A stretch of 64,000 nucleotides of DNA from Rhodospirillales bacterium (GTDB taxonomy: Bacteria > Pseudomonadota > Alphaproteobacteria > Micavibrionales > Micavibrionaceae): positions 1,462 to 65,461 of the forward strand of contig JACKIP010000009.1 in NCBI GenBank assembly GCA_020638395.1, given 5' to 3'. Below, in pieces: positions 1 through 64,000 of this stretch. The position numbers and the translations under genes are program-made. The stretch's first letter is position 1. The number at the start of each line of letters is the position of its first letter. Below the pieces are notes generated by a model. It worked only from the letters and a program-made list of their open reading frames with translations. It was not told the origin of the DNA and searched no databases.

Positions 1-113
1 TCGCGACCGCTTTTGGCGATCAGGGTCGGGTTGGTGGTGACGCCGTCCAGCAGGCCGGTACTCGCCAGATCCTTGATATCGTTCAGGTCCGAGGTATCTG
101 CAAAAAATTTCAT
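1..113 (-). CDS. tal: transaldolase (short Tal/Fsa family), N-terminal fragment; gene continues beyond window edge
   Basis: Reverse complement of 1-113 reads [37 protein letters not shown], the canonical N-terminus of short transaldolases; start codon complement at 111-113; too short for the ORF track. Confidence 0.6.
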
Positions 114-138
114 GTGTCGTCTTCCGTTCTTTTTGATT

Positions 139-2352
139 ATGCTGGCCTATATGAGCATTCCTGATCTGTTTTTGCAAGAGCGGAAAGTGGTTTCTGTCCT
201 GCCTGCGGCGTATGTCGGCAAGGCATATAGTTATGCGCTGCCGGAAGGGAGTGCGTTGCCGGAGCCGGGAACATTTGTCCGCATTCCCCTTCATAGCCGC
301 ACGGTTTTTGGGGTTGTGTGGGAACAGGAAGATCTTCCCCCGGCAACAGGAGCACTGAAAGAAATTCTGGAAATATATGATCTTCCGCCTCTGAGCGGGT
401 CTCAGCGCAAATTCATTGACCGGCTGGCGGATTATACATTATCGCCGCTGGGAGCGGTGCTGAAGATGACGTTATCTGCTCCGGCCGCGTTCGATTCTGA
501 AAAAGGAATATCTGCCTATCGGGCATTGGCGCAGACAGATATCCCTGAGAAATACCGGCAGGTTATGGCTTTTCTGCAGGGAGGGGAGGCCCGCACAACG
601 GTGCAAATTACGGCGGCAACCGGATGCTCTGCCGGGATGCTGAAAACCATGCTCCGGAATAATTTTCTGGAAAAAATAACGGTGACATCGCCGCCGCCCT
701 GTGAATTCCCCGATCCGGCGCGTGGATATTGCGAGCTATCTCCGGCGCAGGATACGGTCGCGCAGGCTCTGAGCACCAGTGTCAGACAAGCGTCCTATTC
801 CTGCACATTGCTGGACGGGGTCACCGGCTCCGGCAAGACGGAAGTCTATTTTGAAGCCGTCGCAGAAGCGTTAAGACAGGAAAAACAGGTGTTGATTCTG
901 TTGCCTGAGATCGCGCTGTCCAATGCGTTTCTGGACCGGTTTCAGCAACGGTTTGGCTGTGCGCCGGCTTTGTGGCACTCCGCCCTGACTCCTGCCCAGC
1001 GGCGGCACACATGGCGGGGCGTGTGCACGGGACGCACAAAAGTCGTGGTGGGGGCGCGTTCGGCCCTGCATTTGCCGTTCCCGTCACTGGGTGTTCTTAT
1101 CGTTGATGAGGAACATGATCCGGCCTATAAGCAGGAAGAGCAGGTCATTTATCATGCGCGGGATATGGCGGTGCTACGCGCACATCTTGAAAAAATTCCT
1201 ATTATATTGGTCTCCGCCACACCATCTCTGGAGACGATGCAAAATGTCTGGGAAGGACGATATCAGCATCTGGAACTTCCGGCGCGCTTTGGCGGTGCGC
1301 AATTGCCGCAGATTGATATTGTCGATATGCGTGACCACAAACCTCCGGATTCGCGGCATTTTCTGTCTGATATTTTACGAACAGCCCTGCAGGAGGCTCT
1401 TACCCGCAAGGAGCAGGGGCTTTTATTCCTGAATCGCCGCGGATATGCCCCTCTGACCCTGTGCCGCAGTTGCGGGCATCGTTTTGAGTGTCCGCGCTGT
1501 TCGGCATGGCTGACCGAGCATCGGCACAAAAGTATTTTGTGTTGTCACCACTGCGATTACAGCAAGCCTTATCCGGAGGTTTGCCCCGTGTGCGGCGATT
1601 CCGGGAGTCTGGCACCGTGCGGGCCAGGTGTGGAGCGCATTGCCGAGGAAGTGAAGGAATATTTTCCCGACTCGCGCATTGAAGTGCTGGCAAGCGATAT
1701 GAGCGAAAATCATGATGTGCTGAAAGCTGCGCTGACGCGGATCAGAAATCACGAGGTTGACGTTATTATCGGAACCCAGATTATTGCCAAAGGGCACCAT
1801 TTTCCCAAGCTGACCTGTGTCGGGGTGGTTGATGCGGATCTGGGGCTGGAAGGTGGCGATCTGCGGGCAACCGAGAAAACCTATCACTTATTACATCAGG
1901 TTGCCGGACGTGCCGGGCGTGAATCTCTGGAGGCACATGACCCGGGACGGGTGTTTCTGCAAACGTGGATGCCGGATCATCCGGTGATGCAGGCTCTGGC
2001 GGCGGGGGCGCGGGACGGATTTTTGCAGGCAGAAGCGGCCATGCGGGAAGCCGCGCACATGCCCCCCTATAGTCGTCTGAGCGCCTTGATTGTCAGTGGC
2101 ACGCATGAGGCGCAAACTCTGGAGATCGCCCGGCAGATCTCTGCCGTAGCCCCGCAGACGGCGCAGATCAGAGTATTGGGCCCGGCCCCGGCCCCGCTCT
2201 CGAAAATAAGGAATAAATTCCGCTACAGATTGCTGGTCATCGCCGATAAATCCCTGCATATTCAAAAAACCCTGCGGCACTGGCTGGGAGAGGTGAAAGT
2301 TCCCGCCGCCGTTCAGGTTTCGGTCGATATTGATCCCCAGAGTTTTTTGTAG
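139..2352 (+). CDS. priA: primosomal protein N' (PriA helicase)
   Basis: N-terminal [18 protein letters not shown] matches the PriA N-terminus; TGSGKTEVY Walker A, DEEH box, and a C-terminal Cys-rich zinc finger ([17 protein letters not shown]...CCHHCDY...CPVCG). The ORF-track 5' extension to 13 overlaps the divergent tal start; ATG at 139 chosen. Confidence 0.85.
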
Positions 2353-2412
2353 CAAATAGAGGAAGATAACAGTTACAGGCTTCAAGAAGACTGCTATATA
2401 AGGAGGGTGAAA

Positions 2413-3201
2413 ATGCGTAACAGGGCCTCCGTGAATATTTTTCGTACCGATCTTTCGTCTCATATGACCTCATATGATCTGCTGAAAACCTTTGCGATTA
2501 TTCTGATGGTGATCGACCATCTGGGGTTTTTCTTTTTTCCTCACATTGAGGAACTGCGTCTCATCGGGCGGCTCTCTGCACCGATCTGGTTTTTTCTGAT
2601 CGGATATGCCAGGACGCGCAAGCTGGAGCTGCGCCTATGGATCTGGGGCGCGGTTTTGCTGTTTGGCGGGATGTGGATTCGGCAGGGGCACGGGTTTTTG
2701 CCGTTAAATATTCTGTTTGATTTTTTGTTGATCCGCGCCATCCTTGAGGTGGTGATGGCCCGTGCGGTGCGGAATTTCGAAACCTTATTTGGCATGTTCT
2801 GGCTGTTTGCTTTATTGGCCTTGCCGAGTATTTTCTTTCTGGAATATGGAACCTTTGGGGTTCTGTTTGCGATGATGGGATATCTGGCGCGCAACCGCGC
2901 AAACATTCCAACCCTGTCTTCCAAAGATATCAGGATTTTTATCCTTTTAACCACGCTCGCCTATGCGTTGGGCATGTGGCACGAATTCCGCTTCGAGACA
3001 GTAAATGCCGGGTTGATGACGGTTTTGCTGCTGTGTCAAAGCTTTTTACTGTTCTCCTTCAAGCCGGCCGACCTTCCGGTCAAAAACCCGATTGCGAGGC
3101 TGTTGAAATATCCGCTCTTCCTGACCGGCCGCCGGACACTGGAAATTTATGTCGTTCACCTGCTTATTTTTATGTATGTTAAAGCTTATGGCGTTTTTTG
3201 A
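2413..3201 (+). CDS. TraX-family polytopic membrane protein (pilin-acetylase family), paralog 1
   Basis: DLLKTFAIILMVIDHLGFFF matches the TraX signature D(I/L)(I/L)KTxAxxLMVxDH; multiple hydrophobic spans; track start 2407 is GTG, ATG at 2413 has an AGGAGG SD 6 nt upstream; paralogous to 4334-5080. Confidence 0.7.
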   Translation: MRNRASVNIFRTDLSSHMTSYDLLKTFAIILMVIDHLGFFFFPHIEELRLIGRLSAPIWFFLIGYARTRKLELRLWIWGAVLLFGGMWIRQGHGFLPLNILFDFLLIRAILEVVMARAVRNFETLFGMFWLFALLALPSIFFLEYGTFGVLFAMMGYLARNRANIPTLSSKDIRIFILLTTLAYALGMWHEFRFETVNAGLMTVLLLCQSFLLFSFKPADLPVKNPIARLLKYPLFLTGRRTLEIYVVHLLIFMYVKAYGVF

Positions 3202-3207
3202 ATTATT

Positions 3208-3338
3208 GAAGCCTCTGCAAAAGTCCAGAATCGTCATCCTGAGCCGCAGGAGAAGGATTTGGAATTATTGAAAAAGAAGATTCTTCGCTATGCTCAGAAT
3301 GACGGTTTTGTAAAATTGCAACCTTTTGCAGGGGCTTC
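3208..3338. repeat. ~120-bp nested-palindrome intergenic repeat (MITE/RPE-like), copy A
   Basis: Core cGTCATCCTGAGC...GAAGGAT...ATTCTTCGCT..GCTCAGAATGACGg with outer flank gaagcctctgcaaaag/cttttgcaggggcttc; alignable by eye to 23176-23280 (same orientation) and 29852-29972 (inverted); sits between convergent TraX and methyltransferase genes. Confidence 0.7.
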
Positions 3339-4270
3339 TATAGAGGTTTTTTCAAAATTGCGACGCAGGAAATATCCAGATTCAAGCGCTTCGCTTTTTC
3401 CAGACTAATCCCTGTTGCTGGAAATTCGTGAAATTCTTCTATTTCAAAGCCTTTGTTCAAGTACAAATTTTTTACCTCTTCCGGTGATCTCCAGAGAAAG
3501 ATGTGATCCGGAGCCGGGCTATTGACGGGGACGTTTATAAAAGCTCGCCCACCGGGTTTAAGGATCTTATAAATATGTTCAAGTCCTTTTTCAGGGTTTT
3601 CCGTGTGTTCCAGAACTTCGCTACAAATGACACTGTCATACTTGTTTCTTATACCGCTATCTTCCAGAACATCCTGTTCTCTCACATTAATATTTTCCGT
3701 GATGCCCATAGTTTTTAATGACTGTTTGGTCGCGGCCAGACTGGTTGCACTGATATCCCATGCTTCGAGTGCGCCATGACGGTCAGTTAGTGCGGCCAAT
3801 AACAGAAATAAGCCATGACCAGGACCAATATCCAGATGTTGGTAATTATCTGGGTTCATGTGCAAAAATTTAATTGAATATAAACAAAACGCTTTTGCAT
3901 GATTGGGCCAGAAAAATTGAGACATTAGTATGCCATGTACATATTTTCCCATATATTGAGGGTCATCATACACTTTTTCCTTTGCTTCCTGAATGGTGTT
4001 TAAACGGTAGGAATGATGTCTATGGAAATAAAGTTGTTCCTCTTGGAAACGCTCACACATCCATCGGTAATCTGCGAGATAGGATTTAAGGTTGTCTTTT
4101 ATTATTTTTACCGCAAACAGTGCAATTTTTTCTAGTTCCTTAATTTCTTCGTCGGATAATTGTGTGTATCCACGCCGTAGGGCCGTTTCATGTTCTGGCC
4201 ATATTTGAAGCAGATCTGTTGAAAAAGCGCTCAATTGGGGGAAACTCTTTAGAGTATCGATTTTAGTCAT
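3338..4270 (-). CDS. class I SAM-dependent methyltransferase with ~140-aa N-terminal extension
   Basis: Motif I LDIGPGHG, acidic post-I EAWDIS, VLEHTENPEKGLEHIYKILKPGGRAF motif; visibly AT-richer than surrounding housekeeping genes. Confidence 0.8.
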   Translation of the reverse strand: MTKIDTLKSFPQLSAFSTDLLQIWPEHETALRRGYTQLSDEEIKELEKIALFAVKIIKDNLKSYLADYRWMCERFQEEQLYFHRHHSYRLNTIQEAKEKVYDDPQYMGKYVHGILMSQFFWPNHAKAFCLYSIKFLHMNPDNYQHLDIGPGHGLFLLLAALTDRHGALEAWDISATSLAATKQSLKTMGITENINVREQDVLEDSGIRNKYDSVICSEVLEHTENPEKGLEHIYKILKPGGRAFINVPVNSPAPDHIFLWRSPEEVKNLYLNKGFEIEEFHEFPATGISLEKAKRLNLDISCVAILKKPL

Positions 4271-4333
4271 GATATGTAATCTCTGTATTTAAAAAATTAT
4301 ACGGTATTTATCCGGATAGTATATAAACTAAAT

Positions 4334-5080
4334 ATGTACCATAATCTAACAGCTTATACACTTTTGGCAATAACGGTTGTCTCTATGGTTGCGGGGCATG
4401 TGTTTTATTATTTCTATCCAGACGCTCTGTGGTTGCGGATACCGGATAGAATCCTGGTGCCTACTTTTCTTGTACTGATTGGTTATAATGTTGGGCGAAA
4501 ATCTGATTTTTTGATGTGGTTTGGTGCTATTGTCGTCATGGGGACGCACCTTCTCTTGTATCATGATATATGGATAAATGTTCTGGGTACATTTATCCTG
4601 GTGAGGGCCTTGATTGATCCGATAATGTATCTATTGTTACGAAGCAAATTCTGGTTTTGGTTCTTTAGTATTCTTTTCGTGGTGTTGTCGCCTGTCGCCA
4701 ATCATTTTTTTGAATATGGGACGATTGCTTTCACAATGGCAATGGCAGGTTGGATCAACAGAAATAGAGATGAAGCCAAGCATATTGTTGATCCTGACCA
4801 CTATTTTATTTTTGCGACAATTGGTTATATCTTTTTTACACAGGTGGTTTTTCATTTTTCTCAGCTGGAGTTAATGATTATTATCACCGGGACCGCCGTG
4901 ACAATGATTCTTTTGTATGATTTTAGAACACTTTTGATGAATTCTATTCGTCGGCGCCCTCGCGATCTGATTGAAAAAACCGTTAGTTTTATAGGACGAA
5001 AAAGTTTAGAAATATATGTGATCCATGTTGTTTTGTTCGAAATGATTCTTTATGCTGCTCTCCATAGAAGTTTGGGATAA
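4334..5080 (+). CDS. TraX-family polytopic membrane protein, paralog 2
   Basis: Collinear similarity to 2413-3201 (RxxxPxFLxLIGYxxxRK; FEYGTxxFxMxMxGxxxRNR; GR(K/R)(S/T)LEIYV(I/V)H(V/L)); highly hydrophobic; AT-rich. Confidence 0.7.
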   Translation: MYHNLTAYTLLAITVVSMVAGHVFYYFYPDALWLRIPDRILVPTFLVLIGYNVGRKSDFLMWFGAIVVMGTHLLLYHDIWINVLGTFILVRALIDPIMYLLLRSKFWFWFFSILFVVLSPVANHFFEYGTIAFTMAMAGWINRNRDEAKHIVDPDHYFIFATIGYIFFTQVVFHFSQLELMIIITGTAVTMILLYDFRTLLMNSIRRRPRDLIEKTVSFIGRKSLEIYVIHVVLFEMILYAALHRSLG

Positions 5081-5096
5081 TGGATGAGGAGAGGTT

Positions 5097-5330
5097 ATGT
5101 CAGATAAACTCATTGCGCTTTTTGCGGATATTTTAGAGATTTCGGAGGATATGCTTAATGATGAGACATCCCCCAAGAATACGTGGCAATGGGATAGCTT
5201 GACGGCTATGCACTTGATTGCCGCTATCGAGACGACATTTGACGTTCGGTTATCAACTAAGGAAATTGTCAGTATGGACAGCATCGCCAAGGTTCGTGCT
5301 GTGCTGCAGGGAAAAAATATTGATATCTAA
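5097..5330 (+). CDS. acyl carrier protein (stand-alone, FkbJ-like)
   Basis: 77 aa, acidic, phosphopantetheine attachment motif WDSLTAMHLIAAIE (DSL); SD GAGGAGAGG; 18 nt upstream of the FkbH-like gene. Confidence 0.75.
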   Translation: MSDKLIALFADILEISEDMLNDETSPKNTWQWDSLTAMHLIAAIETTFDVRLSTKEIVSMDSIAKVRAVLQGKNIDI

Positions 5331-5347
5331 AAAATCTGGATTCGTAC

Positions 5348-7009
5348 ATGGTTGAAGATGCTGGTTTCAGAATTGGGATTTCAGCCAGTGTAACGGGGGA
5401 TCCTCTGGTTCCTCATCTGCAAAAATATCTGGCTCGGAGGGGTATGAAATCTTCTGGTGTTCAGGTAGCCCCGTTTAACCAGATTCATCAGGTTTGCAGG
5501 CAGCACGAACAAGTGTTTGGCGGTTCCCCGGATATTATTTTTTTATCTTGGAGATTGGAAGACCTTCTGGGGTCTCCTTTATCTGATTGGGAGAAAATTC
5601 ATAAGGTACTGGGCGATTTGGCGGAGTCCGTATCTATTTTACGTCAAAATTTTTCTGGTACGCTCATTGTAACGCTTCCGGCCTGTCCTGTTGATTTTTC
5701 AAACGATCTTCTTTCTGTTACGCCTAATCCTGCATCTGTTTCTGTCGATCATCTTCGAGTGTTCTGGCTGGGCTTGTTAGAGAATAGGGGGAGTATTCAT
5801 CATCTTGATACGCATTCAATTTTACTCAAGATCGGACAGGATCAGGCTTATGACGCCCGGAAATGGTATCTTTATCGGCAACCCTGGAGTGAGCGTTTTT
5901 GGGAGCTTTTGGCCAGACAAGTCGGACGTATCATTTGTCTGCAAACATTACCCGCAAAGAAATGCATTGTTCTGGATGCGGATAATACGTTGTGGGGAGG
6001 GGTTGTTGGAGAAGACGGGTTGTCAGGCATTCATCTAGGGAATGATTTCCCTGGAAGGGTATACAAAGATTTTCAGAAATCTTTATCATTTCTTCAAAAA
6101 AAAGGTATTTTGTTAGCGATAGCCAGCAAGAATAATGAAGCTGATTTTTTTAGTGTACTGGATCAGCATGATGAAATGCTTCTCAAGCGAGAGGATTTTG
6201 TCGCTTTTGAGGTGCATTGGAACTCAAAAGTTGAAAGCCTTAAGAATATTGCCAAAAAATTAAACATTGGTCTTGATTCAATTGTGTTTATTGATGATTC
6301 AGGTAAAGAGATTGGTGAGGTAAAGGAACGGTTGCCAATGGTAACGTGTTTGCAGGTCCCTGAAGAAATTACGGATCTTCCGACTTTTTTACAAACAGAA
6401 GATATATTTGATATGGAAAGTATTACGGAGGAAGATCTTTTGCGGACAAGTCGTATACAGGCAACGGAGCAACGGCAACGCCTTCAGGAGGTTTTGTCCG
6501 AAGATGATTATAAATTGTCGCTTAATTTACAGATGTCTGTATTTCAGATGCAGGATCAGCATGTGCAGCGCATTGTGCAATTAATTAATAAAACGAACCA
6601 ATTCAATCTGACAACTATACGGCGCTCTCAGGAAGAAATTCAAGCTTTGGTCGCCTCTGGAAAGTATATTATTGTAGGGATGACTCTTGAGGATAAGTAT
6701 GGCGACTATGGGTTGGTGGGAGTTGCAATTGTTAAAAAAGAACACAATATCGGCATCATCGATACTTTTTTGATGAGTTGTCGGGTTTTGGGCCGAGATG
6801 CAGAAGTTGCCTTTTTAACGGCATTGGCAAATATCTCTCAGACTTACGGGTGCGAGTTTCTGCGTGGATACTATGTACGGACACTTAAAAATGAGATGGT
6901 TTCCAATTTCTATCAAAAACAGGGGTTTTCTTCTGTTGGTGATTTCTGGCAGGCTTCTTGTGAGGATATTAAGGCATTACAGCACATTGTTGACGTTAAA
7001 ATCATTTAG
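5348..7009 (+). CDS. FkbH-like protein: HAD-IIIC phosphatase domain plus C-terminal GNAT-like acyltransferase domain (putative glyceryl-ACP forming enzyme)
   Basis: HAD motif I VLDADNTLWGGVVGEDG, motif III LAIASKNNE, motif IV FIDDS; C-terminal ~220 aa acyltransferase-like (IIVGMTLEDKYGDYGLVGVAIV...CRVLGRDAE); family pairing with a preceding dedicated ACP as in FkbH/FkbJ. Confidence 0.75.
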   Translation: MVEDAGFRIGISASVTGDPLVPHLQKYLARRGMKSSGVQVAPFNQIHQVCRQHEQVFGGSPDIIFLSWRLEDLLGSPLSDWEKIHKVLGDLAESVSILRQNFSGTLIVTLPACPVDFSNDLLSVTPNPASVSVDHLRVFWLGLLENRGSIHHLDTHSILLKIGQDQAYDARKWYLYRQPWSERFWELLARQVGRIICLQTLPAKKCIVLDADNTLWGGVVGEDGLSGIHLGNDFPGRVYKDFQKSLSFLQKKGILLAIASKNNEADFFSVLDQHDEMLLKREDFVAFEVHWNSKVESLKNIAKKLNIGLDSIVFIDDSGKEIGEVKERLPMVTCLQVPEEITDLPTFLQTEDIFDMESITEEDLLRTSRIQATEQRQRLQEVLSEDDYKLSLNLQMSVFQMQDQHVQRIVQLINKTNQFNLTTIRRSQEEIQALVASGKYIIVGMTLEDKYGDYGLVGVAIVKKEHNIGIIDTFLMSCRVLGRDAEVAFLTALANISQTYGCEFLRGYYVRTLKNEMVSNFYQKQGFSSVGDFWQASCEDIKALQHIVDVKII

Positions 7010-7013
7010 CCTC

Positions 7014-7988
7014 TTAACTATCCACCGCCGAGAACCCGGTTTTGCGGTGGAAGTTATGGTGGGCTTCGATGCGGCGGATGGTGCCGGATTTCGAGCGCAT
7101 GACGATGGAGTGGGTGACGGCTCCGCCGGGGAAGCGCCGCACGCCTTTGAGCATGGGGCCGTCTGTGACGCCTGTTGCCGCGAACATGACGTTTCCGGGG
7201 GCGGCCATATCGTCCTGGGTGTAAATTCTTTTTAGGTCGCGAATGCCCCATTTTTCCGCGCGGGCGATCTCGTCATTATTCCGGAAGACCAGACGCCCCA
7301 GCATTTGCCCGCCGGTGCATTGCAGAGCTGCCGCCGCCAGCACGCCTTCGGGCGCACCGCCGGTGCCGACATACAGGTCAATACCGCTCTCCGCCTCGGC
7401 GCAGGCAATCACCGCACTGACATCGCCATCTGAAATCAGGCAAATGCGCGCTCCGGCCTGGCGCACCTGCGTTATCAGGTCTTCATGGCGGGGCCGGTCA
7501 AGAATGCAAACGTTCAAATCCTTGACCTGCCCGCCTTTTTCAGCGGCAAGTTTTTGCAAAATATCGGCAAGCGGCGCGTCCAGATCGAGGATATTTTTTG
7601 AAAAACCGGGGCCGACGGCGATTTTTTCCATATAGGTGTCCGGCGCATTCAGAAAGCCCCCTTCATCGGCCATCGCAACGACCGCCAGAGCATTGGGGCC
7701 GCCTCTGGCCACGATAGAGGTCCCTTCCAGAGGATCAAGGGCGATGTCAATCCGGGGGCCTTTGCCGAGTCCGACTTCCTCACCGATATATAGCATGGGG
7801 GCTTCGTCACGTTCCCCTTCGCCGATGACGACCCGCCCCTGAATATACAGGGAATTGAAGGCTTCGCGCATGGCTTCCACGGCGGCATGATCGGCGGCTT
7901 TTTCATCGCCGCACCCCACCAGTTTTGATGCGGCCAGAGCCGCCGCTTCCGTCACGCGCACGACTTCCAGCGCCAGATTCCGGTCCAT
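7014..7988 (-). CDS. glpX: fructose-1,6-bisphosphatase class II (GlpX)
   Basis: MDRNLALEVVRVTEAAALAASKLVGCGDEKAADHAAVEAMR...VIGEGERDEAPMLYIGEEVG aligns residue-for-residue with GlpX from its N-terminus; track ORF extends 19 aa further to 8045 (alternative start). Confidence 0.85.
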   Translation of the reverse strand: MDRNLALEVVRVTEAAALAASKLVGCGDEKAADHAAVEAMREAFNSLYIQGRVVIGEGERDEAPMLYIGEEVGLGKGPRIDIALDPLEGTSIVARGGPNALAVVAMADEGGFLNAPDTYMEKIAVGPGFSKNILDLDAPLADILQKLAAEKGGQVKDLNVCILDRPRHEDLITQVRQAGARICLISDGDVSAVIACAEAESGIDLYVGTGGAPEGVLAAAALQCTGGQMLGRLVFRNNDEIARAEKWGIRDLKRIYTQDDMAAPGNVMFAATGVTDGPMLKGVRRFPGGAVTHSIVMRSKSGTIRRIEAHHNFHRKTGFSAVDS

Positions 7989-8048
7989 AGAAAATTTTTC
8001 TATGTCAAATGGAGGGGTGGGAGCGGTGAAGGGGATGTGGATCATGAT

Positions 8049-8804
8049 CTATTTTTTGCTGGAAGTTACTTTTTCTGAAATGCCTTTGAGCAAATCCATC
8101 GGGAAGGGAAGCACAATCGTGCTGCCCTTGGCATTGACGAAATCATTCAAAGTACCGAGATAGCGCAACTGCATTGTCTCCGGGCGGTTGGCCAGAATGG
8201 CCGCCGCTTCGTCCAGCTGCTTGGCGGCCTGAAATTCCCCTTCGGCATTGATGATCTTGGCGCGGCGCTCCCGCTCGGCTTCGGCCTGCTTGGCAATGGC
8301 GCGGATCATAGAGGGGTCAATATCGACCTGTTTAATCTCAACATTGGTGACCTTGATTCCCCAGCCTTCGGCCTGATGATCCAGCAATTCCTGCAGGTCG
8401 TGGTTCAACTGGTCGCGGTTGGACAGCATGTCATCCAGCTCGTGTTTCCCCAGAACAGAGCGCAGGGTCGTCTGTGCCAGCTGGGCGGTTGCGTACAGAA
8501 AATCCTCCACCGCGTTGATCGCATTGCCCGGATCGACCACCCGGTAATAGACAACGGCGCTGACCCGGACGGATACGTTATCGCGGGAGATCACATCCTG
8601 CGCGGGGACGTCTTCGGTGCGCACGCGCATATCAACCTTGGTCATCTGCTGGAGTCCGGGGACGATCAGGCGCAGACCGGGCTTCACGATACCGGTAAAT
8701 TTCCCCAGAGTATAAATCACGCCGCGCTCATATTCCTTGATGATTTTGACGCAGGCAAAAAGAAAAATCCCCAGCAGAATCAGAACGGGAACAATAAACG
8801 GCAT
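8049..8804 (-). CDS. SPFH/band-7 (stomatin/HflC-like) membrane protein
   Basis: N-terminal TM helix then IIKEYERGVIYTLGKF...VDMRVRT...DNVSVRVSAVVYYRVVDP, typical slipin/QmcA pattern; coiled-coil EAERERRAKIINAEGE. Confidence 0.8.
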   Translation of the reverse strand: MPFIVPVLILLGIFLFACVKIIKEYERGVIYTLGKFTGIVKPGLRLIVPGLQQMTKVDMRVRTEDVPAQDVISRDNVSVRVSAVVYYRVVDPGNAINAVEDFLYATAQLAQTTLRSVLGKHELDDMLSNRDQLNHDLQELLDHQAEGWGIKVTNVEIKQVDIDPSMIRAIAKQAEAERERRAKIINAEGEFQAAKQLDEAAAILANRPETMQLRYLGTLNDFVNAKGSTIVLPFPMDLLKGISEKVTSSKK

Positions 8805-8888
8805 AATTCAATCTCCTTTTTATAAATCGGCTTTATAAGTGGTATTGGTATGTAAATATGGACAGTGTGCGTTCAAATCTTCATGTCT

Positions 8889-8921
8889 CCGTCATTACAC
8901 GCACAAGGCGTGTGATGACGG
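8889..8921. repeat. REP-like hairpin, copy 1 (ccgtcatTACACGCacaagGCGTGTGAtgacgg)
   Basis: Near-perfect 14-bp stem with 5-nt loop; same CACACGC-ACAAG-GCGTGTG core at 23330-23360 and 27187-27217; intergenic. Confidence 0.65.
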
Positions 8922-9128
8922 GATTTGGAGATGTCTCTATCTATTTCTACTTCCCAATGTTTTATAAACAGCCTGTTCATCTAAACATATTTTATTCGCT
9001 CTGAACAGGGACCTTTCCTGATTTTATCCTCAAGAAAAACTTGAATTTCTCCGATGCTTTGTGGCATGATGGGTTCAAATTATTTTTGGATATGGAAATT
9101 AAGCTTTCAAAAAAATTAAGAGGGATGA

Positions 9129-10043
9129 ATGTCATCAAAGAAAGTCACAGCTCGGCGTATTGACAAAATTTTAACGCAAATGCAGTACGCTTCTGATCGT
9201 CTTAAGCAGGGTGGGTTGAATACCACACTGAAAGCCGCTTTTTGGGAGGCAACTCAAGGATGTGAAGGGGAGCAATTTTTTGACTCCTTTTTCAAGTATG
9301 CATCCCCGATGTTGCAACAGCGTCTGACAATGGAAATGCCCCAAAAAGAGATGATACCAGAGCAGCGTCGCTTTATAGGTTATTATTTACATGATAAGCC
9401 TGAGTTATTAGAAGCCGTGAGAGCATATGAGGATGACGAACATGTCGATCTTTCAGAAGATCATGCCAGAGCTCTGGCTGAAGAGCTTACCGATCTTAAG
9501 AAAAAGGATGGCACGGGTTCATATGTTATTGTATCAGCGTTTAAGTCGGCTACAATTCAAAAAATGATGCCTTTTTTTCCCAAAGAAATGCAAGCGGAAA
9601 TCGGAAGTGATTTGGAACGTCTGAAAAAGACAGATGCTTACGTAGCTTTTTCTGATGCATTAACTCATGCATTTGGAGATCCTCTTGGCAAACAACAGCG
9701 GATTCTTGCATTGCTTCTCCTTTCTTCTAAGAAAGGCGAGCTGATGGTCAAAGGTGATGAACTTTTGCATCAACTGGCTGTGACAAGATATTTTGTAGAG
9801 GATATTGATAGTAATTTACGAAACCTATTAAGTGGGCAGGACTTATCCGAAGACCTTGAGCTTGCTCTTATGGATCTTGAGAGTATAAAAAAGGGGGTAT
9901 CGAAAGCGATCAAGATACTTTCTGATGAATATCAGATACCTGATGGCATTCTGCGCATAACAGCAGAAAAGGATGCGCAGTCTCCTAATGGAGGCTGTGA
10001 GCATTTGTACCGCCTCCCCGATGACTTTATGCCATCACGATAA
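9129..10043 (+). CDS. hypothetical protein (304 aa, acidic, no recognisable domain)
   Basis: Clean ORF with ATG start, AT-richer than neighbours, no signal peptide or TM; no family recognised. Confidence 0.4.
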   Translation: MSSKKVTARRIDKILTQMQYASDRLKQGGLNTTLKAAFWEATQGCEGEQFFDSFFKYASPMLQQRLTMEMPQKEMIPEQRRFIGYYLHDKPELLEAVRAYEDDEHVDLSEDHARALAEELTDLKKKDGTGSYVIVSAFKSATIQKMMPFFPKEMQAEIGSDLERLKKTDAYVAFSDALTHAFGDPLGKQQRILALLLLSSKKGELMVKGDELLHQLAVTRYFVEDIDSNLRNLLSGQDLSEDLELALMDLESIKKGVSKAIKILSDEYQIPDGILRITAEKDAQSPNGGCEHLYRLPDDFMPSR

Positions 10044-10084
10044 TCCATCCTCGACTTTTCCGGGGGGAGCCCCTAGAATAGCGC

Positions 10085-11455
10085 ATGGTCAAATCGTCTC
10101 GTCTTTCCTATGTGTGCCAGAATTGCGGTGCGGTGTCTTCCCGCTGGGCGGGCAAGTGCGATTCCTGCGGGGCATGGAACAGTTTGCTTGAAGAGGCCTC
10201 GGATGCGGTCGTTCCCAAAGGATTGAGCGTGGTCGGCAACGGCAAGGGGCGCGGCGGCAAACTTGAAATTCATGACCTGCAAAGCCAGAGCGAAATTTTG
10301 CCGCGGGAAAAAACCGGAATTGGCGAGCTGGACCGCGTCACCGGCGGCGGACTGGTGCGCGGCGCGGCGATGCTGATCGGCGGAGATCCGGGGATCGGGA
10401 AATCGACTCTGCTGCTACAGGCCGTGTGCGCGTTGGCCCGGCAGGGGAAGGCCTGCCTGTATGTCTCCGGCGAGGAGGCGGTCGATCAAATCCGCATGCG
10501 GGCGGGGCGGCTGGGGCTGGCGGATGTGAATATTGCGCTGGCGGCGTCTTCCAGCGTCCGCGATATTCTGAGTGCAATGGACGGGGCGATTGATCTGGTG
10601 GTCATTGATTCGATCCAGACCATGTTTGTCGATAATATTGATAGCGCCCCCGGAACGGTGACGCAGGTGCGGACGTCGGCTCTGGAATTGATCCGGACCG
10701 CCAAGAAAAAGAATATCATTCTGTTTCTGGTCGGGCATGTGACCAAGGACGGTCAGATTGCCGGTCCTCGCGTTCTGGAGCATATGGTGGATACGGTGTT
10801 ATATTTTGAAGGTGACCGCGGGCACCAGTTCCGGATTTTGCGCGCCGTTAAAAACCGTTTCGGCCCAACCGACGAAATCGGCGTGTTTGAAATGGCGGAG
10901 AAGGGGCTGGAAGAGGTTGCTAATCCGTCGGCGCTGTTTTTATCCCAGAAACAGGAAAATATTCCCGGAAATGCGGTCTTTGCCGGTATGGAAGGAACCC
11001 GCCCGGTTCTGGTCGAAGTGCAGGGACTTGCAGCCTCAACCGCTTATGGAACGCCGCGCCGCGCTGTGGTGGGTTGGGACTCCGGGCGGCTGGCGATGAT
11101 TTTGGCAGTGCTGGAGGCGCGGGTCGGGCTGAATTTTTCCGGCTATGATGTGTTTTTGAATATGGCCGGTGGCATTCGCGTATCCGAACCGGCGGCGGAT
11201 CTGGCGGTGGCGGCGGCCCTGATGAGCGCGCTGTCCAATAAAACATTTCCGGCAAATACGATCTTTTTTGGAGAGGTCGGGTTGAGCGGCGAGGTGCGTG
11301 CCGCTCCGCAAACCGATCTGCGTCTTAAGGAGGCAGAAAAGCTGGGATTTAAAATGGCGGTTCTTCCGCAGAATTCCAAAATTAAATCCTCCGGCGGGCT
11401 GCGGCTGGAAAAAGTCCGGCACGTGCAGGATCTGGCGGCATTGCTTGCGGTGTAA
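10085..11455 (+). CDS. radA: DNA repair protein RadA/Sms
   Basis: N-terminal zinc finger CQNCGAVSSRWAGKCDSCGAWNS, Walker A GGDPGIGKSTLLLQ, RadA-specific KNRFG motif (VKNRFGPTDEIGVFEM), Lon-like C-terminal domain. Confidence 0.9.
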   Translation: MVKSSRLSYVCQNCGAVSSRWAGKCDSCGAWNSLLEEASDAVVPKGLSVVGNGKGRGGKLEIHDLQSQSEILPREKTGIGELDRVTGGGLVRGAAMLIGGDPGIGKSTLLLQAVCALARQGKACLYVSGEEAVDQIRMRAGRLGLADVNIALAASSSVRDILSAMDGAIDLVVIDSIQTMFVDNIDSAPGTVTQVRTSALELIRTAKKKNIILFLVGHVTKDGQIAGPRVLEHMVDTVLYFEGDRGHQFRILRAVKNRFGPTDEIGVFEMAEKGLEEVANPSALFLSQKQENIPGNAVFAGMEGTRPVLVEVQGLAASTAYGTPRRAVVGWDSGRLAMILAVLEARVGLNFSGYDVFLNMAGGIRVSEPAADLAVAAALMSALSNKTFPANTIFFGEVGLSGEVRAAPQTDLRLKEAEKLGFKMAVLPQNSKIKSSGGLRLEKVRHVQDLAALLAV

Positions 11456-11499
11456 ATTGCCGTTTGGCAGGGGAATTAATTCCTGTAAACTTTCCCTGT

Positions 11500-13572
11500 A
11501 TGGTCATACGATTCACATTATTTGTTTTGTTCTGCTGTAGTGGAATTATGGCACAGGCGGCGGAGCCCCGGACTTTTTATGGTGTTCGCGGGCTGAATAC
11601 GGTTCCGGATGCGCGGGCGGACGAGACGGGGCGGGTTCATCTGACCCTCTCCCGCATGGGTCGCTATACGCACGGGATTTTGGGGGCGCAAATGAGCGAT
11701 CATGTCTATGTTGCTGTGCGCCAGAGTGCGGAGGCAGATCATTTGTTCGAAGAGCCGGAGCGTCTGTATCCCGGACTTGATACCAAACTTCAGTTGTGGG
11801 ATGAAACAGCGTTCCGTCCGGCGGCGGCGCTGGGGTTACAATCTGCTTTCGGGCATAAGCGCATGGCCGGGGAATATCTGGCCCTGTCGAAGCGCTGGAA
11901 TGAATTTGACGCAACGCTTGGCATGGGATGGGGGCGCTTCGGGCAGGCCGGACATTTCAAAAATCCGTTTGGCCTGATTTCTCATTTTGATAAAAACCGT
12001 CCGATGGAAGATGAAACGGCCAATGATCCCTCCGACTGGTTCACGGGAGAGCGGGTCGGAGTTTTTGCCGGACTATCCTATGAGCTGCCGGTGAAGGGAT
12101 TAGTTCTGACCGCGGACTGGAACGCGGACCGGTATCAGGCCGAGCGCGCCGCGACCGGAAATTTTCAGGCCCCGGCCCCGTGGAGTCTCGGGGTGCAATA
12201 TCAGCCTTCTGACTCTTTCAGTGCCGGGATCGGGGTGATGGGCGGAGATCAGGTCATGGGACGGATGACCCTGTCTCCCAATGTTGCGGACTGGCCCTGG
12301 CGGGCTGCTAAGAAGAGAGCTCTCCCACCTGTTACAACCGAGCGTCCGGCAGTCGGAAAAATCGAGGACATTTCGGTCGAGGCCCGCGATGATGGGCAGA
12401 TTCTTGAAATTGTCGCGGCGGACGGGGCTGTGCTGGACACCGTTTTGTCTGTGGAAGATTCTGTCTCTGCGCCGGCCCAGTACGGACGAGCGGTGCGCCA
12501 TATGATGCGGCAGGCCCCTCCGGAGGTCACAACTTTCCGGATTTTCCCGCATTTTGCCGGGTTGCAGGGGGCGCGGCTGAGCCTGATCCGTCGTGATCTG
12601 GAGCAGGCTTTGGGGGCTCATGCGGGGAGCGCGGACGAGATCTGGCAAAGCGCGGAGTTTGACCGTCATCTGGTCCGGCTGCCATATAAAGGAATAAATG
12701 CCCATAATCTGTGGCCGGATCATATTATCCTGCAGCAACAGGTGAGTCTGTCGGAGGAAGATCAGGGTGTGCTGTCCCGGACCGGATTGATTATAGAGGA
12801 GCAGCGGGCGGCATCAGGACCATGGGCGGTGGGGGGGGCGCTAAGGCTTAATCTGGGGGATAATCTGCAAAATCTGAATGCGGCCCGCGGGCGGCCTTTC
12901 CTTCCGGTGCGCAGCGATATTGATCTGTTTGCGCGGCAAACCGTCTCGCTTGACCGTATGTATTTGTCTTATCTGAAAACGCTCTGGCCGGATGTTCATG
13001 TCGGGGCGACGGTAGGGTATCTGGAGGAGCAATATGCCGGGGCGGGGGGCGAGCTTCTCTATCGTCCCTTTGGCAGAAACTGGGCGATTGGCGCGGAAGC
13101 ATGGGGGGTCTTTAAGCGGAACCCGCTGACAGCGTTTAATCAGGGAATTGGCGTCGATCATCTTCTGAGTGGTCATGTGCAGGGATGGTACCGACTGCCA
13201 CAACATCCGGAAACAACTGTGCATGTGCGGTTGGGACGCTATCTGGCAGAAGATCTTGGAGGCACTCTGGGGCTTGTGCACCGTTTTAAGAACGGGGCAA
13301 AGCTGGAGGGATTTGTTACCATGACCGATCAGAGTGATACGGATGTGTTCGGCGGAACAACCCACTTGCAGCACGGGGTGAAACTCTCTTTGCCGCTGGG
13401 AAGCCTGGATTATATTCCTGATAAAAGCCGGATGGATCTGGTAGTCGCTCCGTTTGGGAGAGACTCCGGGCAACATCTTGATAAACCTGTTTCTTTATAT
13501 GATCTGACCGAAGCTTTTTCTTTGCAGCATGTGGCGACGCATTGGGGTGATCTGGTTGGAGCAGAAAATTAG
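11500..13572 (+). CDS. YjbH/GfcD-family outer-membrane exopolysaccharide protein
   Basis: Signal peptide (FTLFVLFCCSGIMAQA/AEP); blocks matching E. coli YjbH: GMGWGRFGQAGHFKNPF, GGAGGELLYRPFGRNWAIGAEAWGV, GGTLGLVHRFKNGAKLEGFVTMTD; track start 11464 is TTG, ATG at 11500 used. Confidence 0.75.
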   Translation: MVIRFTLFVLFCCSGIMAQAAEPRTFYGVRGLNTVPDARADETGRVHLTLSRMGRYTHGILGAQMSDHVYVAVRQSAEADHLFEEPERLYPGLDTKLQLWDETAFRPAAALGLQSAFGHKRMAGEYLALSKRWNEFDATLGMGWGRFGQAGHFKNPFGLISHFDKNRPMEDETANDPSDWFTGERVGVFAGLSYELPVKGLVLTADWNADRYQAERAATGNFQAPAPWSLGVQYQPSDSFSAGIGVMGGDQVMGRMTLSPNVADWPWRAAKKRALPPVTTERPAVGKIEDISVEARDDGQILEIVAADGAVLDTVLSVEDSVSAPAQYGRAVRHMMRQAPPEVTTFRIFPHFAGLQGARLSLIRRDLEQALGAHAGSADEIWQSAEFDRHLVRLPYKGINAHNLWPDHIILQQQVSLSEEDQGVLSRTGLIIEEQRAASGPWAVGGALRLNLGDNLQNLNAARGRPFLPVRSDIDLFARQTVSLDRMYLSYLKTLWPDVHVGATVGYLEEQYAGAGGELLYRPFGRNWAIGAEAWGVFKRNPLTAFNQGIGVDHLLSGHVQGWYRLPQHPETTVHVRLGRYLAEDLGGTLGLVHRFKNGAKLEGFVTMTDQSDTDVFGGTTHLQHGVKLSLPLGSLDYIPDKSRMDLVVAPFGRDSGQHLDKPVSLYDLTEAFSLQHVATHWGDLVGAEN

Positions 13573-13582
13573 GGGTGAAATC

Positions 13583-14095
13583 CTAACGGCCCTCCAAAAG
13601 GCCGTCCGGAATGGACACATGAATGGTTTTTGCGGCAATATCAACCGTGCCGACAAAATCGCCTTTGAATGGCAAATAAAAGCTAGAGCCGGAGGCTGGT
13701 CTGATATCAAGCAATGCGCCTGCGCCAAAATCATCTACCGCAATTACTTTTCCAATCTCAATATTATTTTCTAAAACGACACATCCCACAAGATCTGTAT
13801 GGTAATATTCGTTCTCTTCCGGCTGTTTCAGCTTGGAACGTTCAATGTAAAGCCTGGTCCCGCGCAATGCCTCGGCCTGCGTGCGGTCGGTTATCCCGTC
13901 AATTGCGGCGACATATCCGCCTTTGATTGCATTTTTAACCTGCAAAACCAGAGTATTGGCTCCGGATTCTGTTGTGAAAAAAGGATTATAATCCTCTGTG
14001 TCGCGGATATCTTCCCCGAAATAGGTCAGCTTCACGAATCCTTTGATTCCATGAGCGGCGGCAATTTCTGCGATGAGGATACGAGGTGACGGCAT
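13583..14095 (-). CDS. rimM: ribosome maturation factor RimM
   Basis: AAHGIKGFVKL N-terminal motif, PRC-barrel C-terminus; directly downstream of rpsP. Confidence 0.85.
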   Translation of the reverse strand: MPSPRILIAEIAAAHGIKGFVKLTYFGEDIRDTEDYNPFFTTESGANTLVLQVKNAIKGGYVAAIDGITDRTQAEALRGTRLYIERSKLKQPEENEYYHTDLVGCVVLENNIEIGKVIAVDDFGAGALLDIRPASGSSFYLPFKGDFVGTVDIAAKTIHVSIPDGLLEGR

Positions 14096-14148
14096 GGTTG
14101 CGAAATCCCCTCTCCCGGCCTGGCCGGAGGAGGGGATGGATCACTTTC

Positions 14149-14622
14149 TTATGCGTTTTCAGCAGGAGCGTCTGTGGCGGGAGCCTCTTCGGCCGGAGCT
14201 TCTGCGGCTTCCGGTGCCGCGGCGGCAGCTTCAGCTTCTGCTGCAGCTTTTGCTTTGGCTTCTTCTTCTGCGGCCTTGGCAGCTTCAATTTTTTCCAGAC
14301 GCTCTTTTTCGCGCTCCTGTGCTTTGGCCTTTGGTTTGGCTTTCTGCGGGTTATTGCTTTGCTCCGGCATAGGGGCCAGACCGGCCTCACCCAGGAAGCG
14401 TGCGACGCGATCAGATGGTTTTGCGCCCTGACCGAGCCAGTATGTAATGCGCTCTCCAACCAGTTTTACCCGGTTTTCATCGTCTTTTTTCAAAAGCGGG
14501 TTATAGGTGCCCACTTTTTCGATAAAGCGTCCGTCACGAGGACTGCGGCTATCCGCAACCACGATCGAGTAATGCGGTCTATCTTTACGTCCACCGCGGG
14601 ACAGTCTGAGTTTTAGTGCCAT
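14149..14622 (-). CDS. rpsP: 30S ribosomal protein S16 with A/E/K-rich C-terminal extension
   Basis: [42 protein letters not shown] is a canonical S16 N-terminus; ~70-aa low-complexity tail. Confidence 0.9.
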
Positions 14623-14671
14623 AGTTTTTTCCTTTCTTAAGCGTTTCTCAGTTTTTAACTTTTTCTATCCT

Positions 14672-14715
14672 TGTCATCCCGAGGGAAGTCTGCGCAGCAG
14701 ACGGCGAGGGATGAC
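14672..14715. repeat. short hairpin element related to the nested-palindrome repeat (tGTCATCCCGAGGG...CGAGGGATGACa)
   Basis: Termini GTCATCC(C/T)GAG / CGAGGGATGAC resemble the outer stem of the 120-bp repeat; lies between ffh 3' end and rpsP 5' end. Confidence 0.5.
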
Positions 14716-14756
14716 AGTATTGAGGGCTGTAGTTTTTCCTTTCCTACTTCAACTCG

Positions 14757-16337
14757 TTAGCGTTTTTTTCGTTTGTTAATCTTTTTCGTCACTCCGCGCT
14801 TGGAGCCCCCGCCAAGGCCTGCGAGGCCGGGCATGCCCATTCCGCCCATAGGGGGCATGCCTCCCCCTAATCCGCCCAGACCTCCTAACCCGCCAAAACC
14901 TCCGGCGCTGCCTTTGTCAAACGGGTTCGGGCCGAGAAGAGACCCACCGCCGGCCTGTTGTTCTGCCTCCATCGCTTCATCAACCATGGCGGCATCTTTG
15001 CCGCTCATCAGGGATTTCATCTGCTTCATCATCCCACCCATGCCCATTTTTTTCATGCGCTTCATCACGGTTTGCATTTGCATTTGTTGTTTGGCGAGGC
15101 GGTTAATATCGTTCACGGTGACTCCGGCCCCGGCGGCAATTCTTTTTTTGCGGGAGGCATTGAGCAATTCAGGTTTTTCCCGTTCAGCTTTGGTCATCGA
15201 CAGGATAATGGCTTCCTGCTTTTTAAAGATGCTATCGTCAACTCCCGCCGCTTCCAGCTGTCCCATCATATTGCCGAGCCCCGGCAACATCTTCATAATG
15301 GCTCCCATGCCGCCCATTTTTGACATCTGGCGGATTTGTGCCAGTAGGTCATTATAGTTAAACTGCCCTTTTTTAAACTGGGCCGCCATTTTTTCGGCTT
15401 CCTGCTGATCGACGGTTTCAGCGGCTTTTTCCACCAGAGACACAATGTCTCCCATGCCCAGAATGCGGCTGGCGATCCGATCCGGGTGAAACGGTTCCAG
15501 CGCGTCCCATTTCTCGCCAGTTCCCAGCAATTTGATCGGGCGTCCTGTGACCGCTTTCATGCTCATGGCGGCCCCGCCTCTGGCATCGCCGTCAATCCGG
15601 GTCAGGACGGATCCGGTAATTCCAATTTTTTCGTGGAAAATTCTGGCGGTATTGACGGCATCCTGCCCGGTCATAGCATCGACCACCAGCAGAGTTTCTA
15701 CTGGTCTGGTCGCATTGCGGATTTGTACAACCTCCTCCATCAGAACGTCGTCAATGGACAGGCGGCCCGCCGTATCCAGCATAACCACGTCATAGCCTTC
15801 CTTACGCCCGGTCTCCATGGCCCGTTTGGCGATTTCAACCGGACTTTGCCCCTTGATGATCTCAAGTGTGGCAATACCGGTTTGCTCGCCCAGAGTTCTT
15901 AGCTGTTCCTGTGCCGCCGGGCGTGCCACGTCAAGCGAGGCCATCAGGACTTTTTTGCGCTGCTTATCAGTGAGGAATTTTGCAATTTTTGCCGTGGTTG
16001 TGGTTTTACCGGAGCCTTGCAGTCCGACCATCAGATAGGCCGACGGCGCCGGGCCGAATTCCAGCTCGGCTGTTTCATCGCCGAGCATTTCAATCATCGC
16101 ATCATTAACGATTTTAACGACCTGTTGATCAGCGCGGACATTTTTAATCAGCGCTTCCCCAACGGCGCGTTCTTTGATTTTATCAATGAATTCCTTGACA
16201 ACCGGCAGGGCGACGTCAGCTTCGAGCAGCGCCACGCGGATTTCGCGGGCTGCCAGATCAACGTCTTTCTCGGTCAATGCTTTGCCGCGCAGACCGCCGA
16301 AAATCCCACCTAATTTTTCACTCAAAGATTCAAACAT
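14757..16337 (-). CDS. ffh: signal recognition particle protein Ffh
   Basis: Starts MFESLSEKLGGIFGGLRGKALTE (Ffh N-domain); GTPase motifs GLQGSGKTTT, DTAGR, TRID; Met-rich M-domain plus G/M-rich tail; track extends 68 codons upstream with no Ffh similarity. Confidence 0.9.
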   Translation of the reverse strand: MFESLSEKLGGIFGGLRGKALTEKDVDLAAREIRVALLEADVALPVVKEFIDKIKERAVGEALIKNVRADQQVVKIVNDAMIEMLGDETAELEFGPAPSAYLMVGLQGSGKTTTTAKIAKFLTDKQRKKVLMASLDVARPAAQEQLRTLGEQTGIATLEIIKGQSPVEIAKRAMETGRKEGYDVVMLDTAGRLSIDDVLMEEVVQIRNATRPVETLLVVDAMTGQDAVNTARIFHEKIGITGSVLTRIDGDARGGAAMSMKAVTGRPIKLLGTGEKWDALEPFHPDRIASRILGMGDIVSLVEKAAETVDQQEAEKMAAQFKKGQFNYNDLLAQIRQMSKMGGMGAIMKMLPGLGNMMGQLEAAGVDDSIFKKQEAIILSMTKAEREKPELLNASRKKRIAAGAGVTVNDINRLAKQQMQMQTVMKRMKKMGMGGMMKQMKSLMSGKDAAMVDEAMEAEQQAGGGSLLGPNPFDKGSAGGFGGLGGLGGLGGGMPPMGGMGMPGLAGLGGGSKRGVTKKINKRKKR

Positions 16338-16543
16338 ATTTTTCTCTTTTTTTACTATCAGGCCCCTTGATTTCTCTTGGGACGACAAAGCGGAACGACC
16401 GCACGGGGCGGTCTTAGTCGCTGCGTGCGGGATATCCGTAGACATTTGTTTTGCAACAATGTCGGTAATTTGGCTCTGGTTATGCCGGAAAAGGAGGGGG
16501 AAGTCAAGGAAATCTGTTGCATTTTTATGCGCTTTTATCAAAT

Positions 16544-17269
16544 ATGACCGGAATGTCCAGAGATCTTCACAAATTTCCGCGGCTCTATGTCTCTTCCCGT
16601 TTGCAGGTCGGGCAGGATATCGCGTTGACGTCCGATCAGGCGCATTATTTGAAGACAGTTCTGCGCCTGGAGGAGGGGGCTTCTGTGCGGGTGTTTAATG
16701 ACCGTGACGGAGAGTTTTTGCTGCGGCTCCTGCCGGGCGGAAAAAAGCAGGCGGTGGGGATCTGTGAGGCACAGATAAAATCTCCTCCGGAGCATGTTCC
16801 GGAGGTCCATCTTTATTTTGCTCCGATCAAAAAGAACCGTCTGGATTTTCTGATTGAAAAAGCAGTCGAGTTGGGGGTGACGCAGTTTCATCCCGTTCTG
16901 AGCGAGCGGACGGACGTGCGCAAACTGAATGATGAGCGGGTGCGTGCACAAATCATCGAAGCTGCCGAGCAGTGCGAGCGTCTTGATCTGCCGCAGGTGC
17001 ATGATCTGACTCCGTTGCCGGTTGCGGTGCGTGGGGCGCCTCACAATATATTTGCCGCTTTGGAGCGGGAGGATCATTTACCCTCTCTGAAAGCGCATCA
17101 GATTGCTTTTCCCGCGGCGGTTCTGATCGGACCGGAGGGAGGATTTACGCCGGATGAGGTGAATTTTTTAAGCGCGGAAAAGCATGTCATTCCGGTTTCT
17201 CTGGGGCCGCGTATTTTGCGCAGCGAGACGGCGGCGCTTAAAATGATATCCTGTTTATCCGACACGTAA
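16544..17269 (+). CDS. rsmE: 16S rRNA (uracil1498-N3)-methyltransferase RsmE
   Basis: PRLYV N-terminus, PUA-like domain then SPOUT fold with IGPEGGFTPDE motif; track start 16517 is TTG, ATG at 16544 (or 16553) preferred. Confidence 0.8.
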   Translation: MTGMSRDLHKFPRLYVSSRLQVGQDIALTSDQAHYLKTVLRLEEGASVRVFNDRDGEFLLRLLPGGKKQAVGICEAQIKSPPEHVPEVHLYFAPIKKNRLDFLIEKAVELGVTQFHPVLSERTDVRKLNDERVRAQIIEAAEQCERLDLPQVHDLTPLPVAVRGAPHNIFAALEREDHLPSLKAHQIAFPAAVLIGPEGGFTPDEVNFLSAEKHVIPVSLGPRILRSETAALKMISCLSDT

Positions 17270-17350
17270 AATTCCCTCTGGCGGAGGAAAATTTTTTGTA
17301 GGATAATTTTAAAAACTTTCTTTAATTTTTTGTGGGGAGATCACCTGACA

Positions 17351-18826
17351 ATGTCATCACTTGCCTTGTTCGTGGTTTTATACATGCTGGTGTCAATCGG
17401 CATCGGGGTTTATGCCAGCCGGCGTGTCAAAGGGTCGGGGGATTATGTGGTGGCCGGGAGGTCTTTGCCGATTTATGTGACGATTGCGACGGTATTTGCG
17501 ACATGGTTCGGGTCGGAATCTGTTTTGGGAATTCCTGCAACCTTCATTGAAGAGGGGCTGGGGGGGACGATTGCTGATCCGTTCGGGGCGTCTCTTTGTC
17601 TGGTTTTTGTCGGGATATTCTTTGCGGCGCGCCTGTACAGGATGAAACTGCTGACCATCGGGGATTTTTATCGTCGCCGCTATGGCAATACGGTGGAAAT
17701 TCTGGTTTCCCTTGCAATCTGTATCAGTTACCTCGGATGGGTTTCGGCGCAAATCGTGGCGTTGGGGCTTGTGATAAATATTGTTTCCGGCGATGCAATC
17801 TCGTTCGAGCTGGGCATGGTGATGGGAGTCTCTGTGGTCATGTTCTATACAATCCTTGGCGGGATGTGGTCGGTGGCGCTGACCGACTTTTTCCAGATGG
17901 TGATTATTCTGGTGGGGCTGGTCAGTGTGGCGGTGATTGTGGCGGGAAGCTTTGACGGCGGCGCTCTGGAGGTTGTCGATCATGCGGTGGCACATGATAA
18001 ATTCAATTTCTGGCCGGAGATGAATTTTGTCGCAATGATCGGGTTTTTCGGGGCGTTTATTACCATGGCGCTGGGATCTGTTCCGCAACAGGACGTGTTT
18101 CAGCGGGTCATGTCTGCGAAAAATGAAAAAACAGCGGTTTATGGGACGGTTATCGGCGGGACCGCCTATTTTTTCTTTACATTTATTCCGATTTTTATCG
18201 TTTACGGGGCAACCATGCTGCATCCGGAACTGCTTGAGAAACATATGGGAGAGGGGGGCGATTATCAGAGGATTTTACCGGAGTATATTCTGGGGAATGT
18301 TCCGTTTCCTATTCAGGTCCTGTTTTTCGGGGCATTACTATCTGCGGTCATGTCGACGGCTTCCGGGACGTTGCTGGCACCCTCTGCCGTGATTGCCGAA
18401 AATATTTTGAAGCATCTGTTTAAAATCAGGGAAGAAAACCTGCTGCTGGTGCTGCGTTTGACGGTCTTTTGTTTTGGGTTGGTGGTGTTGCTTTACGCCT
18501 ACCTGAGTTCCTCGGCCGGATTGTCTATTTTTGAAATGGTGGAAAATGCTTATCTGGTGACGCTGTGCGGCGCGTTTGTTCCTCTGGCGGCCGGAGTTTA
18601 CTGGAAGCGTGCCAACAATAAGGGTGCGTTGATGTCGATTGCGCTGGGTGTGATAAGCTGGGCAGTTCTGGAGGGGGTAAATGTACAGGTGATGGCGGCC
18701 GGCGGTGAAGAATTAATGATTCCGCCGCAAGTTGTCGGGCTATTTATGGCGATCATTGGGATGATTGTGGGCAGCTACCTGCCGCAAAAAGGTCACACTC
18801 ACGAAAAAAAATTTCAAGAAGAGTAA
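17351..18826 (+). CDS. sodium:solute symporter (SSS family)
   Basis: 13 predicted TM helices, SSS N-terminal pattern GDYVVAGRSLP...ATWFGSESVLG; track start 17330 is TTG, ATG at 17351. Confidence 0.8.
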   Translation: MSSLALFVVLYMLVSIGIGVYASRRVKGSGDYVVAGRSLPIYVTIATVFATWFGSESVLGIPATFIEEGLGGTIADPFGASLCLVFVGIFFAARLYRMKLLTIGDFYRRRYGNTVEILVSLAICISYLGWVSAQIVALGLVINIVSGDAISFELGMVMGVSVVMFYTILGGMWSVALTDFFQMVIILVGLVSVAVIVAGSFDGGALEVVDHAVAHDKFNFWPEMNFVAMIGFFGAFITMALGSVPQQDVFQRVMSAKNEKTAVYGTVIGGTAYFFFTFIPIFIVYGATMLHPELLEKHMGEGGDYQRILPEYILGNVPFPIQVLFFGALLSAVMSTASGTLLAPSAVIAENILKHLFKIREENLLLVLRLTVFCFGLVVLLYAYLSSSAGLSIFEMVENAYLVTLCGAFVPLAAGVYWKRANNKGALMSIALGVISWAVLEGVNVQVMAAGGEELMIPPQVVGLFMAIIGMIVGSYLPQKGHTHEKKFQEE

Positions 18827-18929
18827 AAAAATGACATTGGCGACTTGCCAAGACTCTGGAAACACAAGTAAAATAAAATAGATATTCTATTACCAAATCG
18901 GGTGTTCACCCATTCTAAATGGTTTTACT

Positions 18930-19523
18930 TTGAAAAAGTTTGGTTTTCTCGCACTGAGTTTCTGTGTGTGCCTCCAGTTATTTGGATGTGTACAGGGAGC
19001 TCTTGTGCCTGATTCGCAATCAGTGTCCGGCGGACCAGCCGCGGCAGACGGAAAGGGTGCGGATCGTTTATATAAACTAAGTCCCGGCGATAGCATCTCA
19101 GTTAGTGTTTATGGGGAAAAGGATCTGTCCGGCACATTTAATATCAATGGGGACGGCGCGGTTTCTTTTCCATTGATCGGGATCGTTCGCCTGGAAAATC
19201 TGAATGCTTACGAAGCGCAGCTTTTGCTGGAACAAAAACTGAAAGAAGGATATCTGCGGGACCCGTCTGTCTCTGTTGAAATTATGGATTACCGGCCATT
19301 TTCGGTTCTGGGTGAAGTCAATTCTGCCGGAAACTATAAATTTTCCGAAGGACTTGTTGTGGCAGATGCGATTGCGCTCGCCGGAGGGTTTACTTACCGG
19401 GCGCAAAGAGATCAGTTTGAAGTGCTGCGCCGGTCGGAATCCGGCTGGCAACGGGTTTTTATCGGTGTGGGTGATTCTGTGTATCCGGGCGATGTTCTCT
19501 ATGTACGGGAGAGATTGTTCTGA
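18930..19523 (+). CDS. wza: polysaccharide export outer-membrane lipoprotein (short Wza/GumB-like: Poly_export plus one SLBB)
   Basis: Lipobox LQLFGC; Poly_export signature LSPGDSISVSVYGEKDLSGTFNINGDGAVSFPLIGIVRLENLNAYEAQ; SLBB motif PGDVLYV; TTG start; stop overlaps wzc start (TGATG). Confidence 0.75.
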   Translation: MKKFGFLALSFCVCLQLFGCVQGALVPDSQSVSGGPAAADGKGADRLYKLSPGDSISVSVYGEKDLSGTFNINGDGAVSFPLIGIVRLENLNAYEAQLLLEQKLKEGYLRDPSVSVEIMDYRPFSVLGEVNSAGNYKFSEGLVVADAIALAGGFTYRAQRDQFEVLRRSESGWQRVFIGVGDSVYPGDVLYVRERLF

Positions 19524-21856
19524 TGAGTGATATTGTACATACAGACGGGGATTTCGCAGAGCGCGCAGAAAGTGGGCGTTCGGAGTATGGTCCGGCCGTG
19601 ACGCAGCAACAGCCGCGGCAGCTTGATCGCGATCTTTCAACCGATATAGATCTGCGCGATTTTCTGTTTATGCTCTGGCGGCGCAAAGCGTTGATTGCGT
19701 TGATTGTGATTGTATTTTTGGCCCTCGGATGGATGGGGCTCAGCTTTATCAAGCCGCGCTATACGGCCGAGGCCATGGTGAAAATCCAGAATATGTCGGA
19801 TTCCAAAGCGGCGGAACTGACGCAGCTGGTTGCCAATTTCAAGCTTGATAACACCGTTATTCTGAGTGAGGTCGAGGTGATCCGCTCGCGGTCTTTAGCC
19901 CGGAAAGTGATACAAAAGTACGGGCTGGTCTCTGACCGGGAGTTAAATCCGTTGATGGATCATCTAAAATCCTCTTCCTCCAACCGTCAATATCGGGCTG
20001 AAACGGCAACCGGGTTTAAATCTCTGTCTTTGGATGGTCATAAAACAGAAGAGCTGCAACTAAAGGAAATGCCGCCGGAAGTAACCGACCGCCTGATGGG
20101 AGTGATTGTCAATAACTTCCTGATGAATGTCAAAGTGTACCCGGTGACCGGCTCTCACGTTATTCAGGTGGAATATACATCTTCCGATCCGGTAAAGGCT
20201 GCCCGTATTACCAACGCTTTGATTGACAGTTATCTCGATCAGCGTCTGGAAGAAAAATTTGCGGACTCCCAGAAAGTCACCGGGTGGCTGGAAGAGCGTC
20301 TGGCAACTTTGCGGGAACAGGTGCGTGCCTCGGAAGCTGCCGTTGAAAAATACCGGAATGAGAAAAATCTCGTTGTGGGCTCCCGTGCCGAAATTACGGC
20401 GCAGCGTTTGTCCGAGCTGAATACGCAGCTTGTTGTTGCCAAAGCGAAACAGGCGGAAGCGCGGGCACGCCTGAGTCAGATTGAAGATGCACGTAAAAAT
20501 CCATTACGGTTGCAATCGGCCTCCGAGGTTTTGGGGTCTAATCTGATTTCACAGTTGAAAATGCGCGAAGCTGACTTGCAGCGCAATCTGGCCGAGCTTT
20601 CCGAGCGTTACGGACCAAAGCATCCGGCGATTATCAATGCCAGGAAAGAAGTCTCTGATGTTCGTCTTAAGATTGATGAAGAGATTGAAGCCGTCTTGCA
20701 AGGAATTGGCAATGAGGAAGAAGTCGCCGGGGCCCGCGTGGAGGCTTTGGAGAAGGAATTATCCGAGATTGAGGGCGTTCGTTCTCAGGAAAATGAAGAT
20801 ATGATCCGTCTGCGGGAGCTGATGCGCGATGCAGAGGCAAACCGGTTGATCTATGAAACGTTCATGGAAACCAATAAACGTTCGGACGACCAGGAAAAAT
20901 TGCAGGAGCCGGAAGCCGATATTATTTCCTATGCAACCGTACCGGCGGAGCCGTCCTATCCCAACCGGCCACTGTTTTTATCTCTGACCGCTGCCGTGGC
21001 TCTGTTTTTCAGTATTGGTATTTGTTTACTGTTGGAAAAATTCGATAATGCGTTCCGTAGCGCCGGGCAATTGGAAGCGGTGACCGGACTGTCCTGTTTT
21101 GCGCTGATCCCGGCGATTGAAAGAATTCCACAGGGAGAGCTGGCGAATTATATCATCAGCAAGCCGGCGTCAAATCTGGCGGAGGCCGTCCGGACCTTGA
21201 GAACGGTATTGCGGCTGCGCGGGAATTCTGCCGGAAATAGTGGCGAAGATGCCCGTCCGCGTGTGGTGTCTGTTACCTCCTCCTTTCCAGGAGAGGGTAA
21301 ATCAACTTTATCTGCATGGCTGGCCCGAATTTCTGCCAAGTCCGGCGAGCGGGTGCTGCTGATTGACGGGGACTTGCGCCGTCCTTCTGTCCACAAGCTG
21401 ATTGGCGCGCGCGGAGATAAAACGATTGTGGAATATTTGACCGGACAAGCCAAGCTTGATCAGATTATCGAAAAAGATTCTGTAACCGGTCTGCATATGA
21501 TCTATGCCCGCTCGGTTCCGAACAGCGCGCTGGACCTGATCGAGTCCAAAAGGATGAAAAATCTTCTGGAAAGCCTCCGTAAAGCATATGATCTGATTAT
21601 TATTGATACTCCGGCCTGTCTGGCGGTGTCCGATGCTCGTGTTCTTGCCACGCTTTCCGACCAGACACTCTACTGTGTGCACTGGGACAAAACAGCGCGG
21701 GAGATTGTGACCACCGGAGTCAAACAGTTTACAGATATGGGATATCAGACCATGTCAACGGTTCTGACGAATGTTGACGTTCATAAACATGCCAAATATG
21801 GCTATGGTGATACGCCCTATTATTACAAGCAGTATAAAGAATATTATCAAAATTAA
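19523..21856 (+). CDS. wzc: polysaccharide co-polymerase / tyrosine autokinase (Wzc/ExoP/GumC-type BY-kinase)
   Basis: Wzz-type TM, long coiled-coil periplasmic region, second TM, cytoplasmic P-loop VSVTSSFPGEGKST, Walker B LLIDGDLRRP, C-terminal tyrosine cluster YGYGDTPYYYKQYKEYYQN. Confidence 0.85.
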   Translation: MSDIVHTDGDFAERAESGRSEYGPAVTQQQPRQLDRDLSTDIDLRDFLFMLWRRKALIALIVIVFLALGWMGLSFIKPRYTAEAMVKIQNMSDSKAAELTQLVANFKLDNTVILSEVEVIRSRSLARKVIQKYGLVSDRELNPLMDHLKSSSSNRQYRAETATGFKSLSLDGHKTEELQLKEMPPEVTDRLMGVIVNNFLMNVKVYPVTGSHVIQVEYTSSDPVKAARITNALIDSYLDQRLEEKFADSQKVTGWLEERLATLREQVRASEAAVEKYRNEKNLVVGSRAEITAQRLSELNTQLVVAKAKQAEARARLSQIEDARKNPLRLQSASEVLGSNLISQLKMREADLQRNLAELSERYGPKHPAIINARKEVSDVRLKIDEEIEAVLQGIGNEEEVAGARVEALEKELSEIEGVRSQENEDMIRLRELMRDAEANRLIYETFMETNKRSDDQEKLQEPEADIISYATVPAEPSYPNRPLFLSLTAAVALFFSIGICLLLEKFDNAFRSAGQLEAVTGLSCFALIPAIERIPQGELANYIISKPASNLAEAVRTLRTVLRLRGNSAGNSGEDARPRVVSVTSSFPGEGKSTLSAWLARISAKSGERVLLIDGDLRRPSVHKLIGARGDKTIVEYLTGQAKLDQIIEKDSVTGLHMIYARSVPNSALDLIESKRMKNLLESLRKAYDLIIIDTPACLAVSDARVLATLSDQTLYCVHWDKTAREIVTTGVKQFTDMGYQTMSTVLTNVDVHKHAKYGYGDTPYYYKQYKEYYQN

Positions 21857-21927
21857 GTTTTTTGTAGTTTTGCTTGTAAAAACATCCATCTGCATTATCT
21901 TATAAGAAAATTTTAGATGAGGATTTT

Positions 21928-23175
21928 ATGACCGACATTCTTGTACCCACCCTTGGCGAGTCCGTAAGTGAAGCAATTATTGCCAGATGGCTGAAAAAGG
22001 AAGGGGAGTCTGTTGCGGCAGATGAAGCGATTGTGGAGCTGGAAACAGATAAGGTAACTCTGGAAGTCAATGCCCCGGAAGCCGGGGTCATCCGTAAGAT
22101 CATCGCCGGGGAAGGGGCCACGGTTGAGGTCGGAGCGGTTCTTGGTCAGATGGAGGCGGGCGGTTCTGCTGCGGCATCTTCTAAATCTGCTGCAGCAGCA
22201 ACGGCGGCGCAACCTGAGAAAACAGCTGCTTCTCCTGCAACAACGGAAGGAGATGACCAGAAGTTATCTCCGGCTGTGCGCAAAATGATCGAAGATAACA
22301 AGCTTGATGCTGCGCTGATATCCGGTACGGGGAAAGATGGCCGGATTATCAAGGAAGACGTTTTGAATTTTATGGAGAGCGGTAAGGGTGCAGCAAAACC
22401 ATCTGCTGCGGCTCCCGCGCCTGCAGCAGCACCGGCACCGGTAACATTGTCCGGCCCGTCCCGCGAGGTTGCGGCCCGTGAAGAAAAAGTGCCGATGACG
22501 AAATTGCGGCAGACGATCGCCAATCGTCTGAAGCAGGCGCAAACAACGGCGGCGATCCTGACAACCTTTAACGAGGTCGATATGACCAATGTTATGGCGT
22601 TGCGCAATGAGTATAAGGAGCAGTTTGAAAAGAAACACGGAGTCAAGCTGGGCTTTATGTCTTTCTTCGTCAAAGCTGTGATTAACGCTTTGCGGGAGTT
22701 TCCGGCTGTGAATGCGGAGATCAGCGGCACGGACATTATTTACAAAAATTATTACAACATCGGGGTTGCGGTCAGCACGCCGCAGGGCTTGATTGTGCCG
22801 GTGGTGCGGGATGCCGATCAGAAAAATTTTGCACAAATCGAGGCGGAAATTATTGATCTTGGCAGCCGGGCACGTGATGGACGGCTCTCCATGACCGAGA
22901 TGCAGGGAGGAACCTTTACCATTACAAATGGCGGAGTTTTTGGCTCCCTGATGTCCACGCCCATTCTGAATACGCCGCAATCGGCGATTTTGGGGATGCA
23001 CAAAATTCAGAAACGTCCGATGGTGATGCCTAATGGAGCGATTGAAGCGCGACCGATGATGTATCTGGCGCTGTCCTACGATCACCGGATGGTTGATGGT
23101 CGCGATTCTGTCTCTTTCCTGGTGCGCGTCAAGGAAGGAATCGAAGATCCGCAACGGTTGATGCTGGAAATCTGA
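21928..23175 (+). CDS. sucB: dihydrolipoyllysine-residue succinyltransferase (2-oxoglutarate dehydrogenase E2)
   Basis: Single lipoyl domain ([17 protein letters not shown]), Ala/Pro linker, E3-binding domain, catalytic DHRMVDGR. Confidence 0.85.
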
Positions 23176-23280
23176 TATAGAGCCTTCTGAAAAAGCCAGG
23201 ACTCGTCATCCTGAGCCATAGGCGAAGGATCTTAACGTTTGGAAACAAAAGATTCTTCGCTGCGCTCAGAATGACGGGGG
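23176..23280. repeat. ~120-bp nested-palindrome intergenic repeat, copy B
   Basis: tatagagccttctgaaaaagccaggactcGTCATCCTGAGCcataggcGAAGGATc...AGATTCTTCGCtgcGCTCAGAATGACGg, collinear with copy A; between convergent sucB and purQ. Confidence 0.7.
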
Positions 23281-23329
23281 AGTAAGAGAACTCTCTATCC
23301 TCTGCGTCTCTGCGGTTAAAAATCAATAT

Positions 23330-23360
23330 GGATCACACGCACAAGGCATGTGATGACGGC
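23330..23360. repeat. REP-like hairpin, copy 2 (ggatCACACGCacaagGCATGTGatgacgg)
   Basis: Same core as 8889-8921 with one stem mismatch; adjacent to repeat copy B. Confidence 0.6.
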
Positions 23361-23391
23361 CTGAAAGCTTGTCATTCTCGTAGGTTTCGGC

Positions 23392-24066
23392 CTAAAGGGA
23401 CTCCAGCAGGTTTTTGAAGAACGGCCGGGCGGACTGGTTGATCTGATGATCCAGCGTGGCATTTTCCGGATGCGGCATCATGCCCAGAATAGTTTTGCTG
23501 CGGTTGTAAATGCCGGCAATATTCAGGACAGACCCGTTTGGATTCGATTCCGGCGTGACATCGCCGTTTTCGTTGCAGTATTCAAATGCAATGGAATCAG
23601 TGTCTTGCAGGTCTTTTAGGATGGCATCATTTGCAAAATAATTACCTTCCCCGTGTGCGACTGGCACGGATATTATATCTCCCCGATGTAAATAACCGTT
23701 TTGCGCTTTATATTTCAGGTGCGTGTTTTTGCAGATGAATTTCAGAGAATTATTGCGCAGCAAAGCTCCGGGCAGCAATCCGGCTTCGATCATAATCTGG
23801 AACCCGTTACAGACCCCGAATACCCGAACGCCGCGTTCGGCTTTTTTGACGACATCCTGCATGATCGGAGATTTGGCCGCCATGGCACCACACCGCAGGT
23901 AATCCCCATGAGAAAATCCGCCGGGCAGAACAATCAGATCTGGAGATCCAATATCTGTTTCCTTGTGCCAGATCATGCGGATATTAGAGGCTCCGGCCTG
24001 CCGCAGGGCTTGTGCCATATCTTGCTCGCGGTTGGTGCCGGGAAAAATCAGGAGGGCAATATCCAT
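23392..24066 (-). CDS. purQ: phosphoribosylformylglycinamidine synthase subunit PurQ (glutaminase)
   Basis: MDIALLIFPGTNRE..., catalytic Cys in FGVCNGFQIM, C-terminal GMMPHPE. Confidence 0.9.
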   Translation of the reverse strand: MDIALLIFPGTNREQDMAQALRQAGASNIRMIWHKETDIGSPDLIVLPGGFSHGDYLRCGAMAAKSPIMQDVVKKAERGVRVFGVCNGFQIMIEAGLLPGALLRNNSLKFICKNTHLKYKAQNGYLHRGDIISVPVAHGEGNYFANDAILKDLQDTDSIAFEYCNENGDVTPESNPNGSVLNIAGIYNRSKTILGMMPHPENATLDHQINQSARPFFKNLLESL

Positions 24067-24100
24067 GTTACATTACGATCTGTTTGAGCGGTTAAATACT

Positions 24101-24751
24101 TTATTGCTTTTGCCGTGCCTGCGCAAAAAGTTCAAGGAATTTCTTTTGATCGGGCATTTCTCCACTGGGTACGTACACATCTTTGCCAAAGACAATCGTC
24201 GGGGTTGAATAGGCCCCAAGGCTGAGGGCCAGATCCATATTATCCTGAACCTTTTTGGCGGCGGCGGCGCTGTCCGTATCTTTGAGGAATTGCTCATAAT
24301 CCAGGCCAATAATATCGCTCATGGTTTTGATTTCATCATCATCATAGGTGCGTCCGGCCCCTTTCATGAAATAATCATGAACCGCCAGAAATTTCCCCTG
24401 CTTTCCGGCAGCATACGCCATGCGGGCCATGTGCTCGGACTCATCGCCGAGGGCAGGAAGAAATTTGTACAGCAGCTCCACTTTGCCGTCCGCTTCTGCT
24501 GCTGCCCGGATCACCGGGTCAATCTGGTAGCAAAACGGGCAGCGATAATCGTAAAACATGGTGACCGTCAGGTCAGATGTTTTGGTGGCGGCTTCAATCA
24601 CATGCCCCGGTGCGCTTTGTTGCAGCGCCCTTAAGGTCATCCAGTTCTGGGCGGACAGGACTACAGCATAAAGAGCTGTGGCCGCAATTGCCACCAGAAC
24701 AAGATTAAAGGGGGTGATGTATTTCCCCCATTCAGAAGGTTTCAGGGTCAT
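24101..24751 (-). CDS. DsbA-family thiol:disulfide oxidoreductase (membrane-anchored)
   Basis: N-terminal TM anchor, thioredoxin CxxC motif YDYRCPFCYQ. Confidence 0.75.
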   Translation of the reverse strand: MTLKPSEWGKYITPFNLVLVAIAATALYAVVLSAQNWMTLRALQQSAPGHVIEAATKTSDLTVTMFYDYRCPFCYQIDPVIRAAAEADGKVELLYKFLPALGDESEHMARMAYAAGKQGKFLAVHDYFMKGAGRTYDDDEIKTMSDIIGLDYEQFLKDTDSAAAAKKVQDNMDLALSLGAYSTPTIVFGKDVYVPSGEMPDQKKFLELFAQARQKQ

Positions 24752-24759
24752 ATTAGCGA

Positions 24760-25530
24760 TTACTCTGCCGCATCATCTTTTTTTGCATTACGAATTTCGT
24801 CAATCACGCCCTTCAGGCCATCATATCCGAGGTATCCGCGGTAAATCTGGTCATTAATAATAAAGCCGGGTGTGCCGCCAATTCCCAGATCACGGGCAAC
24901 GGCAAGATGTTTCTCGATGGTGTCGACAATCTTTTTGTCTTTTGCGGCTTCTTCCAGTTTTGCGAGATCAAGCCTGCTGGCTTCTGCGAGTGTTTTCAGA
25001 CTGTTTTCATCTTTTTGACCGGAAAACTTCATCAATGCTGTGTGAAAGTCGAAGTATTTATCCTGTTCTTCTGCGGCCAGAGACCATTTCGCAGCTTCGA
25101 GAGAGGAGTCTCCCAGAATAGGCATATCAACAAAGATCACTTCAACATTTTTATCTGCTTCCAGAAGCAGAAGAATGTCCTGAAAGGCGCGTTTGCAATA
25201 TCCGCAATTATAATCAAAGAATTCAATGATCTTGACATCCCCTTTTGGATTTCCAACGTGGGGCAGCGCATCACTCATCAGATATTCTTTGTGAGTATTC
25301 AGTTTTTCCACAGCTTCGGCTTCGGCTTTGGCCTGAGCGTCGATCTGGTGTTGCTGGATGGAATCCATTATAACGTTTGGATTTTCCCGAATAAAAGTTT
25401 CAATCAGGGTGTTTACTTCGTCTTTTTGGGCGACTGTCAGACCCGCAGGGGCATCTTCTGCATAGGAAAGTGTTGTCAGGGATGACGTCGTTAACAGTCC
25501 TAACGCACAAATAGTCAGAAATCGGGTCAC
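24760..25530 (-). CDS. DsbA-family thiol:disulfide oxidoreductase (secreted)
   Basis: Signal peptide, CxxC motif FDYNCGYCKRA; GTG start with GGAGAA SD; tandem with the preceding DsbA-like gene. Confidence 0.75.
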   Translation of the reverse strand: MTRFLTICALGLLTTSSLTTLSYAEDAPAGLTVAQKDEVNTLIETFIRENPNVIMDSIQQHQIDAQAKAEAEAVEKLNTHKEYLMSDALPHVGNPKGDVKIIEFFDYNCGYCKRAFQDILLLLEADKNVEVIFVDMPILGDSSLEAAKWSLAAEEQDKYFDFHTALMKFSGQKDENSLKTLAEASRLDLAKLEEAAKDKKIVDTIEKHLAVARDLGIGGTPGFIINDQIYRGYLGYDGLKGVIDEIRNAKKDDAAE

Positions 25531-25735
25531 AGTTTTCTCCTTGTGAAAGTAATAATATTGATATCCTCCCTAATATAGGGGAGCCGGAGCTTAAGAGCAA
25601 ACTTCTTTCATAAATTCCTGTACTTTTTTTAGGAAGCCCCCTTGTTATTGCGGATTTCCAAGGTTTCTTCTATACTGCCGGGGCATTGCAAAGTTGCAAG
25701 GCCGCAGATGAGATAACCAACCAACAAACAAACAT

Positions 25736-27178
25736 ATGAGACCAGACATGCCGACAACTTCCGCTCCGCGTACGCTTTTCCAGAAAATATGGGACGACCA
25801 TGTTGTGGATCGTCAGGAAGACGGCACCTGCACTATTTATATCGACCGCCATCTGGTGCATGAAGTGACCAGCCCGCAGGCCTTTGAGGGATTGCGGATG
25901 GCGGGACGCAAAGTTCGCCGTCCGGATGCGACGCTGGCCGTGGCCGATCATAATGTTCCGACGTCGGACCGGGCGCAGGGCATTCTGGAGCCGGAAAGCC
26001 GCCTGCAGGTTGAAACACTTGAAAAAAATGCTGCCGGGAATGGTATTACCTATTTTGGCATGAGCGATAAACGGCAGGGAATCGTGCACATTATCGGGCC
26101 GGAGCAAGGGTTTACTCAACCGGGAATGACAATCGTTTGCGGGGATTCTCATACCTCGACCCACGGTGCGTTTGGAGCGCTGGCCTTTGGAATTGGAACC
26201 TCGGAAGTTGAGCATGTGCTGGCTGCGCAGACTCTTATTCAGAAACCGGCAAAATCCATGCGGATCACGGTGGATGGAACGCTGGGGCCCGGAGTGACGG
26301 CAAAAGATATGATTTTAGCGATTATCGGCATGATCGGAACGGCCGGCGGAACGGGATATGTCATTGAATATGCCGGCGAAGCGGTGCGCAATCTGTCAAT
26401 GGAGGGGCGCATGACGATGTGTAATATGTCGATCGAAGGCGGGGCGCGTGCCGGGCTGATTGCACCGGATGCAACGACCTTTGCCTATCTGAAAGGCCGT
26501 CCGATGGCTCCCAAAGAAGATCTTTGGGAAAAAGCCGTCGCGTATTGGTCTACTCTGGCGTCTGACGAAGGGGCCATCTATGACAAAGAGATTACACTGC
26601 GCGCAGAAGATATCGCGCCGCTGGTAACCTGGGGAACCAGCCCACAGGACGTCGTGGCGGTTACCGGAACGGTGCCGGTGCGGGCCGATTTCAAAAATGA
26701 AGCGCAGCAACAGTCTTTTGACCGGGCGATGGAGTATATGGGGCTGGTGCCGGGGCAAAAGGTAACAGATATCCGGATTGACAAGGTCTTTATTGGTTCC
26801 TGCACAAATGGACGGATCGAGGATCTGCGGGCTGCGGCTGAAATTGCTGCGGGTCAGAAAGTTGCGACGCATGTGACGCAGGCTATGATCGTGCCGGGAT
26901 CTGGTCTGGTCAAGGCGCAGGCCGAAGCCGAAGGGCTGGACAAGATTTTTATCGCGGCCGGATTTGACTGGCGGGAGCCAGGATGTTCCATGTGTCTGGC
27001 GATGAATGCTGACCGTCTGGAACCGGGAGAGCGCTGCGCATCCACGTCTAACCGTAACTTTGAAGGACGGCAGGGACGGGGCGGGCGGACGCATCTGATG
27101 TCTCCGGCCATGGCCGCGGCCGCTGCAATTGCCGGTCATCTGGTGGATGTCCGTTCCTTACCACCGGTTAAAACGTAA
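25736..27178 (+). CDS. leuC: 3-isopropylmalate dehydratase large subunit
   Basis: [12 protein letters not shown]...[18 protein letters not shown], aconitase-family Cys ligands (GSCTNGR; CSMCLAMN); alternative start at 25748. Confidence 0.9.
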
Positions 27179-27186
27179 CGTTTCGG

Positions 27187-27217
27187 TATCACACGCACAA
27201 GGGCGTGTAATGACGAA
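27187..27217. repeat. REP-like hairpin, copy 3 (tatCACACGCacaagGGCGTGTaatgacg)
   Basis: Same core as 8889-8921; begins 9 nt after the leuC stop. Confidence 0.6.
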
Positions 27218-27312
27218 ATTGAGGGGTAGTAAGTCCGTAAATCTGAAAAGATTGACTCGTTGGTATTTTTCGGGTAGTTTATAGAACATAAAGAGAACAA
27301 TTGTGTCTTGCC

Positions 27313-27346
27313 CCCGCCGTCTGTCATGTCGGCGGGTTTTTTATTT
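27313..27346 (+). terminator. rho-independent terminator (CCCGCCG-tctgtcatgt-CGGCGGG-TTTTTTATTTT)
   Basis: 7-bp GC-rich perfect stem, 10-nt loop, U-tract; lies 135 nt after leuC and 29 nt before the next gene's ATG. Confidence 0.7.
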
Positions 27347-27374
27347 TCAACATTTTATTTAAGGAGTACATACC

Positions 27375-28679
27375 ATGCTGGGACTGGGACTTGGGCTTGG
27401 CCTGAAATCATATAAGGCCAAAATTGATGGGCTGCAACCATTCGCAATTGACAAATTTGTTGCGATCGGGGCGTCGATTACGAATTATGCATTTGAAATA
27501 CAGATCACCCGCACGCTGTGTGAAGCGATTGCGCTGCGCTTATATGGCAAAACACTGATTGTCAGTGAAGAAGCGACCGGCGGCAAGGGTGCCTCCGATC
27601 AGTTGGCGGATATGCCCGGCATTCTTGCCAATTATAGCGGGCAGAGCAATGTCGTGTTTGCCAATCATATGGGCGGGAATGATATCACCTATGGCACCGA
27701 GTTTCTCAATAAACCGCAGGTTGATCGTGATCGTCTTTTCGCAGATTATCAGGCCACCTGGGATCTGGTGAAAAATGCCGGACACCGCTTCTTTTCGTAT
27801 GGTCTGACTTTCCGGAATATTGGCGGAACGACTTTGGATAATGATCCGACGGCCCCGAAAGTGAATGAGCTGGGGGGCAGCTATACCTATAACCGGGACT
27901 GGATTTCCCAGATTTCGCAAAGCCGCGTTCCGTACCTGATGCGGGGGGATGCAATGGGGTTGAGCCATTATGAATATACCCGCAGCGTTTATGACATGGT
28001 GTTGGATACGGATAATATTCACCCGACCGAAATCGGGGATCTGATGATTGCGGTGAATATGTTTCTCGGCGTGATGGAAGCTTCGGAGGGGCGGCTGCGG
28101 GAGGCTCCGGTTGAGGTTAATTTTAATAATGCGTTCCAAAGCCCGTCAGTACCGGTCGATATTGTGATTGCCACACACACAATTGCCGGATCAATTGTCC
28201 CCAGTAATGCTAACATAAACTGGCTGGGGGCTCCGTATGGAACGACCAGCGGCCTTACACTTTATAGTGAAAGCCTGCATAATACAGATGGATCTGCCGC
28301 GAGTGGAGTCAGTGTTTTATATGCCGGGGCGAATAAATCTTTCCCCGTCTCAACGTTCGAGAGTGGAGATACCTCTGCCACACTGAATAATTCTATGTTG
28401 CGGAACTCCTATATCAGTGTGACCGGGTCTTCGGCGTCGGTTGCGGCGATGGTTTCCGGGCTGGAGCCAAACCGGACCTATGAAATTTCCATGTGCCGTA
28501 TCCGGCAAACCGATATTCTGGTTTATGCGAACAGTGCGGCGGCCGTAGCGCCGACCACGGATGAAATTGCAACAATTTCCACCCGGGCCGACCCTTATGG
28601 ACGGATTTTTGTTCGGGCCAAGGAAAACAGCGCAACCGATAGTGTTGGGTTTTCAGGATTGCGCATTCGCAGCATTTGA
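27375..28679 (+). CDS. SGNH/GDSL-family hydrolase-like protein with ~200-aa Ser/Thr-rich C-terminal domain
   Basis: SGNH blocks visible: block I AIGASIT (Ser retained), block III MGGNDI, block V DTDNIHPTEIG; N-terminal GLGLGLGL repeat; no signal peptide; SD AAGGAG. Confidence 0.5.
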   Translation: MLGLGLGLGLKSYKAKIDGLQPFAIDKFVAIGASITNYAFEIQITRTLCEAIALRLYGKTLIVSEEATGGKGASDQLADMPGILANYSGQSNVVFANHMGGNDITYGTEFLNKPQVDRDRLFADYQATWDLVKNAGHRFFSYGLTFRNIGGTTLDNDPTAPKVNELGGSYTYNRDWISQISQSRVPYLMRGDAMGLSHYEYTRSVYDMVLDTDNIHPTEIGDLMIAVNMFLGVMEASEGRLREAPVEVNFNNAFQSPSVPVDIVIATHTIAGSIVPSNANINWLGAPYGTTSGLTLYSESLHNTDGSAASGVSVLYAGANKSFPVSTFESGDTSATLNNSMLRNSYISVTGSSASVAAMVSGLEPNRTYEISMCRIRQTDILVYANSAAAVAPTTDEIATISTRADPYGRIFVRAKENSATDSVGFSGLRIRSI

Positions 28680-28730
28680 CGAAACTCTATGCTCCACTTT
28701 TGCAGCAAATTCGTGTATACTGGAGGAAGC

Positions 28731-29447
28731 ATGACGATCTTTCACAAACCCTCGCCAAATTTTAACGATCGCCCCGGCGGGCAGCCTCCCGCCTATTTAA
28801 TCTTGCATTATACCGGCATGAAAAACGCTGCGGATGCTTTGTCCCGGCTCTGCGGCAAAGACTCGCAGGTCAGCGCACATTACACCATTGATGAGGACGG
28901 CCTGATTTATCACCATGTCGATGTGAAAAAGCGGGCCTGGCATGCCGGGAAATCTTTCTGGCGCGGGATGAATGACATGAATGCCGCCTCGATCGGGATC
29001 GAGCTGGTTAATCCGGGGCATGAGTATGGATATCGGCCGTTTACATCTGCACAAATTTTTACGCTGATAACTTTGTGCAAAGAGATTATGCAGGAATATC
29101 CCATGCCGGCGCAAAATGTGCTGGCGCATTCCGATGTCGCGCCCGTTCGCAAGCAGGACCCGGGTGAGCTGTTTCCCTGGGCGGAATTGGCGGGGCACGG
29201 TATCGGGGTCTGGCCGGAGCCGACGGAGGCCGATATTGAAAAGGCTCGGACCTGGACTTTGGATGAGTATGTCTCCCATGTTCGCAGGTACGGCTATGAT
29301 CCGGAGTGTGGGTATGAATATGCGTTACGCGCTTTTGAACGCCATTTCGCGCCAGAGCTGATTCTGGGTACATCGCAGAATGAAAAAATCGCACAGGCAC
29401 GTCTGGCTTGCCTTTTGCGCTTATATGGTGATAGAAATAAAGCCTGA
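28731..29447 (+). CDS. ampD: N-acetylmuramoyl-L-alanine amidase (AmpD/amidase_2 family)
   Basis: YLILHYTGM...SAHYTIDEDGLIYHHVDVKKRAWHAG...IGIELVNPGH...LAHSDVAPVRKQDPGELFPW pattern of zinc amidase_2/PGRP; SD TGGAGGAAG before ATG at 28731. Confidence 0.8.
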   Translation: MTIFHKPSPNFNDRPGGQPPAYLILHYTGMKNAADALSRLCGKDSQVSAHYTIDEDGLIYHHVDVKKRAWHAGKSFWRGMNDMNAASIGIELVNPGHEYGYRPFTSAQIFTLITLCKEIMQEYPMPAQNVLAHSDVAPVRKQDPGELFPWAELAGHGIGVWPEPTEADIEKARTWTLDEYVSHVRRYGYDPECGYEYALRAFERHFAPELILGTSQNEKIAQARLACLLRLYGDRNKA

Positions 29448-29451
29448 TTTT

Positions 29452-29838
29452 CGGAAGATCGGATGGCTGCGGGGCTTTTGTTGCGTGTGTTTTGGGACTA
29501 TTCCCGGAGCAGGCGGATCAAGGCTTCGAGGAAAGTCCGGGCATCATGGAAACACGGCGCCGGGGAAATCCCGGATGGAGTAATCCACTGGACAGGGCCA
29601 CAGAAAAAATGTAGCTGGGAAAACAACCCCCAGTCATAATGAAAAGGTGCGGTAAGAGCGCACCGCGCGACCGGTAACGGAAGCGGCATGGTAACCCCCG
29701 CCGGATGCAAGATCAAATAGGGGCCGCACATGATGCGTTTTCACATCGTGGCCCGGGTCGATCGCTTGACGAATCTGGTAACAGATTGCGCAGATGAATA
29801 GCCATCCCCGACAGAACCCGGCTTACAGGTCTTCCGAA
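29452..29838 (+). ncRNA. rnpB: RNase P RNA (type A)
   Basis: Universally conserved segments present in order: GGAAAGTCCGGGC, GGTAAGAGCGCACCGCGC, GGTAAC, CAAG..AAATAGGGG, AGATGAATAG, GACAGAACCCGGCTTA; P1 pairing cggaagatc (5') with gtcttccg (3'); no coding ORF. Confidence 0.85.
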
Positions 29839-29851
29839 AATTTTTTTCCTG

Positions 29852-29972
29852 TATAGAAGCCTCTGCAAAAGGTTTATGCCTAATTTTACAAAACCGTCAT
29901 TCTGAGCGGAGCGAAGAATCTTTTGTTTCAATGGGTTAAGATCCTTCGCCTGCGGCTCAGGATGACGATTCT
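29852..29972. repeat. ~120-bp nested-palindrome intergenic repeat, copy C (inverted relative to A and B)
   Basis: tatagaagcctctgcaaaagg...aaaaCCGTCATTCTGAGCggagcGAAGAATCTtttg...AGATCCTTCgcctgcgGCTCAGGATGACGattct; reverse complement of copy A aligns over ~115 nt at roughly 80-85% identity by eye. Confidence 0.7.
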
Positions 29973-30163
29973 ATATTTTTCACCACGAATAAATACGAAG
30001 ACACACCAAGACCTTCCTATTCGTGTCTATTTGTGTTCATTCGTGGTTCATGATGCTTTGTTTGTTTTTGGTACTTTGCGGTGAAAATCCGGGAGGGTGA
30101 CGATGAAAAACGTTATTTCACTTCCCCTGATTTTGCGGTAGAAGGGGAGGAAAGATTATTCTG

Positions 30164-31300
30164 ATGCCTCAAACCGTTGCCATATTTCTGAATCAATGCC
30201 TGCCGCTCAGTGAAATTTTTGTGCGGCATCAGGCCGAAGCTTTGAAAGGATTTTCTCCGAAGCTGGTGGCATGCCGTCGAGTGACTCCGTCTGTTGCGGG
30301 AGAGGCTCTGCCACAGGTTTTTCTGAATAAAACCAATTTAAAAATGGAAAAAATACGGGAGCTTTTGTTTAAACTGACCCTGCGCAGCCGGGTGCTGGAA
30401 GAGGCGGTGCGGGAGTGTGATCTGATTCATGCGCATTTTGGTCCGACTGGCTGGCTGGCGAGTGGTCTTGCGCAGCGCACCGGAAAGCCTTTGATTGTGA
30501 CCTGTCACGGCTTTGATGTGCTGAAAAACGATATCAGTCTGCGCCATGACGGAATGCTGCAAAAAATGTATTCGATGAATCGTGCTGCATTGGCGCAGCG
30601 CGCTGCAAAATTTATCTGTGTGTCCGAATATATTAAAAAGAGGGCAATCGCTTTCGGATTTCCGGAAGAAAAATGCGTGGTGCATTATATGGGGATTCCG
30701 CTCGTGCCGCATGAAACGCCCCGTCCATCTTCCCGGCCTCCAGAGGGGCCGATGCGCCTGATTGCGGTTGGGCGGCTTGTGCCTTTCAAGGGGCACGCCC
30801 GGTTGATTGAAGCGGTCGCCGAGGTTGAACGGCGCGGATACCCTGTCGAACTGCATATTGTGGGCGGTGGGGAGCTGCGGGATTCCCTTGAAGCGCAGGC
30901 GGCCCGCTCTTTAAAACAGTACAAATTCTGGGGAGGGCAGCCGCATGAAAAGGTGGTGTCCTTGATGCGCGAGAGCGATATTTTCTGTCATACCTCCCTG
31001 CACATGAGCAACGGTCAGACCGAGGCATTTGGGTTAGTGTTGCTTGAAGCCCAATGGGCGGGGCTTCCGGTGGTTGCGTTTGATTCCGGCGGAGTGCCCG
31101 AAGCAATGGCAGTGGGGCAAACAGGACTTCTGGCCCCCGAAGGCGACGTCAAAGCGTTTGCCGACGCCCTATGCCGCCTGATGGATGATCCGGTGCTGCT
31201 CGATAATTTTGCAAAAGCCGCGCCGCAATTTGTGCAGCAAAATTTTGACAGCCGCACACAAACCGCCAAACTGGAAGATCATTACCGGGACGTTTTGTAA
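30164..31300 (+). CDS. glycosyltransferase family 4 (group 1, GT-B)
   Basis: C-terminal GT4 signature GRLVPFKGHARLIEA...HIVGGGELRD...EAFGLVLLEAQWAGLPVVAFDSGGVPE (EX7E motif). Confidence 0.8.
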   Translation: MPQTVAIFLNQCLPLSEIFVRHQAEALKGFSPKLVACRRVTPSVAGEALPQVFLNKTNLKMEKIRELLFKLTLRSRVLEEAVRECDLIHAHFGPTGWLASGLAQRTGKPLIVTCHGFDVLKNDISLRHDGMLQKMYSMNRAALAQRAAKFICVSEYIKKRAIAFGFPEEKCVVHYMGIPLVPHETPRPSSRPPEGPMRLIAVGRLVPFKGHARLIEAVAEVERRGYPVELHIVGGGELRDSLEAQAARSLKQYKFWGGQPHEKVVSLMRESDIFCHTSLHMSNGQTEAFGLVLLEAQWAGLPVVAFDSGGVPEAMAVGQTGLLAPEGDVKAFADALCRLMDDPVLLDNFAKAAPQFVQQNFDSRTQTAKLEDHYRDVL

Positions 31301-31322
31301 AAGCCCGGAGGCTTTTACAAAA

Positions 31323-32678
31323 TTATGGTTTTTCGGTGGGAGTATCTTTTGATTTTGGCAGTTTTTGCGACTTATCGGAGGTCGTATTAACTCCAAATCG
31401 TTCCATCATGGCTTGCCCTTGCTCGGTTTGGGCCAGTCCTTCCAGCATAGCGGCCAGATTCGTTCCGCCTTTGGCAGAAAACATATCCATAACGTTATTG
31501 ATGCCTTCTACGGGATTTCCGGAATTTACAATAATTTTAATATCGGAAACTTTCAACGCTCCGGCCTGCTCAAGTCCGACCTGTTTTGTAGCGTTAATGG
31601 CTTCGATATTAACCAGATAACTTTGATAGCCCTTATTTTCTCCGATTTCTTTTGCAAGTTCGATCTGCGCTTGCACCGGTGCGAGTTGCATCGCCCGTTC
31701 CGCATCGGCCCGCGCTTCTCCTTCAACCTTGATGGCTTCGGCTTCTTTTTTCTTGGCTTCCAGATGTCCTTCTGCGCGAATGACCATAGAGACACGGTCT
31801 TCGTCGGCTTTAACGACATTCATATCTTTGTTAATTTCGGCACGTTTCACGTCATTTACCTGAACAACCGCCATTTCTTTTTCTTTTGTCAGGCGTTGTT
31901 GTTCTTTAATTTCCTGTGCGGCGCGTTCATTGGCAATCCCTACGGCCTGTGCTTTTTGTGCGGTCCTTTCCCCTACAGCCTGCAGGGCTTCCTGTTCTTT
32001 GATGTCGCGCTGCCGTTGTGCCTCGATTTCTGCCATCTCTGCATTTTTGATATTTTCGGCAACTTCCTGACGGCTTTCCATCTCGATTAAAGATTTCTTT
32101 TTCTCCATAATATTGTGGATCACAAGATTGCCGGTTGCATCACGAATATCCATCAATTCAATACTTTTCACCGGGACGACTCCCCAGCTTTTCAACTGAT
32201 CCTGCACGGCTTGCGTGAACTGTTCGCCGTATATGCTCCGTTCCAGCATAATCCGGTCAATATCATGAGAAGCGAGAATGGTTCTCACCGCACCCTGAAC
32301 GATGGACAGCAACTGATTCTGCAATTCAGAGAAACTCTCAACGCGCTGAGCCGCCAGATTACTATCGGAAATTCTAAAGAATGCGACAATATCGACAACA
32401 AACGGCACGCGCCCGACGTCATAGGCTTCGTATCCAACCAAATTCAGGTCAAAGACCGAAACAGGCAATACAATTTTACTGACCCCGATCACTGGAACCC
32501 ATGACGGCCATTCATAGTAAGTGTTACCATTCTTGGTGTCTTTTCCGTAAGACTTTGTATCTTGTCTGGATTGCACGATATGAACTTCGTTTGTCGGAAC
32601 AACCCGCCGCAGCAAGAATGCAATCAGCAGTGCCAGAACAACAATGCCTAAAACAACAGGCCCCGCAAAAAATGGCAT
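31323..32678 (-). CDS. flotillin-like SPFH-domain protein (YqiK/FloA-like)
   Basis: N-terminal TM, SPFH domain, long E/A/K/Q coiled-coil repeats typical of flotillins; ATG at 32678 with AGGGAGG SD (track's first M is TTG). Confidence 0.8.
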   Translation of the reverse strand: MPFFAGPVVLGIVVLALLIAFLLRRVVPTNEVHIVQSRQDTKSYGKDTKNGNTYYEWPSWVPVIGVSKIVLPVSVFDLNLVGYEAYDVGRVPFVVDIVAFFRISDSNLAAQRVESFSELQNQLLSIVQGAVRTILASHDIDRIMLERSIYGEQFTQAVQDQLKSWGVVPVKSIELMDIRDATGNLVIHNIMEKKKSLIEMESRQEVAENIKNAEMAEIEAQRQRDIKEQEALQAVGERTAQKAQAVGIANERAAQEIKEQQRLTKEKEMAVVQVNDVKRAEINKDMNVVKADEDRVSMVIRAEGHLEAKKKEAEAIKVEGEARADAERAMQLAPVQAQIELAKEIGENKGYQSYLVNIEAINATKQVGLEQAGALKVSDIKIIVNSGNPVEGINNVMDMFSAKGGTNLAAMLEGLAQTEQGQAMMERFGVNTTSDKSQKLPKSKDTPTEKP

Positions 32679-32767
32679 CAATGCCTCCCTCTAGTTATTA
32701 AAAATCAATAAGGCCTTAACCCTATAAAAGTCTTCTGAATAATGCAACTTTTTTTGATTTATGCGGC

Positions 32768-34060
32768 TCACCCATAGAATGGATCTTTCAGCAGGATAGT
32801 GTCGTCCCGTTCCGGGGAGGTTGACAATAAAAAGACCGGGGCGCCGATCAATTCTTCAATTACATGAACGTATTTAACTGCTGCCGGGGGCAGATCGCTA
32901 AAAGACCGTGCGCCCCGGGTGCTCTCATTCCAGCCCGGCAGAGTCATATAGACGGGCTCTATGCGGGCCTGCTCATTTTGTCCGGCGGGGAAATAGTCCA
33001 GCTTTTTTCCATCCAGCAGGTAACCGGTGCAGATTTTCAGCTCGTCAAATCCATCCAGAACGTCGAGTTTGGTCAGGGCGATGCCATCAATGCCGCAGAT
33101 TGTGACGGCCTGCCGCACCAGTGTGGCATCAAACCAGCCACAGCGGCGTTTGCGTCCGGTGGTTGTGCCAAATTCATGACCGCGCTGCCCCATGCGCTCG
33201 CCGTCTTCATTGAGTTGCTCGGTCGGGAACGGTCCTGTTCCCACGCGGGTTGTATAGGCTTTTGTGATCCCCAGCACCGTCCCGATGGCTTTTGGTCCAA
33301 CCCCGGAGCCGGTAGAGGCTTGTGCCGCGACGATATTGGAGGAGGTGACAAACGGGTATGTGCCGTGGTCTACATCCAGCATAATGCCCTGCGCGCCTTC
33401 GAACAGGATTTTATCCCCGCGCCGGCGGGCCTGCTCCAGAACCCGCCAGACCTGATCGGCATAGACCAGAACCTGATCGGCGATTTGCATTAACTGATCG
33501 AAAATTTCCTGCGGGCAGATCTCACTGGCTCCCAGACCTTTCAGCAGGGCATTATGATGGACCATTAGCTTTTCCAGTTTTTCCCGCAGCAGGACCGGGT
33601 CTCGCAGGTCACACAGCCGAATACCGCGGCGGGCGACTTTGTCTTCGTAGGTCGGGCCGATGCCGCGTTTGGTCGTCCCGAGCTGCCCTTTGCCGCGGGC
33701 AGCTTCCAGCGCTTCATCCATAGCACTGTGAACTGGCATAATCAGATTGACATTATCGGCGATTTTCAGGGTTTCCGGAGAAATTTCAACGCCCTGCGCC
33801 CGGACATCGTCAATTTCTTTCAGCAGCGCCCATGGATCAACCACCACACCATTGCCGATAATTGACAGCTTCCCGGGGCGGACGATTCCAGAGGGCAAAA
33901 GGTGTAGTTTATAAACCTTGTCATTGATGACCAGCGTATGCCCGGCATTATGCCCGCCCTGAAAGCGCACGACGACATCGGCACGGCTGGACAGCCAGTC
34001 AACAATTTTTCCTTTTCCTTCATCCCCCCATTGGGACCCGATTACGGTAACGTTCGCCAT
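32768..34060 (-). CDS. purA: adenylosuccinate synthetase
   Basis: [23 protein letters not shown] (P-loop), [14 protein letters not shown] motifs. Confidence 0.9.
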
Positions 34061-34074
34061 CATGACCTCTTTCT

Positions 34075-35028
34075 TTAAAGCATTCTTCTTAGCGCATTCA
34101 TATAGATTGTAAAGCCAATTGCGGTTTCAGACCCGGTGTCCGTCCGGAAGCTGTAACGCCCTCCACGTCCGATTTCGTGCCGGACTCCCTTGACATACAG
34201 AGAATAGGAAATTCCGCGGTGATAGTTAAACGGGCTGTGTTCCGTCGGGTCAAGAGTCAGGGCCACATCGTCAATATTTTTGTCTTCCAGAGCTTTTTGC
34301 ACCCCCAACACCACGTCCCGCAGGTGGGTCAGTTCTTTGGTTACAAATGCGGGGGCTTCTATCTTTTCCAAATGTTGCAGGGCGTCCCCGGCATTTCCGG
34401 ACAGATCCATCAGGGTCAGGAGGATATCACGGAATGCCCCGCCATGTTTTGCAATATGCTCCCGGTTTTTATGTTTCAGCGCGTCCATGATCTCTGGAGA
34501 GCGCTGATCGCCGAGAATATCCTGTATCAGGGCCGGGAGCGTCAGATCCAGAGTGAGCGTTTTCAGGCCAATTTCTTTTAATCCGGATAAAACCAGCATA
34601 ATGTTTTCGATATCTGCATTATGGCTGTTATCTCCGATCAGCTCGCAGCCCACCTGCGTCATTTGACGTGTCGGGTCAAGCTGGGTGCCTTTGACGTGAA
34701 AGACATCTCCGGTATAGGACAGACGAAGCGGGTACGCGCTTTTATCAAAGCGGCTGGCGGCAATACGGGCAATCTGCGGGGTGATGTCGGCCCGCAGCCC
34801 CATCATTTTCTGCGATGCCGGGTCCATCACCCGGAACATGTGAGCGCCGGTTGATTGTCCGGGGCCGGATAACAGACTGTCCTCAAATTCAATCAAAGGC
34901 GGTTTGACCCGGCGGTAGCCATGCCTTTTAAAAAATTGCATGAGGGTATAAACCGTTTCCGCTTCTTGTTCCGCAATATCGGGCAACAGGTCGGTCAAAC
35001 CATTGGGAAGGAGCATTTGTGAGGTCAT
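34075..35028 (-). CDS. hisZ: ATP phosphoribosyltransferase regulatory subunit HisZ (class II aaRS-like)
   Basis: N-terminal [16 protein letters not shown]...[24 protein letters not shown], HisRS-like motif [25 protein letters not shown]; 317 aa is short for the family; 4-nt overlap with thiD. Confidence 0.7.
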
Positions 35029-35837
35029 GTCAGGCGGTATTTATCCTGATTGTGAAGTGTGTGATTGAGCGGGCCATTGTGTCCGCCGCCTATTTTAGGT
35101 CCGGACTCAATTCCGGCGGTCATAAATTGATGCGCTTTCAGAAAGGCGTCATATGGAGATAATCCTCTGGCAAGGCCACAGGAAATTCCCGATGCCAGCG
35201 TTGTGCCGGCTCCGTGGGTGTTGGTAGAGGGCGACCGCGGCGTTGTCAGGATTTCTTCTTTTTCCTCATTGATAAAGAAGTCCTGAATGTGCTTACTACC
35301 CAGTCCGCCGCCTTTAACGATGACGGTTTTAGCTCCCAGCGTGTGCAGCATTTCCCCGGCGTGCTGCATCTGGTCGATATCCCGGATGTCGATGCCGGTC
35401 AGTTCCGCGGTTTCTATGACATTGGGCGTGAAGATATCAGCGTGAATGAGAAGACGGCGTTTCAGGGCGTCCCGGGCCTCTTTGTCCAGCAATAGGTTTC
35501 CCGCACGGTTGGTCATGACCGGGTCGATCACAACCTGTAAGCCCGCGTGTTTGTCATCGAGAAAATCGCCGATTGTGTCGATAATTTCCGTGGTGCCCAG
35601 CATGCCCAGCTTGATGACCATCGGGTGCAGGTCTTCCAGAACCGCCCGGATCTGCGCGGCAATCATCGGGGCAGGGAGCATATGGGTTTCAAAGGTTCCA
35701 TGGGTGTTTTGTGCGATGACCGAGGTCAGAGCCGTGGCTGCATAGACTCCGAAGGCCTGCGCGGTTTTCAGATCTCCCTGAATTCCGGTTCCGGCGGAAG
35801 AGTCCGATTGTCCGATACAAAGAATGGTTTGCGTCAT
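35025..35837 (-). CDS. thiD: hydroxymethylpyrimidine/phosphomethylpyrimidine kinase
   Basis: ILCIGQSDSSAGTGIQGDLKT N-terminus, ribokinase-fold GAGTTLASGI C-terminal motif. Confidence 0.85.
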   Translation of the reverse strand: MTQTILCIGQSDSSAGTGIQGDLKTAQAFGVYAATALTSVIAQNTHGTFETHMLPAPMIAAQIRAVLEDLHPMVIKLGMLGTTEIIDTIGDFLDDKHAGLQVVIDPVMTNRAGNLLLDKEARDALKRRLLIHADIFTPNVIETAELTGIDIRDIDQMQHAGEMLHTLGAKTVIVKGGGLGSKHIQDFFINEEKEEILTTPRSPSTNTHGAGTTLASGISCGLARGLSPYDAFLKAHQFMTAGIESGPKIGGGHNGPLNHTLHNQDKYRLT

Positions 35838-35885
35838 AAAAATCCTGCGTGGTTTATTCCGTTAGACGTGGGTTCGGCCTCTAAA

Positions 35886-37262
35886 CTAAGCCCTTTTTCC
35901 GGTTTCTTCAATAGCCTGACAGATACGGTCAACGGCATTTGCAATGGTGCGGTCGTCATCTCCTTCCGCCATCACGCGGATCACAGGTTCCGTCCCGGAG
36001 GCACGCACCAGAACACGCCCATTTTGTGCCATCTCTGTTTTGATGCTGTCAATCAGGTGTTGCACACGGGAGTCTTCAAGCGGGTTCCCGGCTTCATAGC
36101 GGACATTTTTGAGGAGTTGCGGCAGAGGTGAGAATGATTTTAGCAGGTCCGAGGAAGTCCGTCCACTTTCCTTGAGCAAATGCAGGACATGCAGGGCCGT
36201 CATCAGGCCATCGCCTGTTGTTCCAAAATCAGACAAAATCATATGCCCGGACTGTTCTCCGCCAAGGTTATACCCATGTGTCCGCATTTCTTCGACCACG
36301 TAGCGATCTCCCACCGGGGTTCTGACAAAATGAATGCCCTGATCGGCACAGTAACGCTCCAGCCCCAGATTGGACATGACGGTTGCAACCAGCGTGTTCT
36401 TGTGCAGCGTGCCCTGTGCTTTCATATGGCTGGCCAGCAGAGCCAGAATCTGGTCGCCGTCAACCCGCTCCCCTTTTTCATTGACCAGAATAAGGCGGTC
36501 AGCATCGCCGTCCAGCGCAATGCCGACATCCGCCTGCTCGTCGATGACTTTTTGCTGCAAGGCTGCGGTATCGGTTGCACCGCAGCGCTCGTTGATATTT
36601 TTTCCGTTTGGCGTGGTGCCGATACTGACCACTTCAGCTTCCAGCTCCCACAAGACCATGGGGGCCACTTTATAGGCGGCGCCGTTCGCAGCATCTACCA
36701 CGACTTTCAATCCCCGCAGATTAGCCCCTTTGGGCAGGCTGGTCTTGAGAAACTCCATATAACGCCCTAACACGCCAAAAGGGGCATCATCAATCCGCGC
36801 CGCGCGGCCCAGTTCATCTGGCAGGGCCAGCCGGGTTTCAAAATGATTGGCATCTACCAGCGCTTCGATTTTGTGCTCAATGGCATCCGGCAGTTTATAG
36901 CCGTCTCCGGCAAAAATTTTAATTCCGTTATCCGCGTATTTGTTATGGGAGGCAGAGATCATAATTCCGGCATCGGCGCGCAAAGAGCGTGTGAGCATGG
37001 CAACTGCCGGGGTCGGGATCGGGCCGGTCAGCAGGACATCCATTCCCATGGACAAAAACCCGGCGGTCAGGGCTTGCTCCAGCATATAGCAGGACAGGCG
37101 CGTATCCTTTCCGATCAGAATGCGCGATTTGTGAGACCCGGTATTTTCGGCTTTCAGAACGGTTGCGGCGGCCATTGCAACGCGCAGCGCCATGTCGGCG
37201 GTGACTGGAAATTTATTGGCTTGTCCGCGAATGCCGTCGGTTCCAAAGTACTTTCGATTCAT
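35886..37262 (-). CDS. glmM: phosphoglucosamine mutase
   Basis: MNRKYFGTDGIRG, active-site Ser in ISASHNKYADNGIKIF, Mg loop DGDADR; track ORF has a 12-codon extension. Confidence 0.9.
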   Translation of the reverse strand: MNRKYFGTDGIRGQANKFPVTADMALRVAMAAATVLKAENTGSHKSRILIGKDTRLSCYMLEQALTAGFLSMGMDVLLTGPIPTPAVAMLTRSLRADAGIMISASHNKYADNGIKIFAGDGYKLPDAIEHKIEALVDANHFETRLALPDELGRAARIDDAPFGVLGRYMEFLKTSLPKGANLRGLKVVVDAANGAAYKVAPMVLWELEAEVVSIGTTPNGKNINERCGATDTAALQQKVIDEQADVGIALDGDADRLILVNEKGERVDGDQILALLASHMKAQGTLHKNTLVATVMSNLGLERYCADQGIHFVRTPVGDRYVVEEMRTHGYNLGGEQSGHMILSDFGTTGDGLMTALHVLHLLKESGRTSSDLLKSFSPLPQLLKNVRYEAGNPLEDSRVQHLIDSIKTEMAQNGRVLVRASGTEPVIRVMAEGDDDRTIANAVDRICQAIEETGKRA

Positions 37263-37301
37263 GGGGAGTATCAAAGCATGCGGATTAGAGGCAGGCAAGC
37301 A

Positions 37302-37688
37302 TTAACTTGCAAGGGGGCGCAGCAGGAAGGCCACAACCCGGCGGCCTTCAGCCATCAGGACGTTGTAAGTGCGGCATGCTGCGCCGCTCTCCATAACGTC
37401 CGGGTGAATCTGGCGGGATTTCAGATCTCGCAGCAGCGGTGCCGGAAGGAATGTCGAGGTCTTTCCGGTTCCAAGCAGATATACATCATAGGCATTTCCG
37501 GGCGGCAAATAGTCTGTAAAATCGGCGGCGCTCAGATCCTGAACGGAGGGTTTCCCGGTCCAGACCCAGGTTTTTTCCGGTGTGACCATCACCGCGTCTT
37601 CATAGCGGATGCCGCTGATTTTAAACCCGGTCGCGCCGTAACTCTGGATGATTTGCCGTCCGGCGGGAATGAGCGGAGTGACATCCAT
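37302..37688 (-). CDS. Mth938-like domain protein (DUF498)
   Basis: 128-aa protein with IQSYGATGFKISGIRYEDAVMVTPE...VYLLGTG pattern of the Mth938/NDUFAF3-like family; start overlaps secF stop. Confidence 0.6.
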   Translation of the reverse strand: MDVTPLIPAGRQIIQSYGATGFKISGIRYEDAVMVTPEKTWVWTGKPSVQDLSAADFTDYLPPGNAYDVYLLGTGKTSTFLPAPLLRDLKSRQIHPDVMESGAACRTYNVLMAEGRRVVAFLLRPLAS

Positions 37689-38629
37689 TACCGCAGGACT
37701 TTTTCGACTTCGGAGGTTGCCGCCGCCGTTTCATTCCGGCGCTCGACTCCAATTGCCAGAAGAATGGGCGCTGCGACAAAAATCGAAGAATAGGTTCCGA
37801 CGATAATCCCGAAGAGCAGGGCATTGACAAAGCCCTGAATGACGTCTCCCCCTAAAAACCACAGGGAAACAAGGGCGAGCAGGGTGGTCAGAGAGGTCAT
37901 AATCGTACGGGACAGGGTTTCATTGATCGACAGATTCAACAGGTCTCCCAATGGCATTTTCTTGAATTTGCGCAGATTCTCCCGAATGCGGTCAAACACG
38001 ATCACGGTGTCGTTGATCGAGTACCCGGCAATCATCAGAACGGCTGCGACGGTGGACAGGTTAAACTCCATCTGGGTCACGGCAAACAGACCAATGGTGG
38101 CCACAGCATCGTGGATCAATGCCAGAATAGCGGCCAGACCGAATTTCCATTCAAAGCGGAATGCGATATAGATCATAATACCCGCCAGAGAAAACAGGAT
38201 GGCATAAAGGCCCTGTAGTTTTAGCTCCTCACCAACCTGCGGCCCGACATATTCCACCCGGCGGTAATCAACTTTCTGGTCATAGGTTGCGTTGAGCAGG
38301 GATTGAATACTGTCAATTGCGGCTTTTTGTGCGGTTTCGTCTCCCGGTTGTTCCGGCATGCGGATGAGGAGATCCTGCGCGGTGCCAAATTCCTGAATCG
38401 AGATCCCTCCCAGATTCAGAGTGTTTAATTTGCTGCGCAGCTCGGATAAATCGGGTGTCTGTTCCAGTCTGACTTCAATCAGTGTTCCGCCGGAAAAATC
38501 AATCCCGAAGTTCAGTCCCCGTGTTGCGGTGATTGCCAGCGCTCCCATGACCAGCAGGGCCGACAGCAAAAATGCCAGTCCACGCAGTTTGATGAAGTCA
38601 ATTGAAAAAGGAACTTTTTGTTTTGTCAT
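37688..38629 (-). CDS. secF: protein translocase subunit SecF
   Basis: FIKLRGLAFLLSALLVMGALAI...GIDFSGGTLIEV; six TM; immediately downstream of secD. Confidence 0.9.
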   Translation of the reverse strand: MTKQKVPFSIDFIKLRGLAFLLSALLVMGALAITATRGLNFGIDFSGGTLIEVRLEQTPDLSELRSKLNTLNLGGISIQEFGTAQDLLIRMPEQPGDETAQKAAIDSIQSLLNATYDQKVDYRRVEYVGPQVGEELKLQGLYAILFSLAGIMIYIAFRFEWKFGLAAILALIHDAVATIGLFAVTQMEFNLSTVAAVLMIAGYSINDTVIVFDRIRENLRKFKKMPLGDLLNLSINETLSRTIMTSLTTLLALVSLWFLGGDVIQGFVNALLFGIIVGTYSSIFVAAPILLAIGVERRNETAAATSEVEKVLR

Positions 38630-38655
38630 AATTTTCTCGATTATCGCCGGTTATA

Positions 38656-40215
38656 TTATATTTTCAGAGTGGTGGGTTTTTTCCATTTCAGCCAGAAGAC
38701 GACCAGAAGGCGCGTTACCATGACAGCTGTGAACAGGGAGGTTAGCACTCCGATTCCCAGTGTGACGGCAAACCCTTTGATGGGGCCAGTTCCGAATGCG
38801 TAAAGAATGGCCGCGGCAATCATGGTGGTAAGGTTGGCATCCATGATTGTGCCGATAGCACGGGAATATCCGGCATCAATTGCGGCCATTAAACTGCGTC
38901 CGTTCCGTAACTCTTCCTTGATCCGTTCAAAAATCAGAACGTTGGCATCGACCGCCATCCCGATAGTCAGCACAATCCCGGCAATTCCCGGCAGCGTCAG
39001 CGTCGCCTGCAGCATGGAAAGGAGCGCAAAAATAAGCGTAACGTTTACAAGCAACGCGATATCGGCAAAAAATCCAAAGAGACGGAATTTTCCCAGCATG
39101 AATATCAGGACCAGCGCCAGTGCAATCAGGCTGGCTTCTTTGCCGGATGCAATTGAATCTGCGCCGAGTGAGGGCCCGACAGAGCGTTCTTCAACGAATT
39201 TCAGATCGGCGGGCAGGGCTCCGGCGCGTAACAGCAGAGAGAGGTCATTTGCGGTCTGGACTGTAAAATTCCCGGAAATTTGGGCCTGTCCTGCGCAAAT
39301 AGCGCTGCGGAAAACCGGGGCGCTGATGATTTCATTATCAAGGACGATGGCGAAGCGTTTTCCGATGTTTTCTGAAGAAACCTTACAGAACCGTTTGGCC
39401 CCGACGGCATTCAGCTGGAAATTCACCGTATAACCGCCGCCCATCTGATCGCGTCCGGTCTGGGCGTTCGTCAGCATATCACCGGTAATATCGGCATTGC
39501 GTTTGACGGCAAGAGGAAATCCGCCTTCGCTTTCCGCCATGGGCAGGGTCATTGAATTCGTTCCGGTGCGACCGTTTTCATCCACCAGATGGAAAGAGAG
39601 TTTTGCGGTTTTCCCGATCAGGTCTTTGACGCGCTGCGGGTTATCAACTCCCGGTAACTGGACGAGAATACGGTCTTCTCCCTGTCTTTGAATAATAGGC
39701 TCTTTCGTTCCGGTTTCGTCAATCCGGCGACGAATAACTTCGATGGACTGGTCGATGGCCTGATCTTTAATTTTTTTGAGAGCTTCGGAGGTATAGCCGG
39801 CAGACACATCGTTGCCGGTTGTCCTCACGTCCAGTCCGTCATCCAGACGGCGCAGGAGCTTCACGGCCTGAGATGCCTGCTCCGGATCTTCCAGCCGGAA
39901 GGACAGAGCGTCACTGGCAGTTTTAACACGCCCAACGGTTCTGATTTTCTGGTCACGCAGTTCCGAGCGCAGGGCATCACGGACACCATCAAGGCGGTCA
40001 TCAACGACCCCCACGATATTGGCTTCCACCAGCAAATGCGCCCCGCCCTGCAGGTCAAGCCCCAGATTAACGGTCTGGGTTGGAATCCAGCCTGGCAGTG
40101 CTTCTTTCATCTCTGTCCGGGTTTGTTCGGACAGAACATTCGGCATGCTGTAAGCGAACCCCAGCGCACACACAAATAAAATCAGGGCGATTTTCCAGGT
40201 CGGGATATTAATCAT
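38656..40215 (-). CDS. secD: protein translocase subunit SecD
   Basis: WKIALILFVCALGFAYSMPNVL...GLDLQGGAHLLVEA, large periplasmic loop, C-terminal six-TM bundle; no yajC upstream. Confidence 0.9.
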   Translation of the reverse strand: MINIPTWKIALILFVCALGFAYSMPNVLSEQTRTEMKEALPGWIPTQTVNLGLDLQGGAHLLVEANIVGVVDDRLDGVRDALRSELRDQKIRTVGRVKTASDALSFRLEDPEQASQAVKLLRRLDDGLDVRTTGNDVSAGYTSEALKKIKDQAIDQSIEVIRRRIDETGTKEPIIQRQGEDRILVQLPGVDNPQRVKDLIGKTAKLSFHLVDENGRTGTNSMTLPMAESEGGFPLAVKRNADITGDMLTNAQTGRDQMGGGYTVNFQLNAVGAKRFCKVSSENIGKRFAIVLDNEIISAPVFRSAICAGQAQISGNFTVQTANDLSLLLRAGALPADLKFVEERSVGPSLGADSIASGKEASLIALALVLIFMLGKFRLFGFFADIALLVNVTLIFALLSMLQATLTLPGIAGIVLTIGMAVDANVLIFERIKEELRNGRSLMAAIDAGYSRAIGTIMDANLTTMIAAAILYAFGTGPIKGFAVTLGIGVLTSLFTAVMVTRLLVVFWLKWKKPTTLKI

Positions 40216-40303
40216 TTTTTGCCTTATCGTTATCTGGGGGTAATGTGGGCAAAAAAAGAGCCTCCGTCAAGAGGCTCCCTGTTTTTCAAAGACTTTATCA
40301 GAA

Positions 40304-41935
40304 TCAGGTAGATCCGTCGGATAGTTCCAGAGTTTTTTTCAGCATTGCAGTTACCTCTGTCGCCATGTGTTGCATCAGAGGTTTTGCGGCATTTTCAGGT
40401 TTTCTGACATCGCCGTTTGCATCATAGATTCCTTTTTCCAGATTCTCCCCGATTTTTGTATAGTTAACAGCCTGAAGGCCGTCGCGCCCCGTGCCATCAA
40501 AGATATAGGCGCTGTTCAGGCCAGCAATAACCTGCTGTGTTTGAGTCAGATCCGCCCCAAAGCGGTTTCCGACAAACCCGACGGCCTGTCCCATCCAGCT
40601 GCCGGGCCCACCGGGCATATTCCCCATGATGCCGCCGAGAAGTCCGTTTCCGGAGGTCCATTCCCCGCCATACATTCCCATAAAATGACCAAGAATGCCA
40701 TTCGGCCCTATCATCTCTGCCGAGCCGGTATCTCCCAGATTTTTAGCCCGGTCGATCAGGCTTTTCATCATCGGTCCCCCGAGAGCCAGTGCAGCAACAG
40801 GGGCGCTGCTTCCTGCAATCGCTGCGGCCATCCCGGCTTCGTGATGTACAGTATCTTCAATTGCGATATTTTTGAGCGTTGCCAGAGTCAGCGGCTCTGT
40901 CGTGGTGTTGGCGCGCTCGATAATACCGGTCATCAGCTGATCGCTGTTCAAAAGCGTCTCCGCTCCCTTGGAATTCGCATAGTCCGCAAATAGCTGAGAG
41001 GTGCGGTCAAGCGCTACGAATGGATTGCCTGAACTCGCGCTTCCATCTCCCGGTGTTGTAATCGAATTGGTAATCGCCGTGTTAATAACGGCTTCCAGTT
41101 GCGGGTGTTTTTCCAGCGCTGTGGCGAGTTTTTCCTGAAATCCTGCGATGGAGTCTCTGCTTGCGCCGCCCATATCCATCAGCATTCCGGCTTTTTCCTG
41201 CAGGCCGAAGCTTGAGACGATTCCGGCGACCCCTGCATTATCAAAAGATCCGCCTTTGTTGTTATGCTCCATCACTTTATTGATAACAGTTTCCGCGGCT
41301 CCCGATTGCGCAATGCGGAAAAAACTGTTTGGATTTGCAGCAATCGCCTGTAAAACAGGGGCATTCTCACGCAGGCGGTTGGTCAATCCTTCGATATTGG
41401 GAGTTTCATCACCACTCATACCGTTTTTGATCGTGCCGCCCACCAGTGTTTCCAGTCGATTCTGGACTCCTTCATTGTCTCTCAGGCGTTGCATAAAACT
41501 TCCGGTAGCATCTTTGTCAATTCCGGCAACCGAGAACGCCGTTTGCATGATGGTGGGCGCATCCATATGGGTTGCAAGTTTTGTAAAGAATGCTTTGGTA
41601 TCTCCACCATCCCGGAAAAAATCAGTTACGCTCGGCTCATTTTCGGCAAAAGACTTTTTCAGCTCCTGATAGTGTTTATGATCTTCAGACCCTTCCGGTG
41701 CGGTTCTCAATCTGGTCAGCGTTTCACCCATCGCCTGTTCCAGATCTTTCCCCATGCGACGTTCTGCCTCGTCTATGGCAACCCGGTTACTGACCCCCAG
41801 TGTGTCTCCTGTGGCGGCGACTGATAGTCTTTGAATTTCATCATCAAAAACGGTCTTGTTATGGTCATCGTTGCCCATAACGGAATTGATGATGCCTTCC
41901 AGCACAGTATGTTTATCTTCTACATCTTTGCTCAT
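40304..41935 (-). CDS. hypothetical soluble 543-aa protein (Gly/Met/Asn-rich), translationally coupled to the 133-aa ORF; candidate T4BSS-associated protein or substrate
   Basis: No TM or signal peptide, no recognisable domain; glycine-rich C-terminal third (GGIMGNMPGGPGSWMGQAVGFVGNRFG); start ATG overlaps the upstream stop as ATGA at 41932-41935; lies in the icmJ-icmB island. Confidence 0.5.
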   Translation of the reverse strand: MSKDVEDKHTVLEGIINSVMGNDDHNKTVFDDEIQRLSVAATGDTLGVSNRVAIDEAERRMGKDLEQAMGETLTRLRTAPEGSEDHKHYQELKKSFAENEPSVTDFFRDGGDTKAFFTKLATHMDAPTIMQTAFSVAGIDKDATGSFMQRLRDNEGVQNRLETLVGGTIKNGMSGDETPNIEGLTNRLRENAPVLQAIAANPNSFFRIAQSGAAETVINKVMEHNNKGGSFDNAGVAGIVSSFGLQEKAGMLMDMGGASRDSIAGFQEKLATALEKHPQLEAVINTAITNSITTPGDGSASSGNPFVALDRTSQLFADYANSKGAETLLNSDQLMTGIIERANTTTEPLTLATLKNIAIEDTVHHEAGMAAAIAGSSAPVAALALGGPMMKSLIDRAKNLGDTGSAEMIGPNGILGHFMGMYGGEWTSGNGLLGGIMGNMPGGPGSWMGQAVGFVGNRFGADLTQTQQVIAGLNSAYIFDGTGRDGLQAVNYTKIGENLEKGIYDANGDVRKPENAAKPLMQHMATEVTAMLKKTLELSDGST

Positions 41936-42333
41936 TTTGCACTCCCGTCTGTTATAGCCGTTATAAGAGGCTCTTCGGTTTCGTTAATTTTTCTGGTCGC
42001 AACGGATACAAGCATTGTTCCCTGTACTTCGTCATTTTCAACATGGGCAGTCATCATATATTCAGCATGCCGCCATTCTTCTGCCAGTTGTGGGGAGATG
42101 GGCAATCCCAGAGCAATACCCAACCCACCTTTACAAATAAAGGTTACTTCATTTTCATCCCCGTCATATTCTACCCACTGCAGTTCTGAGGGAAATGCTT
42201 TGTCATGAAACATCCAGATGAGCCCGTCCTTATGCAATATAAGGGCAATTTTCATCATCTCCGCCACAGTTTTTGGTTTTTTTGGCGCAGTCTCAACAGG
42301 GGCTAATTTGCGTGTTCGTCTCATTCTTCCCAA
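41932..42333 (-). CDS. hypothetical small acidic protein (133 aa); candidate chaperone/adaptor
   Basis: 133 aa, net acidic, no TM; ATGA overlap with the 543-aa gene; no family recognised. Confidence 0.45.
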   Translation of the reverse strand: MGRMRRTRKLAPVETAPKKPKTVAEMMKIALILHKDGLIWMFHDKAFPSELQWVEYDGDENEVTFICKGGLGIALGLPISPQLAEEWRHAEYMMTAHVENDEVQGTMLVSVATRKINETEEPLITAITDGSAK

Positions 42334-42367
42334 TCATACAGGATTTACTGGTTAAAAATCAAATTAA

Positions 42368-42922
42368 TCAGTTATCTCCGATCCATAATTCGTTCAGGGA
42401 AAGTCCTCTGGTTGAGCGGGGCAGGAGCAGATCAGGCGGGTTTCTCAGAATGGCCGGAATTCCTTTGTTAAAGCTTTCGAGAATTTCCGGATGGACTTTA
42501 TCTTTTGTGTCCAGGTCGCTGATAATTTTTCTGTCTTTTCGAGCCCGTGTGATTTCAAATGTGCCGCGGGCATACTCGCATTCGAACACGTTATAATTGA
42601 ATTGCCCTGCAGAGTCCTGATGGCTGACAAAAATGCGGATATTTGGCCCGTAATATTCAACATCCCGCACTTTCAAAGTTGTCGGAAAATCGATATATCG
42701 TTCGACAAAAACCTTGCAGATTCCATAGTGTATGGGACCCCAGCGCGGGCCATAAAAAACATAGGCGAGGAAGCCGGTAATTCCCAGAACGGCAAGAACG
42801 GCGAGTAGCACCAGAATCTTTACCGGACTCAGTTTCTTTTTGGCGGAGCGGTTCCCTTTTTTTGTCCCGTTTTTTTTGGGAGGATTCGCCTCCTGTGAAG
42901 ATATGCGGTTGGCTTTACTCAT
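42368..42922 (-). CDS. hypothetical bitopic membrane protein (basic N-terminus, one TM, periplasmic domain), coupled to icmB
   Basis: KKNGTKKGNRSAKKK then TM ILVLLAVLAVLGITGFLAYVFYG; start at 42922 overlaps icmB's last two codons (the longer track start 42961 would overlap by 47 nt); no family recognised. Confidence 0.5.
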   Translation of the reverse strand: MSKANRISSQEANPPKKNGTKKGNRSAKKKLSPVKILVLLAVLAVLGITGFLAYVFYGPRWGPIHYGICKVFVERYIDFPTTLKVRDVEYYGPNIRIFVSHQDSAGQFNYNVFECEYARGTFEITRARKDRKIISDLDTKDKVHPEILESFNKGIPAILRNPPDLLLPRSTRGLSLNELWIGDN

Positions 42923-45914
42923 GAATCTCTGATTTATCCAATTTTGATTTTGCGGCTTCAATCAATTCATTGACAATTTCGTTAATCACTTCGCTTTGTG
43001 CGCCTGATTTATCCATATCTCCTCCGCGCGCTTTTTCTGCCCGCATCAGGACGCGACGTTTGATCTCGGAGCGCGCGCTTCCTCCCGGAAAGTTGGCGGC
43101 CAGAAGTTGTCGGGCGGCTCCGGCTCCTAACGTATTATACAGCCGTGTCCGGATAGTAACGTCTTCGGAGGAAGTGGACATCGCCCATAACTCAATAGGG
43201 CCGAGTGTGTTAATCAAATGTTGTTCATAGCGCCCTTCATTGGTGGCCAGAACCAGCAGGCAGGGTGCGCCGGTCGAGCGCGGGCCGGTGAGGCGGTGGC
43301 GGATCACACTGCGGGCCGTGGCAGAAAGTCCAAACCGGGTCTGGATATTATCAACGGCCTGATCTGAAATTGCGGCCCCCATCACCCATATGCCGGTGGC
43401 CAGATCGATCATGTCGTCGTCAAAGTCTTCCAGAAGCTGGGAGGCCAGGACAATCTGAACGCCCCTTTTTCGCCCTTCGCGCACATCACGGATGACCTGC
43501 GAGCGCACAGATATTGATTTTCCGGTCCTGTGGAATTCATCATAGCACAGGCGTTTCGGCGTTTCTTTTGTATCCTGAAGCTTTAGCTCATGAAATGGAC
43601 GGTATTTCTCCGGGATATGAGCCAGAGATTCTTCTCCCATCCACCATCCCCGTACCAGAACATGACGGGCCAGCATATACATAATGGAGCTTTGGCGGTC
43701 GGCTGTTTCATCCCCTTGCGGGCAGACATCCATCAGATCAAGCGAGCAAATCCGGGCGTTGCTGACATCGAACTGGGTCACAGAAGACAGGATGGGATAT
43801 TCCCGGATGGCGGAGGTCACCATCCGTTCGAATGCAGAAATAACTGTTTCGGAACCGGAACCGACAGAGGTTTCTTCCATCAGTGTTCTGATCTGGGGGC
43901 GACGGGAGGCTGTAATCGTATCTCCCAGAGTAGGGACGGCGTGCCTTTGGGCCAGAACGGCAATATGATATTCCCCAAGATCATACATTTTCTCGACGAC
44001 ATCCCACCATAGAGGGTCTGCGGGCAAGTGAATGTTATGTTTTTGCAGGGCTTCATCAATTTCCGCATCGAGTCGCGGCAGGTAGGGCCGTGCTTCGGCA
44101 TTGGCGGAATTATCATCTCTCCAGCGATACATTTCATCGATCACAAAACCCGCCAGTTGCTGCATCCCGTCATAGGGGCGTTCATATCCGGGCGGGGTAC
44201 AAAGTAATGTCAGTAGTTCAATCAGATAGCTGCGCTCTTCGGGCAGGGGGTAGCGACATCCCAGTTGTGTATCAAATGGATTGATCGCGTATTTATGTGA
44301 CATTTGCAGCCTGAAATAGGCGGCTTCATGCGTTCTTCCGGGAGGAAGCGCTTCTTTAATCAGGGAAATCAGGCCTGAGGAAGAGGGGCCAATATCGACA
44401 ACAGCAATGAACGGAAGTTTACTCAGACCTGCCTGAAGGCAGGTGCCAAGATTGAGGGTGTTCATCATCACGGACTTACCAGCTCCCGGCTGCGCAAAAA
44501 TCAAATCAAACCATGTGGTTGTAAGGCTTGTGCCGGTTTGATAAGGCCATACCTTGCCATCCGGGGTTCTGAAGAGCATCGCTCCCTGAGTAAATGGGCT
44601 GGAGGGGCGCTGCCAGGGCAGCATTTTCATAATTTCATAGAGAGGGGCGATCGCGGTCGGTGCTGTTGAGGAGCAATGAAGGCCCATCGCTGAAGACATG
44701 ACACAGTCCAGAGGATCTCCGGAAAACTCGCTGGCCTGACAATAGCCCCAGCTTTCCAGTGACTGAACAATAACGGACAGCCGGTCCTGCATCAGTTTCA
44801 GATTATTCGCGGGAGCCCAGGTTGCAATGGTAATCCGCAGTTTTGCTACCGGTTCACTTCTGGCGACCCGCTGGAGACCTTCCAGAGAGTATTTGATTTG
44901 CTTGTTTACGGCATTTGTGACGCTGAGCATCGTTGCAACAGAGGCTTTCAGGGAGATGGCGGAGGCCCCGCCCCCTTCGATCAGGAAGGAAATACGGTGC
45001 GGCACTCCGGCCTCAACCAACCGGTTTAACAGGACCGGAAAGGCTGTGGCTTCCATAGGACCTAGAACCATATCTGCACCGCCGAATAACTGGTTTCCAA
45101 TTTTGACAATCGAGTCATCAACAACAAAGGCGTCTGCCGCTGCAAGCTGTTGTTTCAGGGATGGCCAGAGAATTTCTGATAAGTCTCCCCGGACGGTCGG
45201 CGCACGTGGACGGATGGGGTCTCCTGGCAGGCACGGACGCCAGTCTTCTCCGGCTCTTTCCGGAAACAGATTGTTTTTGACAGCAATCAAGGCATCGTGG
45301 GAGTCAAGTTTCAGAGCTTTGATGTCAAGTTCATCCAGCGCGGAAACGATCGCTGACACATAGCTCCTATGCCGGGTTCTCAGGGCATCGAGGGCGGCCA
45401 GCGGGTTTTGTGCATAGCCGGCGGCGACCCATTTTTTCTCTTTGGCCTCTTTGGCGGCTCTGGAAATTTCTGTTTTTGTCAGAACGGATGGGCGGGTCCA
45501 GAGGACGAAGTAAGATTCCTCGTAAGAAATGAATTTAGAAAGATGACGTTTCCTTTCTTCCAGCAGGTCCATTACGTCAAGATTCATGGCTTGTGCGGAC
45601 ATTCTGCTGGGGCGAAGCAGTACGTCCAGACTTTGTTCAACCCGTTCCTTGTCGCGAATAAAGAAAACCTGCAGGGCATGCCCGGCCCGGTCAAAACGGG
45701 CGCCGAGTTTCAATGTTGCGGATTCAATCAGGTGTTTATATTCGGCATCCCCGATAATCTGCCGGCTGCCTTCTATCTTCAGATACGTTAACAGAGAGCC
45801 GTCCGATGCAACCAGCGTGGATTCATCATCGGCCGTTTCCAGACGAACATAGGATTCTATGTTCTTTTTCAGTGTCGTTTCAAACGGCGCGAGGAGTTTA
45901 TTCAGAAAATTCAT
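42915..45914 (-). CDS. icmB: type IVB secretion system ATPase IcmB/DotO (TraU of IncI plasmids), VirB4-like
   Basis: 999 aa (family ~1000 aa); N-terminal ESYVRLETADDESTLVASDGSLLTYLKIEG resembles the IcmB/TraU N-terminus; central Walker A FAQPGAGKSVMMNTLNLG; immediately preceded by an IcmJ/DotN homolog as in Legionella region II and R64 traT-traU. Confidence 0.85.
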   Translation of the reverse strand: MNFLNKLLAPFETTLKKNIESYVRLETADDESTLVASDGSLLTYLKIEGSRQIIGDAEYKHLIESATLKLGARFDRAGHALQVFFIRDKERVEQSLDVLLRPSRMSAQAMNLDVMDLLEERKRHLSKFISYEESYFVLWTRPSVLTKTEISRAAKEAKEKKWVAAGYAQNPLAALDALRTRHRSYVSAIVSALDELDIKALKLDSHDALIAVKNNLFPERAGEDWRPCLPGDPIRPRAPTVRGDLSEILWPSLKQQLAAADAFVVDDSIVKIGNQLFGGADMVLGPMEATAFPVLLNRLVEAGVPHRISFLIEGGGASAISLKASVATMLSVTNAVNKQIKYSLEGLQRVARSEPVAKLRITIATWAPANNLKLMQDRLSVIVQSLESWGYCQASEFSGDPLDCVMSSAMGLHCSSTAPTAIAPLYEIMKMLPWQRPSSPFTQGAMLFRTPDGKVWPYQTGTSLTTTWFDLIFAQPGAGKSVMMNTLNLGTCLQAGLSKLPFIAVVDIGPSSSGLISLIKEALPPGRTHEAAYFRLQMSHKYAINPFDTQLGCRYPLPEERSYLIELLTLLCTPPGYERPYDGMQQLAGFVIDEMYRWRDDNSANAEARPYLPRLDAEIDEALQKHNIHLPADPLWWDVVEKMYDLGEYHIAVLAQRHAVPTLGDTITASRRPQIRTLMEETSVGSGSETVISAFERMVTSAIREYPILSSVTQFDVSNARICSLDLMDVCPQGDETADRQSSIMYMLARHVLVRGWWMGEESLAHIPEKYRPFHELKLQDTKETPKRLCYDEFHRTGKSISVRSQVIRDVREGRKRGVQIVLASQLLEDFDDDMIDLATGIWVMGAAISDQAVDNIQTRFGLSATARSVIRHRLTGPRSTGAPCLLVLATNEGRYEQHLINTLGPIELWAMSTSSEDVTIRTRLYNTLGAGAARQLLAANFPGGSARSEIKRRVLMRAEKARGGDMDKSGAQSEVINEIVNELIEAAKSKLDKSEIHE

Positions 45915-46013
45915 GGTTTTGGGCTATGCGAGACGATTTTTTAATATCATATCGACTTTTTTTCGAAAGTCTAAGCGTTTATTTTTGCGATATTTCATTT
46001 GTCACAGCTTCGC

Positions 46014-46670
46014 TCAGGCCGCTTCCGGCAGAAGCATGTCTTTGTAGCGCGGCAGCCACTCCAGCGGCGGGTGTCCGGCAAAGGGTCCCTGTTTTGAGCG
46101 CCAATAGGCGAGAATCTGTGGAAATTGATTAAATTCGAGCCCGCTTTCCCTGATTTTGCGGCGATCCAGAGGAAACAGACGTACGCCGTCCAGCTTTTCA
46201 TTCCGTCTTTCATAGGCCTGTTTGGTTAGGAAATCCGTGAGGACGGTTGCCAGAACAAAAGGATCGTCCGTCCCCAGTCTATTCCTTGCATCGTTCCGTC
46301 GTTCCATAATGACTTCCAGCATGGATTTTGCCGTCTCGGACATAACCCCTTGCGATATACGTGCGATATAGATGGAGCGGGCGAGGTTATTAAGGTCTGG
46401 CTGGCTGATCTCTGGCATCCATATCAGAACTCCTGAGCCCATCGGGGCAACATCTTCGAGATGGAAGCACTGGTGGCAGAACATGCAGGTTGTGACCATA
46501 TTCGCGAGGGTCTGGTTATTGGGATTTCCGTCCAGATGGTGGATCAGCTGGTACTTTTCAGCCCGGAACTGGCAGTAGTGACAGCTATGGTCATCACGTT
46601 TTAGAACCTGATTGATAACGTCTGTCGGAAGCGGTTTTTGTGCTTTATATCGTGATACACTAAGTTGCAT
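46014..46670 (-). CDS. icmJ: type IVB secretion system protein IcmJ/DotN
   Basis: 218 aa; Cys-rich motifs DDHSCHYCQF...LDGNPNNQTLANMVTTCMFCHQCFHLE...GSGVLIWMPEISQPDLNNLARSIY match from memory the IcmJ/DotN pattern (RYTCQFCGF...LDGDYTNN...LVTACCFCAQCF...GGGTLIYLPELTQAELNSL); adjacent to and co-oriented with icmB. Confidence 0.85.
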   Translation of the reverse strand: MQLSVSRYKAQKPLPTDVINQVLKRDDHSCHYCQFRAEKYQLIHHLDGNPNNQTLANMVTTCMFCHQCFHLEDVAPMGSGVLIWMPEISQPDLNNLARSIYIARISQGVMSETAKSMLEVIMERRNDARNRLGTDDPFVLATVLTDFLTKQAYERRNEKLDGVRLFPLDRRKIRESGLEFNQFPQILAYWRSKQGPFAGHPPLEWLPRYKDMLLPEAA

Positions 46671-46685
46671 GTTCCCTCTTCTTTT

Positions 46686-48056
46686 TTAGCTGAATGTTAG
46701 TCCTGGCAATCCCGCGATCGGTCCCAAAGTGGACTGAACTGCTGTCAGGAAAGGGCCGAGGTTAACAAGAATTGTGCCGCCGAGCAAGTGAGTTATGGCT
46801 GACATCATAGAGGCCTGTTGTGCGCCTTCGGCAACGGATCTGAAAATAAACAGGCCGCGCACAAAGCTGATCCAGCCGAGGATAAGCATGTAGGCTAAAA
46901 CCGCACTAATAAAATTCTCCAGCCGATCTTCATAGGCAGTAAGACCGCCACCGGGGATGGTTAGGTCAACTTTTGTTTCTGCGGTGCTGTCACCAAACAA
47001 AGTCGTCGCGAATGCCCCCATGGTTGGTCCCAGAGCCAGTAAGGCGGCGCCAGTTATGAATGTCATGATCGTTCCGATTCCTCCGGGACCGCGTGGGCCA
47101 TCCTGCATGGTTTTCATCAATCTGAATACACCCATGATAATCAGGACCATTCCCGCCATATAACTGAACCCTGCCAGCACGAATTTGATAATACCGTGGA
47201 TATTAAAGACAAAGTTCGAGACGACCAGATCAAGGCTTTGAGCGTTACCTTCGCCTCCGCCTATCGCTGCGCCATTGTGCAGGTTGAAGTCTGTCGTCGT
47301 CTGTGTGCCCATGCCTCCCAGCAGAGTTCTGGCTGCAACATCCAGCGACCAAGGCAAAACCAGCAGCAATGTGGCAACAACGTAGCGCTGAAACGGGACC
47401 CAGAGAGATACTTGCCCCGGATTTTCAACACTTTGCTTCAAACTAATTGTTGCAAAATACATCAGGGTCAGGCCCGCGATATAAGAAAAGCCGCTGAGCA
47501 ATCCGGGAATATTCGAGATGTGATCCCACATATTACAGAAAATACCGGAAATCATTCCCGCGAACTGAGCATTCAGACAAGCTGAGCCTGGGTCGGCGAT
47601 TGTTGTGACAACACCGTTCAGGGTTATATATATTTTTCCGGAAGCACCGCCTGCAGAAAAGAAACTCATGCCGCCCCAAGTCTTAACGTTGCCTCCCATT
47701 GCCGTTGTAATCAGGGTTTCATACAGAACGGGCAGGGCCAGCAGAAGTCCGCAGACAACAAACTCGATGATCGGGGTGCGGATCGGCATTTCTCTGGGGC
47801 CGGCCGTTGTGTGTTTGACCATATCCAGAACAGCTTTAACTCCAAGAGCCAGACCGCTCAGATAGGCGGCGATAGACACCAGTCCAGGAAGAAAATAGGA
47901 ATTGGTCAGCAGATTATCGGTAATACAGTTGACGTCATCGCCTGTAGCACAGGTCGCGACTACTCCTCCAGCGTATGCACGCTCTGCCAGAAAAAATATC
48001 AGGAGGCCGAGTGTCGCAGAAAGGCTGTAAAATCTGTTTTTTAAGGTCATAATCAA
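46686..48056 (-). CDS. polytopic inner-membrane protein (456 aa, signal peptide, ~10 TM) in the IcmC/IcmD position; putative T4BSS membrane component
   Basis: Signal peptide ending ERAYA/GG, many TM helices with Gly-rich loops; sits where the small membrane proteins IcmC/DotE and IcmD/DotP lie relative to icmJ-icmB, but is far larger; no direct similarity recognised. Confidence 0.5.
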   Translation of the reverse strand: MIMTLKNRFYSLSATLGLLIFFLAERAYAGGVVATCATGDDVNCITDNLLTNSYFLPGLVSIAAYLSGLALGVKAVLDMVKHTTAGPREMPIRTPIIEFVVCGLLLALPVLYETLITTAMGGNVKTWGGMSFFSAGGASGKIYITLNGVVTTIADPGSACLNAQFAGMISGIFCNMWDHISNIPGLLSGFSYIAGLTLMYFATISLKQSVENPGQVSLWVPFQRYVVATLLLVLPWSLDVAARTLLGGMGTQTTTDFNLHNGAAIGGGEGNAQSLDLVVSNFVFNIHGIIKFVLAGFSYMAGMVLIIMGVFRLMKTMQDGPRGPGGIGTIMTFITGAALLALGPTMGAFATTLFGDSTAETKVDLTIPGGGLTAYEDRLENFISAVLAYMLILGWISFVRGLFIFRSVAEGAQQASMMSAITHLLGGTILVNLGPFLTAVQSTLGPIAGLPGLTFS

Positions 48057-48142
48057 TTCATCTTCCTAAATTCTGATACTCTTATTTCACCATAAACGCC
48101 CCAGATATTGCAAATTTAATTGCAGAGGTCAAATCCTCATCA

Positions 48143-48955
48143 TTATTGAACTCGTGTGAGGTGCATGAGGAGGGTTCCGTAGTCGGTTTTTACCTGAATC
48201 TTAACCGGGATCGCATATTCGAATCCCTCAACTTTAGCCATCCAGACCGATGGAAGAGCCCCTTTTTGGCGGCCCTGCTCCTGTATCAGAAGCCATCCGC
48301 GGGGTTTTTTGTGCCAGTGACCGCCTTTGGGTTCAATTTCAATTTCGCACAGACGGGCCGGTCCAGAAAAAATATTATAGCGGGATTTATCCAGTGTTTT
48401 TTGCCCTTTATCCTTGAAATACATGGCAAAACGGCGGCGGCCATCGTAGATATCAGAGGCTCCTTCGCACTTTTGGGTCGCTATCAGATTTTTCATGACC
48501 TCCAGAGTGGCGGAGAGCAGGTCGGTAGTTCCATCTGTCAAAACCGGATCTATGTCGGGGGTTTCGGTCGGGGAGCCGTCTTCTTTGATGGTTAAGGACT
48601 TCAACTTATTATTTTGATATAAAAAGGTTTTTGTCTCGGTTTTTCCGCGCCAGATCGAAGTGGTCTCGTGTTTCGTCGGCGAAAAAGCATCCGGGGTTAC
48701 CGCGCCAACCGTTTGAAAAATACCGGACCAGGGTACCAGAGATTCCAGCCATCCGCGTGTTTTCGCAGCGACCGCGGCGTTATAAGTGTTCCGTTGCACA
48801 TCGAAATTGAATTTTGCCTGCACCGCGTGAATGCCGCCGGCATAGACTTCATAGGTAAACTCCCGCGTTTCTGCGGCGGCGGGCGCGGAAAAGAGCAATG
48901 ATGAAAGGATGATAATCCTAGGAATAAAGGCCTGAATATATAACTGTCTCTCCAC
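48143..48955 (-). CDS. DUF3108-like secreted protein
   Basis: Signal peptide RIIILSSLLFSAPAAA, then YEVYAGGIHAVQAKFNF pattern; probable GTG start at 48955 (AAGGAG 7 nt upstream) reduces overlap with the upstream gene to ~38 nt. Confidence 0.5.
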   Translation of the reverse strand: MERQLYIQAFIPRIIILSSLLFSAPAAAETREFTYEVYAGGIHAVQAKFNFDVQRNTYNAAVAAKTRGWLESLVPWSGIFQTVGAVTPDAFSPTKHETTSIWRGKTETKTFLYQNNKLKSLTIKEDGSPTETPDIDPVLTDGTTDLLSATLEVMKNLIATQKCEGASDIYDGRRRFAMYFKDKGQKTLDKSRYNIFSGPARLCEIEIEPKGGHWHKKPRGWLLIQEQGRQKGALPSVWMAKVEGFEYAIPVKIQVKTDYGTLLMHLTRVQ

Positions 48956-49865
48956 CCATTCTCTCCTTAAAGTGTTGAATATCTCTTGCATCATACGCAT
49001 TCACTCCGCCTAAATCAAAGTCTTTTATCCCGGTTTCTTTTAATGTAAGCAGGGTGCGCCACAAAAGAAAGTGATTGGCGCAGAGCGGGCGTCCTTCGGG
49101 GGATAGATATCCAATCTGGTAGGTCGCGGAGGTGCCGTGGCGCAAAACCAGTGCGGACGCTACGACGTTCCCGTGATGCACGGCATGGGCCAGAAGAAGT
49201 GATTGCTGCTCTGCAAAGATGGGAATATAGTCATAAAGGCGCGCCGGAGGGATGTTTTTATAGGCCTTTTCCTTTATATCCTGTTGATATAATTTGATAA
49301 AATCTGCGGCCGTGTCGCCGGCAGTGTCATGGATCACGGTCAAATCGTACCGCTCTGATTTGCTCAATTGGTTCCGCCATTTCGGATGCAGAGATTTGCG
49401 CAAGTCCTCTGCGTCTTTGGTTAAGTCCAGCCAGATCGTGGTATAGCGGGATTCTTTTTGCCAAATAAACCCGTTTTGTTCAATAAAATCAGACGATTTT
49501 TGCGTGAAAGCGATATTGGGGATAAAACGCCGCTTGCGACCGATTCGTTTTGGGAAGCAGAGATTAAACGCTTTGGTAAAAGCATCATTCTTGCGATCAA
49601 GATCTGTGGGGTCATACCAGAGCGGCCCCATATCCAGAATAACCGCGTGCAGCAGGCCGTGCAGGGTGGATGCTTCGGCGATCTGAACAATTCCGGCTTC
49701 CTGATCGTCCAGGTAAATCGCGCCCCACCGCGGTTTTTGTCCCAGTCTGGGGCAGGTGGCCCGCGCATGGGCGTATGATTGCAGCAGGGTTGAGCGGCGG
49801 ACTTTTTCAAACCGCTCCTGCCATTCCGGCAACGTGAAGTCCTTCCATTCGATCCGACAATTCAT
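48918..49865 (-). CDS. FemAB-like / GNAT-fold aminoacyltransferase family protein (COG2348-like)
   Basis: Two-lobed GNAT-like layout; C-terminal lobe HAVHHGNVVASALVLRHGTSATYQIGYLSPEGRPLCANHFLLWRTL typical of FemAB-type peptidyl/aminoacyl transferases; assignment by pattern only. Confidence 0.45.
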   Translation of the reverse strand: MNCRIEWKDFTLPEWQERFEKVRRSTLLQSYAHARATCPRLGQKPRWGAIYLDDQEAGIVQIAEASTLHGLLHAVILDMGPLWYDPTDLDRKNDAFTKAFNLCFPKRIGRKRRFIPNIAFTQKSSDFIEQNGFIWQKESRYTTIWLDLTKDAEDLRKSLHPKWRNQLSKSERYDLTVIHDTAGDTAADFIKLYQQDIKEKAYKNIPPARLYDYIPIFAEQQSLLLAHAVHHGNVVASALVLRHGTSATYQIGYLSPEGRPLCANHFLLWRTLLTLKETGIKDFDLGGVNAYDARDIQHFKERMGGETVIYSGLYS

Positions 49866-49881
49866 TAAAATTAAACTTATT

Positions 49882-50331
49882 ATGTTGATTCAGTTTTTTC
49901 TAGGGGCAATTTTGATCGGTCTGACAGTCCTTGTCCATGCTGTTGCGCTCGATTTTTTAATGAAAACGCTGGAAAAGAAAAGCCTGATGCTGCGGCGTCA
50001 CTTTTACCGCTATTGGAAAACGATGGTGATTACCGTCACGGTGATGGGGGTTTTTGCTGCCAATATTATTGAGATATGGCTTTGGGCCTTTGCTTATTGG
50101 GGATTGCAGGCGGACGGGATTGATGATCTGGAAACCGCTTTGTACTTCTCGACCGTGACGTTTACAACCGTTGGGTACGGGGATGTTTATCTGTTGAAGG
50201 ACTGGCGGTTGCTGGGGAGCTTTGAATCTGCAAATGGTATGCTGCTGTTCGGCTGGAGTGCAGCGTTTATCTTTGATATCGTTTCAAAGCTTTATAAGGA
50301 AGATGACTTCGGAAAAGGAACGAAGGCTTAG
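49882..50331 (+). CDS. two-TM potassium channel (KcsA-like pore only)
   Basis: TM1, pore helix and selectivity filter TVGYGD, TM2; track 5' extension to 49756 overlaps the divergent upstream gene; ATG at 49882. Confidence 0.75.
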   Translation: MLIQFFLGAILIGLTVLVHAVALDFLMKTLEKKSLMLRRHFYRYWKTMVITVTVMGVFAANIIEIWLWAFAYWGLQADGIDDLETALYFSTVTFTTVGYGDVYLLKDWRLLGSFESANGMLLFGWSAAFIFDIVSKLYKEDDFGKGTKA

Positions 50332-50341
50332 GAATTAACTC

Positions 50342-51025
50342 TTAATTCGGAATGCCTGCGGCGGTAAATTCCTGAACGACTTCTGCGTAATCTTCCCCAA
50401 GTTCCAGATTATTGGAAAATCCGGTGTTTTTGATCTTTAATCCTTCCGGATAGGGCAGTGCAAAGCGTTCATATTGTGGGCGCGTCGCGATATCTTTCAT
50501 CAGAACACCGACGATCTCTTTGGTATTTTTATCAGTGATAACCTGATCGACCTGACCGATGGCTTTTCCGGAGGGCAGGGTAACGGTGCGTCCCTGTAAC
50601 CGGCGGGCGCTGATAAGTTCTGCGCTATCGTCACCGGCGGCGGTTTCAATGTTTGAGAGAAAAGAAGCCAGTTTTTCCTCCAGTTCCGAGGCTTTGTAGG
50701 CCAGCTGATACGAAGAGGGATTATTTCCCAGATCGGCGTAATCGAGATCCAGAGTCAGTTTTTCGCCTGCCTGTGTATTCAGCTCGCCGACGATTTTTTT
50801 CACTTCGCCCCGGTCGTTTATCAGAAAATCCTGAACGCTGCCGACTTTCTGATGCGCATTATCCTCAATCTCGCGGGAGATATAGTCGCCGATATAATAA
50901 TACGTACCGATGTCACGGTTCAGGTGAATCACTTGCTGTTTATAGGTGTTGATATCATTTTCGACCGCATAGGCGGGGATGGCGGTCAGAAGAAGAAGTG
51001 CAAAACAGGAACCCAGGCGACACAT
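50342..51025 (-). CDS. secreted tandem PRC-barrel domain protein
   Basis: Signal peptide ALLLLTAIPAYA/VE, then two PRC-barrel-like repeats (LxGxxVxxxxGxxxGxVxDxxxD). Confidence 0.5.
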   Translation of the reverse strand: MCRLGSCFALLLLTAIPAYAVENDINTYKQQVIHLNRDIGTYYYIGDYISREIEDNAHQKVGSVQDFLINDRGEVKKIVGELNTQAGEKLTLDLDYADLGNNPSSYQLAYKASELEEKLASFLSNIETAAGDDSAELISARRLQGRTVTLPSGKAIGQVDQVITDKNTKEIVGVLMKDIATRPQYERFALPYPEGLKIKNTGFSNNLELGEDYAEVVQEFTAAGIPN

Positions 51026-51073
51026 AACAATACTTTCTTTTTTATTTTGCCTTACTAATTAACATAATTTAAG

Positions 51074-51826
51074 TCAATAGTCAACCCTAAACAGGAAGAG
51101 GCCGGAAGGGGGAGCGGTTGGGCCGCCTTTAGTCCGGTCTTTCGCCTCAAGAGCTTCCCGTACCTGCTGCGCGGTCCATCTTCCCTGTCCCACAAGGGCG
51201 AGCGTTCCGGCAAAATTCCGGATCTGGTGATGCAAAAAAGAGCGCGCTTCGGCTTCAATCGTAATGAGATCTCCCTGACGCCGGACGTCCAGCCGGTCGA
51301 GCGTTTTTTCCGGAGACTTGGATTGGCACTGCGAGTCGCGGAACGTGGTAAAGTCATGATGACCGATCAATACCTGCGCGGCGTCGTGCATTTTCTCAGC
51401 ATCCATCGGATGTTTTACGTGCCAGACCTGCGTTCGTTGAAAGGTTGCCGGACCCGGACGATTAAGAATTTGATAGCGGTACATTTTATTTGTCGCGCTG
51501 AAGCGGGCATGAAAGTTGCTATCCACAATTTCGGCCTGTAGAATGGCAACCGGATGAGGCCGCAGATGCGCATTGAGCGCTTTGGCCAGATCATGCCCGG
51601 AGAGAGGGCGATCGCCATAATCAAGATCAAAATGGGCAACCTGTCCGCAGGCGTGCACGCCGGCATCTGTGCGCCCTGCTGCAGTAATACTGATTTTTTG
51701 CTGACAGAATTTGGTTATGGCTTCTTCTATGGCCTGTTGAATGCTTGGATCTGTATTCTGCCGCTGCCAGCCGGAATAATTCGTGCCATCATATTCAATG
51801 ATAAGTTTCCATCGTTTCAAGGACAT
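51074..51826 (-). CDS. truA: tRNA pseudouridine(38-40) synthase
   Basis: RWKLIIEYDGTNYSGWQRQ, catalytic Asp in GRTDAGVHA. Confidence 0.9.
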   Translation of the reverse strand: MSLKRWKLIIEYDGTNYSGWQRQNTDPSIQQAIEEAITKFCQQKISITAAGRTDAGVHACGQVAHFDLDYGDRPLSGHDLAKALNAHLRPHPVAILQAEIVDSNFHARFSATNKMYRYQILNRPGPATFQRTQVWHVKHPMDAEKMHDAAQVLIGHHDFTTFRDSQCQSKSPEKTLDRLDVRRQGDLITIEAEARSFLHHQIRNFAGTLALVGQGRWTAQQVREALEAKDRTKGGPTAPPSGLFLFRVDY

Positions 51827-51907
51827 GGGAGAGACTATAACCGGATCATTTTCGGTTCACAATAATGATCCTTGCTTTTTTACGGTCGTGTATATGCAAA
51901 TTAAGAA

Positions 51908-52765
51908 TTAAAAACGTCCTGAACGGTAATCGTTCATGGCTTGCTTAATTTCATCTTGTGTATTCATTACAAACGGACCCTGACCTGCAATTGGTTCATC
52001 AATAGGTTCTCCATTCATGATAAGAATGCTCGTATCGCTTATGGCTTTCAAGGATATATAATCTCCTTCCCTTTCAAACAGGACAAGTTCTTTTTCATTT
52101 AGTGTCTCTTCTCCATTAATTTGAACGTTTCCGGATAAAATTAATACATTCGTGGTAAAGCCTTCTGGCAAAGGTAAATCAATTATATGCCCTGTTTTTA
52201 GGCGCATATCCCACAAATTAACAGGCGTGAATGTTTTGGCGGCACCTTTGGTATTCGCGTAATTTCCGGCGATCACTCTAACGGTGCCGCCGTTATCATC
52301 CATCTTCACTACAGGAATTTTGCTATTCAAAATCTCCTGGTAATGTGGGGCGCTCATTTTATCTTTAGCAGGTAGATTAACCCAAAGCTGGATCATTTCC
52401 AAAGTGCCGCCTTTTTTTGTAAAATCTGATCCGTGCATTTCTTCATGAAGAATACCGCGTGCTGCCGTCATCCATTGCACATCACCGGGGCCTATTTTAC
52501 CGAAGTTTCCCGCATTGTCTTTATGCTCAATTTCGCCTTGATACACGATAGTGACAGTTTCAAAACCACGATGCGGGTGTTGCTCTACGCCGCGGGGGTG
52601 ATCAGAGGGCTCAAAATCTGCAGGTCCGGCATAATCAAGCAGTAAAAATGGGCTAATATCGTGTCCTTGTTGGCTATAGGAAAACAGCGTGTTCACAGGA
52701 AAGCCGTTACCAACCCAATGTTGGCCTGTTCCACGATTTATCCGTGCAATTTTTTTAATTTTCAT
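51908..52765 (-). CDS. pirin-family cupin protein
   Basis: N-terminal cupin with metal ligands HPHRGFETVTIVYQGEIEHKD; ATG at 52765 (track 21-codon extension unsupported); divergent from an HxlR regulator, a common arrangement. Confidence 0.85.
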   Translation of the reverse strand: MKIKKIARINRGTGQHWVGNGFPVNTLFSYSQQGHDISPFLLLDYAGPADFEPSDHPRGVEQHPHRGFETVTIVYQGEIEHKDNAGNFGKIGPGDVQWMTAARGILHEEMHGSDFTKKGGTLEMIQLWVNLPAKDKMSAPHYQEILNSKIPVVKMDDNGGTVRVIAGNYANTKGAAKTFTPVNLWDMRLKTGHIIDLPLPEGFTTNVLILSGNVQINGEETLNEKELVLFEREGDYISLKAISDTSILIMNGEPIDEPIAGQGPFVMNTQDEIKQAMNDYRSGRF

Positions 52766-52866
52766 GGCATTTCTCCTTCTTTTTTTGATATTTAAATGAT
52801 AAGTTAATACCATACGGTACTTTTGCAAGTACGCACATAAAGTATACTGATAAAACGAGTGTAATA

Positions 52867-53202
52867 GTGCCTAAAAAAGAATTATTTTGTCCTGTGGAGA
52901 TTACTCTGGATGCATTATCTGGACGATGGAAGGTGCTCATTATCCAGCAACTTCTTGACGGCACAAAGAGATTTAACCAACTGCAACGTGAGCTAAAGGG
53001 AATTACACATCGTACACTCAGTAAACAATTAAAAGAGATGGAAGAGCACGGACTTGTTAATCGCAAAGATTATAAAGAAATACCTCCGCGAGTAGAATAT
53101 AGTTTATCAGAACTTGGAAAATCTCTCGAAAGCGTTCTATCCGCAATGCACAAATGGGGAGAAGCGTACGGTTCTAAAATAACGAGTAAGGAAAAATTGT
53201 AA
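52867..53202 (+). CDS. HxlR-family winged-helix transcriptional regulator
   Basis: CPVEITLDALSGRWKVLIIQQLLDGTKRFNQLQREL...HRTLSKQLKEMEEHGLV is the HxlR/DUF24 signature; GTG start. Confidence 0.8.
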   Translation: MPKKELFCPVEITLDALSGRWKVLIIQQLLDGTKRFNQLQRELKGITHRTLSKQLKEMEEHGLVNRKDYKEIPPRVEYSLSELGKSLESVLSAMHKWGEAYGSKITSKEKL

Positions 53203-53331
53203 TATGAGTGATTTTATTCGTAAAGCAACGTGGTGAGAACTTTTTTAATTTTTATGGCGGCAATTGCAAAATTGAGCCCATGTTGGCGTTGCGGTTAATT
53301 ATGAATGGGAAGAATCTCGGTGAAAAGGGGG

Positions 53332-53407
53332 TGGTGGAGCCGAGCGGAATCGAACCGCCGACCTCTACAATGCCATTGTAGCGCTCTACCAATTGAGCTA
53401 CGGCCCC
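53332..53407 (-). tRNA. tRNA-Ala (anticodon GGC), CCA encoded
   Basis: Reverse complement GGGGCCGTAGCTCAATTGGTAGAGCGCTACAATGGCATTGTAGAGGTCGGCGGTTCGATTCCGCTCGGCTCCACCA folds as a cloverleaf; G3:U70 Ala identity pair; anticodon loop CTACA-AT-GGC-AT-TGTAG; the 65-aa ORF 53252-53449 over it is spurious. Confidence 0.85.
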
Positions 53408-53508
53408 GAAAGTAGAGTTGAAATTACTGATCTCTTTGTCGTTTTGCAAGCGTTTTTCTGGGACAAGTCGTCATTTTATACAAGACCTCAGAAAAAACTC
53501 CTCAGCCC

Positions 53509-53919
53509 TTAATACTGTAGAGGCTTTTTGATGGAGCTCTCAAACTGGAACAATTCGGTTCCAAAAGGAATAAAAGTTCCCAGAAGCGGGGTCAATTCAT
53601 AGGAGACGTCAATTTCAACCCAATCTACACCATATTCTGTATAGGTATTGGAGGTGACACTCAGGTCTGTGGGGGGGACGGACATATCCCGCAGCCGATC
53701 TTCTGCATAGGTGATAATGTCTGATTCTGTTAGACCTTCATTGACGGCGACATAGCGTCCGGTATCCTCTACGGCATATTGGATGGTGTTCATGGTCCAC
53801 ATAATCCGCCCGGTTTCGAATACTCCCAGCATAATCAGAAAAAACGGAACTGCCACCAGCGCAAATTCAATCGCGGTGGCACCTGTGTTATTCCTTAGAT
53901 AGTTGATAATACCATTCAT
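53509..53919 (-). CDS. TadE-like Flp-pilus pseudopilin
   Basis: N-terminal TadE motif GATAIEFALVAVPFFLIMLGVFETG. Confidence 0.7.
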   Translation of the reverse strand: MNGIINYLRNNTGATAIEFALVAVPFFLIMLGVFETGRIMWTMNTIQYAVEDTGRYVAVNEGLTESDIITYAEDRLRDMSVPPTDLSVTSNTYTEYGVDWVEIDVSYELTPLLGTFIPFGTELFQFESSIKKPLQY

Positions 53920-54362
53920 CAGTCAACCCTCATTCTGGAAGCTTTTGAGATTGCTACATGGTCGCTAACCCCGGGATATGGCAGGAGCGGGCTATAGCTT
54001 CCACTGACACTGACGCTGACAAAGCGCCGCTCAAAGTCACCGTCTCCGCAGGAGGAAATGGGGCACTCGCGGATAACGCCATCCGAGCATTCACATTCAA
54101 AAGTGGTGGTATAACTCAGGCCGGTTTCGCCGGTATCTGCCATCAGAGTATTCACCAGAGCCGGAACCTCGGTATCGTCTTTGCTGGCTGCGACGTAATC
54201 GGCAATACTGCCGGAAATATTCTGAATATTCATTTTCGAATTCAGATACAGGCCGAAATCCACTAGTCCGATAAACAACAGAATGAAAATCGGGGCCACA
54301 AATGCAAATTCTGTTGCGGCAATTCCATTTTCACGATGCAGATATAAATAAAGTTTTTTCAT
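53919..54362 (-). CDS. TadE/TadF-like Flp-pilus pseudopilin
   Basis: N-terminal GIAATEFAFVAPIFILLFIGLVDFG; 1-nt overlap with the downstream tadE-like gene. Confidence 0.7.
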   Translation of the reverse strand: MKKLYLYLHRENGIAATEFAFVAPIFILLFIGLVDFGLYLNSKMNIQNISGSIADYVAASKDDTEVPALVNTLMADTGETGLSYTTTFECECSDGVIRECPISSCGDGDFERRFVSVSVSGSYSPLLPYPGVSDHVAISKASRMRVD

Positions 54363-54366
54363 GTTC

Positions 54367-55632
54367 TTAACGGATCAGAGTTACATCTGGAATTTCTATG
54401 TCACGGTTTGCAACGTTGTCACAATTATTGCCAATGGATGGATTACCGGCAATTGTGATGGTCTTTGCAATCAGGATCGTGCAGGGGTCCGCGCCACCGG
54501 CAAATCCTGCATCGCCACCGAACCATAGGCCTTGAGAGGGAAAATACAGCACGCCTTCGATATTGATCCCGCTGGTACCCACGATTTTATTCTGAAGATT
54601 CTTTGCAGAGGGGGCATTCCGATCCTGAAAGAACGCAACACCTTCGAAGTCATCTCCTTCTTTCGGCGGGGTCAGATTTATCTGACGGCTGCCTGAAATG
54701 TCGACCTGTGCGTAATCATTTCCTTCGCCGGTCAGAATAATACTGACTTCTTCGCCGCTGAGCGTTCCGCCTCCGGTTACTTTCAAGGATCCTCCGAAGA
54801 TAATATAAACGCCGGGCTCAAAGACGATGTCATTATTTCCGGAAATTGAGATACCTCCACAATAAAGTCCGGGACTCAGAGTCGTGTCACTGTTTACCGT
54901 CAGGGCTTTTGCCTTTTTAGGGCATTCTGCGTGTGCCGGGACCTCCAGATCTTCATAGGGGTCATCAATCGGGGCTTTGTTTGTTTTCAGGCTGTTATAC
55001 TGAAAATCGGCAGCGCCGCCGGTCACATCGTAATAACCAGATATCCTGACATTATTTACAAGCACGTCCACATTCCCGGAGAGGGTAAAGGCTTGGTCGC
55101 TGCTGGAATTGACCGCGATTCCGCAACTGGGGGCAGAGAGGTCCACCGAACCGAATGAGGTAAAGGCATCGTCTGCGCTGCGGTCCAGAGATAAGAAGCA
55201 AAAATTCCCGTCAACGCCGTCTACTCGGGCTTCGGCATAGGCGGAAATCCTTTTTTTATCTGTAAAGAAGCGGGAGAATAAGGCTTCACTGTCTTCCGAG
55301 ACGGTCAATCCAATGGTATAGCTGCCATCCTCTTCTTCGGTGAGAATTGCTAAAGTAAGGTTGCCATTTGCGTCGGGGTTATAGCCGTTCGCCATTGCCT
55401 CTTTTTCGGCGGCATAGTCCATATAGTCATTACTTTTGGTGGCCAGCTCCCATCCGGCGGCGATAACACCAGCATCTGCTGCCGTTTGCAGATCCTGCTT
55501 CTTGGCCATCCAGACGCTGGCATCGACCCCCAGGCCGGCCACGCCGATAATGACAGGGAATGCAAGCGCGGCCATAACGGCAACGCTGCCGAGTGTTTGT
55601 CTATAGAAGCGGTTGAATATGTTCTTTTCCAT
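54367..55632 (-). CDS. TadG-like Flp-pilus assembly protein (large pseudopilin)
   Basis: N-terminal GSVAVMAALAFPVIIGVAGLGVDASVWMAKKQDLQTAADAGVIAAG typical of the TadG family; long beta-rich Gly/Ser/Asn-rich C-terminal region. Confidence 0.7.
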   Translation of the reverse strand: MEKNIFNRFYRQTLGSVAVMAALAFPVIIGVAGLGVDASVWMAKKQDLQTAADAGVIAAGWELATKSNDYMDYAAEKEAMANGYNPDANGNLTLAILTEEEDGSYTIGLTVSEDSEALFSRFFTDKKRISAYAEARVDGVDGNFCFLSLDRSADDAFTSFGSVDLSAPSCGIAVNSSSDQAFTLSGNVDVLVNNVRISGYYDVTGGAADFQYNSLKTNKAPIDDPYEDLEVPAHAECPKKAKALTVNSDTTLSPGLYCGGISISGNNDIVFEPGVYIIFGGSLKVTGGGTLSGEEVSIILTGEGNDYAQVDISGSRQINLTPPKEGDDFEGVAFFQDRNAPSAKNLQNKIVGTSGINIEGVLYFPSQGLWFGGDAGFAGGADPCTILIAKTITIAGNPSIGNNCDNVANRDIEIPDVTLIR

Positions 55633-55781
55633 TAGCTCATTCTAATTTCAAAAGATTAATAAGAATAAAAGTAAGCATTTAATTTTATGTTAATTTTCAC
55701 GGTAATTTAAAGGAGCGGAGCATTGACCCGGCACGGTATTTTGTTTTAGCCTGCAACGGATACAGTCGAAAGAAGGTTGCG

Positions 55782-56324
55782 ATGTTTATACTACAGGCTC
55801 CTGATACGATCAGCGTCAGAACGCTTCTGGAGGGTCTGAGCGCTGCGGGGTTGGAGGTTTCTTTTGAACCTGTGGAGGGCAATAAGAAACCGCTTCTCCG
55901 GTTGACACAATCTTCCCGGCTGGCTTCCCGGCCAGAAGGGGTGCCTGTTACGTTTCCCTTACGCATGGGGGACTTTATTGACAAGGCCTGTCTGAGTCTG
56001 CAAAACCATCTGGTCTTTCCGCAGGTCATAGAAGTGCCGGAAGGGGGGTTTGACCTCAATCGCGCCGTGTTTCAAAGGCCTGGGCAGCCTGCGATTTCCC
56101 TGACAGAAAAAGAATGCGGGCTGATCGCGGCTTTGTATGGAGAGGGGGAGGGGGCGGTTTCCAGAGAGGCTTTGCTGAAGCAGGTTTGGGAACACACGGC
56201 GGAACTGGAAACGCATACTCTGGAGACGCATATCTATCGCCTGCGGCAAAAGATTGAGCAGGACCCGGCCGTTCCCCGGATTATTCTGACCGAGCGCGAG
56301 GGGTATCGACTGGCGAAAATCTGA
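55782..56324 (+). CDS. OmpR/PhoB-type winged-helix DNA-binding protein with truncated or degenerate receiver
   Basis: C-terminal trans_reg_C pattern LTEKECGLIAALYGEGEGAVSREALLKQVWEHTAEL...ETHIYRLRQKIEQDPAVPRIILTEREGYRL; N-terminal ~85 aa lacks the DD...D...K receiver residues. Confidence 0.6.
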   Translation: MFILQAPDTISVRTLLEGLSAAGLEVSFEPVEGNKKPLLRLTQSSRLASRPEGVPVTFPLRMGDFIDKACLSLQNHLVFPQVIEVPEGGFDLNRAVFQRPGQPAISLTEKECGLIAALYGEGEGAVSREALLKQVWEHTAELETHTLETHIYRLRQKIEQDPAVPRIILTEREGYRLAKI

Positions 56325-56484
56325 TCGACGCAGGCATTAGAGGCGCCTCGTGGAATGTCATAGTTGCATGAGGTGCTTTCTTTGAGCGCATAGCTAAAAA
56401 CCTTTTCTATTTTATCTGTACGGCCTAGTATGCACGCCTCGTTTATAGGTGTATAAAATAACAAACAACGTAACATAAAAAGTC

Positions 56485-59400
56485 ATGAAAAATTTTTCCA
56501 AAATCCTCTTTCATACAATTCCGGAAAAAGATCTGGTGTCTTTGAGCGAATGTGAGCGCGGTCGTATTCTGGCGGCACATATGGAGTTATCGCAGAAACG
56601 CACCCCTGGTAAAGCACAGATTTCGATCAGCCGTACTCAGTGCGAGCACCCCGGGGATGAGCGCACAGTGATAGATATTGTTCAGGATGATACACCCTTT
56701 CTGGTCGATTCAATCGTTGCAGAAATTAACCGGCACTCTCTGTTGATCGACCAGCTTATTCACCCCTATGTTTTTGCCACATTCAAAGACGGCGTGTTTG
56801 TGTCCGCATCTGAACGCGAGAGTGATGCGTCTGTCCGCCAGAATCACATTCATATCCGGTTGCATCGCTTGATTCCTAAAAATATGGAACAAAAATTAAA
56901 GCGCGGTTTGAAACGAGCGGCGATTGATGTTCATCTGGCCACCAAAGATTGGGAAGGATTGCGTCAGAAGATTGTCTCCTGTCAGAAAATTGTGCAGAAA
57001 TATGCCGCAAAAACTGTCGAGAATGAAGAATATGCCGCGTTTCTGGAGTATATTCATAATAATAATTTCACCCTGTTGGGATACCGTTATTATCAGAAAG
57101 TGTCGGCAGAATTTCAGGCGCAACCGAAAAAAAGTCTGGGACTTTTGCGTTCCGCCAGAGATGTCGATTTTCTGGAAAAGTATAGTGCCGAGCTTCCGGA
57201 ATTATTTGCCCGACTTGCGATGCAGCCGCATGCGATGCATATCTTTAAAATGAACCGGGATTCCTCGGTTCACCGCCGGGTGCCGATTGATGCCATGGCA
57301 GTTCAGGATCTGGAGGCGGATGGATCGGTCAAGGGGTATCACCTGATTATAGGGTTGTTTACCTCTGTGACGTATTCCAGATCGATCATGAATATCCCTT
57401 ATTTGCGGGAAAAAGTTTCTCAGGTTTTAACGCAAACCAATTTTGTCTCTGGCAGCCATGATGACAAAGCCCTGCGCCATATTCTGGAGAAATACCCAAG
57501 GGATGAGCTGTTTCAACTTGAGGTGCCGCAATTGCAAAAAACAGCATTGTCGATCCTCAGTTTGCAGGAGTGCCAGCGCATTGCCCTTTTCCTGCGCCCG
57601 GATTTGTTCGGCACGTCTGTGGTCTGCCTGATTTATATTCCACGGGATCGTTTTGATACCCGGATGCGCAAACGGTTTGAAGGTATTCTGGAGGCAGAGC
57701 TGGGCGGAACGACAACCTCCTTCTTTACAACGCTGGATGATTCTGTTTTTGCGCGGGTGTTATTGCGGATTGAGTGCAATAAAGACCGGGTGGCACATCT
57801 GGATGAAGATCGTCTTGAGAAATTGCTGCGTCAGGAAGGGCGTGCCTGGGATGAAGCTTTGGCGGAAGCCATCAATGTTTCTTACGGGACAGACGCGGAT
57901 GAGTTGGTGGAGACCTATAGCGGCGCGTTCCCGACTTCTTATCGGGAAAACTATTCTCCGGAAAAAGCCCTCAATGATATGGCGGTGATTGAGAAGCTGT
58001 CCGACACGCAAAAAATAGGGATCAGCTTCTATCAGGATAGTTCCTGTCAGGCGCAGGAGTTTCGGCTGAAACTTTATTTGCGGGAGGAAGCTCTAACCTT
58101 ATCCGACGCCCTTCCTATTCTGGAAAATATGGGGCTGCGGGTGATTTCCGAATTGCCGTTTAAAGTTAAAATCCAGCGTAATGGCACGCCGGATATTATC
58201 TGGATTCACGACTTCCTGATGAAGACAGAAATCAAGGATATCGGACAGCGGCTGGAGGTAAATAAGCATCACGCCGAAAAAGCATTCGAGATGATCTGGC
58301 ATGGAAAAATGCAGAATGATTCGCTCAATGCTCTGGTGATGAGCGCGTCCATGACCTGGAGGGATGTTATTATTCTACGGGCGTATGTGCATTATATCCG
58401 CCAGCTTGGAACACCCTTCACTCGGAACTATATTGCCTCGGCCCTGACCAAACATCCGCAGGTTGCCCGCCTGCTGGTAGATATGTTCTGCAAGCGTCTT
58501 GACCCTGTGCAGGCGGCAGATCAGGACAAATATGTCACGGCGTGCCGGCTTCTGATACAGGATGAGCTGGAACAGGTTGCGTCTCTGGATGAAGACCGTA
58601 TTTTGCGCAGCATTCTGAATTTGGTTGAATCGACTCTGCGCACAAATTTCTTCCAGACAGACGAAGCGGGGGTTGCAAAGGATTACCTGTCTCTGAAAAT
58701 TGACAGCACCCATGTTGACGGGATGCCGGAGCCAAAACCTTACCGGGAAATCTTTGTCTATTCTCCCCGCATGGAGGGGGTTCACCTGCGCGGCGGGCCA
58801 ATTGCCAGAGGCGGGCTGCGCTGGTCTGACCGTCCGGAAGACTACCGGACGGAAGTTCTTGGCCTGATGAAAGCGCAGATGGTGAAAAACTCGGTCATCG
58901 TGCCGGTCGGGTCCAAGGGCGGGTTTATTCTGCGTCATCCACCGAAAGAAGGGGGACGGGCTGCGCTGCTGGAAGAGGGGATTGCCTGTTATAAAATATT
59001 TATCCGTGGATTGCTGGATATCACCGATAACCGCAAAGGCCGGAAAATCATTCCGCCGCAAAATGTCGTGCGTCATGATGGGGATGACCCTTATCTGGTC
59101 GTGGCCGCCGATAAAGGAACCGCGACTTTTTCAGATATCGCCAATGGGATATCTCAGGAGTACGGATTCTGGCTGGGCGATGCATTCGCGTCCGGTGGCT
59201 CGGTCGGATACGATCACAAAAAGATGGGGATTACTGCCCGCGGGGCCTGGGAATCCGTTAAACGTCACTTCTATGAGCTGAACCACGATACGCAGACTCA
59301 GGAATTCGACGTGATCGGTGTGGGCGACATGGGCGGCGATGTGTTCGGAAACGGCATGTTGCTGTCGAAAAAAATCCGTCTGATCGGTGCGTTCAACCAC

Positions 59401-61200
59401 CTGCATATTTTCTGCGATCCTCACCCGGATGCAGACTCAAGCTGGGCGGAACGTAAACGCTTATTTGAGTCCGTGCAGGGATGGGATGGGTATGACCTCT
59501 CTAAATTGTCTCCCGGCGGACGTATTTACTCCCGTGCGGATAAAGAGCTTGTTTTGACGGACGAAATTCGTAAGTGCTTTAATATCAGCAAGGAAAAAGT
59601 ATCTCCGCCAGAGCTGATGCATGCAATGCTGCTGGCGAAGACCGATCTTCTGTGGTTTGGGGGTATCGGAACTTATGTCAAGGCAGAAAACGAAACGCAT
59701 CAGCAGGTCGGCGATAAAACCAATGATGCCATCCGGGTGAATGCCAAGGATCTGCAAGCCAAAGTGATTGGCGAAGGAGCCAATCTGGGCGTGACGCAAC
59801 TGGCGCGGATTGAGTTTGCAAAAAATCGCGGCGCGATCAATGCGGACTTTATTGATAATTCCGGGGGGGTTGATTCATCTGACCATGAAGTCAATATCAA
59901 AATTTTGCTGCAGGCCGTCATGGAAGACAAGGGCAGCAAGATGGATTTGAAAGCCCGCAATAAATTGCTGGAAAGTATGACAGAAACCGTTGCTCAACTT
60001 GTTCTGGATCATAACCGCGCAAAAGTTGAAGCTATCAGTCTGATGGAATTGCAGGCGGTGGATACTCTGGCGGCGCAGGCCGACCTGATTCAGCAGTATG
60101 AAAATGAGATCGGGTTAAACCGTAAACTGGAAGCTCTTCCGGATCAGGAATCTGTGAATACCCGTCTGCGGCTGGGCAAAGGCCTCACCCGTCCGGAGCT
60201 GAGCACCGTTCAGGCCTATGCCACGATTCGTCTGACGGATCAGTTGCGAGATACCTCAATTCCGGATCATCCGACCTTGCGCCCATGGTTGATTACCTAC
60301 TTCCCGCGGCATCTGCAAAAAGATTACGAGACCGAAATTCGTCAACACCGGCTGGCCCGCGATATTATCTGCATGAAACTGGCTAATAATATTGTCAACC
60401 GTATGGGCCCAACCTTCATCAAGGATATCAGGGATCAGACGGGGGCGAGTATCGAGGATATCGTACGGGCTTACCTGATTTCCAAGGAAATTACCGGGCT
60501 GCGCGCTCTGTGGGACGAGGTTAATTCCGAGACGTTCACAGCTCTGGCCCCCGTGCGGTTACAAGCATTGAAAGCATTATCGGATCTCACTCGCAAGAAT
60601 ACCTTATGGTTCCTGAAGCACATGGCCGGTCATCTGGATATTGAAAAACAGATTGCTCAGTTTGGCGGCTCGATGAAAACTCTGCAGAAGGAATTATTTG
60701 ACCTCCTGCCGGAACAGTTGAAAAAGACGGTGGCGGGTGCAAAATCTGCTTATATTTCAGACGGATTTCCAGCCGACCTCGCGCAGAAACTATCCCTGCT
60801 GCCTGCTTTGGAACCTGCCTGCGACATTATCCAGATGGCGCTCAAGGCCGGTCCGAAAACCAGCCTGAAAGCCGTGGCGGAGTCTTACTTCCAGATCGGA
60901 GAAACGTTCTATTTCGACTGGCTTTATTACAAAGCGAAAAGCTTGTCTGCGGAAGATAAATGGAACCGGCAGGCCAAGGTTACTCAAATTGCGCTTTTGG
61001 CCTCAACGCATGCCGATTTGTGCGAAAAAATTCTGAAAGATCGAACGAAAGCAACATCGTTCCGTCTGGAAGACTGGGTGCAAAAACACGAAGATGCCTG
61101 GACGATCCTGCAAAATCAGATGCAGCAAATCAAGCGGGCCGGGCAATTTGACCTTGCCATGCTGACGCTGGTTTCCGGCAGCCTGCGGAATTTTCTCTAG
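56485..61200 (+). CDS. gdhB: NAD-specific glutamate dehydrogenase (large ~180-kDa bacterial GDH)
   Basis: 1571 aa; catalytic-domain signature GGLRWSDRPEDYRTEVLGLMKAQMVKNSVIVPVGSKGGFIL and dinucleotide-binding GVGDMGGDVFGNGML typical of the large Bac_GDH family. Confidence 0.9.
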   Translation: MKNFSKILFHTIPEKDLVSLSECERGRILAAHMELSQKRTPGKAQISISRTQCEHPGDERTVIDIVQDDTPFLVDSIVAEINRHSLLIDQLIHPYVFATFKDGVFVSASERESDASVRQNHIHIRLHRLIPKNMEQKLKRGLKRAAIDVHLATKDWEGLRQKIVSCQKIVQKYAAKTVENEEYAAFLEYIHNNNFTLLGYRYYQKVSAEFQAQPKKSLGLLRSARDVDFLEKYSAELPELFARLAMQPHAMHIFKMNRDSSVHRRVPIDAMAVQDLEADGSVKGYHLIIGLFTSVTYSRSIMNIPYLREKVSQVLTQTNFVSGSHDDKALRHILEKYPRDELFQLEVPQLQKTALSILSLQECQRIALFLRPDLFGTSVVCLIYIPRDRFDTRMRKRFEGILEAELGGTTTSFFTTLDDSVFARVLLRIECNKDRVAHLDEDRLEKLLRQEGRAWDEALAEAINVSYGTDADELVETYSGAFPTSYRENYSPEKALNDMAVIEKLSDTQKIGISFYQDSSCQAQEFRLKLYLREEALTLSDALPILENMGLRVISELPFKVKIQRNGTPDIIWIHDFLMKTEIKDIGQRLEVNKHHAEKAFEMIWHGKMQNDSLNALVMSASMTWRDVIILRAYVHYIRQLGTPFTRNYIASALTKHPQVARLLVDMFCKRLDPVQAADQDKYVTACRLLIQDELEQVASLDEDRILRSILNLVESTLRTNFFQTDEAGVAKDYLSLKIDSTHVDGMPEPKPYREIFVYSPRMEGVHLRGGPIARGGLRWSDRPEDYRTEVLGLMKAQMVKNSVIVPVGSKGGFILRHPPKEGGRAALLEEGIACYKIFIRGLLDITDNRKGRKIIPPQNVVRHDGDDPYLVVAADKGTATFSDIANGISQEYGFWLGDAFASGGSVGYDHKKMGITARGAWESVKRHFYELNHDTQTQEFDVIGVGDMGGDVFGNGMLLSKKIRLIGAFNHLHIFCDPHPDADSSWAERKRLFESVQGWDGYDLSKLSPGGRIYSRADKELVLTDEIRKCFNISKEKVSPPELMHAMLLAKTDLLWFGGIGTYVKAENETHQQVGDKTNDAIRVNAKDLQAKVIGEGANLGVTQLARIEFAKNRGAINADFIDNSGGVDSSDHEVNIKILLQAVMEDKGSKMDLKARNKLLESMTETVAQLVLDHNRAKVEAISLMELQAVDTLAAQADLIQQYENEIGLNRKLEALPDQESVNTRLRLGKGLTRPELSTVQAYATIRLTDQLRDTSIPDHPTLRPWLITYFPRHLQKDYETEIRQHRLARDIICMKLANNIVNRMGPTFIKDIRDQTGASIEDIVRAYLISKEITGLRALWDEVNSETFTALAPVRLQALKALSDLTRKNTLWFLKHMAGHLDIEKQIAQFGGSMKTLQKELFDLLPEQLKKTVAGAKSAYISDGFPADLAQKLSLLPALEPACDIIQMALKAGPKTSLKAVAESYFQIGETFYFDWLYYKAKSLSAEDKWNRQAKVTQIALLASTHADLCEKILKDRTKATSFRLEDWVQKHEDAWTILQNQMQQIKRAGQFDLAMLTLVSGSLRNFL

Positions 61201-61212
61201 GAAGAGGAGGGG

Positions 61213-61914
61213 ATGGGGCTACACTTTAATCTGCTGACCCTTTTTCCGGAGATGTTTCCGGGCTCTCTGGCGTTGTCCCTGAGCGGCCGGGCTTTGGAGA
61301 AACGCCTGTGGAGTTATCACAGTCTGAACATTCGTGATTTTGCCGGCGATCGTCACAAAACCGTTGATGATACGCCTTATGGCGGCGGGGCGGGCATGGT
61401 CCTGCGGGCGGATGTGATTGAAGCGGCACTGTTATCTCTGGGTGAGCGTCCGCAGCGCAAAATTTATCTATCCCCGCGTGGCAAAGTTTTAAACCAGCCT
61501 CTGGTGCAGGAGCTTGCGGCGGCACAGACTGACATAACGCTGTTATGCGGGCGGTATGAGGGGGTCGATCAAAGGGTTCTGGATGCCCATGAGTTTGAAG
61601 AAGTCAGTATCGGGGATTACGTTTTATCCGGCGGAGAGCCGGCCGCGTTAATTTTGATGGATGCGTGTATCCGCCTTCTGGACGGGGTGATGGGAAATGA
61701 AGACACGGCCGGGGAGGAAAGCTTTTCTGCGGGCCTGCTGGAATATCCGCACTATACCCGCCCGGCGGAGTGGACGGATTCGTCCGGGGTTAGCCGGAAA
61801 GTTCCAGAGGTTTTGACCTCCGGCGATCATGGCAAGGTTAAGGAGTGGCGGCGGGCGCAAAGCCTCGCCCTGACCAGAAACCGCCGACCGGATCTTTTAC
61901 CGCCGTCTTCATAG
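61213..61914 (+). CDS. trmD: tRNA (guanine37-N1)-methyltransferase
   Basis: MGLHFNLLTLFPEMF...DDTPYGGGAGMVL...LLCGRYEGVDQRV SPOUT motifs; SD GAGGAGGGG; located ~47 kb away from rpsP-rimM rather than in the usual rpsP-rimM-trmD-rplS block. Confidence 0.9.
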   Translation: MGLHFNLLTLFPEMFPGSLALSLSGRALEKRLWSYHSLNIRDFAGDRHKTVDDTPYGGGAGMVLRADVIEAALLSLGERPQRKIYLSPRGKVLNQPLVQELAAAQTDITLLCGRYEGVDQRVLDAHEFEEVSIGDYVLSGGEPAALILMDACIRLLDGVMGNEDTAGEESFSAGLLEYPHYTRPAEWTDSSGVSRKVPEVLTSGDHGKVKEWRRAQSLALTRNRRPDLLPPSS

Positions 61915-61934
61915 ACAGGGCGGGCGAACCTACC

Positions 61935-62861
61935 CTACAGATTCCGCAGTTTCCACTCGGCTTCGCCGTGCAGATAGTCGATAATTCCGGTATGGTGCAG
62001 CCAGTCTTTTGCCTCCGAATCCTGAGAAAGGTAGGCCTGCCAGAAGGCAAGGCTGACGCGCTGGATGATCTGTTCATGCAGGGTGCGTTTGGGATTTTCC
62101 GCCAGTCCTCCGCGGGAGCCGGCAAAAACCATATGATCGCCGTCTTTCAAAATCAGAAGATGCTGGTCCGGCCCCTTTGCCGCTTCAAAGATCGGCAGGC
62201 GGGCGGTGTAGGGGGCGCCGGAGATGGGGGAGGAATCTTCGGTTCCGGTCATATACAGCATGGGGATGCTGATCGGGCCATAAATATCTTCCGGATCCTC
62301 CGTCTGGTTATAGGTTGGGCCGAGGGAATAGGCGATTCCGCACGTAAAGCGCGACTCCCGCATGGAATACAGTCTTGCGCCGCGTCCCAGCTTTTGCCCG
62401 GCCATGATCTGGGTTGTGGTCGCGCCGAAGGAGTGACCGGAGATACCGATCTGGTCGAAATCAATTCTGGTATAGGGGGCCTCCCCCGCATTCGCCCGGC
62501 GCTCCAGCTCATCCAGCACAAAAGACGGGTCTTTGAAGCGGTTCATGGTGACATGGCGGGTAATGCGTTGCGACCGGATAACATCCCACGGATGACCGGG
62601 TTTTCCTTCCCACAGGCTGGTATCTGTGCCGAGGTGCGTCATATGCAGGACGATGAAGCCGTGTTCGGCAATATAGCGGGCCAGAAAAGAGGCTCCATCG
62701 CGCCCGCCGCCCAGTCCGTGGCTCCAGAAAACGCAGGGGAGTTTCTCCGCGGGCGAGTCGGGAATATACAACTTCACCGGCACACGGCGATTTCGCTGCG
62801 TGTCGAAAAAATCATCCTTGTGTATTGTTATACGGTGGGGATGGGCAGGGGCGTGGGTCAT
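61935..62861 (-). CDS. alpha/beta-hydrolase (dienelactone hydrolase / PAF-acetylhydrolase-like)
   Basis: Nucleophile elbow GHSFG, oxyanion HGLGG, C-terminal KDGDH; the 400-aa plus-strand ORF 61845-63047 is its antisense shadow. Confidence 0.75.
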   Translation of the reverse strand: MTHAPAHPHRITIHKDDFFDTQRNRRVPVKLYIPDSPAEKLPCVFWSHGLGGGRDGASFLARYIAEHGFIVLHMTHLGTDTSLWEGKPGHPWDVIRSQRITRHVTMNRFKDPSFVLDELERRANAGEAPYTRIDFDQIGISGHSFGATTTQIMAGQKLGRGARLYSMRESRFTCGIAYSLGPTYNQTEDPEDIYGPISIPMLYMTGTEDSSPISGAPYTARLPIFEAAKGPDQHLLILKDGDHMVFAGSRGGLAENPKRTLHEQIIQRVSLAFWQAYLSQDSEAKDWLHHTGIIDYLHGEAEWKLRNL

Positions 62862-63376
62862 TTTTTCCGGAATTGGTCCAGAGAGATGACCTGTCCGCTG
62901 TCACTGTCTGACTCGCTCTTTTTCTTTTTGGAGGATTTCTTTTTGCCTTTGGGTTTGTCGCCGTCAGGACCGTCATCATCCCCGGCGATTTCATCCAGAG
63001 CGTCCAGCAGACTTTCATTCAGATCATCGGTGACGGGCTGGAACTGAAGCGCAAAATTTACGGAAGGGTCGGCAAAAATACTGATCGCGGCAAGCGGGAC
63101 AACCAGTTTTTCGGGAATATTGTTAAAGGAAAGTTTGACACTCATAAACTCGTGATCGACGGTCAGATCATAAAACTGATATTGCAGAACAATCGTCATT
63201 TCCCCCGGATACCGCTCTTTCAGGTAGCTGGGGATTTTAACGCCGGGATAATCCGTCAGGAAGGTGATGTAAAAATGATGATCTCCCGGCAGGCTGCCCT
63301 GATCTATCACGGTCTCGATAGCCTGACGCACCACACCGCGCAGGGCCCCTTCAACCATTTTATCGTAGCGAAGCAT
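62858..63376 (-). CDS. sspB: ClpXP adaptor SspB (alphaproteobacterial SspB-alpha type)
   Basis: GDHHFYITF...GEMTIVLQYQFYDLTV...SVKLSF...FADPSVNFALQF matches the conserved SspB fold core, followed by an acidic/lysine-rich linker and a ClpX-binding-like tail ISLDQFRKK; start taken at MLRYDKM. Confidence 0.6.
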   Translation of the reverse strand: MLRYDKMVEGALRGVVRQAIETVIDQGSLPGDHHFYITFLTDYPGVKIPSYLKERYPGEMTIVLQYQFYDLTVDHEFMSVKLSFNNIPEKLVVPLAAISIFADPSVNFALQFQPVTDDLNESLLDALDEIAGDDDGPDGDKPKGKKKSSKKKKSESDSDSGQVISLDQFRKK

Positions 63377-63497
63377 GTCGTTTGATTCCTTCATATCTCT
63401 AACGTGACAGGGCACACATTAAAAATCAAGTCGAAGAAGAAAGAATTTTTATTTCCCCTCCCTTGACCGTGGCGGAGGATCGCCCCATAGTGAATGT

Positions 63498-64000
63498 ATG
63501 ATGAAAAAAGTATTTTTAGCTTTTACGGCTTTTGGCCTTCTATCCGCAGGACTTTGGGGGGCGTCGTCTGTCTTTAGTTTAAGTCCTCAGGCGGCTTTCG
63601 CCACGGAAATCGAACCGGTGGCGGGCGCTGCAGCAGATGCCAAACCGGTTGAACCGTGGGGAAAGCGTTGCAGTGAAGAGACCGGGCACTGTGAGATTGT
63701 ACAGCGTTTGACGGTGCAGGAAACCGGGAAGCGGTTCGCGGAATTTGCGATTGGCTATCCGGATGATGCGGATGGTGCGCGCGGCGTGGTGATTCTGCCT
63801 CTGGGCGTTCTTCTGGAGCCGGGCGTGCGGATGCAAATAGATGACGGACAAGTGTACCAGTTTACCTTCCGGTATTGCGGGGCCGGGGGATGCGTTGCTG
63901 TGATCCGTTTGTCGGACGCTCTGATTGCGGAGATGAAAAAAGGAAATGCCGCAACCATCCAGTTTATGAGCGCCAAGGGACAAAAAATCAATGTTCCCAT
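63498..64000 (+). CDS. secreted protein, possibly invasion-associated locus B (IalB) family; 3' end beyond window
   Basis: ATG at 63498, signal peptide MMKKVFLAFTAFGLLSAGLWGASSVFS, paired Cys (CSEETGHC; YCGAGGC); open to window edge so absent from the ORF track; family call tentative. Confidence 0.35.
   Translation, partial: MMKKVFLAFTAFGLLSAGLWGASSVFSLSPQAAFATEIEPVAGAAADAKPVEPWGKRCSEETGHCEIVQRLTVQETGKRFAEFAIGYPDDADGARGVVILPLGVLLEPGVRMQIDDGQVYQFTFRYCGAGGCVAVIRLSDALIAEMKKGNAATIQFMSAKGQKINVP

Follow-up and report, generated by a model that had tools for sequence, protein, structure and literature searches.

Introduction

Nearly all that is understood of type IVB (Dot/Icm) secretion comes from Legionella, Coxiella and IncI plasmids. 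Obligate epibiotic predators of Gram-negative bacteria are found among the Micavibrio-like bacteria, and to our knowledge little work has been done on the type IVB system of Micavibrio. In the 2011 genome paper on Micavibrio, a lineage that contains obligate bacterial predators, no type IV system was reported (PMC3189940); a survey from 2022 went no further than counting a type IVB system in seven marine Micavibrionales (PMC9418006). The window analyzed in our study, a stretch of 64,000 nucleotides from a Micavibrio-like alphaproteobacterium, carries a short run of Dot/Icm genes ending in two genes whose products, p133 and p543, raise a simple question: what do these proteins do at the end of a secretion operon?

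Genomic context and gene structure

The Dot/Icm cluster of the window comprises six genes, in the order TraQ/DotE-like, IcmJ/DotN, IcmB/DotO, a 197-aa bitopic protein (p197), p133 and p543 (Table 1). Its ATPase can be assigned to the IcmB/DotO/TraU family by full-length similarity to TraU and by the adjoining IcmJ/DotN gene, which scores above cutoff. The TraQ/DotE-like gene is the first of the cluster in the window's lineage, and no DotL gene was found within the window. Housekeeping genes surround the cluster, with secDF on one side and a DUF3108 gene and truA on the other. An initial sequence-only reading had located the pair directly after icmB and the bitopic protein, inside a secretion island. 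Gene order bears out the first point, and the pair does end the Dot/Icm cluster, but the island proved to be a short six-gene fragment between housekeeping flanks, with the pair as its last unit and a terminator after it.

The IcmB of the window is 62–86% identical to those of 22 loci, nearly all of which are labelled Micavibrio or unclassified Alphaproteobacteria; four MAGs among the 22 are labelled Pseudobdellovibrionaceae. A Methylorubrum extorquens megaplasmid locus, unannotated, high in G+C and with unreliable ORF calls, has an IcmB with 45% identity. Homologues of p197 follow icmB in 28 related loci (jackhmmer).

Table 1. Features of the p133/p543 locus (window coordinates)
Feature	Position	Strand	Description
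Intrinsic-terminator-like hairpin	40251..40277	(-)	GAGCCTC-ttgacg-GAGGCTC then T7; from sequence and terminator scan
p543	40304..41935	(-)	543 aa, acidic, predicted all-helical; Gly/Met-rich C-terminal third; no signal peptide or TM segment
Gly/Met-rich block of p543	40526..40738	(-)	Residues 400-470; 28% Gly, 8% Met; low pLDDT; contains NGLLGGIMGNMPGG
Central helical repeat region of p543	40901..41578	(-)	Residues ~120-345; two predicted ~110-aa units; pLDDT 70-87
ATGA overlap	41932..41935	(-)	p133 stop TGA 41934-41932 and p543 start ATG 41935-41933; read from sequence
p133	41932..42333	(-)	133-aa ORF from TTG start; basic, predicted disordered N-terminal tail and acidic beta-rich core (residues ~27-115)
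GGGAG Shine-Dalgarno-like motif	41942..41946	(-)	6 nt before p543 ATG, within p133 3' end; read from sequence
p197	42368..42961	(-)	Basic bitopic membrane protein between icmB and p133; Kyte-Doolittle 2.62 at residues 47-68; pI 9.8
IcmB/DotO/TraU-family ATPase	42915..45914	(-)	IncI1 TraU is 26% identical over 90% of length (E 3e-69)
IcmJ/DotN	46014..46670	(-)	NCBIfam NF038221, E 3e-30, 105 bits vs cutoff 100
TraQ/DotE-like polytopic protein	46686..48056	(-)	NCBIfam NF033883 (TraQ), E 1.7e-6, under curated cutoff; synteny with relatives

Both genes are minus-strand ORFs, and the ATGA overlap previously reported at 41932-41935 was confirmed exactly in the sequence. An in-frame ATG at 42324, three codons past the TTG of p133, would give a protein of 130 aa and is likely the true start, because it matches the MRR(T/R/K)R N-termini of relatives. 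Given that a 4-nt ATGA overlap is very common at operon junctions, the overlap alone is not beyond chance; the non-trivial point is that a tight junction (−4 to +24 nt) is retained across related loci. The terminator-like hairpin begins 26 nt past the p543 stop, ahead of secD. Comparison with the 96%-identical relative L024 gave dN/dS values of 0.094 for p543, 0.068 for p133 and 0.082 for secD, indicating that p133 and p543 are real genes under purifying selection at short range (dN/dS 0.07–0.09).

Sequence and predicted structure of p133 and p543

p133 belongs to a family of 35 proteins of ~123 aa, retrieved from Micavibrio-like sources only. Its fold is confidently predicted (AF2 pLDDT 85, core >92; topology b-b-b-b-b-a-b-b) and lacks a match among solved structures, with no PDB neighbor in the two libraries searched, which may lack IcmS/IcmW/LvgA chains. 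Pfam and NCBIfam searches with p133 gave no match at E ≤ 0.1, those with the 35 family members gave none at E ≤ 1, and a PDB sequence-profile search returned chance matches only (E ≥ 0.17). The suggested relationship of p133 to IcmS/IcmW/LvgA-type adaptors was therefore not borne out by Pfam, NCBIfam or PDB profiles. The acidic character ascribed to p133 holds for the core (pI 4.6) and for the protein overall (pI 5.6), but not for its 26-residue N-terminal tail (pI 11.6).

Hydropathy, N-termini and Pfam/NCBIfam searches all agreed with the earlier view that neither protein has a TM segment, a signal peptide or a known domain. The highest Kyte-Doolittle 19-residue average was 1.37 in p133 and 1.60 in p543, as against 2.62 in the neighboring p197; on inspection, the p133 N-terminus does not look like a signal peptide, and that of p543 (MSKDVEDKHTVLEG) has no hydrophobic h-region, signal peptide or lipobox.

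Only six relatives of p543 (pI 4.9) were found among 1.84 billion representative proteins. Its C-terminal third is Gly-rich, as had been noted (17% Gly, 7% Met), reaching 28% Gly in residues 400–470, and is predicted with low confidence; the NGLLGGIMGNMPGG motif in this block recurs in the positional counterparts of p543 in other Micavibrio-like lineages. Self-alignment of p543 gave z = 3.0, a value reached in 5 of 300 shuffles, the repeat units match the relatives L001 and P0007 in two registers, and relatives with extra repeat copies reach 810–860 aa. p543 had no Pfam or NCBIfam match at E ≤ 0.1 and no PDB sequence match, and its fold search returned generic helical-repeat proteins only, which is uninformative because the model is of low confidence and the matches are generic. 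Pfam, NCBIfam and PDB sequence searches with all retrievable relatives of p133 and p543 found nothing.

The last 30 residues of p543 (ENAAKPLMQHMATEVTAMLKKTLELSDGST) contain single Glu residues at −30, −17 and −7, Asp at −4 and Gly at −3. The proposed Dot/Icm C-terminal signal, an EExxE-type E-block with a hydrophobic residue at −3, is thus absent from p543 by a rule that was worked out in Legionella and may not hold for the Micavibrio-like lineage. C-termini are not conserved among the relatives of p543; their tails are rich in Pro, Gly, Thr and Gln and have a hydrophobic residue in the stretch from −1 to −4. Glycine-zipper enrichment in p543 was considered and rejected (7 observed, 5.3 ± 2.2 expected from composition). 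GxxxG occurs 9–10 times in the partner protein of the M. aeruginosavorus clade, where ~3.5 ± 1.8 are expected.

Conservation, pairing and evolutionary rates

On the examined contigs that reach downstream, a partner gene begins within 24 nt downstream of every p133-family gene, apart from L008, where two extra genes intervene in the locus. This pairing was seen in the window and in L001, L002, L012, L021, L022, L023-L027, L029, L030 and L033-L036; the contig of L028 stops 29 nt after p133, too soon to show a partner. The partners are Gly/Met-rich proteins without signal peptide that range from 280 to 860 aa through module duplication and carry low-complexity Ala/Pro linkers and Pro/Gln tails. 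Where contigs reach upstream of the p133-family gene, icmB and a p197 homologue come before it. The sequence-only reading had named enzyme homology of p543, or absence of the pair from other genomes with the icmJ-icmB module, as observations that would speak against it. Given that Pfam, NCBIfam, PDB sequence and fold searches found no homology to housekeeping enzyme families and that the pair co-occurs with this module in related genomes, it stands on both counts.

In the M. aeruginosavorus clade, gene order is TrbI/DotG, a ~430-aa protein, TraQ-like, a 125-aa protein, DotN, DotO, p197 family, p133 family and partner. The genes after the partner are convergent in this clade (ubiH-like, OMP, rpmH), whereas secD follows in the other, and the place of the pair as the last core-operon genes after DotN-DotO-p197 is kept in both of these deep clades. 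Since rpmH is GMV_2413, the M. aeruginosavorus locus should lie near GMV_2405-2408; in L021 the orthologues of p133 and its partner occupy 13525-13953 and 13975-15105. Each locus has one copy of the pair, and no p133 homologue was seen in a non-icmB context among the relatives and loci searched. In 13 other Micavibrio-like loci, which keep p197, no such pair occurs within 10 kb of icmB, so these genomes either carry it at another site or have a machine that does not require it.

Divergence forms a gradient along the operon: at 87–92% IcmB identity, homologues share 50–63% identity in p197, 54–70% in p133 and 34–53% in the partner. Between the clades, p133 is still detected at about E 1e-30. 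Homology of p543 to the ~400-aa partners of the M. aeruginosavorus clade could not be established (hhalign probability 4%, not alignable). An HMM of the p543 C-terminus matched L029 and L030 only, on the motif GLMGGMGNGGG (E 0.0095 among 7089 ORFs), and the reciprocal search was negative. Given that these homology searches were weak or negative, we regard p543 and these ~400-aa proteins as counterparts by position that have a motif in common.

Discussion

In Micavibrio-like alphaproteobacteria, the core Dot/Icm (type IVB) operon closes with p133 and p543, two genes that are translated together, and the pair is most likely neither a known adaptor nor an enzyme. We tentatively favor a reading in which p133 is a dedicated chaperone or adaptor and p543 a secreted or exposed client of the type IVB system. 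As a dedicated cytoplasmic partner with an acidic, beta-rich fold, p133 would bind p543 right after its synthesis and hold it in a soluble form fit for secretion, while p543, elongated, built of helical repeats and flexible in its Gly/Met-rich segment, would be exported or exposed at the surface as a client of the secretion machine and there meet the target cell. The physical binding of p133 and p543, the secretion or exposure of p543, and any interaction of its Gly/Met block with a membrane or target are inferred. Exposure of this kind could explain why p543 evolves much faster than the machine and varies in repeat number.

Translational coupling, the terminator after p543, pairing, operon order, the rate gradient, partner length variation and purifying selection all favor a chaperone and its client, as do the acidic, compact core of p133 and, in p543, the lack of enzyme or known domains and the low-confidence C-terminal third. 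The locus has the gene arrangement of such modules: a small acidic gene upstream, co-translated, with junctions of −4 to +24 nt where loci extend. Against this reading, p133 shows no likeness in sequence or fold to known secretion chaperones or adaptors, p543 has no Legionella-type E-block and zipper counts at compositional expectation, C-termini vary among its relatives, and 13 other Micavibrio-like loci do not have the pair close to icmB. Moreover, rapid evolution does not single out a secreted protein, because p197 and p133 evolve fast too, and the invariant end-of-core-operon position across the whole order suits an apparatus subunit equally well.

Small acidic chaperones are encoded directly upstream of secreted clients in VirE1/VirE2, CagF/CagA, IcmR/IcmQ and the class I and II systems of type III secretion. 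In the Agrobacterium T4SS (VirE1/VirE2) and in Helicobacter (CagF/CagA), the gene of a small acidic protein lies, as here, just upstream of, and is translationally coupled to, that of a large protein without Sec signal; in those systems the large protein is a secreted client, and the small one blocks its premature self-association. However, there is no sequence or fold similarity to our pair: VirE1 is a ~7-kDa helix whereas p133 has a predicted ~100-residue beta-rich domain, both systems are type IVA, and nothing here corresponds to their client functions (ssDNA binding, host kinase scaffold). IcmR (FIR)/IcmQ of Legionella and Coxiella resembles our pair in being a two-gene module within a type IVB cluster, with one conserved and one hypervariable member, whose small partner is the chaperone of a membrane-active protein. 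Its polarity is reversed: in Legionella the hypervariable member is the upstream FIR gene and IcmQ is conserved, while in our pair the variable member lies downstream and p133, the upstream one, is conserved; no Pfam or NCBIfam model, including any for IcmQ or IcmR there, matched p133 or p543. Type III secretion offers a further parallel, with a small acidic class I or II chaperone gene beside that of a helical, partly disordered, fast-evolving translocator or effector at the end of an apparatus operon.

Alternatively, both proteins may stay inside the cell as structural or regulatory subunits of the type IVB apparatus that are peculiar to this lineage, and they might join the DotO/IcmB-DotN cytoplasmic complex or functionally replace DotY/DotZ or IcmS/IcmW/LvgA without homology to them. 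This is possible, if somewhat doubtful. It fits the fixed last position after DotN-DotO-p197 in two deep clades, the purifying selection on the pair, and the adjoining p197, which 28 loci retain and which has the look of a machine component; having no signal peptide or TM segment, the pair would also be cytoplasmic by default. Accessory Dot/Icm parts elsewhere are likewise lineage-specific and fast-evolving, as in DotY/DotZ, Dis1-3 and the FIR/IcmR genes. Yet 13 related loci that retain p197 do not have the pair close to icmB, the fold searches showed no similarity of either protein to a solved Dot/Icm component, and the divergence of the partners, their 280–860 aa range, Ala/Pro linkers and Pro/Gln tails would be unusual for a stoichiometric subunit. 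The proposal that p133 is a divergent IcmS/IcmW/LvgA-type adaptor and p543 a periplasmic component of the IcmX/TraW type is largely refuted, and we consider it very improbable. p133 may resemble IcmS/IcmW/LvgA in being small, soluble and net acidic, its strongly basic tail notwithstanding, and it is encoded with a type IVB machine, possibly with a substrate-presenting role, and in Legionella the small, acidic icmW comes before icmX. Likewise, the IncI1 (R64-type) traU-traV-traW-traX region is collinear with the window (TraQ-like, TraT/DotN, TraU/DotO, a ~200-aa protein, then lineage-specific genes), so that p197, p133 and p543 sit after a VirB4-type ATPase gene like traV (204 aa), traW (400 aa) and traX (194 aa). 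However, the sizes differ (133 and 543 aa here, 400 and 194 aa in IncI1), and equivalence of the three proteins to TraV, TraW and TraX was rejected for want of detectable similarity: HMMs of p197, p133 and both partner groups scored ~0 bits against them (against TraW, 3.3 bits for group A and −0.8 bits for group B). There was also no NCBIfam or Pfam match and no fold match to PDB chains in two libraries, which may lack IcmS/IcmW/LvgA, and TraW has a hydrophobic, signal-peptide-like N-terminus whereas p543 and all its counterparts lack a signal peptide or lipobox.

A toxin/immunity or effector/immunity module, with p543 as a membrane-active toxin for prey and p133 as the neutralizing protein, would suit a conserved small acidic protein coupled tightly to a hypervariable larger one, the Gly/Met-rich block with GxxxG enrichment in M. 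aeruginosavorus-clade partners, and a host lineage with obligate bacterial predators. We regard it as improbable: an immunity gene normally comes after the toxin gene and co-varies with it, whereas here the small gene is first and more conserved, no toxin domain was found in any member, the glycine-zipper counts of p543 in the window equal compositional expectation, and loci hold a single copy with no arrays of orphan immunity genes. We give similarly little credence to a pair that has no functional tie to type IV secretion and is merely carried at the 3' end of the operon. Neither protein is homologous to any secretion component, and in the clade of the window (clade A) the cluster is a short fragment among housekeeping genes, as such a passenger would allow; but linkage to icmB-p197 is kept in two clades with wholly different downstream neighbors, no p133 homologue was seen in other contexts, and junctions are tight throughout.

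Returning to p133 as chaperone and p543 as client, a more specific version is that the Dot/Icm-type machine of Micavibrio-like bacteria is aimed at bacterial prey, with p543 and its counterparts as the prey-contacting translocator or first effector, the Gly/Met block inserting into the prey envelope, and p133 representing a new class of type IVB export chaperone. This version is distinctly unlikely at present. We know of no earlier bacterium-targeting type IVB system with an identified client, and the pair would be the first if the prey-directed version were true.

The pair constitutes a lineage-specific addition to a conserved core operon and adds two orphan families to it. If it is part of the machine, it would be one more clade-specific Dot/Icm component. 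If p543 is exported, the pair would offer an entry point to the role of a type IVB machine in a bacterial predator, and a concrete candidate for knock-out and translocation experiments in M. aeruginosavorus.

Gene structure and genomic setting

The sequence-only reading had described p133 and p543 as translationally coupled ORFs, and this observation was confirmed as a whole: p133 ends in GCA AAA TGA, p543 begins with ATG AGC AAA, and the claimed ATGA overlap of stop and start is present exactly. The p133 ORF call begins at TTG, with an in-frame ATG (42324) three codons further on. Given that translation from this ATG yields MRRTRK..., in agreement with the N-termini of the closest relatives (MRRTRS, MRRRRS, and MRRKRS), the true product is probably 130 aa. 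In a comparison of the window with L024, a metagenomic relative of 96% identity, dN/dS was 0.094 for p543 and 0.068 for p133, against 0.082 for the neighbouring secD, values that identify both p133 and p543 as real genes. Judging by a hairpin and seven T's beginning 26 nt past the p543 stop codon, the transcription unit seems to end just ahead of secD. Only ~36 nt (40215-40257) separate the T-run from the secD start codon, so that a secD promoter would need to reach into the 3' end of p543; otherwise secD would rely on read-through.

The pair had also been placed within a secretion island. It does adjoin Dot/Icm (type IVB secretion) genes, but, Tad genes excepted, the rest of the 64-kb window is housekeeping (secDF, glmM, thiD, hisZ, purA, truA, priA, ffh, aconitase, NAD-GDH, and others), and the island is therefore a six-gene Dot/Icm fragment with the pair at its 3' end. 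The Tad genes sit 6 kb past this fragment; Flp pilin was among the most highly expressed attack-phase genes of Micavibrio aeruginosavorus (PMC3189940). Relatives of the TraQ/DotE-like protein align to it in two registers, a possible sign of internal duplication or of a fusion; the equivalent region of the M. aeruginosavorus clade has a ~310-aa TraQ-like gene and then a separate 125-aa gene.

Features of the p133/p543 region and its surroundings in the window
Feature	Position	Strand	Basis or remark
p133 ORF, 133 aa	41932-42333	minus	ORF call
p543 ORF, 543 aa	40304-41935	minus	ORF call
ATGA common to p133 stop and p543 start	41932-41935	minus	direct sequence reading
GGGAG, 6 nt 5' of p543 ATG	41946-41942	minus	direct sequence reading
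Hairpin GAGCCTC-ttgacg-GAGGCTC, then seven T's	40277-40258	minus	sequence and terminator scan
Basic bitopic protein p197, 197 aa	42368-42961	minus	5' of the pair
IcmB/DotO/TraU-family ATPase, 999 aa	5' of p197		26% identity over 90% of length to annotated IncI1 TraU, E 3e-69
IcmJ/DotN gene	5' of the pair		NF038221, 105 bits vs cutoff 100
TraQ/DotE-like membrane protein, 456 aa	46686-48056	minus	NCBIfam-based TraQ-like assignment
Tad pseudopilin genes (Tad/Flp pilus), two TadE-like and one TadG-like	53509-55632	minus	

Distribution and operon order

Scanning the IcmB protein against one genome per species gave 22 loci. Nearly all of these belong to Micavibrio or to unclassified alphaproteobacterial MAGs, with four MAGs labelled Pseudobdellovibrionaceae; one locus lies on the complete M. 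aeruginosavorus HCB189 chromosome (IcmB 72% identical). The pair was present in two clades. The closest relatives of the window (L001, L002, L012, and L033; IcmB 83-86% identical) share its order of p197 homologue, p133 homologue, large Gly/Met-rich protein, and secD. In the M. aeruginosavorus clade (L021, L022, L025, L027, L029, L030, and L035), the operon runs from TrbI/DotG through a ~430-515-aa protein, a TraQ-like protein, a 125-aa protein, DotN, and DotO to a ~175-aa p197 homologue, a ~123-aa p133 homologue, and a ~376-427-aa protein, and the genes beyond it are on the opposite strand. Homologues of IcmJ, IcmB, p197, p133, and the partner are all present in HCB189 (L021, 9133-15105); a TrbI/DotG-domain gene also lies 5' in the same-clade MAGs L025, L027, L029, and L035. 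A variant lineage (L008 and L036) has a partner of just 280-285 aa; in L008, the p197 and p133 homologues are separated by two additional genes of 203 and 190 aa (12853-14046), and the L036 contig is too short upstream to reveal such genes. Across all listed pair-bearing loci, the junction between small gene and partner measured -4 to +24 nt.

Co-occurrence with icmB, proposed earlier as a check, was thus retained in two clades, while in 13 other Micavibrio-like loci the p133 profile detected nothing within 10 kb of icmB, indicating that the pair is a conserved but not universal operon extension. The p197 family has a wider distribution than the pair, its members following icmB immediately in 28 loci of Micavibrio-like bacteria. 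By position, the corresponding IncI1 gene is traV, but p197 and TraV show no similarity in sequence; the family probably represents a machine component specific to the lineage. Among plasmid-borne relatives, the one closest to the window IcmB (45% identity over 96% of the protein) lies on the Methylorubrum extorquens AM1 megaplasmid (L032; NC_012811.1, 466879-469788), which is MPF_I by PLSDB typing, with no annotated genes there in PLSDB; this match points to another alphaproteobacterial type IVB system.

Properties of the two proteins

As proposed earlier, neither protein has a membrane-spanning segment (maximum 19-residue hydropathy 1.37 for p133 and 1.60 for p543, vs 2.62 for p197) or a signal-peptide-like N-terminus. 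The description of the small protein as acidic holds for the whole (pI 5.6) and for its core (pI 4.6), but not for its basic 26-residue tail (pI 11.6). A profile search of 5.8 billion proteins yielded 35 p133 family members of 92-134 aa, all from Micavibrio-like sources and all unnamed or "hypothetical"; none matched a Pfam or NCBIfam model, as expected from the claimed lack of known domains, and the family profile found nothing among PDB sequences. The confident AlphaFold2 model built from the 35-sequence alignment (mean pLDDT 85, core 92-96) predicts five strands, one helix, and a long beta hairpin, a fold without a recognisable relative among solved structures. IcmS, IcmW, LvgA, and T3SS class I and Eag-type chaperones were all missing from its fold-search matches. 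The suggested IcmS/IcmW-type analogy therefore fails as a membership claim.

The p543 protein (pI 4.9) has the glycine-rich C-terminal third previously noted (17% Gly, 7% Met), with 28% Gly and 8% Met at residues 400-470. HMMER, run exhaustively against 1.84 billion cluster representatives, returned six relatives: a near-identical copy, a 567-aa partner in L033 (40% identity), an 810-aa protein in L001, 458-aa and 171-aa halves of a split gene in L002, and an 860-aa protein. The L002 halves are overlapping ORFs (13987-15844) and could reflect a frameshift, a pseudogene, or an assembly error in that MAG. No family member had a Pfam domain, and the p543 profile found nothing among PDB sequences. 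The AlphaFold2 model is all-helical (mean pLDDT 59), with moderate confidence at residues ~60-370 and low confidence at 401-543. Two units of ~110 aa with weak mutual similarity make up the centre (z = 3.0, a value that 5 of 300 shuffles also reached), and the longer relatives match p543 in two registers, implying that they carry extra unit copies. Best kept within the clade are SLQEK..LM.MGGA....IA.FQ..L.TALE.NPELE.VINTAI, FADYANS, the Gly/Met block, and a C-terminal YIFDG.NG.PAVDY..IG.N. The check proposed earlier for a C-terminal translocation signal in p543 came out negative, as the last 30 residues have no E-block and position -3 is Gly; given that this rule derives from Legionella, the result is weak evidence in either direction.

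The ~400-aa partners of the M. aeruginosavorus clade share with p543 the operon position, the lack of a signal peptide, helical segments bearing (D/N)PxxFF motifs, a Gly/Met-rich block (e.g., GLLGGIMNLVMGLM or GLMGGMGNGGG), and a Pro/Gln-rich tail. Profile-profile comparison of the two groups was not significant (probability 4%, P = 0.01). The p543-clade C-terminal HMM matched only L029 and L030 among 7,089 ORFs (E 0.0095), on the short GLMGGMGNGGG motif, and the reciprocal search found nothing. We regard them as positional analogues that have a motif in common; descent from one ancestor is plausible. At IcmB identities of 87-92%, identity was 50-63% for p197, 54-70% for p133, and 34-53% for the partner; between clades (IcmB ~67-76%), all three fell to noise level in global alignment, with p133 still recovered by its own profile (~E 1e-30). 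Of the pair, the small protein is conserved and the large protein hypervariable.

Interpretation

The earlier interpretation of the pair is supported in part only. The most likely reading, which we hold tentatively, is a dedicated chaperone or adaptor with an exported or exposed client: p133, small, acidic, and compact, would serve p543, a large, acidic, elongated, and partly disordered protein of variable length. This reading rests on the tight coupling of a small compact acidic protein to a large fast-evolving one without Sec signal or catalytic domain, at the end of a secretion-machine operon; we infer both p133-p543 binding and p543 export. Chaperone and client pairs include VirE1/VirE2, CagF/CagA, IcmR/IcmQ, and T3SS chaperone/translocator pairs, and the anatomy of p133/p543 is similar. 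The main rival, somewhat less likely, is a non-secreted, clade-specific pair of machine subunits. It would fit the fixed operon position equally well; the plasticity of the partner and the lack of a copy near icmB (within 10 kb) in 13 related loci fit it less well.

A toxin/immunity module, to which the GxxxG enrichment in M. aeruginosavorus-clade partners could point, is improbable: gene order is unfavourable, the small gene is the conserved one, no toxin domain was found, and glycine-zipper patterns in the window p543 show no excess (7 vs 5.3 ± 2.2 expected from composition). There is a similarly small chance of mere co-location with the type IVB operon, against which the icmB-p197 linkage persists even where the genes downstream are entirely different. 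Equivalence to IcmW-IcmX or TraV/W/X is very improbable, as it fails on sequence and on fold, and p543 and its counterparts have no signal peptide.

The 2011 genome paper on M. aeruginosavorus ARL-13 reported that neither a type III nor a type IV system was in evidence (PMC3189940); strain HCB189 has IcmJ and IcmB homologues. A 2022 survey recorded the Dot/Icm-like subtype for seven marine Micavibrionales and took the analysis no further (PMC9418006). We found no mention of either family in published literature. The pair thus comprises two orphan families that are confined to Micavibrio-like bacteria and linked to the type IVB operon there, a variation on the chaperone/client or accessory-pair theme that belongs to no known family. 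If p543 were delivered to bacterial prey, the significance of the pair would rise sharply.
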